A DNA stretch of 64,000 bases, taken from positions 18,094 through 82,093 of the forward strand of contig JBKDUF010000015.1 of assembly GCA_046339595.1 (NCBI GenBank). Reading direction: 5' to 3'. This document shows positions 1 to 64,000 of the stretch, in pieces. The notes beneath the pieces were generated by a model that saw only the letters and a program-made list of their open reading frames with translations, made no database searches and was not told the DNA's origin. Made by a program: the position numbers and the translations under genes. Every line of letters begins with the position of its first letter. Position 1 is the stretch's first letter. The stretch comes from Betaproteobacteria bacterium (GTDB taxonomy: Bacteria; Pseudomonadota; Gammaproteobacteria; Burkholderiales; SG8-41).

Positions 1-1686
1 GACCGCCTGTGCGCGGAGATGGTGTCCGCCGGCACCCTGATCCGGCTCAACCAGGAAAAACGGCCCGGCTGCTTCCTCGCCCGTTCCGACCCCGATGATG
101 TGGCGCGGATGGAAGACCGTACCTTTGTCTGCAGCCCCAACCGCGAGGATGCCGGTCCCAACAACAACTGGGTGGCGCCCGAAGAGATGAAGGCGACCAT
201 GCGCAAGCTCTACGACGGCTGCATGCGCGGCCGCACCATGTATGTGATCCCGTTCAGCATGGGGCCGCTGGGCTCGCACATTGCCCACATCGGCGTCGAG
301 CTCACCGACTCGCCATACGTGGTGGTCAGCATGCGCATCATGACCCGCATCGGCCGCAAGGTGCTCGACCTGCTCGGCACCAACGGCGAATTCGTGCCTT
401 GCCTGCATTCGGTGGGCATGCCGCTGCAGCCCGGGCAGAAAGACCTGCCCTGGCCGAGCAACAAGGAGCACAAGTTCATCACCCATTTCCCGGAGGAAAA
501 GCTGATCTGGTCCTTCGGCAGCGGCTACGGCGGCAATGCCCTGCTGGGCAAAAAGTGCTTCGCGCTGCGCATCGCCTCGATCATGGCCAAGGAGCAGGGC
601 TGGCTGGCCGAGCACATGCTGATCCTCGGCATCGAGCCGCCGGTCGGCAAAAAGCACTACATTGCGGCGGCTTTCCCCAGCGCCTGCGGCAAGACCAATC
701 TCGCCATGCTGATGCCGCCCAAGTCGCTACAGGGCTGGAAGGTCACCACCATCGGCGAGGACATCGCCTGGATCAAGCCCGGACCCGACGGCAGGCTCTA
801 TGCGATCAATCCCGAAGCCGGCGCCTTCGGCGTGGCGCCGGGCACTTCCGAGATGACCAATGCCAACTGCCTGGCCGCGCTCAACCGCAACACCATCTTC
901 ACCAATGTTGCGATGACCGATGACGGCGACGTGTGGTGGGAGGGCCTGACCAGCGAGCCGCCCAAGCACCTCATCGACTGGACCGGTAAATCCTGGACGC
1001 CCGACAGCGGCCGTCCCGCCGCGCATCCGAATGCGCGCTTCACGGTGCATGCCTCGCAGATCCCCTCGATGGATGCCAACTGGGAGAATCCTGCCGGTGT
1101 GCCGATCAGTGCCTTCCTGTTCGGCGGCCGCCGCACCACCACGGTGCCCTTGGTCAGCGAAGCCAAGGACTGGAAACACGGCGTTTACCTCGCCGCAACC
1201 ATGGCCTCTGAAACCACGGCGGCCATCATCGGCAAGGTCGGTGTGGTGCGCCGCGATCCCTTCGCGATGCTGCCGTTCTGTGGCTACCACTTTGGCGACT
1301 ACTTCAGCCACTGGCTGGGGATCGGCAAGCGGCTCAAGCAGGCGCCGAAGATTTTCGCCGTGAACTGGTTCCGCCGCGATTCCAACGGCAAGTTCCTGTG
1401 GCCCGGCTTCAGCGACAACATGCGCGTGCTGAAGTGGGTGGTTGAGCGCTGCGAAGGAAGGGCAGGTGCGGTCGATACCCCGATCGGCATGATGCCGCGC
1501 TACGATGACATGGAATGGAAGGACCTCAGCGGATTTACCCGCGAGACCTTCGATGAACTGACCCATGTCGATCGCGATGCCTGGCGTGCCGAAGTCCGTG
1601 ACCACGAACAACTCTTCGGCACGCTGGAGTCACGGTTGCCGGCGGAGATGAGGAGGCAACGGGAGGCGCTCGAGAAGGCCTTGTGA
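1..1686 (+). CDS. pckG: Phosphoenolpyruvate carboxykinase (GTP), 5'-truncated by the window edge
   Basis: Frame 1 is open from base 1 (DRLCAE precedes the listed Met at 19). The product carries GTP-PEPCK blocks ([45 protein letters not shown]). It is about 60 aa shorter than the usual ~610 aa, so the N-terminus lies outside the window. Confidence 0.9.
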
Positions 1687-1710
1687 GCCTGTCGCATCGC
1701 TGGATCCTGA

Positions 1711-1735
1711 AAAGCGCCTGCGGGCGCTTTTTTTT
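1711..1735 (+). terminator. Rho-independent terminator after pckG
   Basis: aaagcgcc-tgcg-ggcgcttt forms an 8-bp stem followed by a T-run, 25 nt after the TGA at 1684-1686. Confidence 0.65.
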
Positions 1736-1842
1736 GATCAGTCCAGCACGCCCATATGCTGTGATCAGACCCTGGTCGGAGCGCTCGGCGGGGGCCGAAG
1801 GCGGGGTTCAGTCCAGGCCGGCAATCGAGAGGGCACTGCTAT

Positions 1843-2811
1843 CTATTCTTCCCTGAAGCCGATGGCCTTGATCAGCCTCGCATAGCGGGCCAGCTCGGCC
1901 TTGATGTGGTCGGCCAGTTGCTGAGGGCTGCTACCCTCCGGCTCATATCCCACCCGCGCCATGCGTTCCTGCATGTCGCGCGACTGCATGGCAGTCACAA
2001 TGGACGCGTTCAGTCTTTCCACGGCCGTCTGCGGTGTTCCGCGGGGACCGACAAGACCATACCAGGGCGTCATTTCATATCCGGGCACGCCGCTTTCGGC
2101 GATGGTCGGTATCTTTGGATCCAGCGGGGAGCGCCGGGCGCTGGTTACCGCAATGACCCGCAGCTTTTTCGCCTGGACATAGGGCGAGAGTGCCGACAGG
2201 CTGCCGAAGGTCATCGTGGTCTCGCCGCTCAGCACCGCATTGAGCGCGGTGCTGCCGCCCTTGTACGGCACATGGAGTATGTCGAGACCGGCCAGTGTCT
2301 TGAACTGCTCGCCCGAGAAATGAGTGCCGGTGCCGGCGCCCGCGGAGGAAAATGTCAGCGCGCCGGGCTTCGATTTGGCCAGTGCAATGACCTGGCGGAC
2401 ATTCTGCACCGGCAGCGAAGGATGAACCGCCAGCGCGAAGGACTGCCGGGCGAGCAGGGAAACGGGCTCGAAATCACGCACCGGATCATAGGCCAGCCTC
2501 GGACGAAGGTTGGGCAGCAGTGCGTAAGTCGTGTGGCTCGTGACGAGCAGGGTGTAGCCGTCCGCGGGAGCGCGGGCCACAAGTTCGGCGCCGATGGCGG
2601 TGCTTCCGCCCGGCCGGTTGTCAACCATCATCTGTTGGCCGAGGCGTCTGCCAAGTTCATCGGCCACGATGCGCCCGATGATGTCGTTGCCACCTCCCGG
2701 AGGGTAGGGGATCACCACGCGCACGGTCTTGGCGGGGTAGGCCGTTTGGGAAAATGCCGGTGATGCGAACAGGAGGGCGGCAAGGGTCAGTGTGGACTGC
2801 AAGGGCTTCAT
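1843..2811 (-). CDS. Bug/TctC-family tripartite tricarboxylate transporter substrate-binding protein
   Basis: Taken from ORF 1843..2868, with the start moved to the Met at 2811 (MKPLQSTLTLAALLFASPAFSQ signal peptide). Family blocks are present: VIPYPPGGGNDIIGR, DGYTLLV, VPYKGG, TPWYGL. Confidence 0.85.
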   Translation of the reverse strand: MKPLQSTLTLAALLFASPAFSQTAYPAKTVRVVIPYPPGGGNDIIGRIVADELGRRLGQQMMVDNRPGGSTAIGAELVARAPADGYTLLVTSHTTYALLPNLRPRLAYDPVRDFEPVSLLARQSFALAVHPSLPVQNVRQVIALAKSKPGALTFSSAGAGTGTHFSGEQFKTLAGLDILHVPYKGGSTALNAVLSGETTMTFGSLSALSPYVQAKKLRVIAVTSARRSPLDPKIPTIAESGVPGYEMTPWYGLVGPRGTPQTAVERLNASIVTAMQSRDMQERMARVGYEPEGSSPQQLADHIKAELARYARLIKAIGFREE

Positions 2812-3068
2812 GTCTTTGTTCCGGAATCCATGGATAACCACGGCAGACGATATAACAGTCGGGCGCAAGGTGAAACACGCCCACTGCCTGGAAGGCTTGT
2901 CCGGCCGTCATTTCATGGCTATGTTCGACGCCGTGATGCGGTCTTGACCGAGCATTACGGTCGGTCATTGCTGGCGGCCTCCCGCTTGAGCAGGCTGCTC
3001 CGCATTCGCTTCAATCATCACTAAGGCACAGGCCTCATGAATAACCCCGGTACAGGACAGGCACCCGC

Positions 3069-3566
3069 ATGAATGCCCCCGGGATACGTGTGCTGTTTGT
3101 CTGCATGGGCAATATCTGCCGCTCCCCCACGGCTGAGGGGGTGTTCCGGCATCTGGTGCAGGCGCGCGGACTGGCGGAGCACATCCAGGCGGATTCCGCA
3201 GGCACTCACGATTATCACCTCGGTGATCCGCCTGATCCGAGAACCCGGGCCGCGGCGCTGAGGCGCGGCTACGACCTGTCTCCGCTGCGCGCCCGGCAGG
3301 TCGCGAACACGGATTTCGCAGCCTTCGATTACGTGCTGGCGATGGATGCGGTGAACCTGGCGACCCTGGAACGCCTGCGTCCGCGGGCGAGCCGGGCGCG
3401 CGTGCAGCTGTTGCTGGAGTTCGCGCCGGGATGCGGCCTGCGGGAAGTGCCCGATCCCTACTACGGCTGCGAGCAGGATTTTGAAGTTGTGCTCGACCTG
3501 GTGGAGCAGGGATGCCGCGGGCTGCTCAACCGGCTGCAGGCGCAGTTGCCGCCTAGTCAAGCTTGA
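3069..3566 (+). CDS. Low-molecular-weight protein-tyrosine phosphatase
   Basis: N-terminal VLFVCMGNICRSPTAEG contains the CX5R(S) P-loop, and the DPYY motif sits near the C-terminus. The 165-aa size fits the family. Confidence 0.85.
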   Translation: MNAPGIRVLFVCMGNICRSPTAEGVFRHLVQARGLAEHIQADSAGTHDYHLGDPPDPRTRAAALRRGYDLSPLRARQVANTDFAAFDYVLAMDAVNLATLERLRPRASRARVQLLLEFAPGCGLREVPDPYYGCEQDFEVVLDLVEQGCRGLLNRLQAQLPPSQA

Positions 3567-4527
3567 TGTTGGCGGCCTTGATTACCCTGACCCAGTCTTC
3601 GAATTCCTTGCGCATGAACTTGCCGAGTTCCTCCGGCGTCGTCGGCGCGGGTTCGGCGCCCTGACTGGAAAAACGCTTCGCGATCTCGGGCTCGTTGAGC
3701 ACCCGTACCGTTTCGGCGTTGATGCGGGCGATGATGTCCCGCGGTACGCCGGCATGGGCCATGAAGGCGTACCAGGTGGTGTACTGGAAACCCTTTACCC
3801 CGGATTCGGCCACGGTCGGTATGTCGGGCATTGCCGGCGAGCGTTTGGCGCTGCCGACGGCGATGCCGCGCATGCGACCGCTGGCGATGTGCGGCAGCAC
3901 CGAGGGCATGCTGTTGAACATGGCCGTGATCTGCCCCGACATCAGGTCGGTCATCGCCGGCGCGGTGCCCTTGTACGGAATGTGGGTGAGGTTCACACCG
4001 GCCATGGACTTGAGCAGCTCCATGCCCATGTGCTGCGGGCTGCCGGGGCCAACCGAGCCGTAGTTGATCTGTCCGGGCTTCGATTTGGCGAGCCTGATCA
4101 GGTCCTGCACGTTACGCACCGGCAGTGAAGGGTGCACGACCAGGATCTGCGGATTGATCACCAGCAGCGAGATCGGCGCAAGGTCCCTGAACACGTCATA
4201 GGGCAGCTTGGGGTTGAGCGCTGGCGCCAGCGCCAGCGAACCGCCGGTGCCGAAGAGAATGGTGTAGCCGTCGGGTGGAGAGCGCAGCACGTTTTCGACC
4301 CCGATCACGCCGCCGGCACCCGGCCGGTTTTCGACAATGACCTGCTGTTTCCAGATTTCGGACAGGCGCTGGCCCATCGCACGGCCGACAAAGTCGGTGG
4401 GGCCGCCTGGCGGAAAATGGATCACCATGCGCAGCGCGCGTGACGGAAAATTCTGGGCGGTCTGCGCTGCAGCCTGTCCTGCGGCAAGCAGCGCGGCGGC
4501 GATGCAGCCGATGGCGATCTTGTTCAT
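3553..4527 (-). CDS. Bug/TctC-family substrate-binding protein
   Basis: Taken from ORF 3553..4569, with the start moved to the Met at 4527 (MNKIAIGCIAAALLAAGQAAAQ signal peptide; GGAGGA Shine-Dalgarno (SD) 7 nt upstream). Blocks FPPGGPTDFVGR, DGYTILF and IPYKGT are present. Confidence 0.85.
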   Translation of the reverse strand: MNKIAIGCIAAALLAAGQAAAQTAQNFPSRALRMVIHFPPGGPTDFVGRAMGQRLSEIWKQQVIVENRPGAGGVIGVENVLRSPPDGYTILFGTGGSLALAPALNPKLPYDVFRDLAPISLLVINPQILVVHPSLPVRNVQDLIRLAKSKPGQINYGSVGPGSPQHMGMELLKSMAGVNLTHIPYKGTAPAMTDLMSGQITAMFNSMPSVLPHIASGRMRGIAVGSAKRSPAMPDIPTVAESGVKGFQYTTWYAFMAHAGVPRDIIARINAETVRVLNEPEIAKRFSSQGAEPAPTTPEELGKFMRKEFEDWVRVIKAANIKLD

Positions 4528-4655
4528 GGCTTCTCCTCCAGTATGATTTGTTTTGCATGAATCTAGCACGAAGACGCAGCGCCCAGCAGGTTTGACCCGC
4601 GGGTGTGCAGCGGCTATCTTCCCCCGTCACTCATCAGCCCCTTACAGTCCAGAAA

Positions 4656-6746
4656 ATGAACGACGCCCTGCGTGCGCTGCTCCATCCGCAATCCATTGCG
4701 GTGATCGGCGCCTCCACCGATTTCAACAAGATCAACGGCCGCACCTTCAAGGCGCTGGTCGACAAGGGTTATGCCGGGCGCATCCTGCCGGTGAACCCGA
4801 AATACCAGACGCTGCTTGACCGGCCCTGTTATCCGGATGTCGCTTCGATTCCGGGCACGGTGGATCTCGCCGTGGTCGCAGTGCCGGCAAGGCATGTGCC
4901 GGAGACGCTGCGCGAACTCGGCCGCAAGGGCGTCAAGGTTGCGGTGGTGTTCAGTTCCGGATTCAGCGAAGTCGGCGGCGATGGCGTGCAGCTGGAGGCG
5001 GAACTCAGGCAGGCGATCCGTGACAGCGGCGTGCGCGTGCTCGGTCCCAATTGTCTGGGGCTGGTCAATGTGTTCGAGAACATGATGGCGACCTTCAGCC
5101 AGTTTTCGCTGGGGCCGACCCCGGAAGGCCCGGCGGCATTCGTCACCCAGTCCGGCGCACTGGGCACCGCCACGGCGGGGGTTGCGCGCAAGCGCGGTCT
5201 CAACTTCGGATTTTTCGTCAATACCGGCAACGAGACCGACCTGCAGTTTGTCGATGTGATGGGCGCGATTGTTGCCGAGGACAAGGTCACCGTCGGTGCC
5301 GGTTACATCGAGGGATTGAAAAACGGGCCGGGACTGCTGCGTGTGGCGGAGGATGCGCTGGCGCGCGGCAAGCCGCTGGTGCTGACCAAGGTGGGCCGCA
5401 CCAGGGCTGGCGCCAAGGCGATTGCTTCGCATACCGGTTCACTCGCCGGAGAGGATGCGGTGTTTGCCGGCGTGATCCGCCAGCGCGGTATCATCCGCGC
5501 TCGCAGTGATGAGCAACTACTTGATTTTGTTGAAGTATTTTCTCAGTGCGCGCTGCCCGGCGGGCGTGGCATCGGCATCATCACGCGCTCCGGCGGCGCC
5601 GGCGCGCTGATGGCTGACCGGGCCGAGGAAATCGGCCTCGACGTGGCGACACTGAGCGAGGCGACCACCGCCGCGCTGCGCAAGGTGGTGCCGGCCTTCG
5701 GTTCCACCGGCAATCCGGTGGACATCACCGCGCAGGGGCTGGTCGATCCCAACCTGATGCGCGAGAGCATCAAGATCCTGCTTTCCGATCCGAAGGTGGA
5801 TGTGGCGATTGCCTGGCTGTCGTTCTCCGAAAAGCAGGCCGATCTGAACGTGCGCAACTTCGTCGAAGCCAAAGCGCAGGCGAGCAAGCCCTTCATCGTG
5901 TGCTGGATGGGCATGCCCGAGGCCGCCGGCGAGCAGATGCGCGCTGCCGGCATCCCGGTGCTGCGCAGCGCAGAAGCCGCCGTCGATGCCATCGGAGCGC
6001 TGGTGCAATACGCTGAAGCCCGTCGCCAATGGCAGGCGGATGCGCCGGCACGCGCGGCATTGCAACTGCCTGCACTGAAACTCCCGGCGCAGCCCGGCCC
6101 GGTATCCAGCCTCGAAGGTCAGGCGCTGCTGCAAGGCTGCGGCGTGCAGACCGCCGCGGCGAAACTGGCCGGCAGTGCCGATGCCGCGGTCGCGGCCGCC
6201 GAAGCCCTGGGTTACCCGGTGGTGCTCAAGATTGAATCCCCGGACATCCTGCACAAGACCGAGGCCAAAGGTGTCGCCCTGAATCTGAAGGATGCGGCCG
6301 CCGTGCGTGCGGCCCATGCGCGGCTGATCGCCAACGCCCGCGCGTACAAGTCCGATGCCCGCATCAGCGGCGTGCTGGTGCAGGCCATGGCACAGGGCAC
6401 GACCGAACTGGTGATCGGCCTGCAGCGCGACCCGACCTTCGGCCCGGTGGTGATGGTCGGGCTGGGCGGGGTGCTGATCGAAGTGTTCAAGGATGTGGTG
6501 TTCCGCGCCGCCCCGGTCACCGAAGCCGAAGCCCTGCGCATGCTCGACGAACTCAAAAGCAGGGCGGTATTGGATGGTGTGCGCGGCGCAGCGCCGGTGG
6601 ACAGGACAGCGGTGGCGCGGATGGTCAGTGCAGTGTCGCGACTGGGCGCGGCGGCCGGGCCGCGGCTGCGCGAACTGGATCTGAACCCGGTGCTCGCCGG
6701 TCCGCAGGGCGCGACCGCCGTGGACTGGCTGATGGTGCTGGACTAA
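4656..6746 (+). CDS. ADP-forming acyl-CoA synthetase (acetate--CoA ligase family; CoA-binding + ligase-CoA + ATP-grasp domains), copy A
   Basis: Taken from ORF 4605..6746, with the start placed at the Met at 4656 (MNDALRALLHPQSIAVIGAS CoA-binding N-terminus). It has the phosphohistidine loop IASHTGSLAG and a C-terminal ATP-grasp (GYPVVLKIESPDILHKTEAKGV). Confidence 0.85.
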   Translation: MNDALRALLHPQSIAVIGASTDFNKINGRTFKALVDKGYAGRILPVNPKYQTLLDRPCYPDVASIPGTVDLAVVAVPARHVPETLRELGRKGVKVAVVFSSGFSEVGGDGVQLEAELRQAIRDSGVRVLGPNCLGLVNVFENMMATFSQFSLGPTPEGPAAFVTQSGALGTATAGVARKRGLNFGFFVNTGNETDLQFVDVMGAIVAEDKVTVGAGYIEGLKNGPGLLRVAEDALARGKPLVLTKVGRTRAGAKAIASHTGSLAGEDAVFAGVIRQRGIIRARSDEQLLDFVEVFSQCALPGGRGIGIITRSGGAGALMADRAEEIGLDVATLSEATTAALRKVVPAFGSTGNPVDITAQGLVDPNLMRESIKILLSDPKVDVAIAWLSFSEKQADLNVRNFVEAKAQASKPFIVCWMGMPEAAGEQMRAAGIPVLRSAEAAVDAIGALVQYAEARRQWQADAPARAALQLPALKLPAQPGPVSSLEGQALLQGCGVQTAAAKLAGSADAAVAAAEALGYPVVLKIESPDILHKTEAKGVALNLKDAAAVRAAHARLIANARAYKSDARISGVLVQAMAQGTTELVIGLQRDPTFGPVVMVGLGGVLIEVFKDVVFRAAPVTEAEALRMLDELKSRAVLDGVRGAAPVDRTAVARMVSAVSRLGAAAGPRLRELDLNPVLAGPQGATAVDWLMVLD
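6015..6746 (+). repeat. 732-bp near-identical tract shared with 18422..19153 (ATP-grasp-encoding 3' part of the acyl-CoA synthetase genes)
   Basis: The two tracts are collinear with a constant offset of 12407 nt and no indels. Only scattered substitutions are visible by eye, giving 9 aa differences in 243 residues. Confidence 0.9.
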
Positions 6747-6764
6747 ACGAACACAGAGGAAACC

Positions 6765-7952
6765 ATGGATTTCACTTTGCCCGAAGAACTGCGCATGCTG
6801 CGAGACACCGTGGCGCGTTTCGTACGTGAGGAGCTGCTGCCACTGGAACGTGATGTGATCCGGCGCGAGGCCGAACGCGGCCTCACCGACGCACCGCTGA
6901 TTGATCCGGATGCAGAGAAACATCTGTCCGCCAAGGCGCGGGAAATCGGGCTCTACGGCATTGACGTGCCCGAGGAATACGGCGGCCAGAACATGGGCAT
7001 GCTGGCGAAGGCCATTGTCATCGAGGAATTGAAGACCAGCATCGTGCCGTTCGTGCTGCCGCCGGACAGTCCCAACCTGTGGATGCTGCGCGAGACCTGC
7101 ACGCCGGAACAGGTGCAGAAATACCTGCTCCCCTATGCCCGGGGCGAGATGAAAAGCGCGATTGCGATCTCCGAGCCCGGTGCCGGATCGGATCCGGCCG
7201 GTATGAAGACCCGCGCCGAATTCAGGAACGGCAAATGGGTGCTCAACGGCCAGAAGATCTGGATCAGCGGTGCGCGCAAGGCTGATTTCATCATCGTGAT
7301 GGCGGTGACCGACCCTGAAAAAGGTTCGCGCGGCGGCATCACGGCTTTCCTTGTCGACCGGGGCGCCAAGGGCCTGTCGATCCCGTCGGTGTTCAACACC
7401 ATTGGCGAGCATGCGCCATATGCGGTGTTCTTTGACAACGTCGAATTGCCCGAAAGCCAGGTGCTGGGCAAGGTCGGCCAGGGTTTTGCGCCGATGCAGA
7501 ACCGCCTCGGCGTGCGACGCATGGAAATCGCCTGCCGCTCGCTCGGCTACGCGCGGCGCTGCATGGACATCATGCTCAAGCAGGCCAATGAGCGAAAAAC
7601 CTTCGGCTTACTGCTTGCCGACCGCCAGCAGGTGCAGTGGTGGCTCGCCGACAGCTGGCAGGAAATGGAAATGGTGCGCTGGATCACGTGGCGCCTCGCC
7701 ACGAAGATGGACCAGGGCGGCAGTGACTGGCGGCGCGAGGCGGCGATGGTCAAGCTGCAGGGCAGCGAGATGATCGGGCGGGTGTCCGACCGCGCGATCC
7801 AGCTGCTGGGTGGCATGGGCGTGTCGAAGGACCTGCCGCTGGAATATATCGCGCGCGCCTGCCGCGTGTTCCGCATATTCGAGGGGCCGAGCGAAGTCCA
7901 TCGCTGGTTCATCGCACGCGACCTGCTGCGCAACGGCATGCCCGCCGATTGA
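6765..7952 (+). CDS. Acyl-CoA dehydrogenase
   Basis: 395 aa with ACAD blocks (AIAISEPGAGSDPAGMKT, WISGA, the C-terminal QLLGGMG...IFEGPSEV). Confidence 0.9.
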   Translation: MDFTLPEELRMLRDTVARFVREELLPLERDVIRREAERGLTDAPLIDPDAEKHLSAKAREIGLYGIDVPEEYGGQNMGMLAKAIVIEELKTSIVPFVLPPDSPNLWMLRETCTPEQVQKYLLPYARGEMKSAIAISEPGAGSDPAGMKTRAEFRNGKWVLNGQKIWISGARKADFIIVMAVTDPEKGSRGGITAFLVDRGAKGLSIPSVFNTIGEHAPYAVFFDNVELPESQVLGKVGQGFAPMQNRLGVRRMEIACRSLGYARRCMDIMLKQANERKTFGLLLADRQQVQWWLADSWQEMEMVRWITWRLATKMDQGGSDWRREAAMVKLQGSEMIGRVSDRAIQLLGGMGVSKDLPLEYIARACRVFRIFEGPSEVHRWFIARDLLRNGMPAD

Positions 7953-9202
7953 GCACGCCGGCCCGCGACCCGGCGCTGGCACCGTTCCGGGTCCGCAGTT
8001 TCCGCTTTCAGTGGCCCGCGGATCTGGCGGCCTCCTGGGCGTTCGAGATGGAAACGCTGATCCTCGGCTGGTATGTGCTGGCCGAGACCGGATCGGTGCT
8101 GATGCTGACGCTGTTTGCCTCGCTGCAGTACGCGGGCACGCTGCTGTCGCCGCTGATCGGCGTCGCCGGCCACCGCCTGGGCAACAAGCGCGTGTTTTGC
8201 GCGATGCGCGGCTTATATCTGCTGCTGGCGTCCATGCTGGCGGCGCTGGCACTCAGCGGAGCATTGCAGCCGCTGCATGTTTTCGTGATCACCGCGCTGA
8301 TGGGGCTGGTGCGGCCCTCCGATCTGGTGATGCGCCATGCGCTGATCGGCGAAACCCTGCCGGTGGCCCAGTTTGTCGGCGCCGCCAGCATTTCGCGCAC
8401 CACCCAGGATTCGGCGCGGGTGATGGGCGCACTGACCGGCGCCGGACTGGTGGCTGTCCTCGGCGTGGGTATCGCCTATGTCGTGGTCACCACCTTCTAT
8501 CTTGCCAGCCTGCTGCTGACCCTGGGCGTGGCGTCATCGCGCACCGCGCCCCAGACCCCGTCAACCCTGGTGCCGACGACGGTGCTGCAGGACCTGAAGG
8601 AGGGGATGCTCTATGTCTGGCGCACCCCCGCGCTGCAGGCCGCGATCTGGCTGGCGCTGCTGGTCAACCTGACGGCGTTCCCGCTGGTGAACGGCCTGCT
8701 GCCCTATGTCGCCCGCAGCGTCTATGGCACTGACCAGACGGGGCTCGGCTACATGGTGGCCGGTTTTGCCGGCGGCGCGCTGCTGGGGTCGCTGTGGCTG
8801 ACCCGTTTCGGCCATGGCGTGAAGCCGGCGCGGATGATGGTCGGCGGCTGCGTGGTCTGGTATGTGCTGACCCTGCTGTTTGTGCAGATGGATAGCCTCG
8901 CGGCCGGCATCGCGATGCTGCTGCTGTCGGGCCTTGCGCAGAGCCTGGGCATGGTCGCCATGGCGGCCTTGCTGCTGCGGGTCTCGGAACCGCGTTTCCG
9001 CAGCCGCGTGATGGGCGTCCGCATGCTGGCCATCTACACCTTGCCCGTGGGCCTGATGCTGTCCGGTCCCCTGATCGAGCAGTTCGGCTTTCGTGCGCTG
9101 GGCAGCGCCTACTGCCTCGCCGGGCTGGCATTGACCCTGTGGATCGGTTGGCATTGGCGCAGCCAGGTCTGGGATTCCCGGGCCCCGGCAAACCGGGGTT
9201 GA
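7949..9202 (+). CDS. MFS transporter, copy A
   Basis: 417 aa, strongly hydrophobic, with about 12 predicted membrane spans. The TTG start overlaps the ACAD stop (TTGA). It is a paralogue of 19209..20456, sharing the N-terminal block PFRVR.FRFQWPADLAASWAFEMETLILGWYVL. The exact start is uncertain. Confidence 0.75.
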   Translation: MSTPARDPALAPFRVRSFRFQWPADLAASWAFEMETLILGWYVLAETGSVLMLTLFASLQYAGTLLSPLIGVAGHRLGNKRVFCAMRGLYLLLASMLAALALSGALQPLHVFVITALMGLVRPSDLVMRHALIGETLPVAQFVGAASISRTTQDSARVMGALTGAGLVAVLGVGIAYVVVTTFYLASLLLTLGVASSRTAPQTPSTLVPTTVLQDLKEGMLYVWRTPALQAAIWLALLVNLTAFPLVNGLLPYVARSVYGTDQTGLGYMVAGFAGGALLGSLWLTRFGHGVKPARMMVGGCVVWYVLTLLFVQMDSLAAGIAMLLLSGLAQSLGMVAMAALLLRVSEPRFRSRVMGVRMLAIYTLPVGLMLSGPLIEQFGFRALGSAYCLAGLALTLWIGWHWRSQVWDSRAPANRG

Positions 9203-9276
9203 GCCCGGGTGACCGAGGCGGTGATCGGTTAAAATGTGGGACTGATTTTTTATATTGTGAACCCACAGGATTACCC

Positions 9277-10080
9277 ATGAACGCACCCGTCGCCCCCACG
9301 GACCGCCTGCTTGCCGAGAGAAAAGACGGCATCGGCTGGATCACCTTCAACAATCCGGCTCGCCACAATGCGGTGTCCTTCGAAATGTGGCAGAACCTGC
9401 CGCTGCTGCTGGCCAATTTTGTGGCCGATCCTGAAGTCGGCGTGATCGTGCTCAGGGGCGCGGGCGAAAAAGCCTTCGTCGCGGGTGCCGACATTTCCCA
9501 GTTCAAGGAAAAGCGCAGCAGCGAGGACGCGGTTGCCGCCTACAACAAGGCGGCTGACGACGCCGGCAAGGCGCTGCAGGAATGCGCCAAGCCCACCATC
9601 GCGATGGTGCGCGGCTACTGCATCGGTGGCGGCACCGCGATTGCCGTCAACTGCGACATCCGCATCGCGGCTGATGATGCCAAATTCGGCGTGCCTGCCG
9701 GCAAACTCGGCCTCGGCTACCGATTCGTCGGCGTCAAGCGACTGACCGACGTGGTGGGACCGCAGTTCACCGCCGAGATCTTCTTCACCGCCCGCCAGTT
9801 CAATGCCCAGGAAGCCCTGCAGATGAACCTGGTCAACCGCGTGGTGCCGGCGGCGGAACTGGAGCAATACACCCTCGACTATGCCCGGACCATTGCCGGC
9901 AATGCGCCACTGACCCTGGCTTCGGTGAAGGCCTCGCTGATCGAATACGCCAAGCCCCCCGCTGAGCGCGACCTCGAGAAACTGCAGCGCATGGTCGATG
10001 TTTGCTACAAGAGTGAGGACTACAAGGAAGGCCAGGCCGCCTTTGCCGAAAAGCGCAAGCCGGTATTCAAGGGTCGTTAA
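9277..10080 (+). CDS. Enoyl-CoA hydratase/isomerase family protein
   Basis: Taken from ORF 9139..10080, with the start moved to the ATG at 9277 (MNAPVAPTDRLL). The crotonase block RGAGEKAFVAGADI is present, and the ~267-aa size fits the family. Confidence 0.85.
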   Translation: MNAPVAPTDRLLAERKDGIGWITFNNPARHNAVSFEMWQNLPLLLANFVADPEVGVIVLRGAGEKAFVAGADISQFKEKRSSEDAVAAYNKAADDAGKALQECAKPTIAMVRGYCIGGGTAIAVNCDIRIAADDAKFGVPAGKLGLGYRFVGVKRLTDVVGPQFTAEIFFTARQFNAQEALQMNLVNRVVPAAELEQYTLDYARTIAGNAPLTLASVKASLIEYAKPPAERDLEKLQRMVDVCYKSEDYKEGQAAFAEKRKPVFKGR

Positions 10081-10118
10081 ACTTTAACTTGTTGATTTAA
10101 TTGATAAAAAGGTAAACC

Positions 10119-11648
10119 ATGGCGTTTGATGCAAATCGCAGCGACCTGCGCGTGGGGGTCATCGGCACTGGCGCGATGGGGCGCGGCATCGTCCAGGTGT
10201 CCGCTGCCGGCGGCCTCTACGTGACGATGATGGATACCCGCCCGGGTGCGGCGGAGGAGGCCCGCGATTTTGTTGCCAAGATGCTGGCGCGCGCGGCGGA
10301 GAAGGGCAGCATGACCCAGGCCGAGGCCGATGCGGCGGTGTCGCGGATCCGGGTCGCGCAGTCACTGGCCGATTTCAAGGACTGTCACATGGTGGTCGAG
10401 GCCATTGTCGAAAACCTCGACGCCAAGCGCGCCCTGTTTGCCGATCTTGAAGGCAATGTTGCACCGGACTGCATCCTCGCCACCAATACGTCCTCGATGT
10501 CGGTGACCACCATCGCTGCCAAGCTGAAGACCCCGCAGCGATTCGCCGGGCTGCATTTCTTCAACCCGGTACCCTTGATGAAATTGGTCGAGGTCATCGA
10601 CGGCCTGCTCACCGAGAACTGGGTTTCCGAAGCGCTGATGGTGATCGGTAAACGCATGACGCGCGAGCCGGTGCGCCTGACTGATGCGCCGGGCTTCCTG
10701 GTCAACCAGGTCGGCCGCGGCTTCACGCTGGAGGCCTCGCACCTGGTATACGAGGGCGTGGCCTCCTTTGCCGACGTCGACCGCGTGATGCGGGACGTCG
10801 GCGGCTTTCGCATGGGCCCGTTCGAGTTGATGGAACTGACCGGCCTCGACGTGACCCAGCCGGCCTCGGCGCTGATCTACAACCAGTTTTTCCAGGAGCC
10901 GCGCTACCGCCCGAGCACGATCATGCAGGCGCGCTACGAGGCCGGGGTGCTGGGCCGCAAGAGCAAGAAGGGCTTCTACAACTACGATGCTGAAATGAAG
11001 CCGATCGTCGCGCCGGAGCCGCCGGCACCGGCAGCAAAACCGAAAAGCGTCTGGTTGAGCAAGGCAGAACCGGCCGGCCACGATGCGTTGGTTGCGCTGC
11101 TGAACAAGCTCGGCGCCAGCATCGAGAGCAGTGCCCGGCCTTCCGCCGAGGCGCTGATCCTGGTCACTCCGGTGGGCAAGGACGCGACCACCAGCGCGGT
11201 GGAGGAGGGGCTGGACCCGAAACGCACCGTGGCCGTGGACACGCTGTTCCCGATGGTCAAGCGACGCACCATCATGGGCACGCCGCAGACCGATGCGAAG
11301 ATGAAAGAGGCTGCACACGGACTGCTCGCCTCCGACGGCGTGCCGGTGACTGTCTGCCGCGACAGCCCGGGCTTCATCGCCCAGCGCATCGTCGCGATGA
11401 TCGTCAACATCGGCTGCTCGATCGCGCAAAGCCGCACCGCACAGCCCGCCGACATCGACAAGGCGGTGACCCTGGGGCTGAACTACCCCCACGGCCCGCT
11501 GAAATTCGGCGACACCGTCGGCGTTGAGCGCATCCACCGCGTACTCGCCAACATGAATGCGATCTACGCCGATCCGCGTTACCGCCCCACCATCTGGATG
11601 CGCCGCCGTGCGCAGCTGGGCGTGTCGCTGCTGACCCCCGAACCCTGA
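10119..11648 (+). CDS. 3-hydroxyacyl-CoA dehydrogenase (NAD-binding, extended C-terminal domains)
   Basis: It has the N-terminal Rossmann motif VGVIGTGAMGRG and the HFFNPVPLMKLVE block typical of 3-hydroxyacyl/3-hydroxybutyryl-CoA dehydrogenases. Length is 509 aa. Confidence 0.85.
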   Translation: MAFDANRSDLRVGVIGTGAMGRGIVQVSAAGGLYVTMMDTRPGAAEEARDFVAKMLARAAEKGSMTQAEADAAVSRIRVAQSLADFKDCHMVVEAIVENLDAKRALFADLEGNVAPDCILATNTSSMSVTTIAAKLKTPQRFAGLHFFNPVPLMKLVEVIDGLLTENWVSEALMVIGKRMTREPVRLTDAPGFLVNQVGRGFTLEASHLVYEGVASFADVDRVMRDVGGFRMGPFELMELTGLDVTQPASALIYNQFFQEPRYRPSTIMQARYEAGVLGRKSKKGFYNYDAEMKPIVAPEPPAPAAKPKSVWLSKAEPAGHDALVALLNKLGASIESSARPSAEALILVTPVGKDATTSAVEEGLDPKRTVAVDTLFPMVKRRTIMGTPQTDAKMKEAAHGLLASDGVPVTVCRDSPGFIAQRIVAMIVNIGCSIAQSRTAQPADIDKAVTLGLNYPHGPLKFGDTVGVERIHRVLANMNAIYADPRYRPTIWMRRRAQLGVSLLTPEP

Positions 11649-11676
11649 ACGAAACGACCGGATAAAGGAAACCACC

Positions 11677-12879
11677 ATGCTTGACGCCTATCTCTACGAA
11701 GGCCTGCGCACTCCCTTCGGCCGCCATGCCGGCGCGCTGGCCAGGGTCCGCCCCGACGACCTGCTTGCCGATGTCATGAAAACCCTGATGGTGAAATCGA
11801 AATTCAAGGTTGACCAGGTCGAGGATATCGTCGTCGGCTGCGCCAACCAGGGCGGTGAAGACAGCCGCTGCGTCGCCCGTCACGCCGGCCTTGCCGCAGG
11901 TTTCCCGATCGAGATCCCGGGCACCGTCCTGCAGCGGAACTGCGCCAGCGGCCTGGGCGCCATTGCCCACGCCGCGCATTCGATCACCGCCGGCGAGGGC
12001 GATGTGTTCATCGTTGGCGGTGTCGAGAGCATGAGCCGCTCACCGATCGTGATCAGCCGTTCCGAGTCGGCCTACGACCGCGGCATCAAGATGTTCGACA
12101 GCACCATCGGCCCGCGCTTCTCCAATCCCAAGCTCGACAAGCAGTTCGGCAACCACCAGATGCCCCAGACTGCGGACAACATGGCGCGGGAACTGGGCAT
12201 CACGCGCGAGCAGGCCGACACCTTCGCTCTGGCCTCTCAGCAGAAATTCGCCACCGCCAAGGGTGAGGGATTTTTTGCCGGCGAGATCGCCCCGGTGGAA
12301 ATGCCGGCCGGGCGCAAGGGCCCGGTGCCGCCAGTGGCCGAGGACGAGCATCCGCGCCCGGGCACCGACATGGCCGCGCTGGCCAAGATGAAGGTGCTCT
12401 ACGAGGGTGGGGTCACCACCGCCGGCAATGCCTCGGGCGTCAATGACGGCGCGGTGGCACTGGTGTTGGGCTCGCGTGCTGCCGGCGAAAAGGCCGGTGC
12501 CAAGCCGATGGCGCGGGTCATCGCCACTGCTGCGATGGGTGTGCGCCCCGACATCATGGGCTACGGCCCGGTGCCGGCCTCGCAGAAGGCTCTGGCCCGC
12601 GCCGGTCTCAGCATCAAGGACATGGACATCATCGAGATCAACGAAGCCTTCGCCGCACAGGTGCTGGGCTGCCTGAAAGGTCTGGGCGTGTCCTTCGACG
12701 ACTCGCGTGTCAATCCCAATGGCGGCGCGATTGCAGTCGGCCATCCGCTCGGGGCTTCCGGTGCCCGCATCGCGCTGACTGCCGCCCGCCAGCTGCAGCG
12801 TATCGGCGGCAAATATGCCCTGGTGTCGCTGTGCATCGGCGGCGGGCAGGGGCTGGCTGTGGTGCTGGAGCGAGTCTAG
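11677..12879 (+). CDS. Acetyl-CoA C-acyltransferase (thiolase)
   Basis: 400 aa with the nucleophile block NCASGLGA, plus NEAFAAQ, GHPLGASGAR and the C-terminal CIGGGQG. Confidence 0.9.
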   Translation: MLDAYLYEGLRTPFGRHAGALARVRPDDLLADVMKTLMVKSKFKVDQVEDIVVGCANQGGEDSRCVARHAGLAAGFPIEIPGTVLQRNCASGLGAIAHAAHSITAGEGDVFIVGGVESMSRSPIVISRSESAYDRGIKMFDSTIGPRFSNPKLDKQFGNHQMPQTADNMARELGITREQADTFALASQQKFATAKGEGFFAGEIAPVEMPAGRKGPVPPVAEDEHPRPGTDMAALAKMKVLYEGGVTTAGNASGVNDGAVALVLGSRAAGEKAGAKPMARVIATAAMGVRPDIMGYGPVPASQKALARAGLSIKDMDIIEINEAFAAQVLGCLKGLGVSFDDSRVNPNGGAIAVGHPLGASGARIALTAARQLQRIGGKYALVSLCIGGGQGLAVVLERV

Positions 12880-13070
12880 GACTAAAGGCAGAGGGGGGCG
12901 GGCGGCGTCCAGCCCTTCTTCCGGCGATATGATTTTTCCCACTGTTGCGCCGCACAAATTTCGTGTTTAATCAAGTCCGTTGACTGGCAAACTTCTCATT
13001 TTGTTAGATTTGTGTGCCCGCGACAGGCGCGGCAAACTGATGGCCTGCTTCTAACAGGGGCGGCCGGGAG

Positions 13071-13451
13071 ATGCGCTTGAGTGACCAGGAAACAGTTGCG
13101 GCGTTGAAGCGGGGAACACCGTTGACACCGCAGCGATTGATCGAGATGCGCTCTAAGGGCATGCACACCGTGCGCTTCGAGTTCATCGTCCGCCTTCTGC
13201 GTCTCAATACCCAGATCATCACGCTGTCGATCTACTGGGAGGACGGTCGCGAATTCATGCAGGTGCCGACCGTGCAGAATACACAGCGCAAGCTGGTATA
13301 TGCCAGTGAACCGCGTGTTGCGGGACTGTTCGACGACCTGTCGCTGTTGTGCTATCCCCTCGACCCTGATGCGAAAACCAGGGTTGACGCCGAGCTTGAT
13401 CGCATGGTCAAGGCCATCGGCGATTACGACAGTCGCATCGCCGAACCCTAG
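13071..13451 (+). CDS. Hypothetical protein (126 aa, no recognisable motif)
   Basis: This is the only long ORF in a 660-nt gap. It is visibly less GC-rich than its neighbours, and a GGGAG motif lies just upstream of the ATG. I recognise no family. Confidence 0.4.
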   Translation: MRLSDQETVAALKRGTPLTPQRLIEMRSKGMHTVRFEFIVRLLRLNTQIITLSIYWEDGREFMQVPTVQNTQRKLVYASEPRVAGLFDDLSLLCYPLDPDAKTRVDAELDRMVKAIGDYDSRIAEP

Positions 13452-13485
13452 ACTCCAGCCACGCCGCCTGGGCTTGGCAGGCCGG

Positions 13486-13515
13486 TTGCGATGCCTCAGC
13501 AAAATCGCTTATAAT
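13486..13515 (+). promoter_or_regulatory. Putative sigma70 promoter of the tRNA-Gly cluster
   Basis: TTGCGA (13486-13491), an 18-nt spacer, then TATAAT (13510-13515). It lies 24 nt upstream of tRNA-Gly. Confidence 0.45.
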
Positions 13516-13538
13516 CCGCGACCGATCAAGCAGTCCAC

Positions 13539-13614
13539 GCGGGAATAGCTCAGTTGGTAGAGCGCAACCTTGCCAAGGTTGAGGTCGGGAGTTCGAGACT
13601 CCTTTCCCGCTCCA
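13539..13614 (+). tRNA. tRNA-Gly (anticodon GCC)
   Basis: GCGGGAATAGCTCAGTTGGTAGAGC...TTCGAGACT...TTCCCGCTCCA. Acceptor stem GCGGGAA/TTCCCGC, anticodon loop CTTGCCAAG, encoded CCA end. Confidence 0.95.
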
Positions 13615-13621
13615 GATCTCC

Positions 13622-13662
13622 GGGGAAAACGGTTGGATTCCAACCAGCCGTTTTCCCCTTTT
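13622..13662 (+). terminator. Hairpin plus T-run between tRNA-Gly and tRNA-Cys (terminator-like or processing structure)
   Basis: An 11-bp perfect stem ggggaaaacgg/ccgttttcccc (13622-13632 / 13648-13658), with an inner ttgg/ccaa extension, is followed by TTTT. Confidence 0.5.
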
Positions 13663-13671
13663 AGCTGCAGC

Positions 13672-13745
13672 GGCGGGGTGGCAGAGTGGTTATGCAGCGG
13701 CCTGCAAAGCCGTGTACGCCGGTTCGATTCCGACCCCCGCCTCCA
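13672..13745 (+). tRNA. tRNA-Cys (anticodon GCA)
   Basis: GGCGGGGTGGCAGAGTGGTTATGC...CCTGCAAAGCC...GGTTCGATTCCGACCCCCGCCTCCA. Acceptor stem GGCGGGG/CCCCGCC, anticodon GCA. Confidence 0.95.
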
Positions 13746-13812
13746 GTGACGCCCATCCCTCGATACCCGTTCACTCCCGGCAGCCCTTCGCGGTTATGCT
13801 CATGGCTGCCGC

Positions 13813-13897
13813 GGGCGAGTGGTGAAATTGGTAGACACAAGGGACTTAAAATCCCTCGGCGCAAGCCATACCGGTTCGAGTCCGGTCTCGCCCACCA
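13813..13897 (+). tRNA. tRNA-Leu (anticodon TAA), class II with long variable arm
   Basis: GGGCGAGTGGTGAAATTGGTAGACAC...GACTTAAAATCC...GGTTCGAGTCCGGTCTCGCCCACCA. Acceptor stem GGGCGAG/CTCGCCC. Confidence 0.95.
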
Positions 13898-13911
13898 CTA
13901 CAATATCGACC

Positions 13912-14370
13912 ATGATCGTATTTGACCTCGGTTGCGACAACGCACACTGTTTTGAAGGCTGGTTCTCTTCCGCTGAGGATTTCGAGCGCCAGCTCGGGCA
14001 GCATCTTTTGAGCTGCCCGATCTGTGCCAGCACCGCAATCCGCCGCCTGCCCAGCGCGGCGCGGCTGAATACCGGTAAAGGCGGGCGCGAGGCTGCGGCC
14101 GGTGCCGCACAGGCGCAGGATGCGGCAACGGGCCAGTACGCGAATTTCGATGCGGAACTGATGCAGAAGCTGATTTCCCGCATCGTGGAGAATACCGAGG
14201 ATGTCGGCCGTGCCTTCGCCGAGGAAGCGCGGAAAATCCATTACCAGGAAGCGCCGGAACGCCATATCCGCGGCATTGCCGGGCCGCAGGAGGTCGAGGC
14301 GCTGCGTGAGGAGGGAATCGATGTCGTCGCCCTGCCGGTGCTGCCGCATCTCACCGGGAACACCCACTAA
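13912..14370 (+). CDS. DUF1178 family protein
   Basis: ORF 13819..14370 overlaps tRNA-Leu, so the start is moved to the ATG at 13912. The N-terminus MIVFDLGCDNAHCFEGWFSSAEDFERQL...CPICAS matches my recollection of the DUF1178 zinc-ribbon-like signature. Confidence 0.7.
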   Translation: MIVFDLGCDNAHCFEGWFSSAEDFERQLGQHLLSCPICASTAIRRLPSAARLNTGKGGREAAAGAAQAQDAATGQYANFDAELMQKLISRIVENTEDVGRAFAEEARKIHYQEAPERHIRGIAGPQEVEALREEGIDVVALPVLPHLTGNTH

Positions 14371-14391
14371 AACCCCTCCGGTTTCCGGGCG

Positions 14392-16287
14392 ATGAGCGAC
14401 GCTTCGGCGCCGGTCGTTGCCGGCATCCTGCGGTTCCTGCGCGCCCACGCGCCGTTCTCGCGCATGGCGGACGGCGATCTGGAATGGCTGGCGCGCCGCC
14501 TCGAACTCGGCTATCACCCCAGGGACAGTGTCGTGCTTGACCCTGCCCGGGGCGTGCCTTCCTGCCTCTTCATCGTGCAGCGCGGCGCGGTCTGCCACCG
14601 TCCCTTCGGGGCCGAGCACAGCGGCTCAGACCAGGCGGTGGTACGCGGCCCGGGTGAATGTTTTTCGGTCAGCGCGCTGCTGGAGTCGCGTCCGGTGATC
14701 ACGCCTTATGTTGCGGTTGCCGACACCTTCACCTACGAGCTTTCCGCCGCCGATTTCAGCGAACTGCTCGGCCGCAGCGCACCGCTGCGCGAGTTCGCAA
14801 CAGGATTCCTGAGCAGCATGCTCGAGGAATCGCGGCGGCTGCTCAAGCTCCATCACAGCGCCGCTGCGGCCGAGCAGCAGACGATGAGCCGTTCGCTGCG
14901 CAGTCTCATCACTCGCGAGCCGGTCAGTTGCGGCCCCGACACCCCGATCGCGGAGGTTCTGCGCTCGATGCAGTCGCGCAAGATCGGCTCGATGCTGGTG
15001 GTGGACGAGGCCTGGCAACCGCTCGGGATTTTCACGCGCCACGATGTGCTGGATCGCATTGCGCTCGCCGGATGCCCGCTGGCGACGCCCATCAGTACGG
15101 TGATGACGCCCGATCCGCTGACCTTGCCGGCAGAATCCAGTGCCTACGAGGCGGCGCTGCTGATCTCCGACCGCGGCATTCGCCACATTCCCGTCATTGA
15201 TGGCGGGCGTGTCACAGGCGTCGTGACCGAGCGAGACCTGTTCGCGCTGCAGCGGGTCAGCTTGCGCGCAATCCATCGCACGATTGCGGCGGCCGGCGGC
15301 ATCGAGGTACTGCGCGAGGCATCAGGCGATATACGCCGCCTTGCGCGGGTGATGCTGGGGCAGGGGGTTTCGGCGCAGCACCTGACCATGATCGTGTCCA
15401 CCCTCAACGATGCCCTGACACGCCGCCTGATCGAGCTCGAGCTGCCGCGGCACGGCCTGCATGGCCTGCGCTGGAGCTGGCTGGCCTTCGGCAGCGAGGG
15501 CCGGCTGGAGCAGACCATCAGCACGGATCAGGACAACGGTCTGGTCTTCGACAGCAGCGATGCGGACGCCGACGCGGTGCGCACCCGCATGCTGCCTTTC
15601 GCCCGCGCGGTCAATGCCGCGCTGGATGCCTGCGGTTTTCCGTTGTGCAAGGGCAACATCATGGCCGGCAATGCCGACTGGTGCCTGTCACTGGAAGAGT
15701 GGCGGCGGATGTTCTCGGGCTGGGTTGCCAACACCGATCCGCGGGCCGTACTGGGTGCGGTGATTTTCTTTGATCTGCGCCACCTGCACGGCGATGCCGG
15801 ACTGGCCGAAACCCTGCGCGGCCATGTCAACGCCTTGTGCCATGGCAATGCGCGATTCCGGCGCGAACTGGCCCGCGAAGCCCTGCGCGCACGGCCACCC
15901 CTGGGCTTGATCAGCGATTTCATTACCGAGGAAGAAGGGCCGCAGGCCGGCACCCTGGATCTGAAGTCTTCGGGATCCAGGCTCTTCACGGATGCCGCCC
16001 GGGTGATGGCCCTGGCCGCCAATGTCTCGCAGACCAATACCGTGGACCGGTTGCGCCAGTCGGGATCGGCGCTGGGCGTACCGCCCGCGGAAACCGAGTC
16101 CTTTGCCGAAGCCTTCCATTTCCTGCAGACCCTGCGCCTGCGCAGCCAGATCGGCAGCGGGACGGGGTCCGGCCCGAACCGGATTGCACCGGCGCAGCTG
16201 AACGAGGTGGATCGACGCATCCTCAAGGAAAGTCTGCGCCAGGCACGCAAGCTTCAGGTGCGGCTGGCCCTCGACTACGGCCTGTAG
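14392..16287 (+). CDS. DUF294-type putative nucleotidyltransferase with N-terminal cyclic-nucleotide-binding domain and a CBS pair
   Basis: 631 aa. It starts with a cNMP-binding-like region (FIVQRGAV...GPGECFS), followed by two CBS modules (PVSCGPDTPIAEVLRSM...VVDE; VMTPDPLTL...IRHIPVID). The nucleotidyltransferase (NTase) core is FGSEGRLEQTISTDQDNGLVF (GS...DxD), followed by a DUF294_C-like helical tail. Confidence 0.8.
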   Translation: MSDASAPVVAGILRFLRAHAPFSRMADGDLEWLARRLELGYHPRDSVVLDPARGVPSCLFIVQRGAVCHRPFGAEHSGSDQAVVRGPGECFSVSALLESRPVITPYVAVADTFTYELSAADFSELLGRSAPLREFATGFLSSMLEESRRLLKLHHSAAAAEQQTMSRSLRSLITREPVSCGPDTPIAEVLRSMQSRKIGSMLVVDEAWQPLGIFTRHDVLDRIALAGCPLATPISTVMTPDPLTLPAESSAYEAALLISDRGIRHIPVIDGGRVTGVVTERDLFALQRVSLRAIHRTIAAAGGIEVLREASGDIRRLARVMLGQGVSAQHLTMIVSTLNDALTRRLIELELPRHGLHGLRWSWLAFGSEGRLEQTISTDQDNGLVFDSSDADADAVRTRMLPFARAVNAALDACGFPLCKGNIMAGNADWCLSLEEWRRMFSGWVANTDPRAVLGAVIFFDLRHLHGDAGLAETLRGHVNALCHGNARFRRELAREALRARPPLGLISDFITEEEGPQAGTLDLKSSGSRLFTDAARVMALAANVSQTNTVDRLRQSGSALGVPPAETESFAEAFHFLQTLRLRSQIGSGTGSGPNRIAPAQLNEVDRRILKESLRQARKLQVRLALDYGL

Positions 16288-16300
16288 TGGAGCCCTGCGC

Positions 16301-16999
16301 TTGAACTGGCTGACGAGGCTGTGGCGGCGCCCGCGTCTGGATGAGCGGCAGCGCGAGGCACTGGCGGCATACCATGCACTGCCGCGGGTCTCCTCCGGCG
16401 CAGACCTGGCTGAACTGCGCATCGTGGTGGTGGATGTCGAAACGACCGGGCTGGATCCCCTCAACGACCGCCTGCTCTCGATCGGCTCCGTCGATCTGCG
16501 CGCAGGAAAACTGCTGCCGGCATCGGCTTTTTCGGTGGTGCTGCGGCAACCCAGCGTCAGCGAAACCGGCAACATCCTGATTCACGGCATCGGCGGCAGC
16601 ACCCAGCTCTCCGGATGTGACCCGGCGCAGGCGCTGCTCGATTTCCTTTCACACGCCGGCAGCGCGCCATTGGCGGGATACCATGCCGATTTCGACCGCA
16701 TGATGATCGGGCGCGCGGCCGAAAGCCTGCTCGGAACTACACTGCACAACCCCTGGCTGGATCTGGCCTGGCTGGCGCCGGCGCTGCTGCCCAAGCCCCC
16801 CGGCAAGCACGCCAGCCTGGACGACTGGACCACCCGCTACGGTATTGCCAATGAAAGCCGCCACGATGCCGTTGCCGATGCCGCCGTGACCGCGCAGCTT
16901 TTCCAGGTTGCAATGGCTGACGCCGCTGGGAAGGGAATGCACAGTCTGGATGACTGGCTGAAGCTGGAGCGGGACCAGCGCTGGCTGGGCCGAAGCTGA
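16301..16999 (+). CDS. DEDDh 3'-5' exonuclease (DnaQ/epsilon-like)
   Basis: TTG start 14 nt after the DUF294 stop. The three Exo motifs are present: VVVDVETTGLD, GYHADFD and SRHDAVADA. Confidence 0.8.
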   Translation: MNWLTRLWRRPRLDERQREALAAYHALPRVSSGADLAELRIVVVDVETTGLDPLNDRLLSIGSVDLRAGKLLPASAFSVVLRQPSVSETGNILIHGIGGSTQLSGCDPAQALLDFLSHAGSAPLAGYHADFDRMMIGRAAESLLGTTLHNPWLDLAWLAPALLPKPPGKHASLDDWTTRYGIANESRHDAVADAAVTAQLFQVAMADAAGKGMHSLDDWLKLERDQRWLGRS

Positions 17000-17065
17000 A
17001 CGGATTGCTCACTGAACTGCCGCCTCTGAAGAAAGGCCTCCGATGACCGCAACAACGGACTCCCG

Positions 17066-19153
17066 GTGAACACGATGCGCGCGCTGCTGGATCCCCGATC
17101 CATCGCCATCCTGGGCGCCTCTGCCGATGCCGCCAAGGTCAATGGCCGCACCCTGAGGTTTCTGCTCGACAAGGGCTATCGCGGCAGCATCTATCCGGTC
17201 AATCCCAAGTACCGTGAGATTGCCGGGCTGCGCTGCTATGCCGATGTCGCCAGCCTGCCGGAGGCGCCGGAACTTGCGGTGATTGCCGTACCTGCCGCGC
17301 AGGTGGCCGAATCAGTGCGTGAGCTTGCGCGCCGGGGCTGCGGCGCCGCAGTGATTTTCAGTTCGGGTTTTGCGGAAATGGGTGAGCAGGGACGCCGCCT
17401 GGAGCTCGAGATGGCCGCCATGGCGCGGGCCTCGGGCATGCGCCTGTGCGGCCCGAACTGCCTGGGACTCATCAATGCCTGGAGCCAGGTCATTGCCACT
17501 TTCGGCCAGTTCGCGGAGGGACCGACGCCGCCTGGACCGGTGTCCTTTGTCACCCAGTCCGGCGCCTTCGGCACTGCGATTGCGGCACTGGCGCGCGAAC
17601 GTTCGCTCGGGCTCGGCTATTTCATCAATACCGGCAACGAATGCGATGTCGATTTTGTGCAGATGATGCGCGCCACCCTCGACGACTCGCGCATCCGCGT
17701 CGGCGCCGGCTATCTTGAAGGCGTGCGCGACGGGGCGGGGCTGCTCGAACTCGCCGGCCATGCGCTGGACAGCGGCAAGCCGCTGGCGCTGACCAAGGTC
17801 GGCCGCACCGGCGCCGGCGCGAAGGCTGCGGCATCGCACACCGGTGCGCTGGCCGGTTCAGATGCCGTGTTCGATGGCCTGATGCGTGGCCGCGGCGTGA
17901 CCCGTGCGCGCAACGAGGAACACCTGCTCGACATCGTGGAAGTGCTTGCCGCAGGGCGCATGCCGCAGGGCTGCGGCATCGGCATCCTGACCCAGTCCGG
18001 CGGTGCCGGTGTGCTGATGGCTGACCGTGCCGAGGAAACCGGCCTGCGCGTTGCTGAGCTGACCGCGCAGACCCGGGAATCGCTGTCCCGGGTGATCCCG
18101 GCCTTTGGCACCACCGTCAACCCGGTCGATGTCACCGGTCAGTTCGTCGCCGATCCCGGCCTCTTGCGCGAGAGCATGCGCGTGCTGATGGCCGATCCGG
18201 GTGTCGATGTCGGTATCGTGTGGCTGCAGTTGATGACCGCACATGCCGACAAGCTTGTCAAAATATTCAAAGAAATCAATTATTTATGTGATAAACCCTG
18301 GATCGTGTGCTGGGTCGCGGCACCCCCCGGGGCATTACGTGCACTGCGCGAAGCCGGCATCCCGGTATTGCGGGGTGCAGAACCGGCGGTGGATGCGGTT
18401 GCGGCATTGGTGCGTCATGCCGAAGCCCGTCGCCACTGGCAGGCGGATGCGCCGGCACGCGCGGCATTGCAACTGCCTGCACTGAAACTCCCGGCGCAGC
18501 CCGGCCCGGTATCCAGCCTCGAAGGTCAGGCGCTGCTGCAGGGCTGCGGCGTGCAGACCGCCGCGGCGAAGCTGGCCGGCAGTGCCGACGCCGCGGTCGC
18601 GGCCGCCGAAGCCCTGGGTTACCCGGTGGTGCTCAAGATCGAATCCCCGGACATCCTGCACAAGACCGAGGCCAAAGGTGTCGCCCTGAACCTGAAGGAT
18701 GCAGCCGCCGTGCGCGTGGCCTTTGAGCGGCTGATCGACAACGCCCGCTCGTACAAGTCCGATGCCCGCATCAGCGGCGTGCTGGTGCAGGCCATGGCAC
18801 GGGGCACGACCGAACTGGTGATCGGCCTGCAGCGTGACCCGACCTTCGGCCCGGTGGTGATGGTCGGGCTGGGCGGGGTGCTGATCGAAGTGTTCAAGGA
18901 TGTGGTGTTCCGCGCCGCCCCGGTCACCGAAGCCGAAGCCCTGCGCATGCTCGACGAACTCAAAAGCAGGGCGGTGCTCGATGGTGTGCGCGGCGCGCCG
19001 CCGGTGGACAGGACTGCGGTGGCGCGGATGGTCAGCGCAGTGTCGCGCCTGGGCGCGGCTGCCGGGCCGCGGCTGCGCGAACTGGATCTGAACCCGGTAT
19101 TGGCCGGTCCGCAGGGCGCGACCGCGGTGGACTGGCTGATGGTGCTGGAATGA
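17066..19153 (+). CDS. ADP-forming acyl-CoA synthetase (acetate--CoA ligase family), copy B
   Basis: 695 aa. The GTG start aligns with the Met of copy A (VNTMRALLDPRS vs MNDALRALLHPQS). It has the AASHTGALAG phosphohistidine loop. The N-terminal ~450 aa are roughly 55-60% identical to copy A by eye, while the C-terminal 243 aa are nearly identical. Confidence 0.85.
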   Translation: MNTMRALLDPRSIAILGASADAAKVNGRTLRFLLDKGYRGSIYPVNPKYREIAGLRCYADVASLPEAPELAVIAVPAAQVAESVRELARRGCGAAVIFSSGFAEMGEQGRRLELEMAAMARASGMRLCGPNCLGLINAWSQVIATFGQFAEGPTPPGPVSFVTQSGAFGTAIAALARERSLGLGYFINTGNECDVDFVQMMRATLDDSRIRVGAGYLEGVRDGAGLLELAGHALDSGKPLALTKVGRTGAGAKAAASHTGALAGSDAVFDGLMRGRGVTRARNEEHLLDIVEVLAAGRMPQGCGIGILTQSGGAGVLMADRAEETGLRVAELTAQTRESLSRVIPAFGTTVNPVDVTGQFVADPGLLRESMRVLMADPGVDVGIVWLQLMTAHADKLVKIFKEINYLCDKPWIVCWVAAPPGALRALREAGIPVLRGAEPAVDAVAALVRHAEARRHWQADAPARAALQLPALKLPAQPGPVSSLEGQALLQGCGVQTAAAKLAGSADAAVAAAEALGYPVVLKIESPDILHKTEAKGVALNLKDAAAVRVAFERLIDNARSYKSDARISGVLVQAMARGTTELVIGLQRDPTFGPVVMVGLGGVLIEVFKDVVFRAAPVTEAEALRMLDELKSRAVLDGVRGAPPVDRTAVARMVSAVSRLGAAAGPRLRELDLNPVLAGPQGATAVDWLMVLE
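18422..19153 (+). repeat. 732-bp near-identical tract shared with 6015..6746
   Basis: See the partner entry at 6015..6746. Identity starts abruptly at gaagcccgtcgcc and stops at the stop codon. Confidence 0.9.
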
Positions 19154-19208
19154 GGGTGCTGGAATGCGGGTGCTCAAATGAAGCAGTGGCGATGAAGGGA
19201 TCCGACTG

Positions 19209-20456
19209 ATGGCCTTGGCATCGAATTCGGCGCTGGCGCCGTTCCGCGTGCGCGCTTTCCGCTTCCAGTGGCCCGCGGATCTGGCGGCCTCCTGGGCATT
19301 CGAGATGGAGACGCTGATCCTCGGCTGGTATGTGCTGACCGAGACGCGGTCGGTACTGATGCTGACCATCTTCGCTTCGCTGCTTTATGTCGGCACGCTG
19401 CTGTCGCCGATGTTCGGCGTGATGGGTGACCGTATCGGTCATCGCAAGGTGTTGTGTGCAATGCGGCTGATGTACGCCGCGCTGGCCTCGGTGCTGATGG
19501 TCGCTGCACTGCTTGGAAAGGTGACGCCAATGCTGGTGCTGGCGGTCACCGCATTGCTGGGGCTGGTAAAACCCTCCGATATCGGCATGCGCACCGCGCT
19601 GGTCGGCGAGACCATGCCGCCAGAGCATTTGATGGCGGCGATGGGTATCCAGCGCACCACCCAGGATTCGGCGCGGATAGCCGGAGCGCTGAGCGGAGCC
19701 GGGCTGGTGGCGCTGCTCGGCATGGGGTACGCCTACGTTGCAGTGGTGGTGTTTTACATCGTCAGCGTGGCGCTGACGCTGAAGGCCGGCGGCGAGCGCA
19801 ATGCGCAACAGGTGAAAACCGCGCAGCAGGCCACGCCCTGGCGCGACCTGCGCGAGGGCATGGGCTATGTCTGGCGCACGCCGCACCTGAAGGCAACGAT
19901 GCTGTTTGCCTTCCTGCTCAACCTGACCGCGTTCCCGTTGTTCACCGGGCTGATGCCTTATGTGGCCAAGGAGGTCTACGGCGCGACCCAGACCACGCTC
20001 GGCACCATGGTGGCTTCAGCGGCCACCGGCTCGCTGATCGGCTCGATTTTCATGAGCCGCTATGGCAATGTGTTTCCGCCGGCACGCGCGATGCTGGTGT
20101 TCGGGGCGCTGTGGCTGGCGGTGCTGGTGGTGTTCGCGCAGACCCGCAGCCCTGCGGCCGGCATCCCGGTGCTGTTTTTTGCGGGCGTGATGCAGACCAT
20201 GGGCCTGATCCCGATCAGTGCCTTGCTGCTGCGCAGCTCGGACCAGCGTTATCGCGGGCGGATCATGGGCATCCGCATGATGGCGATTTACGGCAATCTG
20301 CCCGGCCTTTTGCTGGCCGCACCCCTGATCGCCAACTTCGGCTATGCCGTGATGGCCACGATCTACTGCGTCTTCGGTGTGCTGGCAACGGTGCTCATCG
20401 CCTTGCTGTGGCGTGATGCGCTGTGGCGGCGGGAAGCCATCGCCAACCGCCGCTGA
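19209..20456 (+). CDS. MFS transporter, copy B
   Basis: 415 aa, a hydrophobic multi-span protein. It is a paralogue of 7949..9202. Confidence 0.8.
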   Translation: MALASNSALAPFRVRAFRFQWPADLAASWAFEMETLILGWYVLTETRSVLMLTIFASLLYVGTLLSPMFGVMGDRIGHRKVLCAMRLMYAALASVLMVAALLGKVTPMLVLAVTALLGLVKPSDIGMRTALVGETMPPEHLMAAMGIQRTTQDSARIAGALSGAGLVALLGMGYAYVAVVVFYIVSVALTLKAGGERNAQQVKTAQQATPWRDLREGMGYVWRTPHLKATMLFAFLLNLTAFPLFTGLMPYVAKEVYGATQTTLGTMVASAATGSLIGSIFMSRYGNVFPPARAMLVFGALWLAVLVVFAQTRSPAAGIPVLFFAGVMQTMGLIPISALLLRSSDQRYRGRIMGIRMMAIYGNLPGLLLAAPLIANFGYAVMATIYCVFGVLATVLIALLWRDALWRREAIANRR

Positions 20457-20499
20457 AAACGGCCTGCTACGGCGTTACCTTTTTCATGCGCGGCTGCTT

Positions 20500-21771
20500 T
20501 CAGCACACCACAGGCAGCTCTTCCCAGCGCGTGGTATACCGCGGCGTGCGCCTTGCCGACTGCATACGCCAGGACTGCGCGATGCCGGCGCCGGCGAACG
20601 TGGCGGTATTCATGCCCCAGGTCCTGTTGATGGCGTCGAGTGTCGCCATCAGTTTCGCCGAGCGCTGCCGCTCGTAGCCGGAAAACAGGTCGCCCTGGGG
20701 TGCTGCCGCGGGCTGCAGACCTTCCAGACTGACACCGGCTTTCTTGTAGCGGTATCCCGGCCGGTAGATCTGCGCCAGGCCGTGCAGCGCGGTGGCGATC
20801 AGGCGACGGGTGTCGTCGCTGGCCACCGTCAGCGGCACCTCGACCGCGCAGCTGTAGCGTTCGCCATCGCCCTGGAATTTTCCGGTATCGACGAAGACGC
20901 CGACGCGGCTGCAGCTGGCCTGCTGCGCGCGCATCCGCTCCGCGGCGCGGACCACGTAGCTTGACACCGCTTCGCGCAGTTCCAGCGGCGTGGTCACGGG
21001 CCGGCCGAAGCTGCGGCTGGCGGTGACCTGGTGTTTGCGCACGGCGGTTTCCTCCAGCGTGATGCAGGGCACGCCGTTGAGTTCGGCAAGGGTGCGCTCG
21101 AGGATCACGTTGTGGCGACGGCGGATCAGTTTCGGCGGCGCGCGCTTCAGGTCCAGCGCGCTGCTGAGGCCCATCGCGTTGAGCTGCGGCGCGAGGCGGC
21201 GGCCCACACCCCAGACCTCACCGATGTCGATGCCGGCCATGACCGTGTCCTGCTGTGCCGGCGGCAGTGCGTCCCAGTCGAAACTGCCCTGGTATTCATC
21301 GCGGGTCTTGGCGACATGGTTGGCGAGCTTGGCCAGCGTTTTGGAGGCGCCGAAGCCGACGCAGGTCGGCAGCCCCAGGCAATGCAGGATGCGCCTGCGG
21401 ATGGCGGGGCCCAGCACGGCGCTGTCGAAGGCCACACCGCTGAAGTCGAGAAAACACTCGTCAATGGAATAGATTTCGCGCTGCGGCGCGAATTCGCCGA
21501 GCAGGGCCATCATCCGCGCACTCATGTCGCCATACAGCGCGTAATTGGAGCTGAGCCAGATCAGGCCGCGGCCGCGGGTCAGCGCGCGCACCTCGAAAAA
21601 CGGCACGCCCATGCGGATGCCCAGCGCCTTGGCCTCGTTGCTGCGCGACACCACGCAGCCGTCATTGTTGGACAGCACCACGACCGGCTGGCCCTCAAGC
21701 CCGGGGTCGAACACGCGCTCGCAGGACACGTAGAAGTTGTTGGCGTCGACCAGTGCGATGCGGCGGACCAT
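20500..21771 (-). CDS. umuC: Y-family DNA polymerase V catalytic subunit
   Basis: N-terminus [23 protein letters not shown]...[19 protein letters not shown], followed by SIDECFLD. Length 423 aa. It lies directly downstream of umuD. Confidence 0.9.
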
Positions 21772-21780
21772 GGCCGCGGC

Positions 21781-22206
21781 TCAGGGTGCGTGAACGACGT
21801 AGGCCACCACGCCCCAGATGTCGAGACTGTGCTCCTCGCTGACGGGGATTTCGGGATAGGCGGGGTTCTCCGGCTGCAGCACGACGCGCCCCCGGCGGCG
21901 GCGCAGGCGCTTCACCGTCAGTTCGCCGTCCAGCGCGGCGACCACCACGCGGCCGGAAGTCGCTTCCAGTGAACGGTCGACAATCAGCAGGTCACCGTCA
22001 TGGATGCCGGCGCCGATCATCGAGTCGCCCTTCACCCGCATGAAAAACGTCGCCTGCGGATGGAGCAGCAGGTGCTCGTTGAGATCGAGCCGGCGGTCGA
22101 GGTGGTCGGTGGCGGGCGAGGGGAAACCGGCCGCGACACGGCCGGCGCACAGGGGCGGCAGCGGGCGCGGAACGGATGCGACGGGGATCGGGGCATCGGG
22201 CTTCAT
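21781..22206 (-). CDS. umuD: LexA-like S24 autopeptidase, polymerase V accessory subunit
   Basis: 141 aa. A cleavage-site-like CAG sits in PPLCAGRVAAGFPSPA, the Ser nucleophile is in VKGDSMIGAGI, and the Lys is in LTVKRL. Confidence 0.9.
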   Translation of the reverse strand: MKPDAPIPVASVPRPLPPLCAGRVAAGFPSPATDHLDRRLDLNEHLLLHPQATFFMRVKGDSMIGAGIHDGDLLIVDRSLEATSGRVVVAALDGELTVKRLRRRRGRVVLQPENPAYPEIPVSEEHSLDIWGVVAYVVHAP

Positions 22207-22207
22207 G

Positions 22208-22227
22208 GACTGTGATTATATACAGTC
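22208..22227 (-). promoter_or_regulatory. LexA (SOS) operator of umuDC
   Basis: The minus strand reads GACTGTATATAATCACAGTC, which is CTGT-N8-ACAG. It ends 1 nt upstream of the umuD ATG, and a TATAAT hexamer sits inside the box. Confidence 0.85.
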
Positions 22228-22253
22228 CATGAAGCCCGCGCAGGTGACCGGAT

Positions 22254-23264
22254 TCAGTCCCGTTTCAGGCCCGCGCTCTTGATCATCCTCGCGTTCTTGT
22301 CGAGTTCCTCGCGCAGGAAGGCGGTGAACTGCTCGGGGCTACCGGGAGCGAAGCTGCCGCCTTCGATGGTGACGCGTTTTTTGACTTCGGCATCGTCCAT
22401 TGATTTCAGCAGTGCGCCGTGCAGCGTGCTGATAATGTCGGCGGGCACTTTAGCCGGGGTCAGCAGCGCATACCACTGCGTGAATTCATAGTTCGGCACG
22501 CCGGCTTCGTGCAGGGTCGGGATGTTCGGCACCAGCGGCGAGCGTACGGTGCTGGTGATCGCAATGCCGCGCATGCGGCCGGATTCGAGATGGGGCAGCG
22601 TGGTGGTCGGGCCGGCAAAGGCCATGTCGACCTGGCCGGCAATCAGTTCGGTGGCGAAGATCGAGGTGCCCTTGTACGGCACATGCAGCAGATCGACCTT
22701 GGCCATGGCCTTGAACAGCTCGCCGGCGAGGTGCGAAGTGCCGCCGATGCCGGAGGAGGCATAGGTCAGCTTGCCGGGACGCGACCTCAGCACCGCGAGC
22801 AGCTGCTTGAGGTTGGTGGCCGGCACCGAGGGATGCACGACCAGGATGAAGGGAATCTTCGCGAACACGCTGACCGGTGCGAAGTCGCGCAGCGTGTCGT
22901 ACGGCGGCTTGCCTTCGCCCCATACCGGGCTGATCACCAGCGGGCCCGAGCTGCCCCAGAGCAGGGTGTAGCCATCAGGCGCGGCGCGTGCGACATGATC
23001 AGTGCCGATGCGGCCGGAGGCGCCGGCGCGGTTGTCGATGACGAATGGCTGGCCGAGCAGCTGGCCCATGCGCTGGCCGGCGGCACGGGCGAAGGAGTCG
23101 GTGGCGGCACCCGGCGGGAAGGGCACCACGAGGGTGACCGGGCGGCGCGGATAGCCCTGCGCCTGTGCATGCCAGCTGGTGAGCAGTGCGGCGAGTAGCG
23201 GCAGTGACAGCAGCGCCAGCTTCAGCAGCCGGAGGTTATCATAAGTCATTGTTTTAATTGACAT
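22254..23264 (-). CDS. Bug/TctC-family substrate-binding protein
   Basis: 336 aa with signal peptide ...LALLSLPLLAALLTSWHAQAQ. Blocks VPFPPGAATDSFAR, DGYTLLW and VPYKGT are present. The start may instead be the second Met (residue 6). Confidence 0.85.
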   Translation of the reverse strand: MSIKTMTYDNLRLLKLALLSLPLLAALLTSWHAQAQGYPRRPVTLVVPFPPGAATDSFARAAGQRMGQLLGQPFVIDNRAGASGRIGTDHVARAAPDGYTLLWGSSGPLVISPVWGEGKPPYDTLRDFAPVSVFAKIPFILVVHPSVPATNLKQLLAVLRSRPGKLTYASSGIGGTSHLAGELFKAMAKVDLLHVPYKGTSIFATELIAGQVDMAFAGPTTTLPHLESGRMRGIAITSTVRSPLVPNIPTLHEAGVPNYEFTQWYALLTPAKVPADIISTLHGALLKSMDDAEVKKRVTIEGGSFAPGSPEQFTAFLREELDKNARMIKSAGLKRD

Positions 23265-23288
23265 ATTCTTTCCGTTTGATTGCTGCTG

Positions 23289-25352
23289 TTAATTACCGTT
23301 GCGACGGATCCGTTCCGAGAAATCGCGGGCGAAGACCTGTTTCTCTCCCTGTTCACCGCGTTCATAGGCCTCAAGCCGCGCCGCGACGATGAAGTCCTTC
23401 TTGTCACAGGCCACTTTCGTGCGCATCTCCGTGCGGGTGCCCCAGTCGCCGCGTTCGAACAGCCAAGTCCAGGTGACTTCGGCTTCGCAGGCCAGCGGAT
23501 CGCCTTCAACGATGCGGTAGCGCTCGGTCGAGCGCGCTTCGGCGATCAGGTTGTCAATGTCGTCGTAACGGCTGCGTCCGCTGGAGTCGGTGACTTCCAC
23601 AATGGTTTCGTTTTTGCCCATGTCGGTGCGCACGATGCGGTTGCGGCCGCCGGGTGCGAGTGGCGTGCGCTTGAACGGCGGTGCGGCTTCGACCGGCTTG
23701 AATTTCACTTTTGCATCTTCCTTGCGCGGCGGACGCACCGGCAACTCGATGAAGCTCTTGCCGGCATGCAGTGTCAGCGTCACCGGTTCCGGCGACGGCC
23801 AGATCAGCGGCCAGTAGGTGGTGGACACGGCCACCCGCAGGCGATGGCCCTTGACGAAGGAATAACCGGCGTCGGCGAGCGGCACGCGCACGGTGTAACG
23901 CTGTCCCGGCTTGAGCCGGATCGGCTTGTCGGCGCCGTTGAGGTGGGTCAGATTGAACACACCGTAGGTGACGCGGGTCGAAGCACCGTCGGGCGCAACA
24001 TCGCAGAGCCGTACACAGATGAAGGCGGTGGGCCGGTCCACCGACAGCGTCAGTGTCGCCACCGGCGTGCCGAGGATTTCGGTGGTCTTTGCCAGCGGTG
24101 CGCCGTCGAAGCCGATCGACTGGCCGTCATCGGCACGCTGGTCGCCGGGCATCTCGGGGCTGGCGCCATGCTGGAACCAGGGCATCAGCTCGCCGCAGTT
24201 GAGGCCGAGCGTCTGCGGGGTGCAGGCGACGATTTTCGCGGCTTTGCCCTTATTTTTGTCTGCATGTTCACCAAGCTGACCGCCGCTGTTGAGTGACAGG
24301 CGCATGGGCTTGATGCGTGGCGAAGGCCATTGCGCTTCGGCCACCCAGCGGCCGGGGGATTCGGCGTAATAGTTTTTGGCCGGCACCGCCTGCGGCATCC
24401 ATGCGGTGAGCATCGGCTCTTTCATGATGCCGCAGCTTTTATCCTGCCCCGGTTTGCCACGCATCCAATGGTCGAACCAGCGCAGCGTTTCCTGCAGGAA
24501 GCCGATCGCCGGTCCCGGCACGCCGAGGTGGCCGAAGCGGTGGCCCCAGGGGCCGATCAGGCCCTTGCGCGGCACCTTGAGCTTGGTCAGGGCCTCGCCG
24601 ACCGCGCCGACATAGGAGCTGTCGGCCCAGCCGCTGACGGCGTAGAACGGACACTGGATACGATCGAAGTCGATGGCGCGGCTTTTCCAGTACTCGCCGT
24701 AGTTCTGGTGCTGCAGCGCCGAGATGATCTGCGGCACATTGCCCTCGAGACGCGCCAGCCACATCGCACGCCATTGATCGCCGACCTGCAGCGGATCGGG
24801 CGGGCGGGATTTGTAGCCGAACATCTGCGTCGACCAGCGGATCGAGCGCAGCAGCACCGAGCCACCGCGGAAGACCTGGCTGTAGGTGTAGCGGTCGGGC
24901 GCGAAGGAGCAGGGCACGATGGCCTTCAGTTCCTTGGGCGCACGGTAGGCGGTCTGGATCGCCTGGAAGCCGCCCCAGGAAATGCCGAACATGCCCACCT
25001 GGCCGTCGCTCCAGGGCTGGGCGGCGATCCACTTCAACACTTCCAGGGTGTCGTCCTGTTCCTGTTTCATTGCGAACACGCCCTGCACGCCGTCGGAATC
25101 ACCGGAGCCGCGGATGTCCACACGCATGCAGGCATAGCCATGGCCGGCGAAATAGCGGTGGTGCATCGCGTCGCGCGGCGCATAGATGTCGCGCTTGCGG
25201 TAGGGCAGCACCTCAATGATGGTCGGCACCGGCTTGCTTGCCGCGCAATCCGGCAGCCACAGCTTGGCGGCCAGCCTCGCACCGTCGGGCATCGGGATCC
25301 AGCAATCATCGGTTTCGGTCCAGCGGTGGGGGAAGGTGGTGATGGTTTTCAT
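23289..25352 (-). CDS. CocE/NonD-family (S15 X-Pro dipeptidyl-peptidase-like) serine hydrolase
   Basis: Taken from ORF 23289..25592, with the start moved to the ATG at 25352 (MKTITTFPHRW). The region LPYRKRD...VDIRGSGDSDG is followed by the nucleophile elbow GISWGG and a large C-terminal beta domain. The product is about 687 aa. Confidence 0.75.
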   Translation of the reverse strand: MKTITTFPHRWTETDDCWIPMPDGARLAAKLWLPDCAASKPVPTIIEVLPYRKRDIYAPRDAMHHRYFAGHGYACMRVDIRGSGDSDGVQGVFAMKQEQDDTLEVLKWIAAQPWSDGQVGMFGISWGGFQAIQTAYRAPKELKAIVPCSFAPDRYTYSQVFRGGSVLLRSIRWSTQMFGYKSRPPDPLQVGDQWRAMWLARLEGNVPQIISALQHQNYGEYWKSRAIDFDRIQCPFYAVSGWADSSYVGAVGEALTKLKVPRKGLIGPWGHRFGHLGVPGPAIGFLQETLRWFDHWMRGKPGQDKSCGIMKEPMLTAWMPQAVPAKNYYAESPGRWVAEAQWPSPRIKPMRLSLNSGGQLGEHADKNKGKAAKIVACTPQTLGLNCGELMPWFQHGASPEMPGDQRADDGQSIGFDGAPLAKTTEILGTPVATLTLSVDRPTAFICVRLCDVAPDGASTRVTYGVFNLTHLNGADKPIRLKPGQRYTVRVPLADAGYSFVKGHRLRVAVSTTYWPLIWPSPEPVTLTLHAGKSFIELPVRPPRKEDAKVKFKPVEAAPPFKRTPLAPGGRNRIVRTDMGKNETIVEVTDSSGRSRYDDIDNLIAEARSTERYRIVEGDPLACEAEVTWTWLFERGDWGTRTEMRTKVACDKKDFIVAARLEAYERGEQGEKQVFARDFSERIRRNGN

Positions 25353-25579
25353 GGCGGCGTGCTCTTGATCGTGTGCAGGGGCGCGCGTACGAGTGTAGTC
25401 CGGCAGCGGTGAGGCGGCAAAAAATCGCCCGCGGGGTCTGCAATGCTGACTGCTGGTCCAGAGAATGGACGACGACGTCCGTACCACCGTGCTGCGGAGC
25501 CGGGTTATAGTCGATGCACCGCGCACGAAAGCCGATGAAGGCTGCATCCACGCGGTCACAAAAAAATCCGGGGGACTAC

Positions 25580-26548
25580 ATGACACGCCCACTGAAACTC
25601 GCGGCGGCTCTCACGCTGGCCCTGGGGCCAGCTTGCGTGGCGGCACAAGCCTATCCAGCCAAGCCGCTGCGCCTCGTGGTCGCCTCATCACCCGGCAGCG
25701 CGGTCGACATCGTCGCGCGCCTGGTCGCACCCAAGCTGGCGGAAGCCCTGGCACAGCAGGTGCTGGTGGACAACCGTGCCGGTGCCGGCGGCAACCTCGG
25801 TGCGGGGTTTGCCGCGCGCGCCGCACCTGACGGCTACACCGCGTTCATGGCCACGCCTGCTCACGCCATCAGCGGCAGCGCGCCGGTCAACAAGACCGGC
25901 TACGATTTTGTGCGCGATTTTGCGCCGGTCAGCCTGCTCACCACCGGGCATTACATGCTCGTCGTGCACCCCTCCGTGCCGGCAAACAGCGTGAAGGATC
26001 TGGTGGCCCTTGCCAGGGCCCGGCCCGGCAGCCTCAATTTCGCGTCGGCGGGCAACGGCAATGCCACCCACCTTGCCGGCGAACTGTTCAACCTGAAGGC
26101 TGGCGTCAAGACCGTGCATGTGCCGTACAAGGGCGGCGGGCATGCCCGCACCGAACTGCTCGGCGGCCAGGTCGATTTCATGTTCCACAACATCACCGCG
26201 GTGCTGGGCGATGTCCGGGACCGGCGCCTGCGTGCGCTCGCGGTGACCGGGCCGAAGCGCGCGCTCGCGGCGCCGGAGGTTGCCACCGTCGACGAGTCCG
26301 GGCTACGCGGCTACGACATCACCTCATGGTTCGGGGTGATGCTCCAGTCCGCGGCGCCCGCCGAAACCGTGGCTAGGCTGCATCGTGATTTGGCGAAGAC
26401 CCTGCAGTTTGCCGACATTCGCGAAAAACTTGCGGCTCTCGGATCCGAGGGGGTCGGCAGTACGCCGGCGGAATTCGCCCGCCATCTGCGGGCGGAGCAT
26501 GACAAGTGGGGTACTCTGATCCGCAAGGCGGGATTGCAGATCGAATGA
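25580..26548 (+). CDS. Bug/TctC-family substrate-binding protein
   Basis: Taken from ORF 25514..26548, with the start at 25580 (MTRPLKLAAALTLALGPACVAAQA). Blocks SSPGSAVDIVAR, DGYTAFM and VPYKGG are present. Confidence 0.85.
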   Translation: MTRPLKLAAALTLALGPACVAAQAYPAKPLRLVVASSPGSAVDIVARLVAPKLAEALAQQVLVDNRAGAGGNLGAGFAARAAPDGYTAFMATPAHAISGSAPVNKTGYDFVRDFAPVSLLTTGHYMLVVHPSVPANSVKDLVALARARPGSLNFASAGNGNATHLAGELFNLKAGVKTVHVPYKGGGHARTELLGGQVDFMFHNITAVLGDVRDRRLRALAVTGPKRALAAPEVATVDESGLRGYDITSWFGVMLQSAAPAETVARLHRDLAKTLQFADIREKLAALGSEGVGSTPAEFARHLRAEHDKWGTLIRKAGLQIE

Positions 26549-26588
26549 GCACCGCTGACGGCCGGGTGCGTGTTAAGATTTTTTTGAA

Positions 26589-27434
26589 ATGAAACGACAT
26601 ATCGCCTGCATCACCTTCGACTTTGACGCGATTTCGGGCTGGATCGCCCGCGGCATGACTTCACCGTCGCCGATTTCACGCGGCGAGTTCGGCCCCAATG
26701 TCGCCCTGCCGCGCATCCTCGACCTGCTCGACCGGGAAGGCATACCGACGTCCTGGTATGTGCCGGGGCATACGCTGGAAACCTATCCCGAGCAGTGCCG
26801 GCAGGTGTTTGCCGCGGGCCACGAGATCGGTCACCACGGCTGGACGCACCGTTCACCGGCGGCGATGACCCCCGAGCAGGAAGAAGCGGAGCTGGTACGC
26901 GCCAATGACTGCATCCGTGATCTGACCGGGCAGGGCGCACGCGGTTACCGATCGCCGGCCTGGGATCTTTCAGAACATTCCGCCGACTTGCTGCTGAAGC
27001 ACGGCTTTGTGTACGACAGCAGCATGATGGGGGATGACTACACGCCGTATCGCGTGCGCCGCGGTGATGTCATCGAACTGGAGAAGCCGGCGGTGTTCGG
27101 TCCGGAAACGCCGCTGATCGAAATGCCGGTGAGCTGGACGCTCGACGACTACCCGCACTTTGAGTTCATCCGCACGCCGACCTGGATCCTGCCGGGCAAC
27201 ATGAACGCCAACAAGGTGCTGGACAACTGGGTGAACGACTTCGTCTACCTGCGCGACCACCTCGACTGGGGCGTGATCACCTACACCTTCCATCCCTTTG
27301 TCATCGGCCGCGGCCATCGCATGCTGGTGCTGGAGAAACTGATCCGCACGCTGAAGGAGGGCGGTGCGGTGTTCATGAAGCTCGAGGACGCCGCCGCCGA
27401 ATATGCGCAGCGCGCGCCCTTCAAGCCGCGCTGA
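26589..27434 (+). CDS. Polysaccharide deacetylase (NodB-homology) family amidohydrolase, paralogue 1
   Basis: 281 aa with TFDFDAISG, HEIGHHGWTH and YRSPAWD motifs. By eye it is about 60% identical to 32534..33370. Confidence 0.8.
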   Translation: MKRHIACITFDFDAISGWIARGMTSPSPISRGEFGPNVALPRILDLLDREGIPTSWYVPGHTLETYPEQCRQVFAAGHEIGHHGWTHRSPAAMTPEQEEAELVRANDCIRDLTGQGARGYRSPAWDLSEHSADLLLKHGFVYDSSMMGDDYTPYRVRRGDVIELEKPAVFGPETPLIEMPVSWTLDDYPHFEFIRTPTWILPGNMNANKVLDNWVNDFVYLRDHLDWGVITYTFHPFVIGRGHRMLVLEKLIRTLKEGGAVFMKLEDAAAEYAQRAPFKPR

Positions 27435-27459
27435 GCAACCCAGCGCGGTGCTTACCGGG

Positions 27460-27488
27460 CAATGACCCTGTAAGTCATTGTTTTAATT
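27460..27488 (+). terminator. Weak AT-rich hairpin plus T-run between convergent genes
   Basis: caatgac-cctgtaa-gtcattg (27460-27480) is followed by TTTTAATT. A GC-rich hairpin ccgcgctg/cagcgcgg (27426-27448) lies just upstream. Confidence 0.4.
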
Positions 27489-28603
27489 CATTTTTTCTTC
27501 TTTGACGTGGCGCGCTTGGCCGGCGCGGCTTTGCGCTTGGCCTTGGCCACCGGCTTGCGTGTTTTTTTCGCAGCAGCGGGAGCCGCCTTGCGCGCGCCGA
27601 TTTTCACCGGCTTGCCGCTGCGCGCGGATTCGATGATGGATTCGAGCACGGTGACACCGTGGATTTCATCACCGCCGGCCACGGCCAGCGGCTGCCTTGC
27701 GGCGACGGCCCTGGCGAAATGCTCCAGTTCGGCGCGTTCGGTGCTGGTCTCGGGGAAGGTCATCAGCTCCGGATGTTTTTTCTCGCGCAGGTTGTCCGGA
27801 TTGAGCAGGCAGACCTGCATGTTCCAGGTGCTGAGGTGTTCGACGTCCCCGACCTGCACCCAGCCCTTGGAGCCGAAGACCTGCATGCGCCAGGTTTCGG
27901 CCGTGGCGATGAAGGTGCCAAGGTAGCCGCTGGCGCCACCCTTGAAGCGGAACAGCATCGAGGTGGTGTCGTCGATGCCGTAATCGAGCGCGCGGCGGAA
28001 GCTCTGCGAGTAGACGGTATCGACAGGGCCGGCGAGGTAGAGCATCGCGTCGACCACGTGCACGCCGCGGCCGGTCATGCCGCCGCCGGGGCCTTCGTCC
28101 TTTTTCTGGCGCCAGTGGTCCTTCGGATACCAGTACACGCTGGGCCCGCAGAAATTGCCTTCGATGTGCAGCAGCTTGCCCAGCCGCCCGTCATCAAGCA
28201 TGCGGCGGATTTCCTGCAGCGCCGGCTGGAAGCGCCAGTTGTAGCCGACAGCCAGCGTGACGCCGGCCTTCGCGCAGGCGCGCACGGCTTCCTTGGCCGA
28301 CTCGGTGGTCAGCGTGAAGGGTTTTTCGGTGAAGACATGCTTGCCGGCCCTGGTGGCGGCGATGATCAGCTCGGCATGAATGCTGTGCGGGGTGGCGAGC
28401 ACGATGGCGTCCACGCCGGGATCGGCCAGCAGATTGCGGGTGTCGTCATAAAGGCGCAGGCCGTTGCGGTCGGCGTACTCCTGCACCTTCGCCGGCGTGC
28501 GCACGGCGCCCGCGACAAAACGGATCTGGCTGCTCTTGCCCTGCACGCTGTTGACGAGGCTCTGGCCCCAGCGGCCCAGTCCGATGATGGCGGCGTTGAT
28601 CAT
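27488..28603 (-). CDS. Gfo/Idh/MocA-family oxidoreductase with a lysine/alanine-rich histone-H1-like C-terminal tail
   Basis: Taken from ORF 27488..28648, with the start moved to the ATG at 28603 (MINAAIIGLGRWGQ Rossmann N-terminus). The last ~40 aa read PVKIGARKAAPAAAKKTRKPVAKAKRKAAPAKRATSKKKK. Confidence 0.8.
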   Translation of the reverse strand: MINAAIIGLGRWGQSLVNSVQGKSSQIRFVAGAVRTPAKVQEYADRNGLRLYDDTRNLLADPGVDAIVLATPHSIHAELIIAATRAGKHVFTEKPFTLTTESAKEAVRACAKAGVTLAVGYNWRFQPALQEIRRMLDDGRLGKLLHIEGNFCGPSVYWYPKDHWRQKKDEGPGGGMTGRGVHVVDAMLYLAGPVDTVYSQSFRRALDYGIDDTTSMLFRFKGGASGYLGTFIATAETWRMQVFGSKGWVQVGDVEHLSTWNMQVCLLNPDNLREKKHPELMTFPETSTERAELEHFARAVAARQPLAVAGGDEIHGVTVLESIIESARSGKPVKIGARKAAPAAAKKTRKPVAKAKRKAAPAKRATSKKKK

Positions 28604-28766
28604 GTAGTCCTCATTGTATGGAAATGGATCGGTGATGACGGCCTGCATCCGTCAAAGGATCAGGTCATGATCGGGGAGCAGGCATCATCGAAGCACGGTT
28701 ACCGGCCGCGCCGAGTATAACGGCGAAGCCGCAGACGGCTGCCGGCCATCGCCGGCCCCGACCGCC

Positions 28767-29756
28767 TTACTGCACCTTGATGCCGGCGTCCTTGATCACC
28801 TTGGACCACAGTTTTTTCTCGGCCCGAACCACGGCGAGCAGCTGCGCCGGCGTGCTGCTGACGGCCTCGACGCCGTCGCGTCCCAGGCGTTCCCGGACAT
28901 CGGGCAGGGACACCGCCCGCACCACTTCCTTGTTGAGGCGGGCGACGATGGCTGCTGGCGTGGCCGCGGGCACAAACACGCCGTACCAGGAATTCACCTC
29001 GAAGCCCGGAAGGCCCTGTTCGGCGATGGTCGGAATGTCAGGCGCACCCGAGGAGCGCTTGAGGCCGCTGACACCCAGCGCCTTCAGGCGGCCGGCCTTG
29101 ACATGGGGGATCGCCGGCAGCAGCGGGCCGAAGCCGAGTTTGACTTCACCGCTGATCAGGGCCGGCAGCGCGGCGCCACTGCCGCGGAAGGGCACATGGG
29201 TCATGCGGATGGCGGCCATCGAACTCAGCAGCTCGGCGGCGAGGTGGTTGGCGGTACCGATGCCGGAGGAGGCATAGTTGATCTCGCCCGGCTTCGCCTT
29301 GGCCAGCGCGATCAGCTCGCGGACGTTGTTGGCGGCGAGTGTCGGGTTCGCCGACAGGATGCTCATCGAGTCGCCGAGTTTGGATACGGCGGCAAGATCC
29401 TTATCCGGATCGAATCCGAGCTTCTGGCCGATCACCGGCGCGATCACCAGCGGCCCACCGGTGCCTAGCAGTATCGAATGGCCGTCGGGCTGTGCCGCAG
29501 CCACGATCTCCGCGCTGACGTTGCCCCCGGCACCGGCGCGGTTGTCCACCACCACCTGCTGACCCATCGATTCGGAAAGCTTGCTGCCGACCACCCGGGC
29601 GATGGTGTCGCTGGGGCCGCCGGGCAAAAAGCCCACGACAAACCGCACGGGGCGCGTCGGGTAGGTCTGAGCCTGAGCCTGGAGGGGGATCAGGACGCCG
29701 GACACTGCAGCAGCCGCTGCGAGCAGGCCGCTGATTGTTTTCGGAAACATGTGCAT
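28767..29756 (-). CDS. Bug/TctC-family substrate-binding protein
   Basis: Taken from ORF 28767..29792, with the start moved to the Met at 29756 (MHMFPKTISGLLAAAAAVSGVLIPLQAQAQ). Blocks FLPGGPSDTIAR, DGHSILL and VPFRGS are present. Confidence 0.85.
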   Translation of the reverse strand: MHMFPKTISGLLAAAAAVSGVLIPLQAQAQTYPTRPVRFVVGFLPGGPSDTIARVVGSKLSESMGQQVVVDNRAGAGGNVSAEIVAAAQPDGHSILLGTGGPLVIAPVIGQKLGFDPDKDLAAVSKLGDSMSILSANPTLAANNVRELIALAKAKPGEINYASSGIGTANHLAAELLSSMAAIRMTHVPFRGSGAALPALISGEVKLGFGPLLPAIPHVKAGRLKALGVSGLKRSSGAPDIPTIAEQGLPGFEVNSWYGVFVPAATPAAIVARLNKEVVRAVSLPDVRERLGRDGVEAVSSTPAQLLAVVRAEKKLWSKVIKDAGIKVQ

Positions 29757-29788
29757 GGCTTTCTCCTGGTTGGGCTGTAATGGGATGT

Positions 29789-30796
29789 TCAATCGAGCAC
29801 AATGCCGGACTGCTTGACCAGGCGGGCCCAGCGCCGGGCGTCCTCCAGGATCAGTTTCTCAAACTGGGCGATGGTGGTGTATTCGATTTCGATGCCCTGG
29901 TTTTCCAGGCGCTCGACCACGGCGGCCACTTCAAGGGCTTTCCTGATCTCGAGGTTCAGCTGGCCGGTGATCGCCTTGGCTGTCGCGGCGGGGGCCATCA
30001 GGCCGTACCAGACTGGCACTTCGTAACCGGGCAGGGTTTCACCGATGGTCGGCACCTGTGGTGCCGCCTTGGAGCGCCTGGCGCCGGTGACGCCGAGGGC
30101 GCGCAGCTTGCCGATCTTGACCTGCGGCAGCGCGGCGAGCACCGGCAGGAAACTGAGCTGCACCTCGCCCTGGATGGTCGCCAGTATGTTCAGCGCTGCA
30201 CCCTTGTAAGTCACGGGCGTGAGTTGCACGCCGCTCATCACCGAAAACAGTTCGCCGGAGAGATGGTTGGTGGTGCCCTGTCCGGAATGGCCGAAATGCA
30301 GGCGCCCGGGCGGCTGGCTCTTGCCGTAAGCAATCAGTTCCTTGACGCTGGTCGCGGGTACCGAGGGATTGCTCATCATCATCGTGGCGCCGAAGCCGAT
30401 CACCGACAGCGGTGCGAAGGCCTTGATCGGATCGTAGGCGGGCTTGTTCCTGAAATTCGGGCTGATGGTGATCACGGGCTGGCCCATGAACAGGGTATGG
30501 CCATCCGGGTTGGCTTTGGCGGCGATTTCCATGGCCAAGGTTCCGCCTGCGCCGGGGCGGCCGTCGATGATGATGCGCTGGCCGAGCTGCTCGCCGAGCT
30601 GTGTGGCCATGGTGCGGGCGACGACATCGCTCACCCCGCCGGGCAGGAAGCCGGTGATGATGCGCATCGGACGATTGGGAAAATTTTGCGGCGGCTGGGC
30701 CTGCGCATGAGCGCCGGCCACGAGCAGCAGCAAAAACCCGATGGCCACAGCCAGGTCAGGGATGCGTTGGATGCAGGAATGCCGCTTCATGGTCAT
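29789..30796 (-). CDS. Bug/TctC-family substrate-binding protein
   Basis: 335 aa with signal peptide ...AIGFLLLLVAGAHAQAQ. Blocks FLPGGVSDVVAR, DGHTLFM and VTYKGA are present. Its stop overlaps the next Bug ORF by 4 nt. Confidence 0.85.
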   Translation of the reverse strand: MTMKRHSCIQRIPDLAVAIGFLLLLVAGAHAQAQPPQNFPNRPMRIITGFLPGGVSDVVARTMATQLGEQLGQRIIIDGRPGAGGTLAMEIAAKANPDGHTLFMGQPVITISPNFRNKPAYDPIKAFAPLSVIGFGATMMMSNPSVPATSVKELIAYGKSQPPGRLHFGHSGQGTTNHLSGELFSVMSGVQLTPVTYKGAALNILATIQGEVQLSFLPVLAALPQVKIGKLRALGVTGARRSKAAPQVPTIGETLPGYEVPVWYGLMAPAATAKAITGQLNLEIRKALEVAAVVERLENQGIEIEYTTIAQFEKLILEDARRWARLVKQSGIVLD

Positions 30797-30850
30797 GGCC
30801 TCTTGTCAGTCATTGCTCGATGGCCTGCCATGCCTTGGCAAAGCCGGATC

Positions 30851-32419
30851 TCAGGACTCAGCCACGGCGCCTGACCAGGGCGACATCACGTCCGAGATGC
30901 CCTGGTGTTCGCCCGAATTCGGGTCATGCAGCACCGCGCTGGGGCAGGCGAAGTTGGTCGGATACACCACCAGTTCGGTCAGGTTCACCGGGAACTGTGC
31001 GCCGAGTGCCTGCACGGTGCTTTGGTCGTGCCGAGGATCCACACCCACGGTATCGCCGCCGCTGGCGTCGATGCGTGGCTGGTGGAAGGCGTCCTTCAGG
31101 CTCATGCCATGGTCGATCAGGAAGGAACTGATCTGGTACACCGCGGGCAGGATCTTGCGGCCGCCGGAAGCGCCGATCGCGAACCAGGGTTTGCCGGCGA
31201 CGGTGGCGATGACCGGGCACATGTTGGACAGCGCGCGTTTGCCCGGCGCAAGGCAGTTCGGCGATTCAGGCCTGGGGTCAAACCACATCATGCCGTTGTT
31301 CATCAGCACGCCGCTGGAGGGCAGCACCACCTTGGAGCCGAATACCGAGAGCAGGGTCTGGGTCAGCGCCACCATGTTGCCGTCGCGGTCGATCACATTG
31401 AGGTGGGTCGTGGTTGACGGGTCCTTGCGGTCACTGTTGTCGCCCATGCTGGCGAGACGCTCGGTGTAGGCTTCACGCAACGCGGCGGCGTAGGCGACGA
31501 AGGCTTCGCTGCCCGGTTTGCCAGCACTGAATTTCATGGTTCGCAAAGGCTCCAGCGCACGCAGCATGGTTGGGCCGGCGGTCAACTGCGGCGGCAGGGC
31601 CAGGCTGGCGCCGTGGTACTCGGTTTCAATCGGGGCCACGATGCGGGCATGGAAATTCGCCAGGTCGCTGGCGCTGAGGTTGCCGCCCATGGCCTTGATG
31701 TCGCGGGCGATGCCGGCGGCGATTTCGCCTTCGTAAAAATCGCGCGGCCCGGCTTCCGCCAGCCGGCGCAGGGTGTCGGCCAGCCCTTTCAGTTTCAGCC
31801 GTCCCAGCGGCGCGCCCGCGGCGGTGTCCGGGGGAAAACCGCCGGGCAGCCAGATGTCCCTCGTTACCGGGTATCGCGACAGCTCCTTCGCCATCGTCGC
31901 CACTTTCAGCGTCAGATACCAGTCGACGGCGATGCCTTCGTCGGCGAGTGCGATAGCGGGTTGTGCGACTTCGCGGAAAGGCAGGGTGCCGAAGGTTTCC
32001 AGCGCGGTGGCCAGGCCGTCGACGTGGCCGGGTATCGCGATGGACATCGGGCCATGCACATTGCGGTCATCCTGGACGCTGGGCCAGGTGAACAGGTCGC
32101 TGGTATAGCCCCCGGTCAGCGGGTAATCGGCGGGGTTGAGCCCGTAGGGCGAGATCGGGCCGAAATCGACCACCTGCACGCAGTTCTCGCGAGCGAGGTA
32201 GACCATCATGAAGCCCACGCCGCCGAGGCCGCTGTTCCAGGGCTCCACTGCGGCGAGCGCGAGGCCCGTGGCCACTGCAGCATCGACGGCGTTGCCGCCG
32301 GCGGCGAGGATGCGCGCGCCGGCCTCGCTGGCGATGCGGTTCTGTGAGGCGACGATACCGCCGCGCGAGGTGGCCAGCGGCTTGCTGACGTTCCAGTGCT
32401 GTACGAGATGGGGATTCAT
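30851..32419 (-). CDS. Gamma-glutamyltransferase-family Ntn hydrolase (no obvious signal peptide)
   Basis: 522 aa with GGNAVDAAVA, GLGGVGFMMVY, the putative Thr nucleophile in DPSTTTHLNVIDRDGNMVALTQTL, and the GASGG block. Confidence 0.8.
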   Translation of the reverse strand: MNPHLVQHWNVSKPLATSRGGIVASQNRIASEAGARILAAGGNAVDAAVATGLALAAVEPWNSGLGGVGFMMVYLARENCVQVVDFGPISPYGLNPADYPLTGGYTSDLFTWPSVQDDRNVHGPMSIAIPGHVDGLATALETFGTLPFREVAQPAIALADEGIAVDWYLTLKVATMAKELSRYPVTRDIWLPGGFPPDTAAGAPLGRLKLKGLADTLRRLAEAGPRDFYEGEIAAGIARDIKAMGGNLSASDLANFHARIVAPIETEYHGASLALPPQLTAGPTMLRALEPLRTMKFSAGKPGSEAFVAYAAALREAYTERLASMGDNSDRKDPSTTTHLNVIDRDGNMVALTQTLLSVFGSKVVLPSSGVLMNNGMMWFDPRPESPNCLAPGKRALSNMCPVIATVAGKPWFAIGASGGRKILPAVYQISSFLIDHGMSLKDAFHQPRIDASGGDTVGVDPRHDQSTVQALGAQFPVNLTELVVYPTNFACPSAVLHDPNSGEHQGISDVMSPWSGAVAES

Positions 32420-32533
32420 GAAATCTTCCAGTTTGGAAACTCGGGGCTGCTATGTTCAAATCGATGCTAATCGAAAAACATCTCCGGCGCCTAGACCGGA
32501 TTCCAGCCGACGAACTCCAGATTCAAGCTGATC

Positions 32534-33370
32534 ATGCGCAAGCACATCGTCTGTCTGACTTTTGATTTTGACGCCATCTCCGGTTTTATCGCGCGCGGGC
32601 AAACCACGGCGAGCTGGCGGTCGCGTGGTGAATTCGGACCGCGTGTGGGCGCGCCACGCCTGCTCGCACTGTTCCGCCAGTACGGTATCCGCACGTCCTG
32701 GTACGTGCCAGGCCATACCATCGAGACCTTTCCTGCTGCGGTTTCGGCTGTAGTCGAGGCCGGGCACGAGATCGGGCACCACGGCTGGACGCACCGTCCG
32801 CCGGCGAGCCTGACGCGCGAGCAGGAGGAGGCGGAGCTGGTGTGCGGCAACGAGGCGATACGGCGCATCTCGGGCAGGAACGCGCGCGGTTACCGTTCGC
32901 CGTCCTGGGACCTGTCGCCGCACTCGGTCGAGCTGATGCTCAAGCACGGCTTTGACTATGACAGCAGCATGATGGGCGACGATTACACGCCGTACTACGC
33001 GCGCCAGGGTGATCGTATCGAACTCGAGGAAAAAGCCGTGTTTGGCACGCAAAGCACGCTGGTGGAAATGCCAATCCACTGGTCCACCGATGATTCGCCG
33101 CATTTCGAGTTTGTGCGCACCGAAACCAGCCTGCGCCAGGGGCTGCAGAATGCCGGCGACGTGCTCGACAACTGGATCGGCGACTTTCTCTACATGAAGC
33201 GCGCGGTTGACTGGGGCGTGCTGACCTATACCTGCCACCCCTTCATCATCGGCCGCGGCCACCGCATGTTGATGCTGGAGCGCCTGATCCGCCGTATCCT
33301 CGATGAAGGCGGCGTGTTCCAGCGCGTCGACGAGACGGTCGACGAATACAGGTTCAGGGCTGCTCCCTGA
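32534..33370 (+). CDS. Polysaccharide deacetylase (NodB-homology) family amidohydrolase, paralogue 2
   Basis: 278 aa with TFDFDAISG, HEIGHHGWTH and YRSPSWD motifs. Confidence 0.8.
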   Translation: MRKHIVCLTFDFDAISGFIARGQTTASWRSRGEFGPRVGAPRLLALFRQYGIRTSWYVPGHTIETFPAAVSAVVEAGHEIGHHGWTHRPPASLTREQEEAELVCGNEAIRRISGRNARGYRSPSWDLSPHSVELMLKHGFDYDSSMMGDDYTPYYARQGDRIELEEKAVFGTQSTLVEMPIHWSTDDSPHFEFVRTETSLRQGLQNAGDVLDNWIGDFLYMKRAVDWGVLTYTCHPFIIGRGHRMLMLERLIRRILDEGGVFQRVDETVDEYRFRAAP

Positions 33371-33491
33371 GCTGATTCGCCTCCGCAGTGCTGCCTGAGT
33401 AACGGCACTGATAAAATCACCGTCTCAGGCAACCCCGGGCTTGTGCGGGCCACGGCATTGCCCATCCATCGAGAGCAGACAGGAGAAGGTC

Positions 33492-35048
33492 ATGGACGAC
33501 GGCGTCATTCAGATCAAGGACAAACCGGCCTCGGGACCGGTGATCCGGCTGCACGAAAACGACAATGTGCTGATCGCTCGTGGCGACATCGGCATCGGCA
33601 CCAGGCTGGACGGTGGCCTGACCTCGAAAAGCCAGGTGCCGGCCGGGCACAAGATTGCTTCGCGCGACATCAAGAAGGGCGAGCCGATCCTGAAATACGC
33701 GGTGACCATCGGTTTTGCCTCGGCCGACATTCCGGCCGGTACCTATGTCCATTCGCACAACCTCGAGTTCCGCGAGTTTGACCGCGACTACGCCTATGCG
33801 AAGGACTACAAGCCGGAGCAGATGGTGCCCGAGGCCGGACGCGCAGGTTTCATGGGTATCGTCCGCGCCAACGGCCAGGTGGCGACGCGCAATTACATCG
33901 GCGTGTTGTCCACGGTGAACTGTTCGGCGACGGTGGCGCACAAGATCGCCGAATACTTCACACCGGAGCGGCTGGCCGAATATCCGAACATTGACGGGGT
34001 CTGCGCTTTTGCCCACGGCACCGGATGCGGGATGGAAATGACCGGAGAGCCGATGGACCTCCTGCGGCGGACCATGGCCGGCTATGCCCGCCACGCCAAC
34101 CTTGCCGGCGCACTGGTGGTCGGGCTCGGCTGCGAGCGCAACCAGCTCAAGGGGCTGATGAAGGAGCAGAACATCGATGTCAGCGACCGCCTGAAGACCT
34201 TCGTGATGCAGGAATCGGGAGGCACACGCAAGACCATCGAGGCGGGTATTGCCGCGATCAAGGAAATGCTGCCGGTGGCCAACCAGGTGGTGCGGCAGAA
34301 GGTGTCGGCCAGCCATCTGATGATCGGCCTGCAGTGCGGCGGCTCCGACGGCTTCTCGTCGATCACCGCGAACCCGGCGCTGGGCGCGGCGATGGACATC
34401 CTGGCGCGCCACGGCGGCACGCACATCCTGTCGGAGACGCCGGAAATCTACGGTGTCGAGCACACGCTGACGCGGCGCGCGAAGTCGGTCGAGGTCGGCG
34501 AAAAACTGATCGAACGCATCCGCTGGTGGAAGGATGTCTACAACGCCGGCAAGGACACGCAGATCAACGGCGTGGTCAGCCCCGGTAACCAGCATGGCGG
34601 CCTGGCCAACATTTTCGAGAAGTCGCTGGGTTCTTCGATGAAGGGCGGCACCGGTCCGCTGAATGCGGTGTACCACTATGCCCAGCCGGTGACTGCGCGC
34701 GGCTTCGTGTTCATGGACACCCCAGGCTTTGACCCGGTTTCAGCCACCGGACAGATCGCCGGCGGCGCCAACATGATCATGTTCACCACCGGCCGCGGCT
34801 CGATGTTCGGCGCCAAACCCGTTCCTTCGATCAAGCTCGCCACCAACACGCCGATGTACCTCAAGCTCGAGGAGGACATGGACATCAACTGCGGCGAAAT
34901 CCTCGACGGCACGAAATCGCTGTCGCAGAAAGCGCAGGAGATCTTCGAGCTGATGCTTCGCGTGGCCTCGGGCGAGAAGACCAAGAGCGAGCTGCTGGGT
35001 TTGGGCGACCACGAATTCGTGCCCTGGAACATCGGCGTCACCAGCTAG
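33492..35048 (+). CDS. UxaA-family hydrolyase (altronate/galactarate dehydratase-like)
   Basis: Taken from ORF 33441..35048, with the start at the ATG at 33492 preceded by an AGGAGAAGG SD. An N-terminal SAF-like segment (LHENDNVLIARGDI..G) is followed by the large UxaA C-terminal part (GCERNQ, LQCGGSDGFS, MFTTGRGS). Confidence 0.8.
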   Translation: MDDGVIQIKDKPASGPVIRLHENDNVLIARGDIGIGTRLDGGLTSKSQVPAGHKIASRDIKKGEPILKYAVTIGFASADIPAGTYVHSHNLEFREFDRDYAYAKDYKPEQMVPEAGRAGFMGIVRANGQVATRNYIGVLSTVNCSATVAHKIAEYFTPERLAEYPNIDGVCAFAHGTGCGMEMTGEPMDLLRRTMAGYARHANLAGALVVGLGCERNQLKGLMKEQNIDVSDRLKTFVMQESGGTRKTIEAGIAAIKEMLPVANQVVRQKVSASHLMIGLQCGGSDGFSSITANPALGAAMDILARHGGTHILSETPEIYGVEHTLTRRAKSVEVGEKLIERIRWWKDVYNAGKDTQINGVVSPGNQHGGLANIFEKSLGSSMKGGTGPLNAVYHYAQPVTARGFVFMDTPGFDPVSATGQIAGGANMIMFTTGRGSMFGAKPVPSIKLATNTPMYLKLEEDMDINCGEILDGTKSLSQKAQEIFELMLRVASGEKTKSELLGLGDHEFVPWNIGVTS

Positions 35049-35061
35049 GCCGCAGGCAGCC

Positions 35062-35445
35062 ATGAATGCGGCCGGCTTTATCGCGGTCGGCCTCGGCGCG
35101 CTGCTCGGCGCCTGGTCGCGCTGGGCGCTGTCGGTGGTGCTGAATCAGCTGTGGCCGGCGCTGCCACCGGGCACGCTGGCAGTGAACCTGATCGGCGGCT
35201 TCCTGATTGGTGCGGCTTTCGAGCTGTTTTCTCAGCAGGCTACGCTGCCGGTGGAGTGGCGGCTGTTTTTCATCACCGGTTTTCTCGGCAGCCTGACCAC
35301 GTTTTCAGCCTTTTCGCTGGAGGCAGTGACCCTGCTCCAGGGCGGACGTTACGGCTGGGCGCTGGCGCTGGCTGCCAGCCATCTCTTCGGTTCGCTGCTG
35401 ATGACCGTGGCCGGTTTTGCCACGGTGCGCTTTTTCAGCGGCTGA
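35062..35445 (+). CDS. crcB: Fluoride efflux channel CrcB
   Basis: 127 aa with four hydrophobic spans. Motifs GALLGAWSRW and GFLGSLTTFSAF are typical of CrcB/FluC. Confidence 0.85.
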   Translation: MNAAGFIAVGLGALLGAWSRWALSVVLNQLWPALPPGTLAVNLIGGFLIGAAFELFSQQATLPVEWRLFFITGFLGSLTTFSAFSLEAVTLLQGGRYGWALALAASHLFGSLLMTVAGFATVRFFSG

Positions 35446-36964
35446 ATCCGCCGCCGGCGCCCGCGGCGTTAAGCCGCTGCCTTGCGGCATCCGGGATTTC
35501 ACTGGCGGCCAATCCGATCGGGCCAATCCCGCGGGCGACGAGATCATCGGCAGCGGCACCATGCAGGTAAACCCCCGCGGTCAGCGCGTGCCGGTCGGGG
35601 ACGCCTTGCGCGAGCAGGGCCGCGACAATGCCGCTCAGCACATCGCCCATGCCGGCACTGGCCATGCCGGGATTGCCCGAAGCATTGATGGACCAGTGGC
35701 CATCGGGCCATGCACAGATGCTGCCGCAACCCTTGAGCACCACGGCACTGTTCAGTGTGGCAGCCAGCTGCAGCGCCGCGGCGACGCGGTCTGCCTGCAC
35801 TTCAGCCGTGGACACACCGAGCAGTCTTCCCGCTTCGGCCGGGTGCGGCGTCAGGATGGTTTCTGCAACCCTTTGTTTTAATTGATCTTTTAGTCTGGGA
35901 AAGGCTGCGAGCAGATTCAACGCATCGGCATCGAGGAGCAGCGGACAACGCGCCTCCAGCGACCAGTCCAGATACTCGGCAGCATCGGGGCCGTCGCCAA
36001 GGCCGGGGCCGATGGCCAGCGCATCCAGTGCCGTCATGCGCAGCACACCGTCGGCGCCGCGCAACATCAGTTCCGGTTGCAGGGCATCCACGCTGACTGC
36101 GGTATCGAGCAGGCCGACATGCACCTTGCCGGCACCACATTTCAGGGCCGCACGCCCGGCCAGCAGCGCGGCACCGGTCATGCCGGCGTCACCGCCGACG
36201 ATGCCGGCGCTGCCATAGCTGCCCTTGTGGGAATTGCGCAAGCGCGGCGGCAGCACATGCCGCAGCACACCGGCGCCGATCAGTACGCCCTGCGGCGCGG
36301 CCCGTACATCGTCGGCGAGGTCCAGATCGGCGACATGCACGATGCCGCAGTGGTCGGGGCCGTCGGCTGTGAGCAGGCCGGGTTTGAGCGCAATGAAGCT
36401 GAGGGTGTGGTCGGCCACGATGGCGGCGCCGCGCATGCAACCGCTGTCGGCGTCAAGGCCGCTGGGCACATCCAGCGCGAGCACCGGCGCCTGCAGCGCG
36501 TTGACATGGCCGATCAGCACTGCCGTCGCCGCATCCGGATCATTCTTCAGCCCGATACCGAACAGGCCGTCGATGATCAGCGACCAGTCATTGCCGTCGG
36601 GCAGGCTGTCGAGGATTTCCCCGCCTGCGGACTGCCAGGCCCTAAGCGCCGCTGCGGCTTCGCCGCGGTAGCGGTTGTGGCCCATCGGGCACACCACCAC
36701 GACCCTGAACCACCATTGCCGCAGCTGCAGCGCAACGTCCCGGGCAGCCCCCCCGTTGTTGCCCGGGCCGGCGATCACCAACACGGGTTTGCCGCTGTCG
36801 CCGGCAATGTCGCGGGCGAGTCGGGCCGCGGCAAGTCCGGCGCGCTGCATCAGGGGCGGCGCGTTCCCGCGGCCGAGCACGGCCTGTTCGAGTTGGCGCA
36901 GATCCCGCACCCGCAGTATCGGCGAGGCATGGGGGAGGTCATTCATGGCCGGTGACAGGGACAT
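35435..36964 (-). CDS. nnr: Bifunctional NAD(P)H-hydrate repair enzyme (epimerase + ADP-dependent dehydratase)
   Basis: 509 aa. It combines an N-terminal YjeF_N part (VIAGPGNNGGA) with a C-terminal carbohydrate-kinase-like part (GPGLG, SAGMGDVLSGIVAALLAQG). Confidence 0.85.
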   Translation of the reverse strand: MSLSPAMNDLPHASPILRVRDLRQLEQAVLGRGNAPPLMQRAGLAAARLARDIAGDSGKPVLVIAGPGNNGGAARDVALQLRQWWFRVVVVCPMGHNRYRGEAAAALRAWQSAGGEILDSLPDGNDWSLIIDGLFGIGLKNDPDAATAVLIGHVNALQAPVLALDVPSGLDADSGCMRGAAIVADHTLSFIALKPGLLTADGPDHCGIVHVADLDLADDVRAAPQGVLIGAGVLRHVLPPRLRNSHKGSYGSAGIVGGDAGMTGAALLAGRAALKCGAGKVHVGLLDTAVSVDALQPELMLRGADGVLRMTALDALAIGPGLGDGPDAAEYLDWSLEARCPLLLDADALNLLAAFPRLKDQLKQRVAETILTPHPAEAGRLLGVSTAEVQADRVAAALQLAATLNSAVVLKGCGSICAWPDGHWSINASGNPGMASAGMGDVLSGIVAALLAQGVPDRHALTAGVYLHGAAADDLVARGIGPIGLAASEIPDAARQRLNAAGAGGGFSR

Positions 36965-37035
36965 GCGTGGATTTTAGCCGATGGCCGGCGACGCGCCGGT
37001 TGGCCTTCGGGTAAAATCGCGCTTTTCCACTGCTG

Positions 37036-40000
37036 TTGTCCATGCTGCATTTCCTCAGACTCCGAGGACGCGACGCCCTCCCGGCATTCCGTCGCAACAA
37101 GCTGCTGCAGGCGGCAGCAATCCCCGGTCTCCAGTTCAGCGCCGAGTATTGGCATTTCATCCGGCTGCGTGAAGCACTGGAGGCGGATGCACGGCGCCAG
37201 CTCGAACGCATCCTCAGTTACGGCCCGGCGTCCTCCACCGTGGTGCAGCAGGGCACGCTGCTGGTGGTCACGCCGCGCCTGGGCACCATTTCGCCATGGT
37301 CATCCAAGGCCACCGACATCGCCAGCCACTGCGGCCTGCCCGCGGTGGAGCGCATCGAGCGCGGTGTGGCCTGGTGGTGCGGTGTTGACGGCAAGCCGCT
37401 GGACGATGCGCAGCGCAAGCGGCTGCTGCCGCTGCTCCATGACCGCATGACCGAATCCGTGCTCGACAGCCTCGATGGCGCCGAAGCCCTGTTCCGGCGC
37501 ATCGAACCGAAGCCGCTGGCTTCGGTGGACATCCTGTCCGGCGGGCGCGAGGCGCTGGCCCGCGCAAACACCACGATGGGGCTGGCCCTGTCGCCCGACG
37601 AGATCGACTACCTGTTCGACAACTTCAAGCGCATCGGGCGCAATCCCACCGATGTCGAGCTGATGATGTTCGCGCAGGCGAATTCGGAACACTGCCGCCA
37701 CAAGATCTTCAATGCCGACTGGATCGTGGATGGTGAAAAGCAGCCGCGTTCGCTGTTCGGCATGATCCGCACCACCCACGAAAAACACCCGCAGGGCACG
37801 GTGGTGGCCTATTCCGACAATTCCTCGGTGATCGAGGGCGCGGAAATCGACCGCTTCCATCCGGGCGAGGGCGGCGCCTACGGCTATCGCCGCGACCTGA
37901 CCCACATCCTGATGAAGGTGGAGACGCATAACCATCCGACGGCGATTTCACCGTTTCCCGGTGCATCCACCGGCGCGGGCGGAGAAATCCGCGACGAGGG
38001 CGCCACCGGCCGCGGCGCCCGGCCGAAAGCCGGCCTTACCGGCTTCTCGGTGTCCAACCTGCGCATTCCCGGCGCCGAGCAGCCGTGGGAAGCGAATCCG
38101 GTGGGCAAACCCGGACGCATAGCCTCGGCGCTGCAGATCATGCTCGACGGGCCCATCGGCGGGGCCTCGTTCAACAACGAATTCGGCCGCCCCAACCTTG
38201 CCGGTTATTTCCGCAGCTACGAGCAGCGCGTCGGCCGCGAGGTGCGCGGCTACCACAAGCCGATCATGATCGCCGGTGGCCTCGGCAACATCGCCGCGCG
38301 CCATGCCGCGAAGCACGGCCTGCCCGAGGGCGCACTGCTGATCCAGCTTGGCGGCCCCGGCATGCTGATCGGGCTTGGCGGCGGCGCCGCCTCCAGCATG
38401 GACACCGGCGCCAACCAGGAAGACCTCGATTTCGACTCGGTGCAGCGCGGCAATCCGGAAATCGAGCGACGCGCGCAGGAAGTCATCGACCGCTGCTGGG
38501 CGCTGGGGGATGCCAATCCGATCCTGTCCATTCATGACGTGGGTGCTGGCGGGCTGTCCAATGCGCTGCCCGAACTGGCGCATTCCGCGCACCGCGGCGC
38601 GCGATTTGAACTGCGTGACGTGCCGAGCGAGGAGCCGGGCATGTCGCCGCTGCAGATCTGGTGCAACGAGGCGCAGGAACGTTACGTGCTGGCGATCGAG
38701 CCCAAGGACCTCACCCGTTTTCGCGCGCTGTGCGAACGCGAGCGCTGTCCCTTTGCCGTCGTCGGCGAGGCCACCGCCGACGGCTTTTTGCGGGTGCATG
38801 ATCGCCTGTTCAACAACAGCCCGGTGGACATGGAAATGGCGGTGCTCCTGGGCAAACCGCCGAAGATGCTGCGTGAGGTCAAGCGCGTGGTGCGCGAGGG
38901 CCAGGTTTTCGATGCCGCGGGCATTGACCTGTGCGAAGCCGCGTACCGCGTGCTGCGCCTGCCGACCGTGGCCGACAAGACCTTCCTCATCAGCATCGGC
39001 GACCGCACGGTCGGCGGCATGACCGCGCGCGACCAGTTCGTCGGTCCCTGGCAGGTTCCGGTGGCCGATGTCGCGGTGACGCTGATGGGGTTCAGCACGT
39101 ATCGCGGCGAAGCCATGGCCATGGGCGAACGCACGCCGCTGGCCGTGCTCAATCCTGCAGCCTCGGGCCGCATGGCAGTGGGCGAGGCCATCACCAACAT
39201 CGCCGCCGCCGCCATCGACAGGCTGGGTGACATCAAGCTGTCTGCGAACTGGATGGCCGCTGCGGGCCATCCCGGCGAGGATGCCGCGCTGTTCGATACC
39301 GTGCACGCGGTCGCAATGGAGCTGTGCCCGCAGCTCGGCATCAGCATTCCGGTGGGCAAGGACAGCCTGTCCATGAAGACCACCTGGACCGAGCAGGGCG
39401 CACGCCGGGAAGTGGTGGCGCCGCTGTCGCTGATCGTTTCGGCCTTTGCACCGGTCAGCGACGCGCGGCGTACGCTGACGCCGCTGCTGCGCGGCGACTG
39501 CGGCGAGACCGATCTGCTGCTGGTGGACCTCGGCCGCGGCCGCAACCGGCTCGGTGCCTCCGCGCTGGCCCAGGTATACGACGCCATCGGCGACCAGGTG
39601 CCCGATCTCGATCATGCCGCCGACCTGAAAAATTTCTTCGGGGCGATCCAGTCGCTCAGCCAGGATGGCCTGCTGCTGGCGTATCACGACCGCTCCGACG
39701 GCGGGCTGCTGGCCACGGTGTGCGAGATGCTGTTTGCCTCGCGCTGCGGAGCGGCGCTCGAACTGCCCGGCGCCGCCGATGCCACAGCGCTGCTGTTCAG
39801 CGAGGAGCTGGGTGCGGTGTTGCAGGTGCGGCGTGGTGACCGCGAGCGGGTTCTGGGGGCGCTTGCGGATGCGGGACTGGCCGCCTGCAGCATGGTGATC
39901 GGCCGCGTTGTGCCGGGCGACCGCCTGCTGATCCAGGCCGGCGGCCGCAGGCTCTTCGACGAATCGCGCATCGATCTGCATCGTGCCTGGTCGGAGACCA

Positions 40001-40917
40001 CCTATCGCCTGCAGCAGTTGCGTGATAACCCGGACTGCGCGCAGCAGGAATTCGACCGCATCCTCGATGCCGGCGACCCCGGCCTTGCGCCGCGGCTGAC
40101 CTTTGATCCTGCCGAGGATGTTGCGGCACCTTTCATTGCCACGGGCGTGCGGCCGCGCATGGCCATCCTGCGCGAGCAGGGGGTCAATGGCCAGATCGAA
40201 ATGGCCGCCGCCTTCGACCGCGCCGGCTTCGCAGCAGTGGAGGTGCACATGAGCGACATCATTGCCGGCCGCGTCAGCCTGCGGGACTTCAAGGGCTTTG
40301 CCGCCTGCGGCGGGTTTTCCTACGGCGACGTGCTGGGTGCCGGCGAGGGCTGGGCCAAGTCCATCCTCTTCAATCCCCGCGCCCGTGACGAGTTCGAAGC
40401 CTTCTTCAAACGCGGCGACAGCTTCGCACTCGGGGTATGCAACGGCTGCCAGATGATGAGCAACCTGCACGAGCTGATTCCCGGTGCGGAACGCTGGCCG
40501 CATTTCGTGCGCAACCGTTCCGAACAGTTCGAGGCGCGTTACGTCACGCTCGAAGTGCAGGATTCGCCCTCGCTGTTTTTCAGTGGCATGGCCGGCAGCC
40601 GCATTCCGGTGGCTGTCGCGCATGGCGAGGGCTACGCGGAATTCCGCGATGGCGCCGCGCTGGCTGCTGCATCGCCGCTGGTGGCGCTGCGTTACGTCGA
40701 CAACCGCGGCAACGCCACCGAAACCTATCCGTTAAACCCCAATGGCTCCCCGCAGGGCATCACCGGACTGACCACGCCCGATGGGCGCTTCACCATCCTG
40801 ATGCCGCATCCGGAGCGGGTGTTTCGCAGCGTGCAGAATTCCTGGCATCCGCAAGGCTGGACAGAAGACGGTCCCTGGCTGCGCATGTTCCGCAATGCGC
40901 GCCGCTGGGTCAAATAA
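37036..40917 (+). CDS. purL: Phosphoribosylformylglycinamidine synthase, single-chain large form
   Basis: 1293 aa. The N-terminus ...[16 protein letters not shown] is like the enterobacterial PurL. It also has [23 protein letters not shown] and a C-terminal glutaminase domain with GVCNGCQMM. The start could be the second Met at 37042. Confidence 0.95.
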
Positions 40918-40932
40918 AATCAATAAAAACAA

Positions 40933-43900
40933 CTAGTTAGAGTTTTCCGCAGGGGCCGGTTGCCAGCGCAGGTCCAGCGTCAGCGGAAATGCAGGATTGG
41001 GCGGCTCCGGCCGGACCGTCATCGGTCCCGGGCTGTGACCGTGATCCCAGAAGCGGGCGATGCGGCGGGCCTCGGCTTCGTTGGCATTGACCGGCAGCGT
41101 CTCGTAATTGCGCCCGCCGGGATGCGCGACATGATAGGTGCAGCCGCCAATCGAGCGTCCGCTCCAGGTATCCACCACATCGAATACCAGTGGCGCGTGC
41201 ACGCCGATGGTCGGGTGCAGTGCCGAGGGCGGATTCCAGGCGCAATAGCGAAGTCCGGCAACAAATTCGCCCGGCGTGCCGGTCGGCGTCAGCGGCAGGG
41301 CACGCCCGTTGCAGGCGATGAGGTGGCGCGTTTCAGCAAGTCCGCGCGCGCGCACCTGCAGGCGTTCGACCGAGGAATCGACATAACGCGCCGTTCCCTG
41401 CAGGCCGACTTCCTCGCCCAGCACATGCCAGGGCTCAATTGCCTGGCGCAGTTCGACTTCGATGCCGTTGTACACAACGGTACCGTAGCGGGGAAAGCGG
41501 AATTCATGGAAGGCTGCATACCAGCTGTCTTCGAAGCCATAGCCCGCGCGGCGCAGGTCGCCCAGCACATCGTGGAAATCGGCGCCGACAAAATGCGGCA
41601 GCATGAAGCGGTCGTGCAGCTGGGTGCCCCAGCGCACCAGTTTTTTTGTGTAGGGTTCGCGCCAGAACCAGGCCACGAGCCCGCGCAGCAGCAGCATCTG
41701 GGCAAGACTCATCCGCGCCTGCGGCGGCATCTCGCCGCCGCGGAACTCAAGCAGGCCCAGCCGTCCGCTGCCGCCGGCCGGGGTGTAGAGCTTGTCGATG
41801 CAGAACTCGGCGCGGTGGGTGTTACCGGTGAGATCGACCAGGAAGTTGCGCAGCAGGCGATCGGTCATCTCCGGCGGCAGGGCAGCTCCGCTGCCGGCCT
41901 GCAGCCGCGCCATTTCCTGGAACGCGATTTCCAGCTCGTAGAGGTTGTCGTCGCGGGCCTCGTCCACCCGCGGTGCCTGGCTGGTCGGACCGATGAACAT
42001 GCCCGAAAAGAGATAGGACATTGAAGGGTGGTTCTGCCAGTAGGTGATCAGGCTGCGCAGCAGGTCGGGACGCCGCAGCAGGGGGCTGTCCGCAGCCGAG
42101 GCACCGCCAAGGGTGATGTGGTTGCCGCCGCCGCTGCCGGTATGGCGGCCGTCGAGCATGAATTTTTCGGTGCCGAGCCGGGCCAGCCGGGCTTCCTCGT
42201 ACAGCGCGGTGGTGTTCGCCGCCAATGATGGCCAATCCTTCGCGGGATGGATGTTGACTTCTATGACACCGGGATCAGGTGTCACGTTGAGCACCGTGAT
42301 GCGCGGATCCTGCGGCGGCGGATAGCCCTCAAGGCGAACCTGAAGCCTGGTCGACTCAGCGGTCTTCTCGATCACCGAGAGCAGCCTGAAGTAGGGATCT
42401 GCGCTTTCAAACGGCGGCATGAACACGTGCAGCCGGCCACTGCGTACTTCGACGCACAAGGCGGTGCGCACCAGCTTGCGGCCATCTTCGATCAGTTCCG
42501 GCAGCAGGTTCAGCGGCAGGCGGTAGCCTGCTGCTGAGTCACCGTTGATGACGATCAGCCGGCCATCGGTCAACGGCCATGGCGTGCTCGTCCACCCATG
42601 CGCATCGGCGCCCAGCGAAAGCACCCAGGCCGCAGGGGTGCCGCCGGGGGCGCGCAGCCGTTTTTCCGCGCTGAGATGGGTCAGGGGATCTTCCCAGGCT
42701 GGCATCAGGACAGCGCCGGTCAGCCCCAGCCTGTCGAGCAGGGCCTCGGCAAAACGCCGGGCATCGGCGGCTTCTGCATCGGACGGTGAACCGGCAGCGG
42801 CGATCAGCGCAGGGTCCTGCCACAACGGAACGCCGTCGTTGCGCCACTGGATGCCAAGGGCCCAGCGCGGCAGCGGCTCACCCGGGTACCACTTGCCCTG
42901 GCCATGGAATACCAGGCCGCCGGGAGCGAAGCGCCTGTGCAGGCGCCAGGCCAGTTCTTCGGCCAGCTGCCATTTCCTGTCGGACAGGGCCGTGGTGTTC
43001 CATTCCGCGCCATCCATGTCGTCTATCGACACGAAAGTCGGCTCGCCGCCCTGTGTCAGGCGCACGTCGCCGGCAGCCAGTTCGGCATCGATGCGATGCC
43101 CCAGCCGGTCCAGGGCCTGCCATTGCGCATCGTCGAAGGGACGCGTCACCCGCGGATCCTCATGGATGCGGGTCAGGTTCATTTCAAACCCGAAAGTCGA
43201 CTCGCAGGGATCGACGCCGCCGCTGACGGGTGCCGCGCTGGCGGCAGACGGTGTGCAGGCCAGGGGGATATGCCCCTCGCCGGCGAGCAGGCCCGAAGTC
43301 GGATCCAGTCCGATCCATCCCGCGCCGGGGATATAGGCTTCGGCCCAGGCATGCAGGTCGGTGAAGTCGCGCTCGCTGCCGGAGGGGCCGTCCAGTGCTT
43401 TCTGGTCGGCCTTGAGCTGGATCAGGTAGCCGGAGACAAACCTTGCCGCCAGCCCGCAGTGGCGCAGGAGCTGGACCAGCAGCCAGCCGCTGTCACGGCA
43501 GGAGCCGCTGCGTTTTTGCAGGGTCTCCTCGCAGCCCTGCACACCGGGCTCCATCCGCACCAGGTAGCCGATGTCCTGCTGCAGGCAGCGGTTGATTTCG
43601 ACCAGGAAGTCGATGGTGCCGATGCCCGGGCGCAGGGATCGGCGGAAACCGTCAAGCCAGGCCCGCAGCAGCGGACCCTGTTCGTCGATGGCCAGGTAGG
43701 GTGTCAGGTCGCGCGCAAGGCCGGGGGCGTAGGTGAAAGGAAAGCTTTGGGCCTCGGCCTCGATGAAAAAATCGAAGGGATTGATCACGGTCATGTCCGC
43801 GACCAGGTCCACGGTGATTTCGAAAGCCGTGGTTTTTTCCGGGAATACGTAACGCGCGATGTAATTGCCGAAAACGTCCTGCTGCCAGTTGATGAAATGC

Positions 43901-44046
43901 TCGCCGGGACTGACCTGAAGCGAATAGGACAGGATCGGCGTGCGGCAGTGAGGCGCGGGGCGCAGCCGGATCTGGTGGGGGGACAGCGAAACGGGCCGGT
44001 CGTAGCGGTAGCTGGTCCGGTGGTGCAGTGCGACGTGGATGCTCAA
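40933..44046 (-). CDS. Large transglutaminase-family protein (Bact_transglu_N + transglutaminase core + DUF2126-like C-terminal region)
   Basis: 1037 aa. The TTG start overlaps the upstream stop (TTGA). N-terminus MSIHVALHHRTSYRYDRP. Catalytic triad candidates are SGSCRDSGW (Cys), DLHAWAEAY (His) and GLDPTSG (Asp). A further ~700 aa follow the core. Confidence 0.85.
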   Translation of the reverse strand: MSIHVALHHRTSYRYDRPVSLSPHQIRLRPAPHCRTPILSYSLQVSPGEHFINWQQDVFGNYIARYVFPEKTTAFEITVDLVADMTVINPFDFFIEAEAQSFPFTYAPGLARDLTPYLAIDEQGPLLRAWLDGFRRSLRPGIGTIDFLVEINRCLQQDIGYLVRMEPGVQGCEETLQKRSGSCRDSGWLLVQLLRHCGLAARFVSGYLIQLKADQKALDGPSGSERDFTDLHAWAEAYIPGAGWIGLDPTSGLLAGEGHIPLACTPSAASAAPVSGGVDPCESTFGFEMNLTRIHEDPRVTRPFDDAQWQALDRLGHRIDAELAAGDVRLTQGGEPTFVSIDDMDGAEWNTTALSDRKWQLAEELAWRLHRRFAPGGLVFHGQGKWYPGEPLPRWALGIQWRNDGVPLWQDPALIAAAGSPSDAEAADARRFAEALLDRLGLTGAVLMPAWEDPLTHLSAEKRLRAPGGTPAAWVLSLGADAHGWTSTPWPLTDGRLIVINGDSAAGYRLPLNLLPELIEDGRKLVRTALCVEVRSGRLHVFMPPFESADPYFRLLSVIEKTAESTRLQVRLEGYPPPQDPRITVLNVTPDPGVIEVNIHPAKDWPSLAANTTALYEEARLARLGTEKFMLDGRHTGSGGGNHITLGGASAADSPLLRRPDLLRSLITYWQNHPSMSYLFSGMFIGPTSQAPRVDEARDDNLYELEIAFQEMARLQAGSGAALPPEMTDRLLRNFLVDLTGNTHRAEFCIDKLYTPAGGSGRLGLLEFRGGEMPPQARMSLAQMLLLRGLVAWFWREPYTKKLVRWGTQLHDRFMLPHFVGADFHDVLGDLRRAGYGFEDSWYAAFHEFRFPRYGTVVYNGIEVELRQAIEPWHVLGEEVGLQGTARYVDSSVERLQVRARGLAETRHLIACNGRALPLTPTGTPGEFVAGLRYCAWNPPSALHPTIGVHAPLVFDVVDTWSGRSIGGCTYHVAHPGGRNYETLPVNANEAEARRIARFWDHGHSPGPMTVRPEPPNPAFPLTLDLRWQPAPAENSN

Positions 44047-44813
44047 GGATATTCGGCGGCGGGGCTCTTCGGGGCCGCGGCGACGTTCCAGTCCGGATTA
44101 GGCAGCTCGCTGAATACCTTGCGCAGACCGGCGCCCCACTGGTTGTGGATCATGGTGAAGTAGGGGTCGTTCTCCATGATGTGGTGCCTGTAGCTGACCC
44201 TGAGGCTGTCCCGCTCGTAGATCAGCAGGTCGATCGGCAGGCCGACCGAGATGTTGGAGCGCATGGTCGAATCGAATGACACCAGCAGGCACTTGGTCGC
44301 CTCAAGAAGGCTGGTGTCGGTCTTGATCACGCGATCGATCACCGGTTTGCCGTACTTGCTTTCACCGATCTGGAAGTAGGGCGTTTCCGGTGTCGACTCG
44401 ATGAAATTGCCCTCGCTGTAGACGTGGAAGAGCCGCGGCGCTTCGCCCTTGATCTGCCCGCCCACGATGAACGAGGCGCTGGAGTCGATGTTGCTCTGCT
44501 GCAGGAAGGGTGCATTGCGGTTGCGCACGTCGCGCAAAGCCTGACCGGTGATGTCGGCAACGTCGTACATCGATTCGGCGCTCATCAGCGTCGTCGGCAG
44601 GTTCTGCCGACGGGCATGCTCCTCGAGCAGCTTGATCGCGCTTTGCGTGATCGACAGGTTGCCGGCGGTGAGCATCACGATGACGCGGTCGCCGGACTTC
44701 TCGAAGATATACATCTTGCGGAAGCTGGCGATGTTGTCGACGCCGGCGTTGGTCCGGGAATCGGAGGCGAACACCATGCCGGCGTCCAGCGCGACAGCTA
44801 CACAGTAGGTCAT
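44043..44813 (-). CDS. Proteasome-beta-like Ntn peptidase of the Anbu type
   Basis: 256 aa. The N-terminus MTYCVAVALDAGMVFASDSRTNAG has Thr directly after the initiator Met, with no propeptide. GDRVIVMLTAGNLSITQ has the proteasome-fold beta-strand pattern. Confidence 0.8.
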   Translation of the reverse strand: MTYCVAVALDAGMVFASDSRTNAGVDNIASFRKMYIFEKSGDRVIVMLTAGNLSITQSAIKLLEEHARRQNLPTTLMSAESMYDVADITGQALRDVRNRNAPFLQQSNIDSSASFIVGGQIKGEAPRLFHVYSEGNFIESTPETPYFQIGESKYGKPVIDRVIKTDTSLLEATKCLLVSFDSTMRSNISVGLPIDLLIYERDSLRVSYRHHIMENDPYFTMIHNQWGAGLRKVFSELPNPDWNVAAAPKSPAAEYP

Positions 44814-44879
44814 GAATCGGTCGTTATGGTTGGATTGGAGCGTGGCGAAGCATAGGGTAACAGCAACGCACTGACAAGT

Positions 44880-45881
44880 TCATGCGACGCCGGCCTTGTC
44901 GTGCTGGCGCGACGCGGGATCTAGGTCGGCGGGCATCAGGAAATGGCTGTTCATTTCATTGTGCAGCTGGTTCAGCTTGTCGAGAAAATCCATCAGGTAC
45001 TCATGCAGTCCGGCGGTCATGATTTTCTCCACCCTGCCGTAATGGAACTGGGCGTGCAGTTCGCCGGCAAGCCGCTCCGGCTCCATGGTGTCGTTGCGGC
45101 AGAGGTCCTGCAGGATTTCATAAATCTCGTTCATGCAGGCATGAAGCGAGCGGGGCAGGTCGGCGCGCAGGATGAGCAGCTCGGCGACCCGACGCGGCGT
45201 GATCTGGTCACGGTAGATGCGGCGAAATGAACTGAGTGCGCTAACCGACCGCAGCAGTGCGCTCCACTGGTAATAGTCGACCGCGCCACCGACATCGGCC
45301 GCACTGGGCAGCAGCAGGTGGTATTTCACGTCGAGCAGCCGCGCCGTATTGTCGGCGCGCTCCATGAAGGTGCCGAGCCGGATGAACTGGTAGGCTTCGT
45401 CGCGCAGCATGGTGCCGAAGGTGACTCCGCGAAACTGGTGCGACTGGACCTTGATCCATTCAAAGAATTCGTTGAGATTGCCCTGCGCCAGCGCCTCCTC
45501 TCCGCGCGAGCGCAGCTCCAGCCACATCGCATTGAGATCCTCGTACATCTCGACAGTGATGATGCCGCGCATGCTGCGGCCGTTCTCGCGTGCCGAGTGC
45601 ATCAGCGAGAAGATGCTGGAGGGATTGCTGCCGTCGAGCAGCATGAAATGCAGCACCTTGTCCACCGCCAGCGGCCCGGGATGACGCTCGTAATAGGTGC
45701 TGGCCAGACCGTTGATGATGAGCGGCAGCGCCCAGGGTTCGGCCCAGGCCTGTGCGCTGTCGGTGATGCGGTAGGGCAGCAGCGACATGCGGTAGGTGAC
45801 GTCGAGCAGGCGCGCCGTGTTCTCCGCGCGCTCGATCTGGCGGGACATCCAGTACAGGTTGTTGGCCTGGCGGCTCAGCAT
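44880..45881 (-). CDS. Alpha-E domain protein (DUF403)
   Basis: 333 aa. N-terminus MLSRQANNLYWMSRQIERAENTARLLDV, with a second internal repeat FMERADNTARLLDVKY. Its ATG overlaps the upstream TGA. Confidence 0.8.
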   Translation of the reverse strand: MLSRQANNLYWMSRQIERAENTARLLDVTYRMSLLPYRITDSAQAWAEPWALPLIINGLASTYYERHPGPLAVDKVLHFMLLDGSNPSSIFSLMHSARENGRSMRGIITVEMYEDLNAMWLELRSRGEEALAQGNLNEFFEWIKVQSHQFRGVTFGTMLRDEAYQFIRLGTFMERADNTARLLDVKYHLLLPSAADVGGAVDYYQWSALLRSVSALSSFRRIYRDQITPRRVAELLILRADLPRSLHACMNEIYEILQDLCRNDTMEPERLAGELHAQFHYGRVEKIMTAGLHEYLMDFLDKLNQLHNEMNSHFLMPADLDPASRQHDKAGVA

Positions 45882-47302
45882 GGGATGTCCTCCAGCACCC
45901 AGGTGTCCTTGGTGCCGCCGCCCTGGGAGGAATTGACCACCAGCGACCCCTCGCGCAAGGCCACCCTGGTCAGCCCGCCGGGCACCAGCGTGACTTCCTT
46001 GCCTGACAGCACGTAGGGGCGCAGATCAACATGGCGGGGCAGGATGTCGGAACCGCAGAACGTGGGGCAGGTGGAAAGTGCAAGCGTCGGCTGGGCAATG
46101 TAGTTGGCCGGATTCTGCTCGATGCGCTTGCGGAATTCCGCGATCTGCTCCCTGGTGGAGGTCGGTCCGACCAGCATGCCGTAGCCGCCTGAACCCTGGA
46201 CCTCTTTGACCACCAGCTCGTCGAGCCTTGCCATCGCATAGGCGCGCTCGTCGGCATTGCCCAGCATATAGGTCGGCACATTGGAAATGACCGGTTTTTC
46301 CCCGAGGTAGAACTCGATCATCTTCGGCACGTAGAGGTAGGTTGACTTGTCGTCGGCAACGCCGGTGCCCGGTGCATTCGCCAGCGTGACGTTGCCTGCA
46401 CGGTAAGCCGAGAAAATTCCGGGCACCCCGAGCACCGAGTCGGGGCGGAAGGCGAGCGGATCAAGGTAATCGTCATCGATGCGCCGGTAGATCACGTCCA
46501 CGCGCTGGGGGCCCGCGGTGGTGCGCATGTAGACCACGTCGTTGGCGACAAACAGGTCCTGGCCCTCGACCAGTTCGACGCCCATCTGCTGGGCGAGAAA
46601 GGCGTGCTCGAAGTAGGCGCTGTTGTAGGCGCCCGGTGTCAGCACTACCACGGTGGGCTGCACGGCACGTTCCGGCGCGCAGGCGATCAGGTTCTCCAGC
46701 AGTACGTCGGTGTAGTGATCGACCGGGGCCACCGGCATGCGTGCGAACAGGTCCGGAAAGAGGCGCATCATCATCTTGCGGTTCTCCAGCATGTAGGAGA
46801 CGCCGGAAGGCGTGCGCAGGTTGTCCTCAAGCACGTAGAACTCGCCCTGGCCGGTCTTCACAATGTCGATGCCGGCGATGTGGACATAAACATCCCCGGG
46901 CACCCGCATGCCCTGCATTTCGGGACGATAGGCGGAATTGCCCGTGATCTGGGTCTCGGGCACGATGCCCGCCTTGATGATTTCCCTGTCGTGGTAGATG
47001 TCCTTGAGGAAAGCATTGAGGGCACGCACGCGCTGGCAGGCCCCGCGGCTGATGATGTCCCAGGCGGCGGGCCGGATGATGCGCGGGATGATGTCGAAGG
47101 GAATCGATCGCTCGGTGCCGCCATCATCGCCGTAAACGGCAAACGTGATGCCCAGACGGGCATACAGCGCATTCGCCTCCCGCTGCTTCTGCGGCAGGAA
47201 GTCAGGCGTTTTTTCGGACAGCCATTGTGAATAGGTCCGGTAATGCGGCCTGATGCCGCCATCCGGATCCTGCATTTCGTTGTAAGGCACTCTGGCGCTC
47301 AT
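45875..47302 (-). CDS. Circularly permuted type-2 ATP-grasp protein (DUF404/DUF407)
   Basis: 475 aa. The blocks ...IPRIIRPAAWD..., EFYVLEDNLRTPSGVSYMLENR, VVLTPGAYNSAYFEHAFLAQQMG and LVVKEVQGSGGYGM match my recollection of this family. Confidence 0.8.
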   Translation of the reverse strand: MSARVPYNEMQDPDGGIRPHYRTYSQWLSEKTPDFLPQKQREANALYARLGITFAVYGDDGGTERSIPFDIIPRIIRPAAWDIISRGACQRVRALNAFLKDIYHDREIIKAGIVPETQITGNSAYRPEMQGMRVPGDVYVHIAGIDIVKTGQGEFYVLEDNLRTPSGVSYMLENRKMMMRLFPDLFARMPVAPVDHYTDVLLENLIACAPERAVQPTVVVLTPGAYNSAYFEHAFLAQQMGVELVEGQDLFVANDVVYMRTTAGPQRVDVIYRRIDDDYLDPLAFRPDSVLGVPGIFSAYRAGNVTLANAPGTGVADDKSTYLYVPKMIEFYLGEKPVISNVPTYMLGNADERAYAMARLDELVVKEVQGSGGYGMLVGPTSTREQIAEFRKRIEQNPANYIAQPTLALSTCPTFCGSDILPRHVDLRPYVLSGKEVTLVPGGLTRVALREGSLVVNSSQGGGTKDTWVLEDIPC

Positions 47303-47562
47303 CGGCTGCTCATGCGGTTGCGGGCTCTCAAAGGCGGAAGTGAACCCCGATACGATAAAGCAATGGATGTGCCATTACTGACCGGGCGGAAAAGGCATCA
47401 TCAGCGGTTTGCCGCACCAAAATGATCTTTGCAGCCCGTTCCGGACACCTTGACGCACCAATTCGGTGCCAGCCGGGCGGTTTTGGGCACCTTGAAGGCG
47501 CATGTCGCATAAAATCAGCGCGCCTCATCACCGGTGCGGTCCACACGCCACAACCACCACGC

Positions 47563-49719
47563 ATGCGAAGTCCACTGCAACTCATTGAAGGCGGGATTGC
47601 CACCCCGGAGAAGCGGCTCAAGAGAACGGGCCAGCGCTTTGCTGCGGAGGAGTGCAAGCTGTTTGAGGCGGCCCTGGCTGCCAACATGCAGTCCGGACAG
47701 GGGGATTTGGAGCATCTTGCCGGCTTGATCGAGCTGCTGGCGCTGCTTGACCTTGACCATGAATGCGCCACCGCCACGCTGCTGGTGCCTTTGCTGCGCG
47801 AATCATTGATTGACGCCACCATCCTGCGCCAGCGGTTTGGCTCGCGCGTCGCGGAACTCGCTGAGGGCGTGCTGCGCATGGATCAGATCGGCGCGCTGTC
47901 GGCCAGGGGCGCGGCGCCGGCAGCGGCACCGGGGCAGGGTGCTCAACTGGAAACCCTGCGCAAGATGCTGCTGGCGATGGTGCAGGACGTACGGGTGGTC
48001 CTGATCAAGCTGGCAGACCATCTTTGCCAGCTGCGTGCATCACTGCGAAAAGACAGCGAGTCCCGGCGCCACGAACTGGCCCTGCTGACCCGCGACGTGT
48101 TCGCGCCCCTGGCCAACCGCCTCGGCGTCTGGCAGCTGAAATGGGAGCTTGAGGATCTGGCCCTGCGCATACTCGAGCCCGAAACCTATAAGCGCATCGC
48201 CCGTCTGCTTGACGAGAAGCGGCAGGATCGCGAGCGCTATATCGAAAACGTCGTGGCCCTGCTGAAGGGTGAACTCGCGCGTTCAGGAATCATCGCCGAG
48301 GTCAGCGGCCGGCCAAAACACATTGCGAGCATACATCGCAAGATGCAGACCAAGGGCCTTGATTTCCAGGGACTGTACGACGTCCGCGCCGTCAGGGTTC
48401 TTGTCCGTGACGTGAAGGACTGTTACGCCGCACTTGGACTGGTTCATGCGCTGTGGTCGCCCCTGCCAAAAGAATTCGACGACTACATCGCCAAGCCCAA
48501 GACCAACAACTATCGCTCACTGCACTCTGCAGTCATCGGCCCCGAGGGCAAGTCGCTTGAGGTGCAGATCCGCACCCACGAAATGCATGAGCATTCCGAG
48601 CGCGGTGTCGCAGCGCACTGGCATTACAAGGAAGGCGGACGGGTCGAGCGCGGTTACCGTGAAAAGATCGCCTGGTTGCGCCAGGTGCTGGAGTGGAAGG
48701 ACGAAATCAGCGATGCCAGAGAACTGGCGGAGCAGTTCCGCATCGGCCTGTTTGACGATTCGGTCTATGTGCTGACCCCGCAGGGCAGGGTGGTCGATCT
48801 GCCCAAGGGGGCCACTCCGGTGGATTTTGCCTACCATGTGCACACCGAGCTCGGGCACCGCTGCCGGGGCGCCAAGGTTGACGGTGTGATGGTGCCGCTG
48901 AATACCGCCCTCGCCAATGGCCAGCAGGTTGAAATACTGGCGGCGAAACAGGGCGGGCCGAGCCGTGACTGGCTCAATCCGCAACTGGGATTTCTCAAGA
49001 GCGCCGGCGCCCGCGCCAAGGTTCGACAGTGGTTCAACCGGCTGAATCTTGAGGCGGACATTGCCCAGGGGCGGACACTGCTGGAGCGGGAACTGCAGCG
49101 TCATGGACAGACCCTGATCAAACTGGACCAGCTGGCTGCCAGCCTCGGTTTCGAGCGGCTGCCTGATTTTCTTGCCGCGATTGCGCGCGGCGAACTCGGC
49201 CCCAAGGCTTTGCAGGATGCCCTGGCCGGCGAGCCGCCGCCCCCCGAACCTTCACCGGCCATCATCGCCAGAAAACCAAAAGCCGCCGGAGGGGGGGTGC
49301 TGGTTGTAGGCGTCGACAAGCTGTTGACCGCGCCGGCGAAATGCTGTCGCCCGGCGCCGCCGGAGCCGATCGTCGGCTTCGTGACCCGTGGGCGCGGCGT
49401 CAGCGTGCATCGCGCCGATTGCGCAAGCCTTGCAAGGCTTGATCCGGAGCGCCGGATTGCCGCCGAGTGGGGCGAGCCGGGCTCAGCCACCTTCCCGGTC
49501 GACATCGTGGTCGATGCCGCCGACCGCACCGGATTGCTGCGCGACATATCCGAAGTACTGTCCCGCGAGCGCATCAACGTCTCCGCGACGAGAACCCAAA
49601 GCAGCGATCTGAGCGCGCGCATGCGCTTCACGCTGGAGGTAGCCAATCTGGGACAGTTGCAGCGGGCGCTGGCGCTGATCCGGGAGGTCCGGGGGGTCGT
49701 CAGCGCCGAGCGCCGCTGA
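47563..49719 (+). CDS. relA: GTP pyrophosphokinase (RelA-type long RSH, degenerate hydrolase domain)
   Basis: Taken from ORF 47422..49719, with the start moved to the ATG at 47563. The synthetase block is YRSLHSAVIGPEGKSLEVQIRTHEMH. A TGS domain (VYVLTPQGRVVDLPKGATPVDFAYHVHTELG) and a C-terminal ACT domain are present. The HD motif position reads LLVPLL rather than HD, which argues for RelA rather than SpoT. Confidence 0.85.
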   Translation: MRSPLQLIEGGIATPEKRLKRTGQRFAAEECKLFEAALAANMQSGQGDLEHLAGLIELLALLDLDHECATATLLVPLLRESLIDATILRQRFGSRVAELAEGVLRMDQIGALSARGAAPAAAPGQGAQLETLRKMLLAMVQDVRVVLIKLADHLCQLRASLRKDSESRRHELALLTRDVFAPLANRLGVWQLKWELEDLALRILEPETYKRIARLLDEKRQDRERYIENVVALLKGELARSGIIAEVSGRPKHIASIHRKMQTKGLDFQGLYDVRAVRVLVRDVKDCYAALGLVHALWSPLPKEFDDYIAKPKTNNYRSLHSAVIGPEGKSLEVQIRTHEMHEHSERGVAAHWHYKEGGRVERGYREKIAWLRQVLEWKDEISDARELAEQFRIGLFDDSVYVLTPQGRVVDLPKGATPVDFAYHVHTELGHRCRGAKVDGVMVPLNTALANGQQVEILAAKQGGPSRDWLNPQLGFLKSAGARAKVRQWFNRLNLEADIAQGRTLLERELQRHGQTLIKLDQLAASLGFERLPDFLAAIARGELGPKALQDALAGEPPPPEPSPAIIARKPKAAGGGVLVVGVDKLLTAPAKCCRPAPPEPIVGFVTRGRGVSVHRADCASLARLDPERRIAAEWGEPGSATFPVDIVVDAADRTGLLRDISEVLSRERINVSATRTQSSDLSARMRFTLEVANLGQLQRALALIREVRGVVSAERR

Positions 49720-49737
49720 GGAGGCCGACGCAAAAAT

Positions 49738-49767
49738 TTGAACGATATCAGGGGTTTCCGCTAGAAT
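49738..49767 (+). promoter_or_regulatory. Putative sigma70 promoter of tRNA-Val
   Basis: TTGAAC (49738-49743), an 18-nt spacer, then TAGAAT (49762-49767). It lies 11 nt upstream of the tRNA 5' end. Confidence 0.5.
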
Positions 49768-49778
49768 AGCGGGCTTGC

Positions 49779-49855
49779 AGGCGCGTAGCTCAGCTGGTTA
49801 GAGCACCACCTTGACATGGTGGGGGTCGTTGGTTCGAGTCCAATCGCGCCTACCA
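49779..49855 (+). tRNA. tRNA-Val (anticodon GAC)
   Basis: AGGCGCGTAGCTCAGCTGGTTAGAGC...CCTTGACATGG...GGTTCGAGTCCAATCGCGCCTACCA. Acceptor stem AGGCGCG/CGCGCCT. Confidence 0.95.
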
Positions 49856-49962
49856 ACATACGCGCGCAGCGCCGGGAATACGGAAAGAGAGCGTTATGAC
49901 ACCGCGAACTTGCACGGCATCCCATAATCGGCAATAGCTGCGCGAATTCGCCATGTGCGGAG

Positions 49963-49993
49963 AAAAAGTGCGGCTTTGCCGCACTTTTTTTTT
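49963..49993 (+). terminator. Rho-independent terminator downstream of tRNA-Val
   Basis: aaaaagtgcggc-ttt-gccgcacttttt forms the hairpin, and the T-run extends to 49993. Confidence 0.7.
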
Positions 49994-50066
49994 GACTGCC
50001 CGTTGCGCGAACAAGGGACAATCAGGGACAACGACAGAAACGACAGCACACAGGAACGACTGGATC

Positions 50067-51983
50067 ATGGTCAACATCACACTGCCCGACGGCTCGCTGA
50101 AAAGCTTTGAAGGACCGGTACAGGTTTCCGGGGTCGCCGCCGCGATCGGCGCCGGTCTTGCCAAGGCCGCGCTTGCCGGCCGGGTGGACGGCAAACTCGT
50201 GGACACCTCCTTCCTGATCGAGCGCGATGCCGAACTTTCGATCATCACCGACCGCAACCCCGAGGGCGTTGAGATCCTGCGCCACTCGACCGCCCATCTG
50301 CTCGCACATGCGGTCAAGGATCTTTTCCCTGAGGCGCAGGTCACGATAGGTCCCGTGATCGACGACGGCTTTTATTATGATTTCTCTTACAAGCGCCCGT
50401 TCACGCCGGAAGACCTTGCCGCGATCGAGAAGCGCATGGCCGAGATCGTGAGGCGGGACATACCGGTCCAGCGCCAGGTGATGCCGCGCAGCGAGGCGGT
50501 GAAATTCTTCTCGGACATGGGTGAAAAGTACAAGGCGGAAATCATTGCTTCGATCCCCTCCGATGAACCGATTTCACTGTACCGCCAGGACAACTTCATT
50601 GATCTGTGCCGCGGGCCCCATGTGCCGGCCACCGGCAGGCTGAAGGTGTTCAAGCTGATGAAGGTGGCGGGGGCCTACTGGCGCGGTGACTCGAAGAACG
50701 AGATGCTGCAACGGGTCTACGGCACTGCCTGGGCGAAAAAGGAAGACCAGGAGGCCTACCTGCACCGCCTCGAGGAGGCGGAGAAACGCGACCACCGCAA
50801 GCTGGGTCGCCAACTTGACCTGTTTCACATGCAGGACGAGGCGCCGGGGATGGTGTTCTGGCATGCCAATGGCTGGACCATATGGCAGGCGATCGAGCAG
50901 TACATGCGCGCCCTGCTGTCCGGGGCCGGCTATCGCGAGGTGCGAACGCCGCAGGTGATGGACCGCGTGCTGTGGGAGCGCTCCGGCCACTGGGAAAACT
51001 ACCGTGAATACATGTTCACCACCGAGTCGGAGAAGCGCGATTACGCGGTAAAACCGATGAACTGCCCCGGCCATGTGCAGATTTTCAACCAGGGCGTGAA
51101 AAGCTACCGCGACCTGCCGCTGCGCATCGCCGAGTTCGGCTCATGCCACCGCAACGAGCCTTCGGGCGCGCTGCACGGCCTGATGCGGGTGCGCGGCTTC
51201 GTGCAGGACGATGCCCACATTTTCTGCACTGAAGATCAGATTCAGGCCGAGGCCAGCGATTTCATTGACCTGCTGCGCAAGGTCTATGCCGATTTCGGCT
51301 TTGACCAGATCCTGGTCAAGTTGTCGACCCGCCCTGAAAAGCGCATCGGCGAGGATGCGGTCTGGGACCGTGCCGAAGCCGCGCTGAAAGCAACCCTGGA
51401 CGGCAAGGGGCTGGAGTGGGACCTCAACCCTGGAGAAGGGGCGTTTTACGGCCCGAAAATCGAGTTTTCCCTGAAGGACTCCCTGGGGCGCATCTGGCAG
51501 TGCGGAACCCTGCAGCTTGATTTCGCCTTGCCGGGGCGCCTCGGCGCGGAATATGTGGCCGAAGACAACACGCGGCGGGTGCCTGTGATGCTGCATCGGG
51601 CGGTTCTGGGGTCGCTGGAGCGTTTTATCGGCATCCTGATCGAGCACTATGCCGGGGCCATGCCCGCCTGGCTGTCTCCGGTCCAGGTGGTGGCCATGAG
51701 CATCACCGAAGCCCAATCCGCCTATGTCAACGGGGTGGTGGAGTGGCTGAAACAGCAGGGGATCCGGGCCGAGGCTGACTTGAGAAACGAGAAAATTTCC
51801 TATAAAATTCGGGAACATAGTCTCAAAAAGCTGCCCTTCCAGCTGGTCATCGGCGACAAGGAAGTGGCCGCGCAAAAGGTGGCTGTGCGATCCCGTAAAG
51901 GCGAAGATCTGGGTCAAATGACCCCGGAAGCCTTTTTGTCGCTGTTAACCGGCGAAATCACAAAGCGGGGACGCGCGGCCTGA
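50067..51983 (+). CDS. thrS: Threonine--tRNA ligase
   Basis: Taken from ORF 49953..51983, with the start at the ATG at 50067 ([22 protein letters not shown]-terminus). The motifs [16 protein letters not shown], class II motifs, [30 protein letters not shown] and a C-terminal anticodon-binding domain are present. Confidence 0.95.
51780..51808 (+). promoter_or_regulatory. Candidate internal promoter for infC inside the thrS 3' coding region
   Basis: TTGAGA (51780-51785), a 17-nt spacer, then TAAAAT (51803-51808). It sits inside a locally AT-rich patch about 200 nt upstream of infC. Confidence 0.4.
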
Positions 51984-52010
51984 GAGCAACGAAACTAAGG
52001 AGTCTGTCGC

Positions 52011-52655
52011 ATAGCTCAGGAAAAAGAAGCCCGGATCAACGGTGAAATCACCGCTCCGGAAGTCAGGGTCATCGGTCCCGATGGGTCGCAGCTTGGCGTT
52101 CTCAGCATTGAAGCCGCCAATCGCGTGGCCGAAGATGCGGAACTTGACCTGGTTGAGATCGCGCCAACCGCAAATCCTCCTGTCTGCCGGGTCATGGACT
52201 ACGGCAAGTTCAAATACCGGGAGAGCAAGAAACAGCACGAGGCTCGGCTCAAGCAGAAACAGATTGTGGTCAAGGAGGTCAAATTCCGCCCCGGTACTGA
52301 CGAGGGTGACTACAAGATCAAGCTGCGTAACCTGACGCGTTTTCTCGAAGAGGGCGACAAGACCAAGATCACGCTGCGCTTTCGCGGGCGCGAGATGGCG
52401 CACCAGGAGTTCGGGATGCGCCTGCTGGAACGGGTCAGGGGCGACCTCGATGCACTGGGCGTAGTCGAGCAGTTCCCGAAAATGGAGGGCCGCCAGCTGG
52501 TCATGGTGCTGGCACCCAAGAAAAAGCCTGTCCCCGCAAAGGGCGGCGCAGCAAAAGTTTTGCCTCAGGCTTCAGAGAAGCCGATGGCAAAACCGGCGGC
52601 AACGCCGGAAACGGTGGCCGGAGCAGAAAACGCGACGGCCGTTGAAAAGAAGTAG
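52011..52655 (+). CDS. infC: Translation initiation factor IF-3, initiating at a non-canonical ATA codon
   Basis: The listed ORF (52125..52655) lacks the conserved N-domain. The frame stays open upstream to an in-frame TAA at 51996 and encodes [50 protein letters not shown] (IF-3 RINGEI...EVR block). No ATG, GTG, TTG or CTG occurs in that interval. ATA at 52011 lies 8 nt after the AAGGAG at 51997-52002. Confidence 0.8.
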
Positions 52656-52716
52656 TGATCGGGTTTCAAGTCCTGCATTTCGAGGCACCCGACGCTAGGC
52701 TAAAACAGGAGCAAAC

Positions 52717-52911
52717 ATGCCGAAGATGAAGAGCAAGAGCGGCGCAGCCAAGCGATTCAAAAAGCTGGGCAGCGGCGCTTTCAAGCGCAGCAGTGCAAAC
52801 CTGCGCCATATCCTCACCAAGAAAAGCACCAAGCGCAAACGCCATCTGCGCGGCACGACCATGGTGCACGATTCCGACCAGCGCTCGATCCGGGCAATGC
52901 TGCCTTACTGA
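52717..52911 (+). CDS. rpmI: 50S ribosomal protein L35
   Basis: 64 aa beginning [16 protein letters not shown]... Confidence 0.95.
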
Positions 52912-52924
52912 AAGGGGATAGACC

Positions 52925-53284
52925 ATGCCAAGAGTCAAACGTGGCGTCATCGCCCGCAAGGCGCACAAGAAGGTCATCAAGGCCGCCAAGGGTTTCCGCG
53001 GTCGCCGTGGCAACGTATTCCGGATCGCCAACGAAGCGGTGATGCGCGCGGGGCAGTATGCCTACCGCGACCGCCGCACCAAAAAACGCGAATTCCGCGC
53101 GCTCTGGATTGCCCGCATCAATGCGGCTGCCCGCGAACACGGCATGACCTACAGCGTGTTCATGAACGGCCTCAAAAAAGCCGCGATCGAGGTTGACCGC
53201 AAGGTTCTGGCCGACATCGCAGTGGCCGACAAGCCGGCGTTCATGCGCTTTGTGGAACGCGCCAAAGCCGGCCTCGGAGCCTGA
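52925..53284 (+). CDS. rplT: 50S ribosomal protein L20
   Basis: 119 aa beginning [28 protein letters not shown]... Confidence 0.95.
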
Positions 53285-53301
53285 GGCCGCACGGCGCAAG
53301 C

Positions 53302-53331
53302 AAGGAGGCTCGTCCGAGCCTCCTTTTTTTT
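53302..53331 (+). terminator. Rho-independent terminator after rplT, 21 nt upstream of pheS
   Basis: ggaggctcg/cgagcctcc forms a GC-rich stem followed by an 8-nt T-run (53324-53331). Confidence 0.7.
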
Positions 53332-53349
53332 GGTTTCGACCGCGACTGA

Positions 53350-54339
<990 letters not shown>

Positions 54340-54352
54340 TCAGGCTCCTGCG

Positions 54353-56701
54353 ATGAAAGTTTCAGAACACTGGCTGCGCGAACTTGCCGATCCGGCACTG
54401 GACAGCGACGGCCTTGCCGATCTCCTCACCTTCGGCGGCATCGAGGTGGAGTCCGTGGAAGCTGCAGCGCCGCCTTTCGAGCGTGTGGTGGCCGGAGAGG
54501 TTGTGGCCGTCGAAAAACATCCGCAGGCCGACCGTCTGAATGTCTGTCAGGTGAACATCGGAACCGCACCGCTGACCATTGTGTGCGGTGCGCCCAACGT
54601 GAAGCCCGGAATGCGGGTGCCTGTGGCGCTTGCGGGCGCCAAGCTTCCCGGGCTGGAAATCCGCCTTGCCAAGGTCCGTGGCGTTGAATCCCAGGGCATG
54701 CTCTGTTCGGCCGGTGAGCTCGGAATGGCTGACGATGCAGAGGGGCTGCTGCAACTGCCTACCGATGCCGCTCTGGGCGCCGATGTGCGGGATGTGCTAG
54801 GGCTGGATGACCGGATTTTCACCACCAAGGCGACCCCAAACCGCGGCGACTGCCTCAGCGTTCTGGGCCTGGCACGCGAAGTTGCCGCCTTGAGTGGCGC
54901 ACCACTGCGCTGGCCACAGCCGCAACCGGTTGCTGCGACGATCAGCGACGGGGTGGATGTGCGCATGGAAGCTGCCGCCGACTGCCCGCTTTACTGCGCG
55001 CGCCGGATCCGCAATATCGATGCGCTCGCCGCCACGCCGGAATGGATGCGGCGCAGGCTGCTCCGCAGCGGCCTTCGGTCCATCAGTCCGGTTGTCGATG
55101 TCACCAACTACGTTCTGCTCGAGATGGGGCAGCCGCTGCATGCCTTCGACGCAGCGAAAGTCCAGGGCGGCATCATCGTGCGCCGGGGCCATGCCTCGGA
55201 ACAACTGAAGCTGCTCAACGGCAGCACGCTTGAACTGGATCCTCGCCATCTCGTGATCGCCGATGCGGCCGTGCCCCTGGCACTGGCAGGCTTCATGGGC
55301 GGCGAAGCCAGTGGCGTCACCTCAGCGACCAGTGACATCATCCTCGAAAGTGCTTTTTTCGTACCCGAAGTCGTCGCAGGCCGCAGCCGCGAGCTCGGTT
55401 TTGGATCCGACTCGGCCTATCGTTTCGAACGTGGCGTCGATTTTTCGGCAACGGCGGCTGCGATGGAACGCGCAACCCGCCTGATTCTGGAAATCTGCGG
55501 CGGCCATGCCGGTCCGGTGCGGCAGGTGATTGCCGAACTGCCGCAGCGCCGCCCCGTGTCGATGCGCCTGGCAAGGGCGGCCAGGGTCCTCGGTTTCCCG
55601 GTCAAGACAAAAGAGGCGGAACTGATCTTTGCCCGTCTCGGATTCCAGCCGAAACCGGCTGGAGACCGCATCGATGTGACGCCGCCCAGCCATCGCTTCG
55701 ATATCGCCATCGAGGAAGACCTGATCGAGGAATTCGCGCGCGTTCACGGTTACGAACACATTCCGGCCTTGCCGCCGCAGGCTCCGGCCCGGCTGCTGCC
55801 GGTCACCGAAACCCGTCGCAGCATTCCGGAGCTGCGTCGTCTCTTTGCCGCACTGGACTACCAGGAGGCGGTGACTTACAGCTTCGTTGACCGCCAATGG
55901 GAAACCGATCTGTGCGGCAACGTCGATCCTGTCGCGCTGGCCAACCCCATTGCCAGCCAGATGAGCGTGATGCGCTCCTCACTGTTCGGCGGACTCCTTC
56001 ATGCGGCCGCCTTCAATGTGAGCCACCAGCAAACCCGCGTGCGCCTGTTTGAGATCGGCCGCTGTTTTCCGCCGGGCGATGGCCTGCCTCAACCCTGGCG
56101 GGCCGCAGCCCTGGCTTTCGGTCCCGCGGAACCATTGCAGTGGGGTGTGAAGGAGAGGAAGGTCGATTTCTACGACGTCAAGGCCGACCTGGAGCATTTG
56201 TTTGCCCCGCGCCGGCCGCTGCTGCGGCCTGAACCGCATCCGGCGCTGCATCCCGGAAAGTCTGCGCGGATCATGGTCGACGGCCGGGAGCAGGGGTGGA
56301 TCGGGGAGCTGCATCCCCGCTGGCAGCGTAAATACGGGCTGCCAGCGGCCCCCATACTGCTCGAAGTCGAGCTGGAAGCCCTGCAGGAATCCGGCCTGCC
56401 GTCGTTCCGCGAGATCCCGCGCTTTCCGGCCATCCGCCGCGATCTGGCCGCGGAATTCGACCAAGGCCTCGATTTTGACGTCATTCAGGCCGAACTCTGG
56501 CGCGATGCCCCGCCCATTTTGCGCGACCTGAAAGTCTTCGATTTGTACTGCGGCCAAGGGGTGGAAAAAGGGAAAAAAAGTCTTGCATTCAGTGTGTTAT
56601 TGCAGGATACTGAAAAAACCTTGACCGACGCGGATGCCGAAAAAGCGGTCGCCGAACTGCGCCGGATCCTGCAACAAAAGTTTAACGCGAAGCTTCGTTG
56701 A
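54353..56701 (+). CDS. pheT: Phenylalanine--tRNA ligase beta subunit
   Basis: 782 aa. The N-terminus [10 protein letters not shown] is followed by a tRNA-binding domain ([12 protein letters not shown]), B3/4 and B5 domains, and a C-terminal FDX-ACB domain ([10 protein letters not shown]). Confidence 0.95.
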
Positions 56702-56712
56702 GAGGGGACAAC

Positions 56713-57021
56713 ATGACGTTAACCAAAGCCGAACTCGCCGACCTGCTGTTCGAAAAAGTAGGGTTCAACAAGCGCGAGGCCAAGGATATGGTCGAGTCTT
56801 TTTTCGACGAGGTCCGTGCAGCGCTTGAGAACGGCCGCGGTGTAAAGCTCTCCGGCTTTGGCAATTTCCAGCTTCGCGACAAACCGCAACGCCCCGGCCG
56901 GAATCCAAAAACCGGCGAGGAAATCCCCATTTCCGCACGTCGTGTGGTCACTTTCCACGCCTCGCAGAAACTCAAGTCCATGGTGGAACAGCATTTCCAT
57001 GGAAGCCAGCGGAAGCCTTAA
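56713..57021 (+). CDS. ihfA: Integration host factor alpha subunit
   Basis: Start at the ATG at 56713. The product reads [34 protein letters not shown]...[26 protein letters not shown]. Confidence 0.95.
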
Positions 57022-57385
57022 AGTCCAGCTTCCGCCGATCCCGGCCAAACGTTATTTCACGATCGGTGAGGTCAGCGAGCTGTGTGGCGTCAAGCCGCAC
57101 GTGCTGCGTTACTGGGAGCAGGAATTCACACAGCTGCGGCCCGTCAAGCGCCGCGGCAACCGTCGTTATTACCAGCACCACGAAGTGCTGCTGATCCGGC
57201 GCATCCGGGAACTTCTCTACGATCAGGGCTTCACCATCAGCGGCGCCCGTAACCGCCTGGACGAACTGTCCAACGAACCGTCTGCACGGCCTGCCCGTGG
57301 CAGCACCGTCTCCCAGTCAGGCAAGCCCGGCTTGGGCCGGCTTCGCCAGGAACTGAAATCCCTGATCGAACAGCTGCGTGCCTGA
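56999..57385 (+). CDS. MerR-family transcriptional regulator
   Basis: Start at the ATG at 56999, overlapping ihfA by 23 nt. The helix-turn-helix region is [25 protein letters not shown]...RGNRRYY. This is the conserved position downstream of pheT-ihfA. Confidence 0.8.
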
Positions 57386-57410
57386 CGTCTGACGCGACTG
57401 CGGTTATAAT
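57382..57410 (+). promoter_or_regulatory. Putative sigma70 promoter of tRNA-Pro
   Basis: CTGACG (57382-57387), a 17-nt spacer, then TATAAT (57405-57410). It lies 8 nt upstream of the tRNA 5' end. Confidence 0.45.
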
Positions 57411-57418
57411 GCTACCCT

Positions 57419-57495
<77 letters not shown>

Positions 57496-57545
57496 GATTC
57501 TCCCTGCGGCGCAGCCCATATGCGCGTCGCACCCCGCCTGAGATC

Positions 57546-58391
57546 ATGAGCCATTCCTTCAAGCTTGCCTGCCTGCAGATGAACAGCGGCAGCGATCTCG
57601 CCGCCAACCTCTCCACCCTTGAACAGATGGTTGCCGCTGCAGCGGCAGAAGGCGCTCGCTTGGTGATGGCGCCTGAATATGCCCTGTTGATGGACGGCAG
57701 CGGCCGCGTCATGCGTGACGGGGCGTTGCCGGCCGATGGCGGAGACCCGCTGCTGCGGCTGCAGGCCCTGGCGGCCCGTCTCAAAGTCTGGCTGCTGCCG
57801 GGGACGCTGACGCTGCAGGCTGGTGAAGGCCGAATGGTCAATCGCTCCTGCCTGATTGACGACAGGGGCAACATTGTCGCGAGCTACGACAAGATTCACA
57901 TGTTCGATGTCACACTGCCCGACGGCAAAGTCATTCGCGAATCCTCTGCATTCCAGGCAGGGGAACGTGCAGTGATCGCGCAGACCCCCTGGGGCTTGCT
58001 GGGCATGAGCATTTGCTACGACCTTCGTTTTCCGCAGCTCTACCGGCAACTGGCCAGGGCCGGCGCCCAGTTCCTCTCGATCCCTTCATCTTTTCAGCGC
58101 CAGACGGGCAGGGCTCACTGGCATACCTTGCTGCGCGCGCGTGCAATCGAAAACGCGGCATATGTTTTTGCGCCAGCCATGTGTGGGGAGCATGGTGGTG
58201 GCCGCCAAACCTATGGCCATGCGCTGATCGTGGATCCCTGGGGTGAGATATTGGCCGACGGCGGAGAAGAACCCGGCATTGTTTATGCCGATATCGATGC
58301 CTTGCGCGTGGCCAGAATACGCTCAATGATGCCTTGCTTGGAACACGATCGTACATTTAGTGCGCCAGAAATAATCAAAAATAATCAATGA
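57546..58391 (+). CDS. Carbon-nitrogen hydrolase (nitrilase-superfamily) protein
   Basis: ORF 57456..58391 overlaps tRNA-Pro, so the start is moved to the ATG at 57546 (MSHSFKLACLQMNS). The Glu (PEYAL), Lys (YDKIHMFD) and Cys (SICYDLRFP) triad blocks are present. Confidence 0.85.
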   Translation: MSHSFKLACLQMNSGSDLAANLSTLEQMVAAAAAEGARLVMAPEYALLMDGSGRVMRDGALPADGGDPLLRLQALAARLKVWLLPGTLTLQAGEGRMVNRSCLIDDRGNIVASYDKIHMFDVTLPDGKVIRESSAFQAGERAVIAQTPWGLLGMSICYDLRFPQLYRQLARAGAQFLSIPSSFQRQTGRAHWHTLLRARAIENAAYVFAPAMCGEHGGGRQTYGHALIVDPWGEILADGGEEPGIVYADIDALRVARIRSMMPCLEHDRTFSAPEIIKNNQ

Positions 58392-58470
58392 TTTAGATTG
58401 TCAAACGGCGCAGCAGAGGCCATCAGGGACAACCCGGCATTGCAGGCGGCGCGACGGCAAGCCGAAATCC

Positions 58471-59004
58471 ATGCTGCCGAGGCGCCGTTATGGCCTGCTG
58501 CGCCCGCTCGCCGTGTGGGTGCTGAGGCGGTTATGATGGCAAGTTGAAGGCGATATTCCGGACATTCCCCGCGCGGTTGTCGCCGTCGCGCCGCATTCCT
58601 CCATCTGGGATTTCAACATCGGCGCTTCGCTGATGCTCGTGCTCGGCCTTCGCGTGTCTTTTGTAGCGAAACAGTCGCTGTTCTGGTGGCCTTTGGGCAA
58701 TCTGCTGCGCTGGCTGGTCGGCATACCGGTAAACCGCGCGCAGCCGGAAGGCATCACAGAAACACTCGCCGCTGAATACCAGCGCCAGGAACGCTTGTGG
58801 CTGGCGATCACCCCCGAAGGCATACGCAGCGCCGGTGCCCGTTTCAAGTCGGGCGTCCATCGTGTCGCAGAGGCGGCGGGAGTGCCGATCCTGCCGGTAC
58901 GTTTCAACTATCGCCGACGCGCACTTGGTTTTTTTTCGCCGCATCAGCCTCACGCAGACGCCGCAGCCGGTGTCGATGCCGTGCGCCGGATGCTGCTGTT
59001 CTAG
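58471..59004 (+). pseudogene. Lysophospholipid (1-acyl-glycerol-3-phosphate-type) acyltransferase interrupted by an in-frame TGA at 58534-58536
   Basis: The ATG at 58471 gives MLPRRRYGLLRPLAVWVLRRL, then TGA. The same frame continues WQVEGDIPDIPRAVVAVAPHSSIWDF (the HX4D catalytic motif) to the stop at 59004. The only listed ORF (58633..59004) begins after the HX4D motif. Confidence 0.7.
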
Positions 59005-59031
59005 GGCGAACGGCGCGATGCGGCACGCAGG

Positions 59032-60198
59032 TCAGTAGGACTTGGGCAGTCCGAGCACGCGCTCGGCGATGTGGCAGAGGATCAGTTGGGAACTCACCGG
59101 CGCGATGCGTGGAATCATAGCCTCGCGCATATAGCGTTCGACATGGAATTCCTTGGCATAACCCATGCCGCCATGGGTGAGTACCGCGGTTTCGCAGGCC
59201 CTAAAGCCCGCTTCACCGGCAAAAAACTTGGCAGCATTGGCCTCGGCACCGCAGGACTTGCCGGCATCGTAGAGTGACGCCGCGCGCCAGGTGAGCAGGG
59301 CGGCCGCCTCGAGTTCAATCCAGCGCTGCGCGAGGGGATGCTGGATGCCCTGGTTCTGCCCGATCGGCCGGTCGAACACGACACGCTCGCCAGCGTAACG
59401 TGCCGCCCGCTTCAGGGCGGCACGGCCCAGGCCCGTAGCTTCGGCAGCCACCAGTATGCGTTCCGGATTCAGGCCGTCGAGGATGTAGCGGAAACCCTGG
59501 CCCTCGCCGCCGATGCGGTCGGCGGCAGAAACGCGCATGCCGTCGATGAAGACCTGATTCGAATCGACCGCCTTGCGCCCCATTTTGTCGATGGCTCGGG
59601 CCTCGAAGCGGGCTCGGTCGATGTCGGCATAGAACAGGGTCAACCCTTCCGTAGGCTTGCTGCAGGCCTCGATCGGCGTGGTGCGCGCGAGCAAAAGGAT
59701 CTTGTTGGCCACTTGCGCGGTAGAAATCCAGACTTTCTGCCCGGTGATGACATAGTGGCCGCCATCGCGCACAGCGCGCGTTGCAAGGCGGGTCGTGTTG
59801 AGGCCGGCGCCCGGCTCGGTGACACCAAAGCAGGCCTTGTCGCGGCCTGCAATCAGTGGCGGCAGCCAGCGCGACTTCTGCTCGTCGCTGGCATACACCA
59901 CCACCGGGTGCAGTCCGAAGATATTCATGTGCACGGCGGAGGCGCCGGAAAAGCCGGCGCCGGAGGCGGCGATGGTTTCCATCATCAGCGCGGCCTCGGT
60001 GATGCCAAGACCGCTGCCGCCATACTGCTCGGGCATCGCGATTCCTAGCCAGCCGTCTGCGGCAATCGCCGCATGAAAGTCATGCGGAAAACCGCCGTCG
60101 CAGTCGAGCTTCAGCCAGTAGTCATCGCCAAAGCGTGCGCAGATGCGTCCGACCGCATCACGGATCGCGCGCTGGTCCGCAGAGAATTCGAAGTCCAT
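59032..60198 (-). CDS. Acyl-CoA dehydrogenase
   Basis: 388 aa with ACAD blocks (FGVTEPGAGLNT, WISTA, THGGMGYAKEFHVERYMRE). Confidence 0.9.
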   Translation of the reverse strand: MDFEFSADQRAIRDAVGRICARFGDDYWLKLDCDGGFPHDFHAAIAADGWLGIAMPEQYGGSGLGITEAALMMETIAASGAGFSGASAVHMNIFGLHPVVVYASDEQKSRWLPPLIAGRDKACFGVTEPGAGLNTTRLATRAVRDGGHYVITGQKVWISTAQVANKILLLARTTPIEACSKPTEGLTLFYADIDRARFEARAIDKMGRKAVDSNQVFIDGMRVSAADRIGGEGQGFRYILDGLNPERILVAAEATGLGRAALKRAARYAGERVVFDRPIGQNQGIQHPLAQRWIELEAAALLTWRAASLYDAGKSCGAEANAAKFFAGEAGFRACETAVLTHGGMGYAKEFHVERYMREAMIPRIAPVSSQLILCHIAERVLGLPKSY

Positions 60199-60202
60199 CG
60201 AA

Positions 60203-61405
60203 TCAGTCCGGCAGCCGCGTCACACCATCCGCGGCCAGCGCGCGGATGTCTTCGTCGCTGTACCCCGCCGCGCGCAGCACCCCGGGCCCGTTTTCACCCA
60301 GCCGCGGCGTCGGACGCTGCGGTGAAGGGGGCGTGCGCGACCACTGCGTTGCTGCCGCAGTGGTGCGCAGGCCACCCTCGCTCGGATGCCGCTCACTTCG
60401 GATGAAACCGCTGGCATTGAGGTGGGGATCATCGATCACCGCGTCAATCGAGTTCATCGGCGCGCAGGGAATGTCGGCTTCAGCCAGGGCCTGCAGCCAT
60501 TCTCCGGTGCTGCGCTTGAGCATCTCGCCTGCAACGAAGGCATTGGCCTCGGCAATGCGGGCCGAGCGGTTCTCGTGGCTGTTGAAGCGCGGATCGTCGC
60601 GGAACAGGTCCTCGCGGCCAATCAGCCGGAAAAACGCCTCCCACTGCTTGTCGTTGTACATGAGCACGCAGACATAGCTGTCACGGGTGCGGAAGGGGCG
60701 GCGCTCCGGCGCAAGCACGCGGGCATAACCGGGGCCGCCCAGCGGCGGCTCGAAGCCACGTCCGGCAAAATGATCGCCAAGGATCATCTGGCTCATGCAT
60801 TCGAACATCGGCACTTCGACAGCCTGGCCCTTCCCGCTTTTTTCGCGTTCGTAAAGTGCGGTGGTGACGGCATAGGCCGCATGCAGGCCGACGATGCGGT
60901 CGGCCAGCGTGGCCGGTATGTAGCGCGGTTCGGCAGCCCCGGACTGCTGCAGCAGCCAGGGTAGGCCGGTCATGCCCTGAATCAGGTCGTCATAGGCAGG
61001 ACGCGCGGCATAAGGGCCTGTTTGGCCGTAACCGTAGGCCCCGACATAGATGATGCGGGGGTTGGCAGCGGCGACATCGCCATAGCCGAGCCGCAGGCGC
61101 TGCATCGCCTGCGGCCGGATGTTGTAAATCAGAACATCGGCTTTTGCCGCGATGCGCAGAAGCGCGTCCCGGCCGGCATTTTTCTTGAGATCAAGCACCA
61201 CGCTTTTCTTGTTGCGGTTCAGGTGCATGAACATGTGGCCCATGCCCCGGTTGCGCATCGGCCCGACGTGACGCACATTGTCACCGCCCGGCGCCTCGAC
61301 CTTGATCACCTCGGCGCCAAGGTCGCCGAGGATCTGGGTCGCATAGGGGCCCATCACCACTGTGGTCAGGTCGACCACGGTGACCCCGGCAAGCGGTCCG
61401 GCCAT
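60203..61405 (-). CDS. Family III CoA-transferase (CaiB/BaiF type)
   Basis: Taken from ORF 60203..61474, with the start moved to the ATG at 61405 (MAGPLAGVTVVDLTTVVMGPYATQILGDLGAEVIKVE). Confidence 0.85.
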   Translation of the reverse strand: MAGPLAGVTVVDLTTVVMGPYATQILGDLGAEVIKVEAPGGDNVRHVGPMRNRGMGHMFMHLNRNKKSVVLDLKKNAGRDALLRIAAKADVLIYNIRPQAMQRLRLGYGDVAAANPRIIYVGAYGYGQTGPYAARPAYDDLIQGMTGLPWLLQQSGAAEPRYIPATLADRIVGLHAAYAVTTALYEREKSGKGQAVEVPMFECMSQMILGDHFAGRGFEPPLGGPGYARVLAPERRPFRTRDSYVCVLMYNDKQWEAFFRLIGREDLFRDDPRFNSHENRSARIAEANAFVAGEMLKRSTGEWLQALAEADIPCAPMNSIDAVIDDPHLNASGFIRSERHPSEGGLRTTAAATQWSRTPPSPQRPTPRLGENGPGVLRAAGYSDEDIRALAADGVTRLPD

Positions 61406-61409
61406 CCGG

Positions 61410-62105
61410 TCAGCGGCGAAGGTTTTTCGGAAATGTACAGCCCTTGGCGCGCAGGGCCTCGTCCACCCAGGCACGGTCGAGTTTCCTGCCGCCGCGGATG
61501 GCCTTGAGCATGTCGGACTCCTTCTTCTCCTGCTGCTTGGCGAGCTTCAGGGTTTCTTCGATCATGTCCCGCGGAATAGCCACCAGTCCGTCATCGTCGC
61601 CTACGATGATGTCGCCGGGGTTGACCACGGCTTCGCCGATCACCACCGGCACATTCATTTCACCCGGGCCGTTTTTGTAGGGGCCGCGATGGGTAATGCC
61701 GCGTGCATACACCGGAAAATTCGACTGTGCCAGCGCATCGGCGTCGCGGATCGCACCGTCGATGACCATGCCTGCGGCCCCATTGCGCTCGGCGATGGCT
61801 GACATGATCTCGCCGATGATGGCCTGGGTGCAGATGCCGCCGGCATCAACCACGATGACATCGCCGGGGCGGCAGATGTCGATGGCCTTGTGCACCATGA
61901 GGTTATCCCCGGGCCCGACCTTGACCGTCAGCGCGGTACCGACCATGCGGCCACCGCTGTGGCAGGGGAAAAGTTCCGGCCCGATGGCATGAAGCCGGTT
62001 CATGTTGTCACTCAGATGCGCGGTCGCGGTCTTGCGCAAGGTGGCAATGATCTTGGCTGAAGGTTGCGGAGCGAAAGGCAGGATGCGGAAGCCGACGGGA
62101 GCCAT
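61410..62105 (-). CDS. RraA-family protein (RraA / HMG-CHA aldolase / oxaloacetate decarboxylase fold)
   Basis: 231 aa with GDNLMVHKAIDICRPGDVIVVDAGG...GEIMSAIAERNGAAGMVIDGAIRD. Its stop lies 4 nt before the CoA-transferase start. Confidence 0.75.
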   Translation of the reverse strand: MAPVGFRILPFAPQPSAKIIATLRKTATAHLSDNMNRLHAIGPELFPCHSGGRMVGTALTVKVGPGDNLMVHKAIDICRPGDVIVVDAGGICTQAIIGEIMSAIAERNGAAGMVIDGAIRDADALAQSNFPVYARGITHRGPYKNGPGEMNVPVVIGEAVVNPGDIIVGDDDGLVAIPRDMIEETLKLAKQQEKKESDMLKAIRGGRKLDRAWVDEALRAKGCTFPKNLRR

Positions 62106-62285
62106 GGTGAAAAGTCCTGTGTTGAAAAGGCCTTAATCCTAGCATCGCTGCCGGTCCGCCAGCACCTGCATGGTAAAATGACAGTGTTTGCGATGCCGGG
62201 AAAGACCTGCGGTCCGGCATCGCAAGCCGCCCCTGGCGGCACTTGAGCGAACACAGAAACCACAATCCACTGATCCCGGCAACGC

Positions 62286-63041
62286 GTGCGCATCCTGCTC
62301 AGCAACGATGACGGCTATTTCGCCCCCGGGCTTGCCGCGCTCGAGCGGGCACTGTCGCCCCTGGGCACCGTCACCGTGGTGGCACCCGAGCGCGACCGCA
62401 GCGGCGCCAGCAACTCGCTCACCCTCGATCGCCCGCTCTCTGTCCGGCGTGCCGCCAACGGCTATTTCGATGTCCTCGGCACGCCGACCGACTGCGTGCA
62501 CCTTGCGGTCACCGGACTGCTGGAAGTCCTGCCGGACATCGTGGTCTCCGGCATCAACGACGGCGCCAATATGGGTGATGACACCATTTATTCCGGCACC
62601 GTCGCTGCAGCAACCGAGGGCTTCCTGCTCGGTATCCCCTCGCTGGCGGTGTCGCTGGTTGCCGGAGAAGGGGCGCATTTCGACACCGCGGGCCGCGTTG
62701 CGGCCGACCTCGTTGCGCGTTTCGCGCGCGAGCGTTTCTCCGAACCGGTGCTGCTCAACGTCAACGTGCCGGATCTGCCCCACGAGCAGGTATGCGGCCA
62801 GCGGGTGACTCGCCTCGGCAAGCGCCACAAGGCCGAGCCAGTGGTGAAATCGAGCAATCCGCGCGGCCAGACCGTGTATTGGGTGGGTGCGGCAGGCCAG
62901 GCACAGGATGCCGGAGAAGGCACCGATTTCCATGCCGCCGCCAACGGCTGGGTATCACTGACGCCACTGCAGATGGATCTCACCCGTTTCTCGCAAATGG
63001 ATCGCATCCAGCGCTGGCTCGGGGCGGCGCAGACAAAATGA
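62286..63041 (+). CDS. surE: 5'/3'-nucleotidase SurE
   Basis: GTG start. The product reads [19 protein letters not shown]...[17 protein letters not shown]...[21 protein letters not shown]. Confidence 0.95.
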
Positions 63042-63691
63042 ACACCGCCGGCATCGGCATGACCTCCCAGCGCACGCGCATGCGCATGATTGAGCGCCTG
63101 CGCGGCGAGGGCATCCTTGACGAAGTCATCCTGGCAGCGATGGGCGAGGTGCCGCGGCATATTTTTGTCGATGAAGCCCTGGCAAGCCGCGCCTACGAGG
63201 ACATGGCGCTGCCGCTCGGTTTCGGGCAGACCATCTCCAGCCCCTACACCGTGGCACGCATGCTTGAGTTGCTGCGCGAGGGTGCGACTTTGGTGCGGGT
63301 GCTCGAGATCGGCACTGGCTGCGGCTATCAGGCAGCGGTACTCTCGCGACTGGCCAAAGAAGTGTATTCCCTGGAGCGGCTGGCGCCGCTGCTGACCAAG
63401 GCGCGCCGCCATCTGCGCGAGGCCCGCGCGCACAATGTGCGCGTGCGTACTGCTGATGGCCAGCATGGCTGGGCCGAGCACGCGCCCTATGACGGCATCG
63501 TTGTCGCCGCGGCGGCAACGCATGTCCCCGAAGCACTGCTGGAACAGCTGGCTTTGGGTGGTAAGATCATCATTCCATTCATGCACCAGGGCAGGCAGTC
63601 CCTTCATGTCATCGAACGCACTGCACAGGGTTATGTCGATCGCAAGGTGGAAGATGCCCGTTTCGTGCCGCTGCTGCCCGGGCTGGGCTGA
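63038..63691 (+). CDS. pcm: Protein-L-isoaspartate O-methyltransferase
   Basis: Start at the ATG at 63038, overlapping the surE stop (ATGA). Motifs [19 protein letters not shown] and the SAM-binding [15 protein letters not shown] are present. Confidence 0.9.
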
Positions 63692-64000
63692 TATCCGGGC
63701 GGGGCTTCCAGCTGCCACCCTCGCGCTGCTCGTGCTCGGCGGTTGCGCCGCGCCCAAGCCCGCCCCCGTGATCGACCGCCTGCCGCAAGTACCTGCAGCC
63801 AAGCCTGCAGCCAAGCCGCCTGCAGCGGCTGCCGTGAAACCCGGTGTCCCACAAGCCGACCAGCCGCGCGCTGAAACCTACACGGTACGCGCCGGAGACA
63901 CCCTGTTCTCCATTTCGCTAGAGTTCGGTTTCGATTACAGGGAAGTTGCAGCCTGGAACAACCTCAACGATCCATCCCGCATCTTCGTCGGCCAGGTCCT
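63654..64000 (+). CDS. nlpD: LysM-domain lipoprotein (NlpD-like), 3'-truncated by the window edge
   Basis: The frame is open from the ATG at 63654 (AAGGTGG SD upstream) to the window end. A lipobox LVLGGC is followed by a Pro/Ala/Lys-rich linker and a LysM domain ([29 protein letters not shown]). This is the conserved position after surE-pcm. The exact start is uncertain. Confidence 0.65.

Follow-up and report, generated by a model that had tools for sequence, protein, structure and literature searches.

An inherited Anbu-operon variant of betaproteobacteria that encodes a giant transglutaminase-DUF2126 protein

In this study, we analyzed four genes on the minus strand of a 64-kb stretch of DNA (the window) and determined that they represent a common, vertically inherited variant of the Anbu operon in betaproteobacteria and no one-off merger of two gene clusters. 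We regard the identity and conservation of this operon as nearly certain. It belongs to a known, uncharacterised system. As an overall explanation, we lean slightly toward an inherited variant of the Anbu operon that is probably under nitrogen control and that may, with lower confidence, build and turn over a tag.

Gene content and domain composition

The operon's first gene (45875..47302, minus strand) encodes a circularly permuted type-2 ATP-grasp ligase of 475 aa and is followed, on the same strand, by genes for an alpha-E protein (44880..45881, 333 aa), the proteasome-like Ntn hydrolase Anbu (44043..44813, 256 aa) and a giant protein of 1037 aa (40933..44046), in which a Bact_transglu_N domain and a Cys-His-Asp transglutaminase core are joined to a DUF2126 region. 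The coordinates of these tightly packed ORFs and their two start/stop overlaps were exactly as reported in the first-pass annotation: read in the sequence, the ATP-grasp stop and alpha-E ATG overlap as ATGCTGA, and the Anbu stop and the TTG start of the giant overlap as TTGA. Only 66 nt separate alpha-E from Anbu, with no small transglutaminase gene in between, and purL lies convergently 15 bp downstream of the giant. The 64-kb window contains no further ATP-grasp, alpha-E or transglutaminase; no AAA+ unfoldase, Pup-like small ORF or PafA/Dop-family ligase was found in or beside the operon, and there were no matches to defence-system models. The source organism is an uncultured MAG.

Searches against Pfam and PDB supported all of the domain assignments that had been proposed for the four proteins (ATP-grasp, alpha-E, Anbu and DUF2126/transglutaminase). 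The ATP-grasp matched Pfam CP_ATPgrasp_2 (E 5.5e-167) and PDB 3N6X, an uncharacterised structural-genomics protein (E 5e-221); the ATP-grasp of the Y. bercovieri operon liberates phosphate from ATP (PMC6376114). The alpha-E protein matched Pfam Alpha-E (E 5.4e-95), and no relative of it with a solved structure was found. Anbu had a weak match only to Pfam Proteasome, and its residues 2-242 matched the solved Anbu structures 5LOY, 5NYW, 5NYJ, 5NYF and 5LOX (E 7.6e-101 to 7e-77). Its N-terminus, MTYCVAV, has a Thr directly after Met1 and no propeptide, and T2, D18 and K33 are invariant in an alignment of 12 homologues; roles for the Thr1 nucleophile, Asp17 and Lys32/33 of Anbu are given in PMC6376114. 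The earlier call of an Anbu-type protein with a catalytic-position Thr after Met is borne out by the near-full-length match to solved Anbu and the invariance of T2.

The giant matched Pfam Bact_transglu_N (1.9e-28), Transglut_core (2.1e-14) and DUF2126 (E 0, 1188 bits), and its TTG start aligns with Met1 in 31 homologues. Its transglutaminase core occupies residues 148-249 (43300..43605, minus strand) and its DUF2126 region residues 280-1037 (40936..43209, minus strand). The catalytic motifs that had been read from the translation are all present, SGSCRD with Cys183 (codon 43500..43498), DLHAW with His232 and GLDPTSG with Asp248, and the three residues are invariant in 32 aligned sequences. 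In addition, the N-terminal part has a fold match to the transglutaminase-like cysteine protease 3ISR (E 2.8e-9). The DUF2126 region is a short form, from which ~60 residues of variable linkers are absent, and has a set of Glu/His/Arg residues that are invariant in homologues. None of these features, from ORFs and overlaps to domain calls and catalytic residues, can be put down to chance.

DUF2126 is predicted to have the fold of a glutamine-synthetase-like carboxylate-amine ligase, albeit with weak scores. Among the best PDB fold matches to the domain model (pLDDT 74, pTM 0.79), 50 of 50 belonged to the glutamine-synthetase family (probability up to 0.96), a uniform result that was nevertheless weakly scored (best E 5e-3, TM ~0.27). 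The best included gamma-glutamylmethylamide synthetase, 1-naphthylamine glutamine synthetase and ordinary glutamine synthetase, and a model of the full-length giant also matched YbdK/GCS2 (1TT4, probability 0.82). At the sequence level, no similarity of DUF2126 to glutamine synthetase, GCS2 or Pup ligase was detected in a PDB-sequence profile search or a Pfam scan (E<=10), and the kinship suggested by the model is visible at the fold or profile level only. The fold matches agree with the placement of Rv2566-type proteins in the carboxylate-amine ligase superfamily together with GCS2 and the Pup ligase PafA (PMC2588565).

Distribution and origin of the arrangement

The canonical Anbu operon, as found in P. 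putida (PP_2688-2685), Y. bercovieri, P. aeruginosa and Ralstonia (L087), consists of ATP-grasp, alpha-E, a small transglutaminase and Anbu. Its ATP-grasp (61-70% identity), alpha-E (39-54%) and Anbu (53-60%) are orthologous to those in the window, its genes are likewise co-directional and tightly packed, and it too has a Cys-His-Asp transglutaminase-like module with Bact_transglu_N. However, its transglutaminase is a protein of ~280 aa encoded between alpha-E and Anbu, whereas the module in the window is the N-terminus of the 1037-aa giant, which is encoded after Anbu.

The architecture of the giant is that of the DUF2126/Rv2566-type cluster, which comprises a giant, a fused ATP-grasp/alpha-E protein (~850 aa) and a small transglutaminase (Ralstonia L090, Granulicella L092), and which presumably includes Rv2566-Rv2569c of M. 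tuberculosis. Such clusters do exist on their own, as the first-pass annotation had stated, and their DUF2126 regions are 46-56% identical to that in the window. In contrast to them, the window has no fused ATP-grasp/alpha-E protein or small transglutaminase after the giant, but has Anbu and separate ATP-grasp and alpha-E proteins of the Anbu-operon type; its ATP-grasp has merely 32-37% identity to the fused proteins. Six-gene arrays in a Comamonadaceae MAG (L046) and an Azovibrio MAG (L062) have the Anbu and DUF2126 clusters side by side, in the order ATP-grasp, alpha-E, Anbu, giant, fused ATP-grasp/alpha-E and small transglutaminase. These arrays and a five-gene array on an Enterobacter plasmid (L091) share with the window the order ATP-grasp, alpha-E, (Anbu), giant, but they retain the fused protein and the small transglutaminase after the giant, and neither their Anbu nor their giant sequences belong to the clade of the window.

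Our census of the 81 nearest species-level Anbu loci revealed the full four-gene arrangement, in the same order, in 35 of them, at least Anbu followed by the giant in five more, and the giant upstream in four; the distance from Anbu stop to giant start was mostly -4 to +60 nt. Trees of Anbu and of the giant each group the same-order loci in a single clade, so the arrangement arose once and has been inherited since. The earlier view of the locus as a merger of two clusters is upheld for its hybrid anatomy, with ATP-grasp and alpha-E of the Anbu type and a giant of the DUF2126/Rv2566 type, but not for the rarity that it implied.

A giant that merely neighbours Anbu, and that acts independently or with a distant fused ATP-grasp/alpha-E protein, is a most unlikely reading of these data. 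Giants are certainly widespread without Anbu (Ralstonia, Granulicella, the Enterobacter plasmid), at E<=0.001 as many as 5515 representative clusters carry DUF2126, and Ralstonia has its canonical Anbu operon and its DUF2126 cluster at separate sites. However, the adjacency has been kept in ~40 species with stop and start codons that overlap or nearly do so, the Anbu tree parallels the giant tree, and the small transglutaminase is absent exactly where the giant is present. Furthermore, the giant stays beside Anbu through several permutations of the locus (L037, L041, L051 and L089).

The upstream control region

Control of the operon by sigma-54 and NtrC is probable based on signals upstream of its first gene. 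A predicted sigma-54 (-24/-12) promoter, TGGCACatccaTTGCT (47359..47374, minus strand), is located 72 nt upstream of the ATP-grasp ATG and is the sole perfect match in the 64-kb window, for which 0.12 are expected by chance. Of 52 related loci, 31 have such an element at -41..-90 (0.003 expected per site); in a comparison by type of locus, 19 of 33 giant-type loci and 4 of 11 canonical ones had the motif. A palindrome of the NtrC type, GCACC-N5-GGTGC (47455..47469), lies 81 nt upstream of the promoter as a putative enhancer site, and 32 of those 52 loci have comparable palindromes upstream, whose background frequency is 0.16 per kb. Both kinds of motif are thereby strongly enriched, and their position is conserved across loci. 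A second, weaker NtrC-like half-palindrome with one mismatch (47487..47501) could, taken alone, be a chance match.

These conserved signals match the published NtrC-dependent induction of the canonical operon by nitrogen limitation in Pseudomonas putida, and signals of the sigma-54/NtrC type lie upstream of canonical operons as well. The P. putida operon (PP_2685-2688) has been assigned to NtrB/NtrC and is switched on when nitrogen is limiting or its source is poor (PMC7801951, PMC8050072, PMC3235984), together with genes for urea and nitrate uptake (PMC7801951, PMC8050072), and a survey of the sigma-54 regulon lists COG3484 (PMC12316311). The four genes in the window probably share a single transcript that starts at the sigma-54 promoter once nitrogen limitation has activated NtrC.

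It had been suggested that the operon is tied to relA, and thereby to the stringent response, via a shared divergent control region. The 260-bp divergent gap holds if relA starts at the ATG at 47563, there being an in-frame upstream ATG at 47422, and the same divergence occurs in L007 and L048. In addition, NtrC activates relA transcription during nitrogen starvation in E. coli (Brown et al. 2014, cited in PMC7801951), so a shared NtrC site is conceivable. However, we consider a functional tie very unlikely. The adjacency is confined to close relatives, namely the window's own species and those two loci (3 of 35 same-arrangement loci, with relA 3 kb off in L023), no sigma-54 element is directed at relA, and in P. 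putida the NtrC-dependent operon genes were expressed more highly in a relA/spoT mutant (PMC7801951). As the conserved signals are of the sigma-54/NtrC type, a link to starvation is plausible, but one to nitrogen rather than to (p)ppGpp. No flanking gene other than the operon genes is conserved across the loci, including any transporter, binding protein, export, immunity or precursor gene.

Candidate functions of the operon

Iyer, Abhiman, Burroughs and Aravind reportedly predicted in 2009 (Mol Biosyst 5:1636) a peptide-tagging system of four components: a circularly permuted ATP-grasp, a likewise permuted glutamine-synthetase-like ligase, a peptidase of the NTN-hydrolase type and a novel alpha-helical domain. 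All four named components are present in this one operon, and we identified no difference from the reported set. The four proteins may, though our certainty is low, belong to a single pathway whose targets are amide or isopeptide bonds in a peptide or protein, in a variant where the small transglutaminase between alpha-E and Anbu is absent and a translationally coupled transglutaminase-ligase giant follows Anbu instead. In the mechanism of tagging and turnover that we tentatively propose, two ligases, the ATP-grasp/alpha-E pair and the glutamine-synthetase-like domain, would use ATP to activate a carboxylate and would join it to an amine, and these ligations would build or attach a tag, either a non-ribosomal peptide or a gamma-glutamyl one. 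Deamidation, transfer or trimming of the tag would be the task of the Cys-His-Asp domain, and the Thr-Ntn hydrolase Anbu would break down the tagged product, such that the net outcome would be a regulated turnover of peptide or protein with its nitrogen recycled.

The literature on Anbu is in keeping with the earlier statement that no substrate, product or phenotype is established for its operons. Purified Anbu proteins did not cleave standard proteasome substrates, and stable complexes among Anbu-operon proteins were not found (PMC6376114, PMC5666114). The former result is one of several that would suit the scavenging of nitrogen from small molecules, without any tagging of protein, a doubtful but credible alternative. 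In the manner of PuuA, GmaS and the arylamine glutamine synthetases, a free amine or short peptide would receive a gamma-glutamyl or other acyl group from the glutamine-synthetase-like domain and the ATP-grasp, and the transglutaminase-like domain and Anbu, as amidohydrolases, would afterwards free ammonia or amino acids. The fold matches of DUF2126 to gamma-glutamylmethylamide and 1-naphthylamine glutamine synthetases point in that direction, sigma-54/NtrC control is typical for nitrogen-scavenging operons, and some Ntn hydrolases, such as gamma-glutamyltranspeptidase, cut gamma-glutamyl amides. The co-induction with urea and nitrate uptake genes in P. putida fits as well, and across marine metagenomes urea-metabolism domains correlate in abundance with ATP-grasp, alpha-E and Bact_transglu_N (PMC3597751). 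On the other hand, the large helical or split-ring oligomers of Anbu are proteasome-like and have a putative S1 pocket (PMC6376114), which would suit polypeptides, no transporter or binding protein is conserved beside the operon, and two ligases with two hydrolase-type domains exceed the machinery of known gamma-glutamylation pathways.

Both ligases may instead be synthetases of a non-ribosomal peptide metabolite or polymer, for storage or signalling for example, with the transglutaminase and Anbu as its processing or degrading peptidases. ATP-grasp and glutamine-synthetase-like ligases are established formers of peptide bonds, and Iyer et al. interpreted these neighbourhoods as systems of peptide synthesis or modification (PMC2588565; the 2009 paper is cited in PMC3597751). 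This alternative is quite improbable, however, as making a nitrogen-containing product under nitrogen limitation would be counter-intuitive, and no conserved export, immunity or precursor gene was found nearby and no defence-system model matched.

Tagging and turnover may also be cast in a more specific and improbable form, in which the clade of giant-linked Anbu would be a Gram-negative counterpart of pupylation that is induced by nitrogen starvation and dispenses with a ribosomal tag. On the target or tag, the transglutaminase domain would act first, by deamidating a Gln or forming a thioester. The fused glutamine-synthetase-like domain, like PafA after Dop, would phosphorylate the gamma-carboxylate so produced and use it for ligation. 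The ATP-grasp/alpha-E pair would build a short non-ribosomal tag, and Anbu would be the dedicated hydrolase of tagged proteins, which, if true, would be the long-sought substrate class for Anbu. The window differs from the Pup-proteasome in having no Pup-like small ORF, AAA+ ATPase or alpha subunit, in the open split rings of Anbu, for which no protease activity has been demonstrated, and in DUF2126 being a separate family from PafA/Dop. The likeness, by mechanistic analogy only, is that both combine a Thr hydrolase of the proteasome family with a ligase from the carboxylate-amine superfamily of GS, GCS2 and PafA, a predicted one in the case of the window, and that a deamidase-capable enzyme stands beside the ligase, Dop in the one and a Cys-His-Asp transglutaminase-type domain in the other.

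Operon components and the predicted fold of the giant protein

The first-pass annotation had described four co-directional minus-strand genes, and ORF calls reproduced them exactly: an ATP-grasp protein of 475 aa (47302..45875), an alpha-E protein of 333 aa (45881..44880), the proteasome-like peptidase Anbu of 256 aa (44813..44043) and a giant transglutaminase-DUF2126 protein of 1037 aa (44046..40933). The start/stop overlaps ATGCTGA (ATP-grasp/alpha-E) and TTGA (Anbu/giant) that it reported are likewise present in the sequence. Profile searches bore out its domain assignments, with Pfam matches for the ATP-grasp (CP_ATPgrasp_2, E 5.5e-167), alpha-E (Alpha-E, E 5.4e-95) and giant proteins (Bact_transglu_N, Transglut_core and DUF2126, the last with E 0 and 1188 bits). 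Anbu gave a weak Pfam Proteasome match (6.7e-7) and was assigned from solved Anbu proteins, matching PDB entries 5LOY, 5NYW, 5NYJ, 5NYF and 5LOX over almost its full length (E 7.6e-101 to 7e-77). Alignments lined up the TTG start of the giant with Met1 of its homologs and showed that Thr2/Asp18/Lys33 of Anbu and Cys183/His232/Asp248 of the giant are invariant. We consider the identity of the operon components secure, with very little room for doubt. NCBIfam has no specific model for the ATP-grasp, alpha-E or giant proteins. For the ATP-grasp (45875-47302), the solved protein PDB 3N6X is a relative over nearly the whole length (E 5e-221); it was deposited as a 'putative glutathionylspermidine synthase', had no published function that our literature searches could find, and is a template at hand for analysis of the substrate pocket.

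The window contig derives from an uncultured betaproteobacterial MAG (GCA_046345695.1), and five further metagenomic contigs with an identical Anbu protein have the same gene order. Convergent to the operon, 15 bp past the giant's stop, is purL; relA (RelA_SpoT, HD_4, TGS and ACT domains) is divergent on the plus strand, and the claimed spacer of 260 bp holds if ATG 47563 is the relA start. Horizontal transfer of the operon was rejected on its G+C content (0.62–0.66), which is that of its surroundings, and a role in anti-phage defense on zero PADLOC matches.

The first ~280 residues of the giant share both of their domains with the small transglutaminase of other Anbu operons, and by fold they correspond to 3ISR, a transglutaminase-like cysteine protease of Cytophaga hutchinsonii (E 2.8e-9; profile E 3.3e-6). 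The remainder is DUF2126, which Pfam labels a putative amidoligase; Iyer et al. placed Rv2566-type proteins in the carboxylate-amine ligase superfamily, together with GCS2 and the Pup ligase PafA (PMC2588565). A model of the full-length giant (pLDDT 67) gave weak fold matches to glutamine synthetases and YbdK/GCS2, and with a model of the DUF2126 region on its own (residues 280-1037, pLDDT 74, pTM 0.79) all 50 of the 50 best PDB fold matches were to the glutamine synthetase family, comprising glutamine synthetase, gamma-glutamylmethylamide synthetase and 1-naphthylamine glutamine synthetase. The probability of these matches reached 0.96, but with E only 5e-3 and TM about 0.27. Neither a profile search of PDB sequences nor a Pfam scan at E<=10 detected this kinship, and the predicted relationship appears to be visible by fold comparison only. 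Invariant among 57 homologs are E335 (GGEPTF), E596 (IEVN), H635, GGGNH643, R745/E747 (HRAEF) and E767/R769/E772 (LEFRxxE). At the level of the motif, the LEFR..E stretch may correspond to the E-x-R motif by which glutamine synthetase binds ATP phosphate.

DUF2126 comprises 5515 representative clusters at E<=0.001 and is found both fused to a transglutaminase (~1000–1160 aa) and alone (~700–770 aa). The giant in the window is short, with ~60 residues absent from two variable linkers (after residues ~465 and 522), and its closest relatives share these short linkers. Some GenBank records label DUF2126 giants 'IMP dehydrogenase' (protein P0160; CP023017.1 CJO94_21270, at 6110-9556 of the fetched Ralstonia locus L090), which is a propagated annotation error.

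Distribution of the arrangement and joining of two clusters

An Anbu alignment scanned over one genome per GTDB species located at least 592 Anbu-encoding stretches. The best 80 of these (53–95% identity) were taken with 10-kb flanks, the window contig was added to the counts, and loci were classed by tblastn with the window proteins followed by rule-based classification; this sample leans to relatives of the window's Anbu, and the class shares apply to these nearest loci. The first-pass annotation had implied that the merged locus is rare, which the census contradicts, as the full order of ATP-grasp, alpha-E, Anbu and giant was found in 35 of the 81 nearest loci. Anbu was followed by the giant with the upstream part unconfirmed in five more, the contig ended just past the giant start in two, and the giant was upstream in four (giant, ATP-grasp, alpha-E, Anbu; or giant, Anbu). 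The canonical order, with a small transglutaminase directly 5' of Anbu, accounted for 14 loci; six had ATP-grasp, alpha-E and Anbu without a transglutaminase just downstream, ten had Anbu alone and five were unclassifiable on contigs that were too short.

Carriers of the same arrangement belong to Casimicrobiaceae, Rhodocyclales (Sulfuritalea, Propionivibrio, Azovibrio), Gallionellaceae, Nitrosomonadales and Comamonadaceae, together with some Nitrospira MAGs. The distance from Anbu stop to giant start is mostly -4 to +60 nt, and neighbor-joining placed the same-order loci in one clade in both the Anbu tree and the tree of the giant's DUF2126 region. The conserved order, tight gaps and single clade in both trees indicate, at the level of sequence comparison, that the arrangement is old, inherited and under selection, and not a peculiarity of this genome.

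Two loci from Nitrosomonadales/betaproteobacterial MAGs (L054:2039-2773 and L056:5888-6643) carry a second Anbu paralog, ~40% identical, directly 5' of the ATP-grasp, giving the order Anbu2, ATP-grasp, alpha-E, Anbu, giant. In two others (L029:2000-9000, with inverted pieces, and L015:7500-14100) the giant and ATP-grasp are in fragments near an intact Anbu, which reflects decay of the operon or, alternatively, frameshift errors from the long-read assembly of these MAGs.

The locus had also been read as a merger of two clusters, one canonical and one centered on DUF2126. The anatomy of that proposal stands. The stand-alone DUF2126 cluster on which it drew (giant, ~850-aa fused ATP-grasp/alpha-E, small transglutaminase) does exist, for example in Ralstonia and Granulicella, and Ralstonia has a canonical Anbu operon at a separate site. 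The window's ATP-grasp is 61–70% identical to those of canonical small-transglutaminase Anbu operons (Ralstonia 66%), against only 32–37% for the ATP-grasp portion of the fused proteins found with DUF2126 giants. Joined clusters were found in several permutations. L046 and L062 have six genes in a row, confirmed by Pfam (ATP-grasp, alpha-E, Anbu, giant, fused ATP-grasp/alpha-E, small transglutaminase), and in L063, L052 and L053 the DUF2126 cluster is directly 5' of ATP-grasp, alpha-E and Anbu. The window shows a form reduced to four genes, with the giant as its sole transglutaminase-bearing component.

Two plasmid loci extend this series. A 90-kb IncFII plasmid of a clinical isolate of Enterobacter roggenkampii (NZ_CP116251.1, L091:3709-12900) has a five-gene array without Anbu (ATP-grasp, alpha-E, giant, fused ATP-grasp/alpha-E, transglutaminase) beside arsC, showing that the module can travel on mobile DNA. 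The megaplasmid of A. caldus ATCC 51756 (NZ_CP005987.1, L089:1645-16237) carries Anbu, giant, ATP-grasp and alpha-E only a few kb from ntrC-glnL, in a region with IS5 and IS256 elements; its giant is apparently split (transglutaminase 8803-9621, DUF2126 11121-13574, the interval being unannotated), and a second Anbu copy at 4368-5087 is annotated as hypothetical.

The repeated joining of the clusters in varied permutations argues for the Anbu and DUF2126 clusters being one functional network; that Anbu and the giant, tightly spaced as they are, merely sit next to each other is less likely. Whereas the canonical operon has a small transglutaminase, the window's clade has one fused to a glutamine synthetase-like ligase instead, and a swap by a whole Anbu clade points to ligase chemistry in Anbu's pathway. 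The experimental Anbu literature gives one order only, ATP-grasp, alpha-E, transglutaminase, Anbu (PMC6376114).

Probable nitrogen control and the relA question

The 260-bp spacer contains TGGCACatccaTTGCT on the operon strand (47374..47359), 72 nt 5' of the ATP-grasp ATG. This is a perfect sigma-54 core, the only one across the 64 kb of the window (0.12 expected). A further 81 nt upstream, GCACCaattcGGTGC (47455-47469) corresponds to the core of the palindromic NtrC consensus, with a weaker NtrC-like copy at 47487-47501. Upstream sequence was long enough for this search in 52 related loci. A GG-N10-GC element with at most one mismatch from consensus is present at -41 to -90 in 31 of them, and an NtrC palindrome with at most one mismatch in 32, in most cases between -100 and -210. 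Background rates in the same loci are 0.049 (sigma-54) and 0.16 (palindrome) per kb, for an expectation of ~0.003 and 0.024 per site. By class, the sigma-54 element occurs in 19/33 giant-type, 4/11 canonical and 6/6 other loci.

These predicted signals agree with the behavior of the canonical P. putida operon. A note added in proof to PMC3235984 ranks PP_2685-2688 with the gene sets that nitrogen limitation induces most strongly. In another study, nitrogen limitation induced PP_2686-2688, and all four genes were assigned to NtrB/NtrC control (PMC7801951); a response to a poor nitrogen source was seen for PP_2685 and PP_2688 (PMC8050072). In addition, COG3484 is listed in a survey of sigma-54 regulons (PMC12316311). 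The operon is thus probably under sigma-54/NtrC control, and the conserved signal makes nitrogen limitation the condition for seeking products or adducts.

A stringent-response link had been suggested from the divergent relA gene, and we rejected it. relA adjoins the operon only among close relatives, namely the window's own species, L007 and L048, and is 3 kb off in L023; clustering of flanking ORFs from the 35 same-arrangement loci yielded no conserved neighbor, and the spacer has no sigma-54 element oriented to relA. Moreover, the P. putida operon genes are more strongly expressed in a relA/spoT mutant (PMC7801951). Coupling of the operon to relA is therefore a less likely explanation.

The relA start at 47563 (718 aa) best fits Pfam HD_4 coverage, and gene callers give 664 or 716 aa on sister contigs. 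Extension to ATG 47422 (765 aa) would cover the NtrC-like sites, not the sigma-54 promoter at 47359-47374. An 81-aa ORF from one gene caller (47515..47760, minus strand) between relA and the ATP-grasp was treated as spurious because it overlaps the 5' part of relA with either start, 47563 or 47422, as HD-domain Pfam coverage requires. One sigma-70-like match (in the alpha-E/Anbu gap) and five terminator-like matches equal the shuffle expectation and so are no evidence of an internal promoter or terminator. A second perfect NtrC-like palindrome (1133-1147) is inside a 555-aa ORF and probably due to chance.

Candidate function of the operon

Two folds of ATP-dependent amide ligases (ATP-grasp and glutamine synthetase-like) are combined in the operon with a Thr-Ntn hydrolase, an alpha-E partner and a domain of the Cys-His-Asp acyl-transferase/peptidase type, all co-inherited and with their conserved catalytic residues intact. 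The best reading, held tentatively, is a tag-and-turnover mechanism: in a pathway induced by nitrogen limitation, a peptide or protein would have amide or isopeptide links built on it, transferred and hydrolyzed, with nitrogen recycling as the net role. The main rival, a pathway of small-molecule gamma-glutamylation or amine scavenging, we regard as rather doubtful; it fits the regulation and the matches to amine-specific glutamine synthetase-family enzymes as well as tagging does, but Anbu's proteasome-like oligomer fits it less well. Biosynthesis of a peptide metabolite is a less likely role. Were tag-and-degrade to prove true, bacteria would have a third protein-tagging route beside pupylation and ssrA tagging.

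Anbu structures have been solved since 2017, and the ATP-grasp/alpha-E/transglutaminase triad is among the most widespread uncharacterized bacterial gene sets. Iyer et al. in 2009 (Mol Biosyst 5:1636) reportedly predicted a widely distributed peptide-tagging system in which a novel alpha-helical domain and an NTN-hydrolase peptidase accompany two circularly permuted ligases, an ATP-grasp and a GS-like enzyme; this is presumably the window operon's set of four. Together with the census, that prediction would place the locus in a known, biochemically uncharacterized kind. Rather than a new kind of system, it adds context, namely a giant-linked clade, joined-cluster intermediates and conserved sigma-54/NtrC signals, and the comparison sharpens, without solving, the long-standing question of the role of Anbu and its partners.

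The ATP-grasp of Y. bercovieri releases phosphate from ATP (PMC6376114). Anbu proteins cleaved none of the standard proteasome substrates and stable complexes of the operon proteins were not detected (PMC6376114, PMC5666114); these papers and PMC8665760 name no Anbu substrate. At the window operon, we looked for a Pup-like small ORF or AAA+ partner and found neither. Rv2567 and Rv2411c tested negative for GABA-trehalose synthesis (2026 preprint), and our literature search found no newer functional work on Anbu, DUF2126, Rv2566 or Rv2567.

Elsewhere in the window, an Rfam scan identified tRNA-Val(GAC) between relA and thrS (49779-49855), a tRNA-Gly/Cys/Leu cluster (13539-13897) and tRNA-Pro(GGG) (57419-57495), with nothing else above threshold. 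An 891-aa ORF without a Pfam match (37948-40623, minus strand), antisense within purL, is a typical spurious long ORF of GC-rich DNA, and similar antisense ORFs dominated naive clustering of the flanking ORFs.
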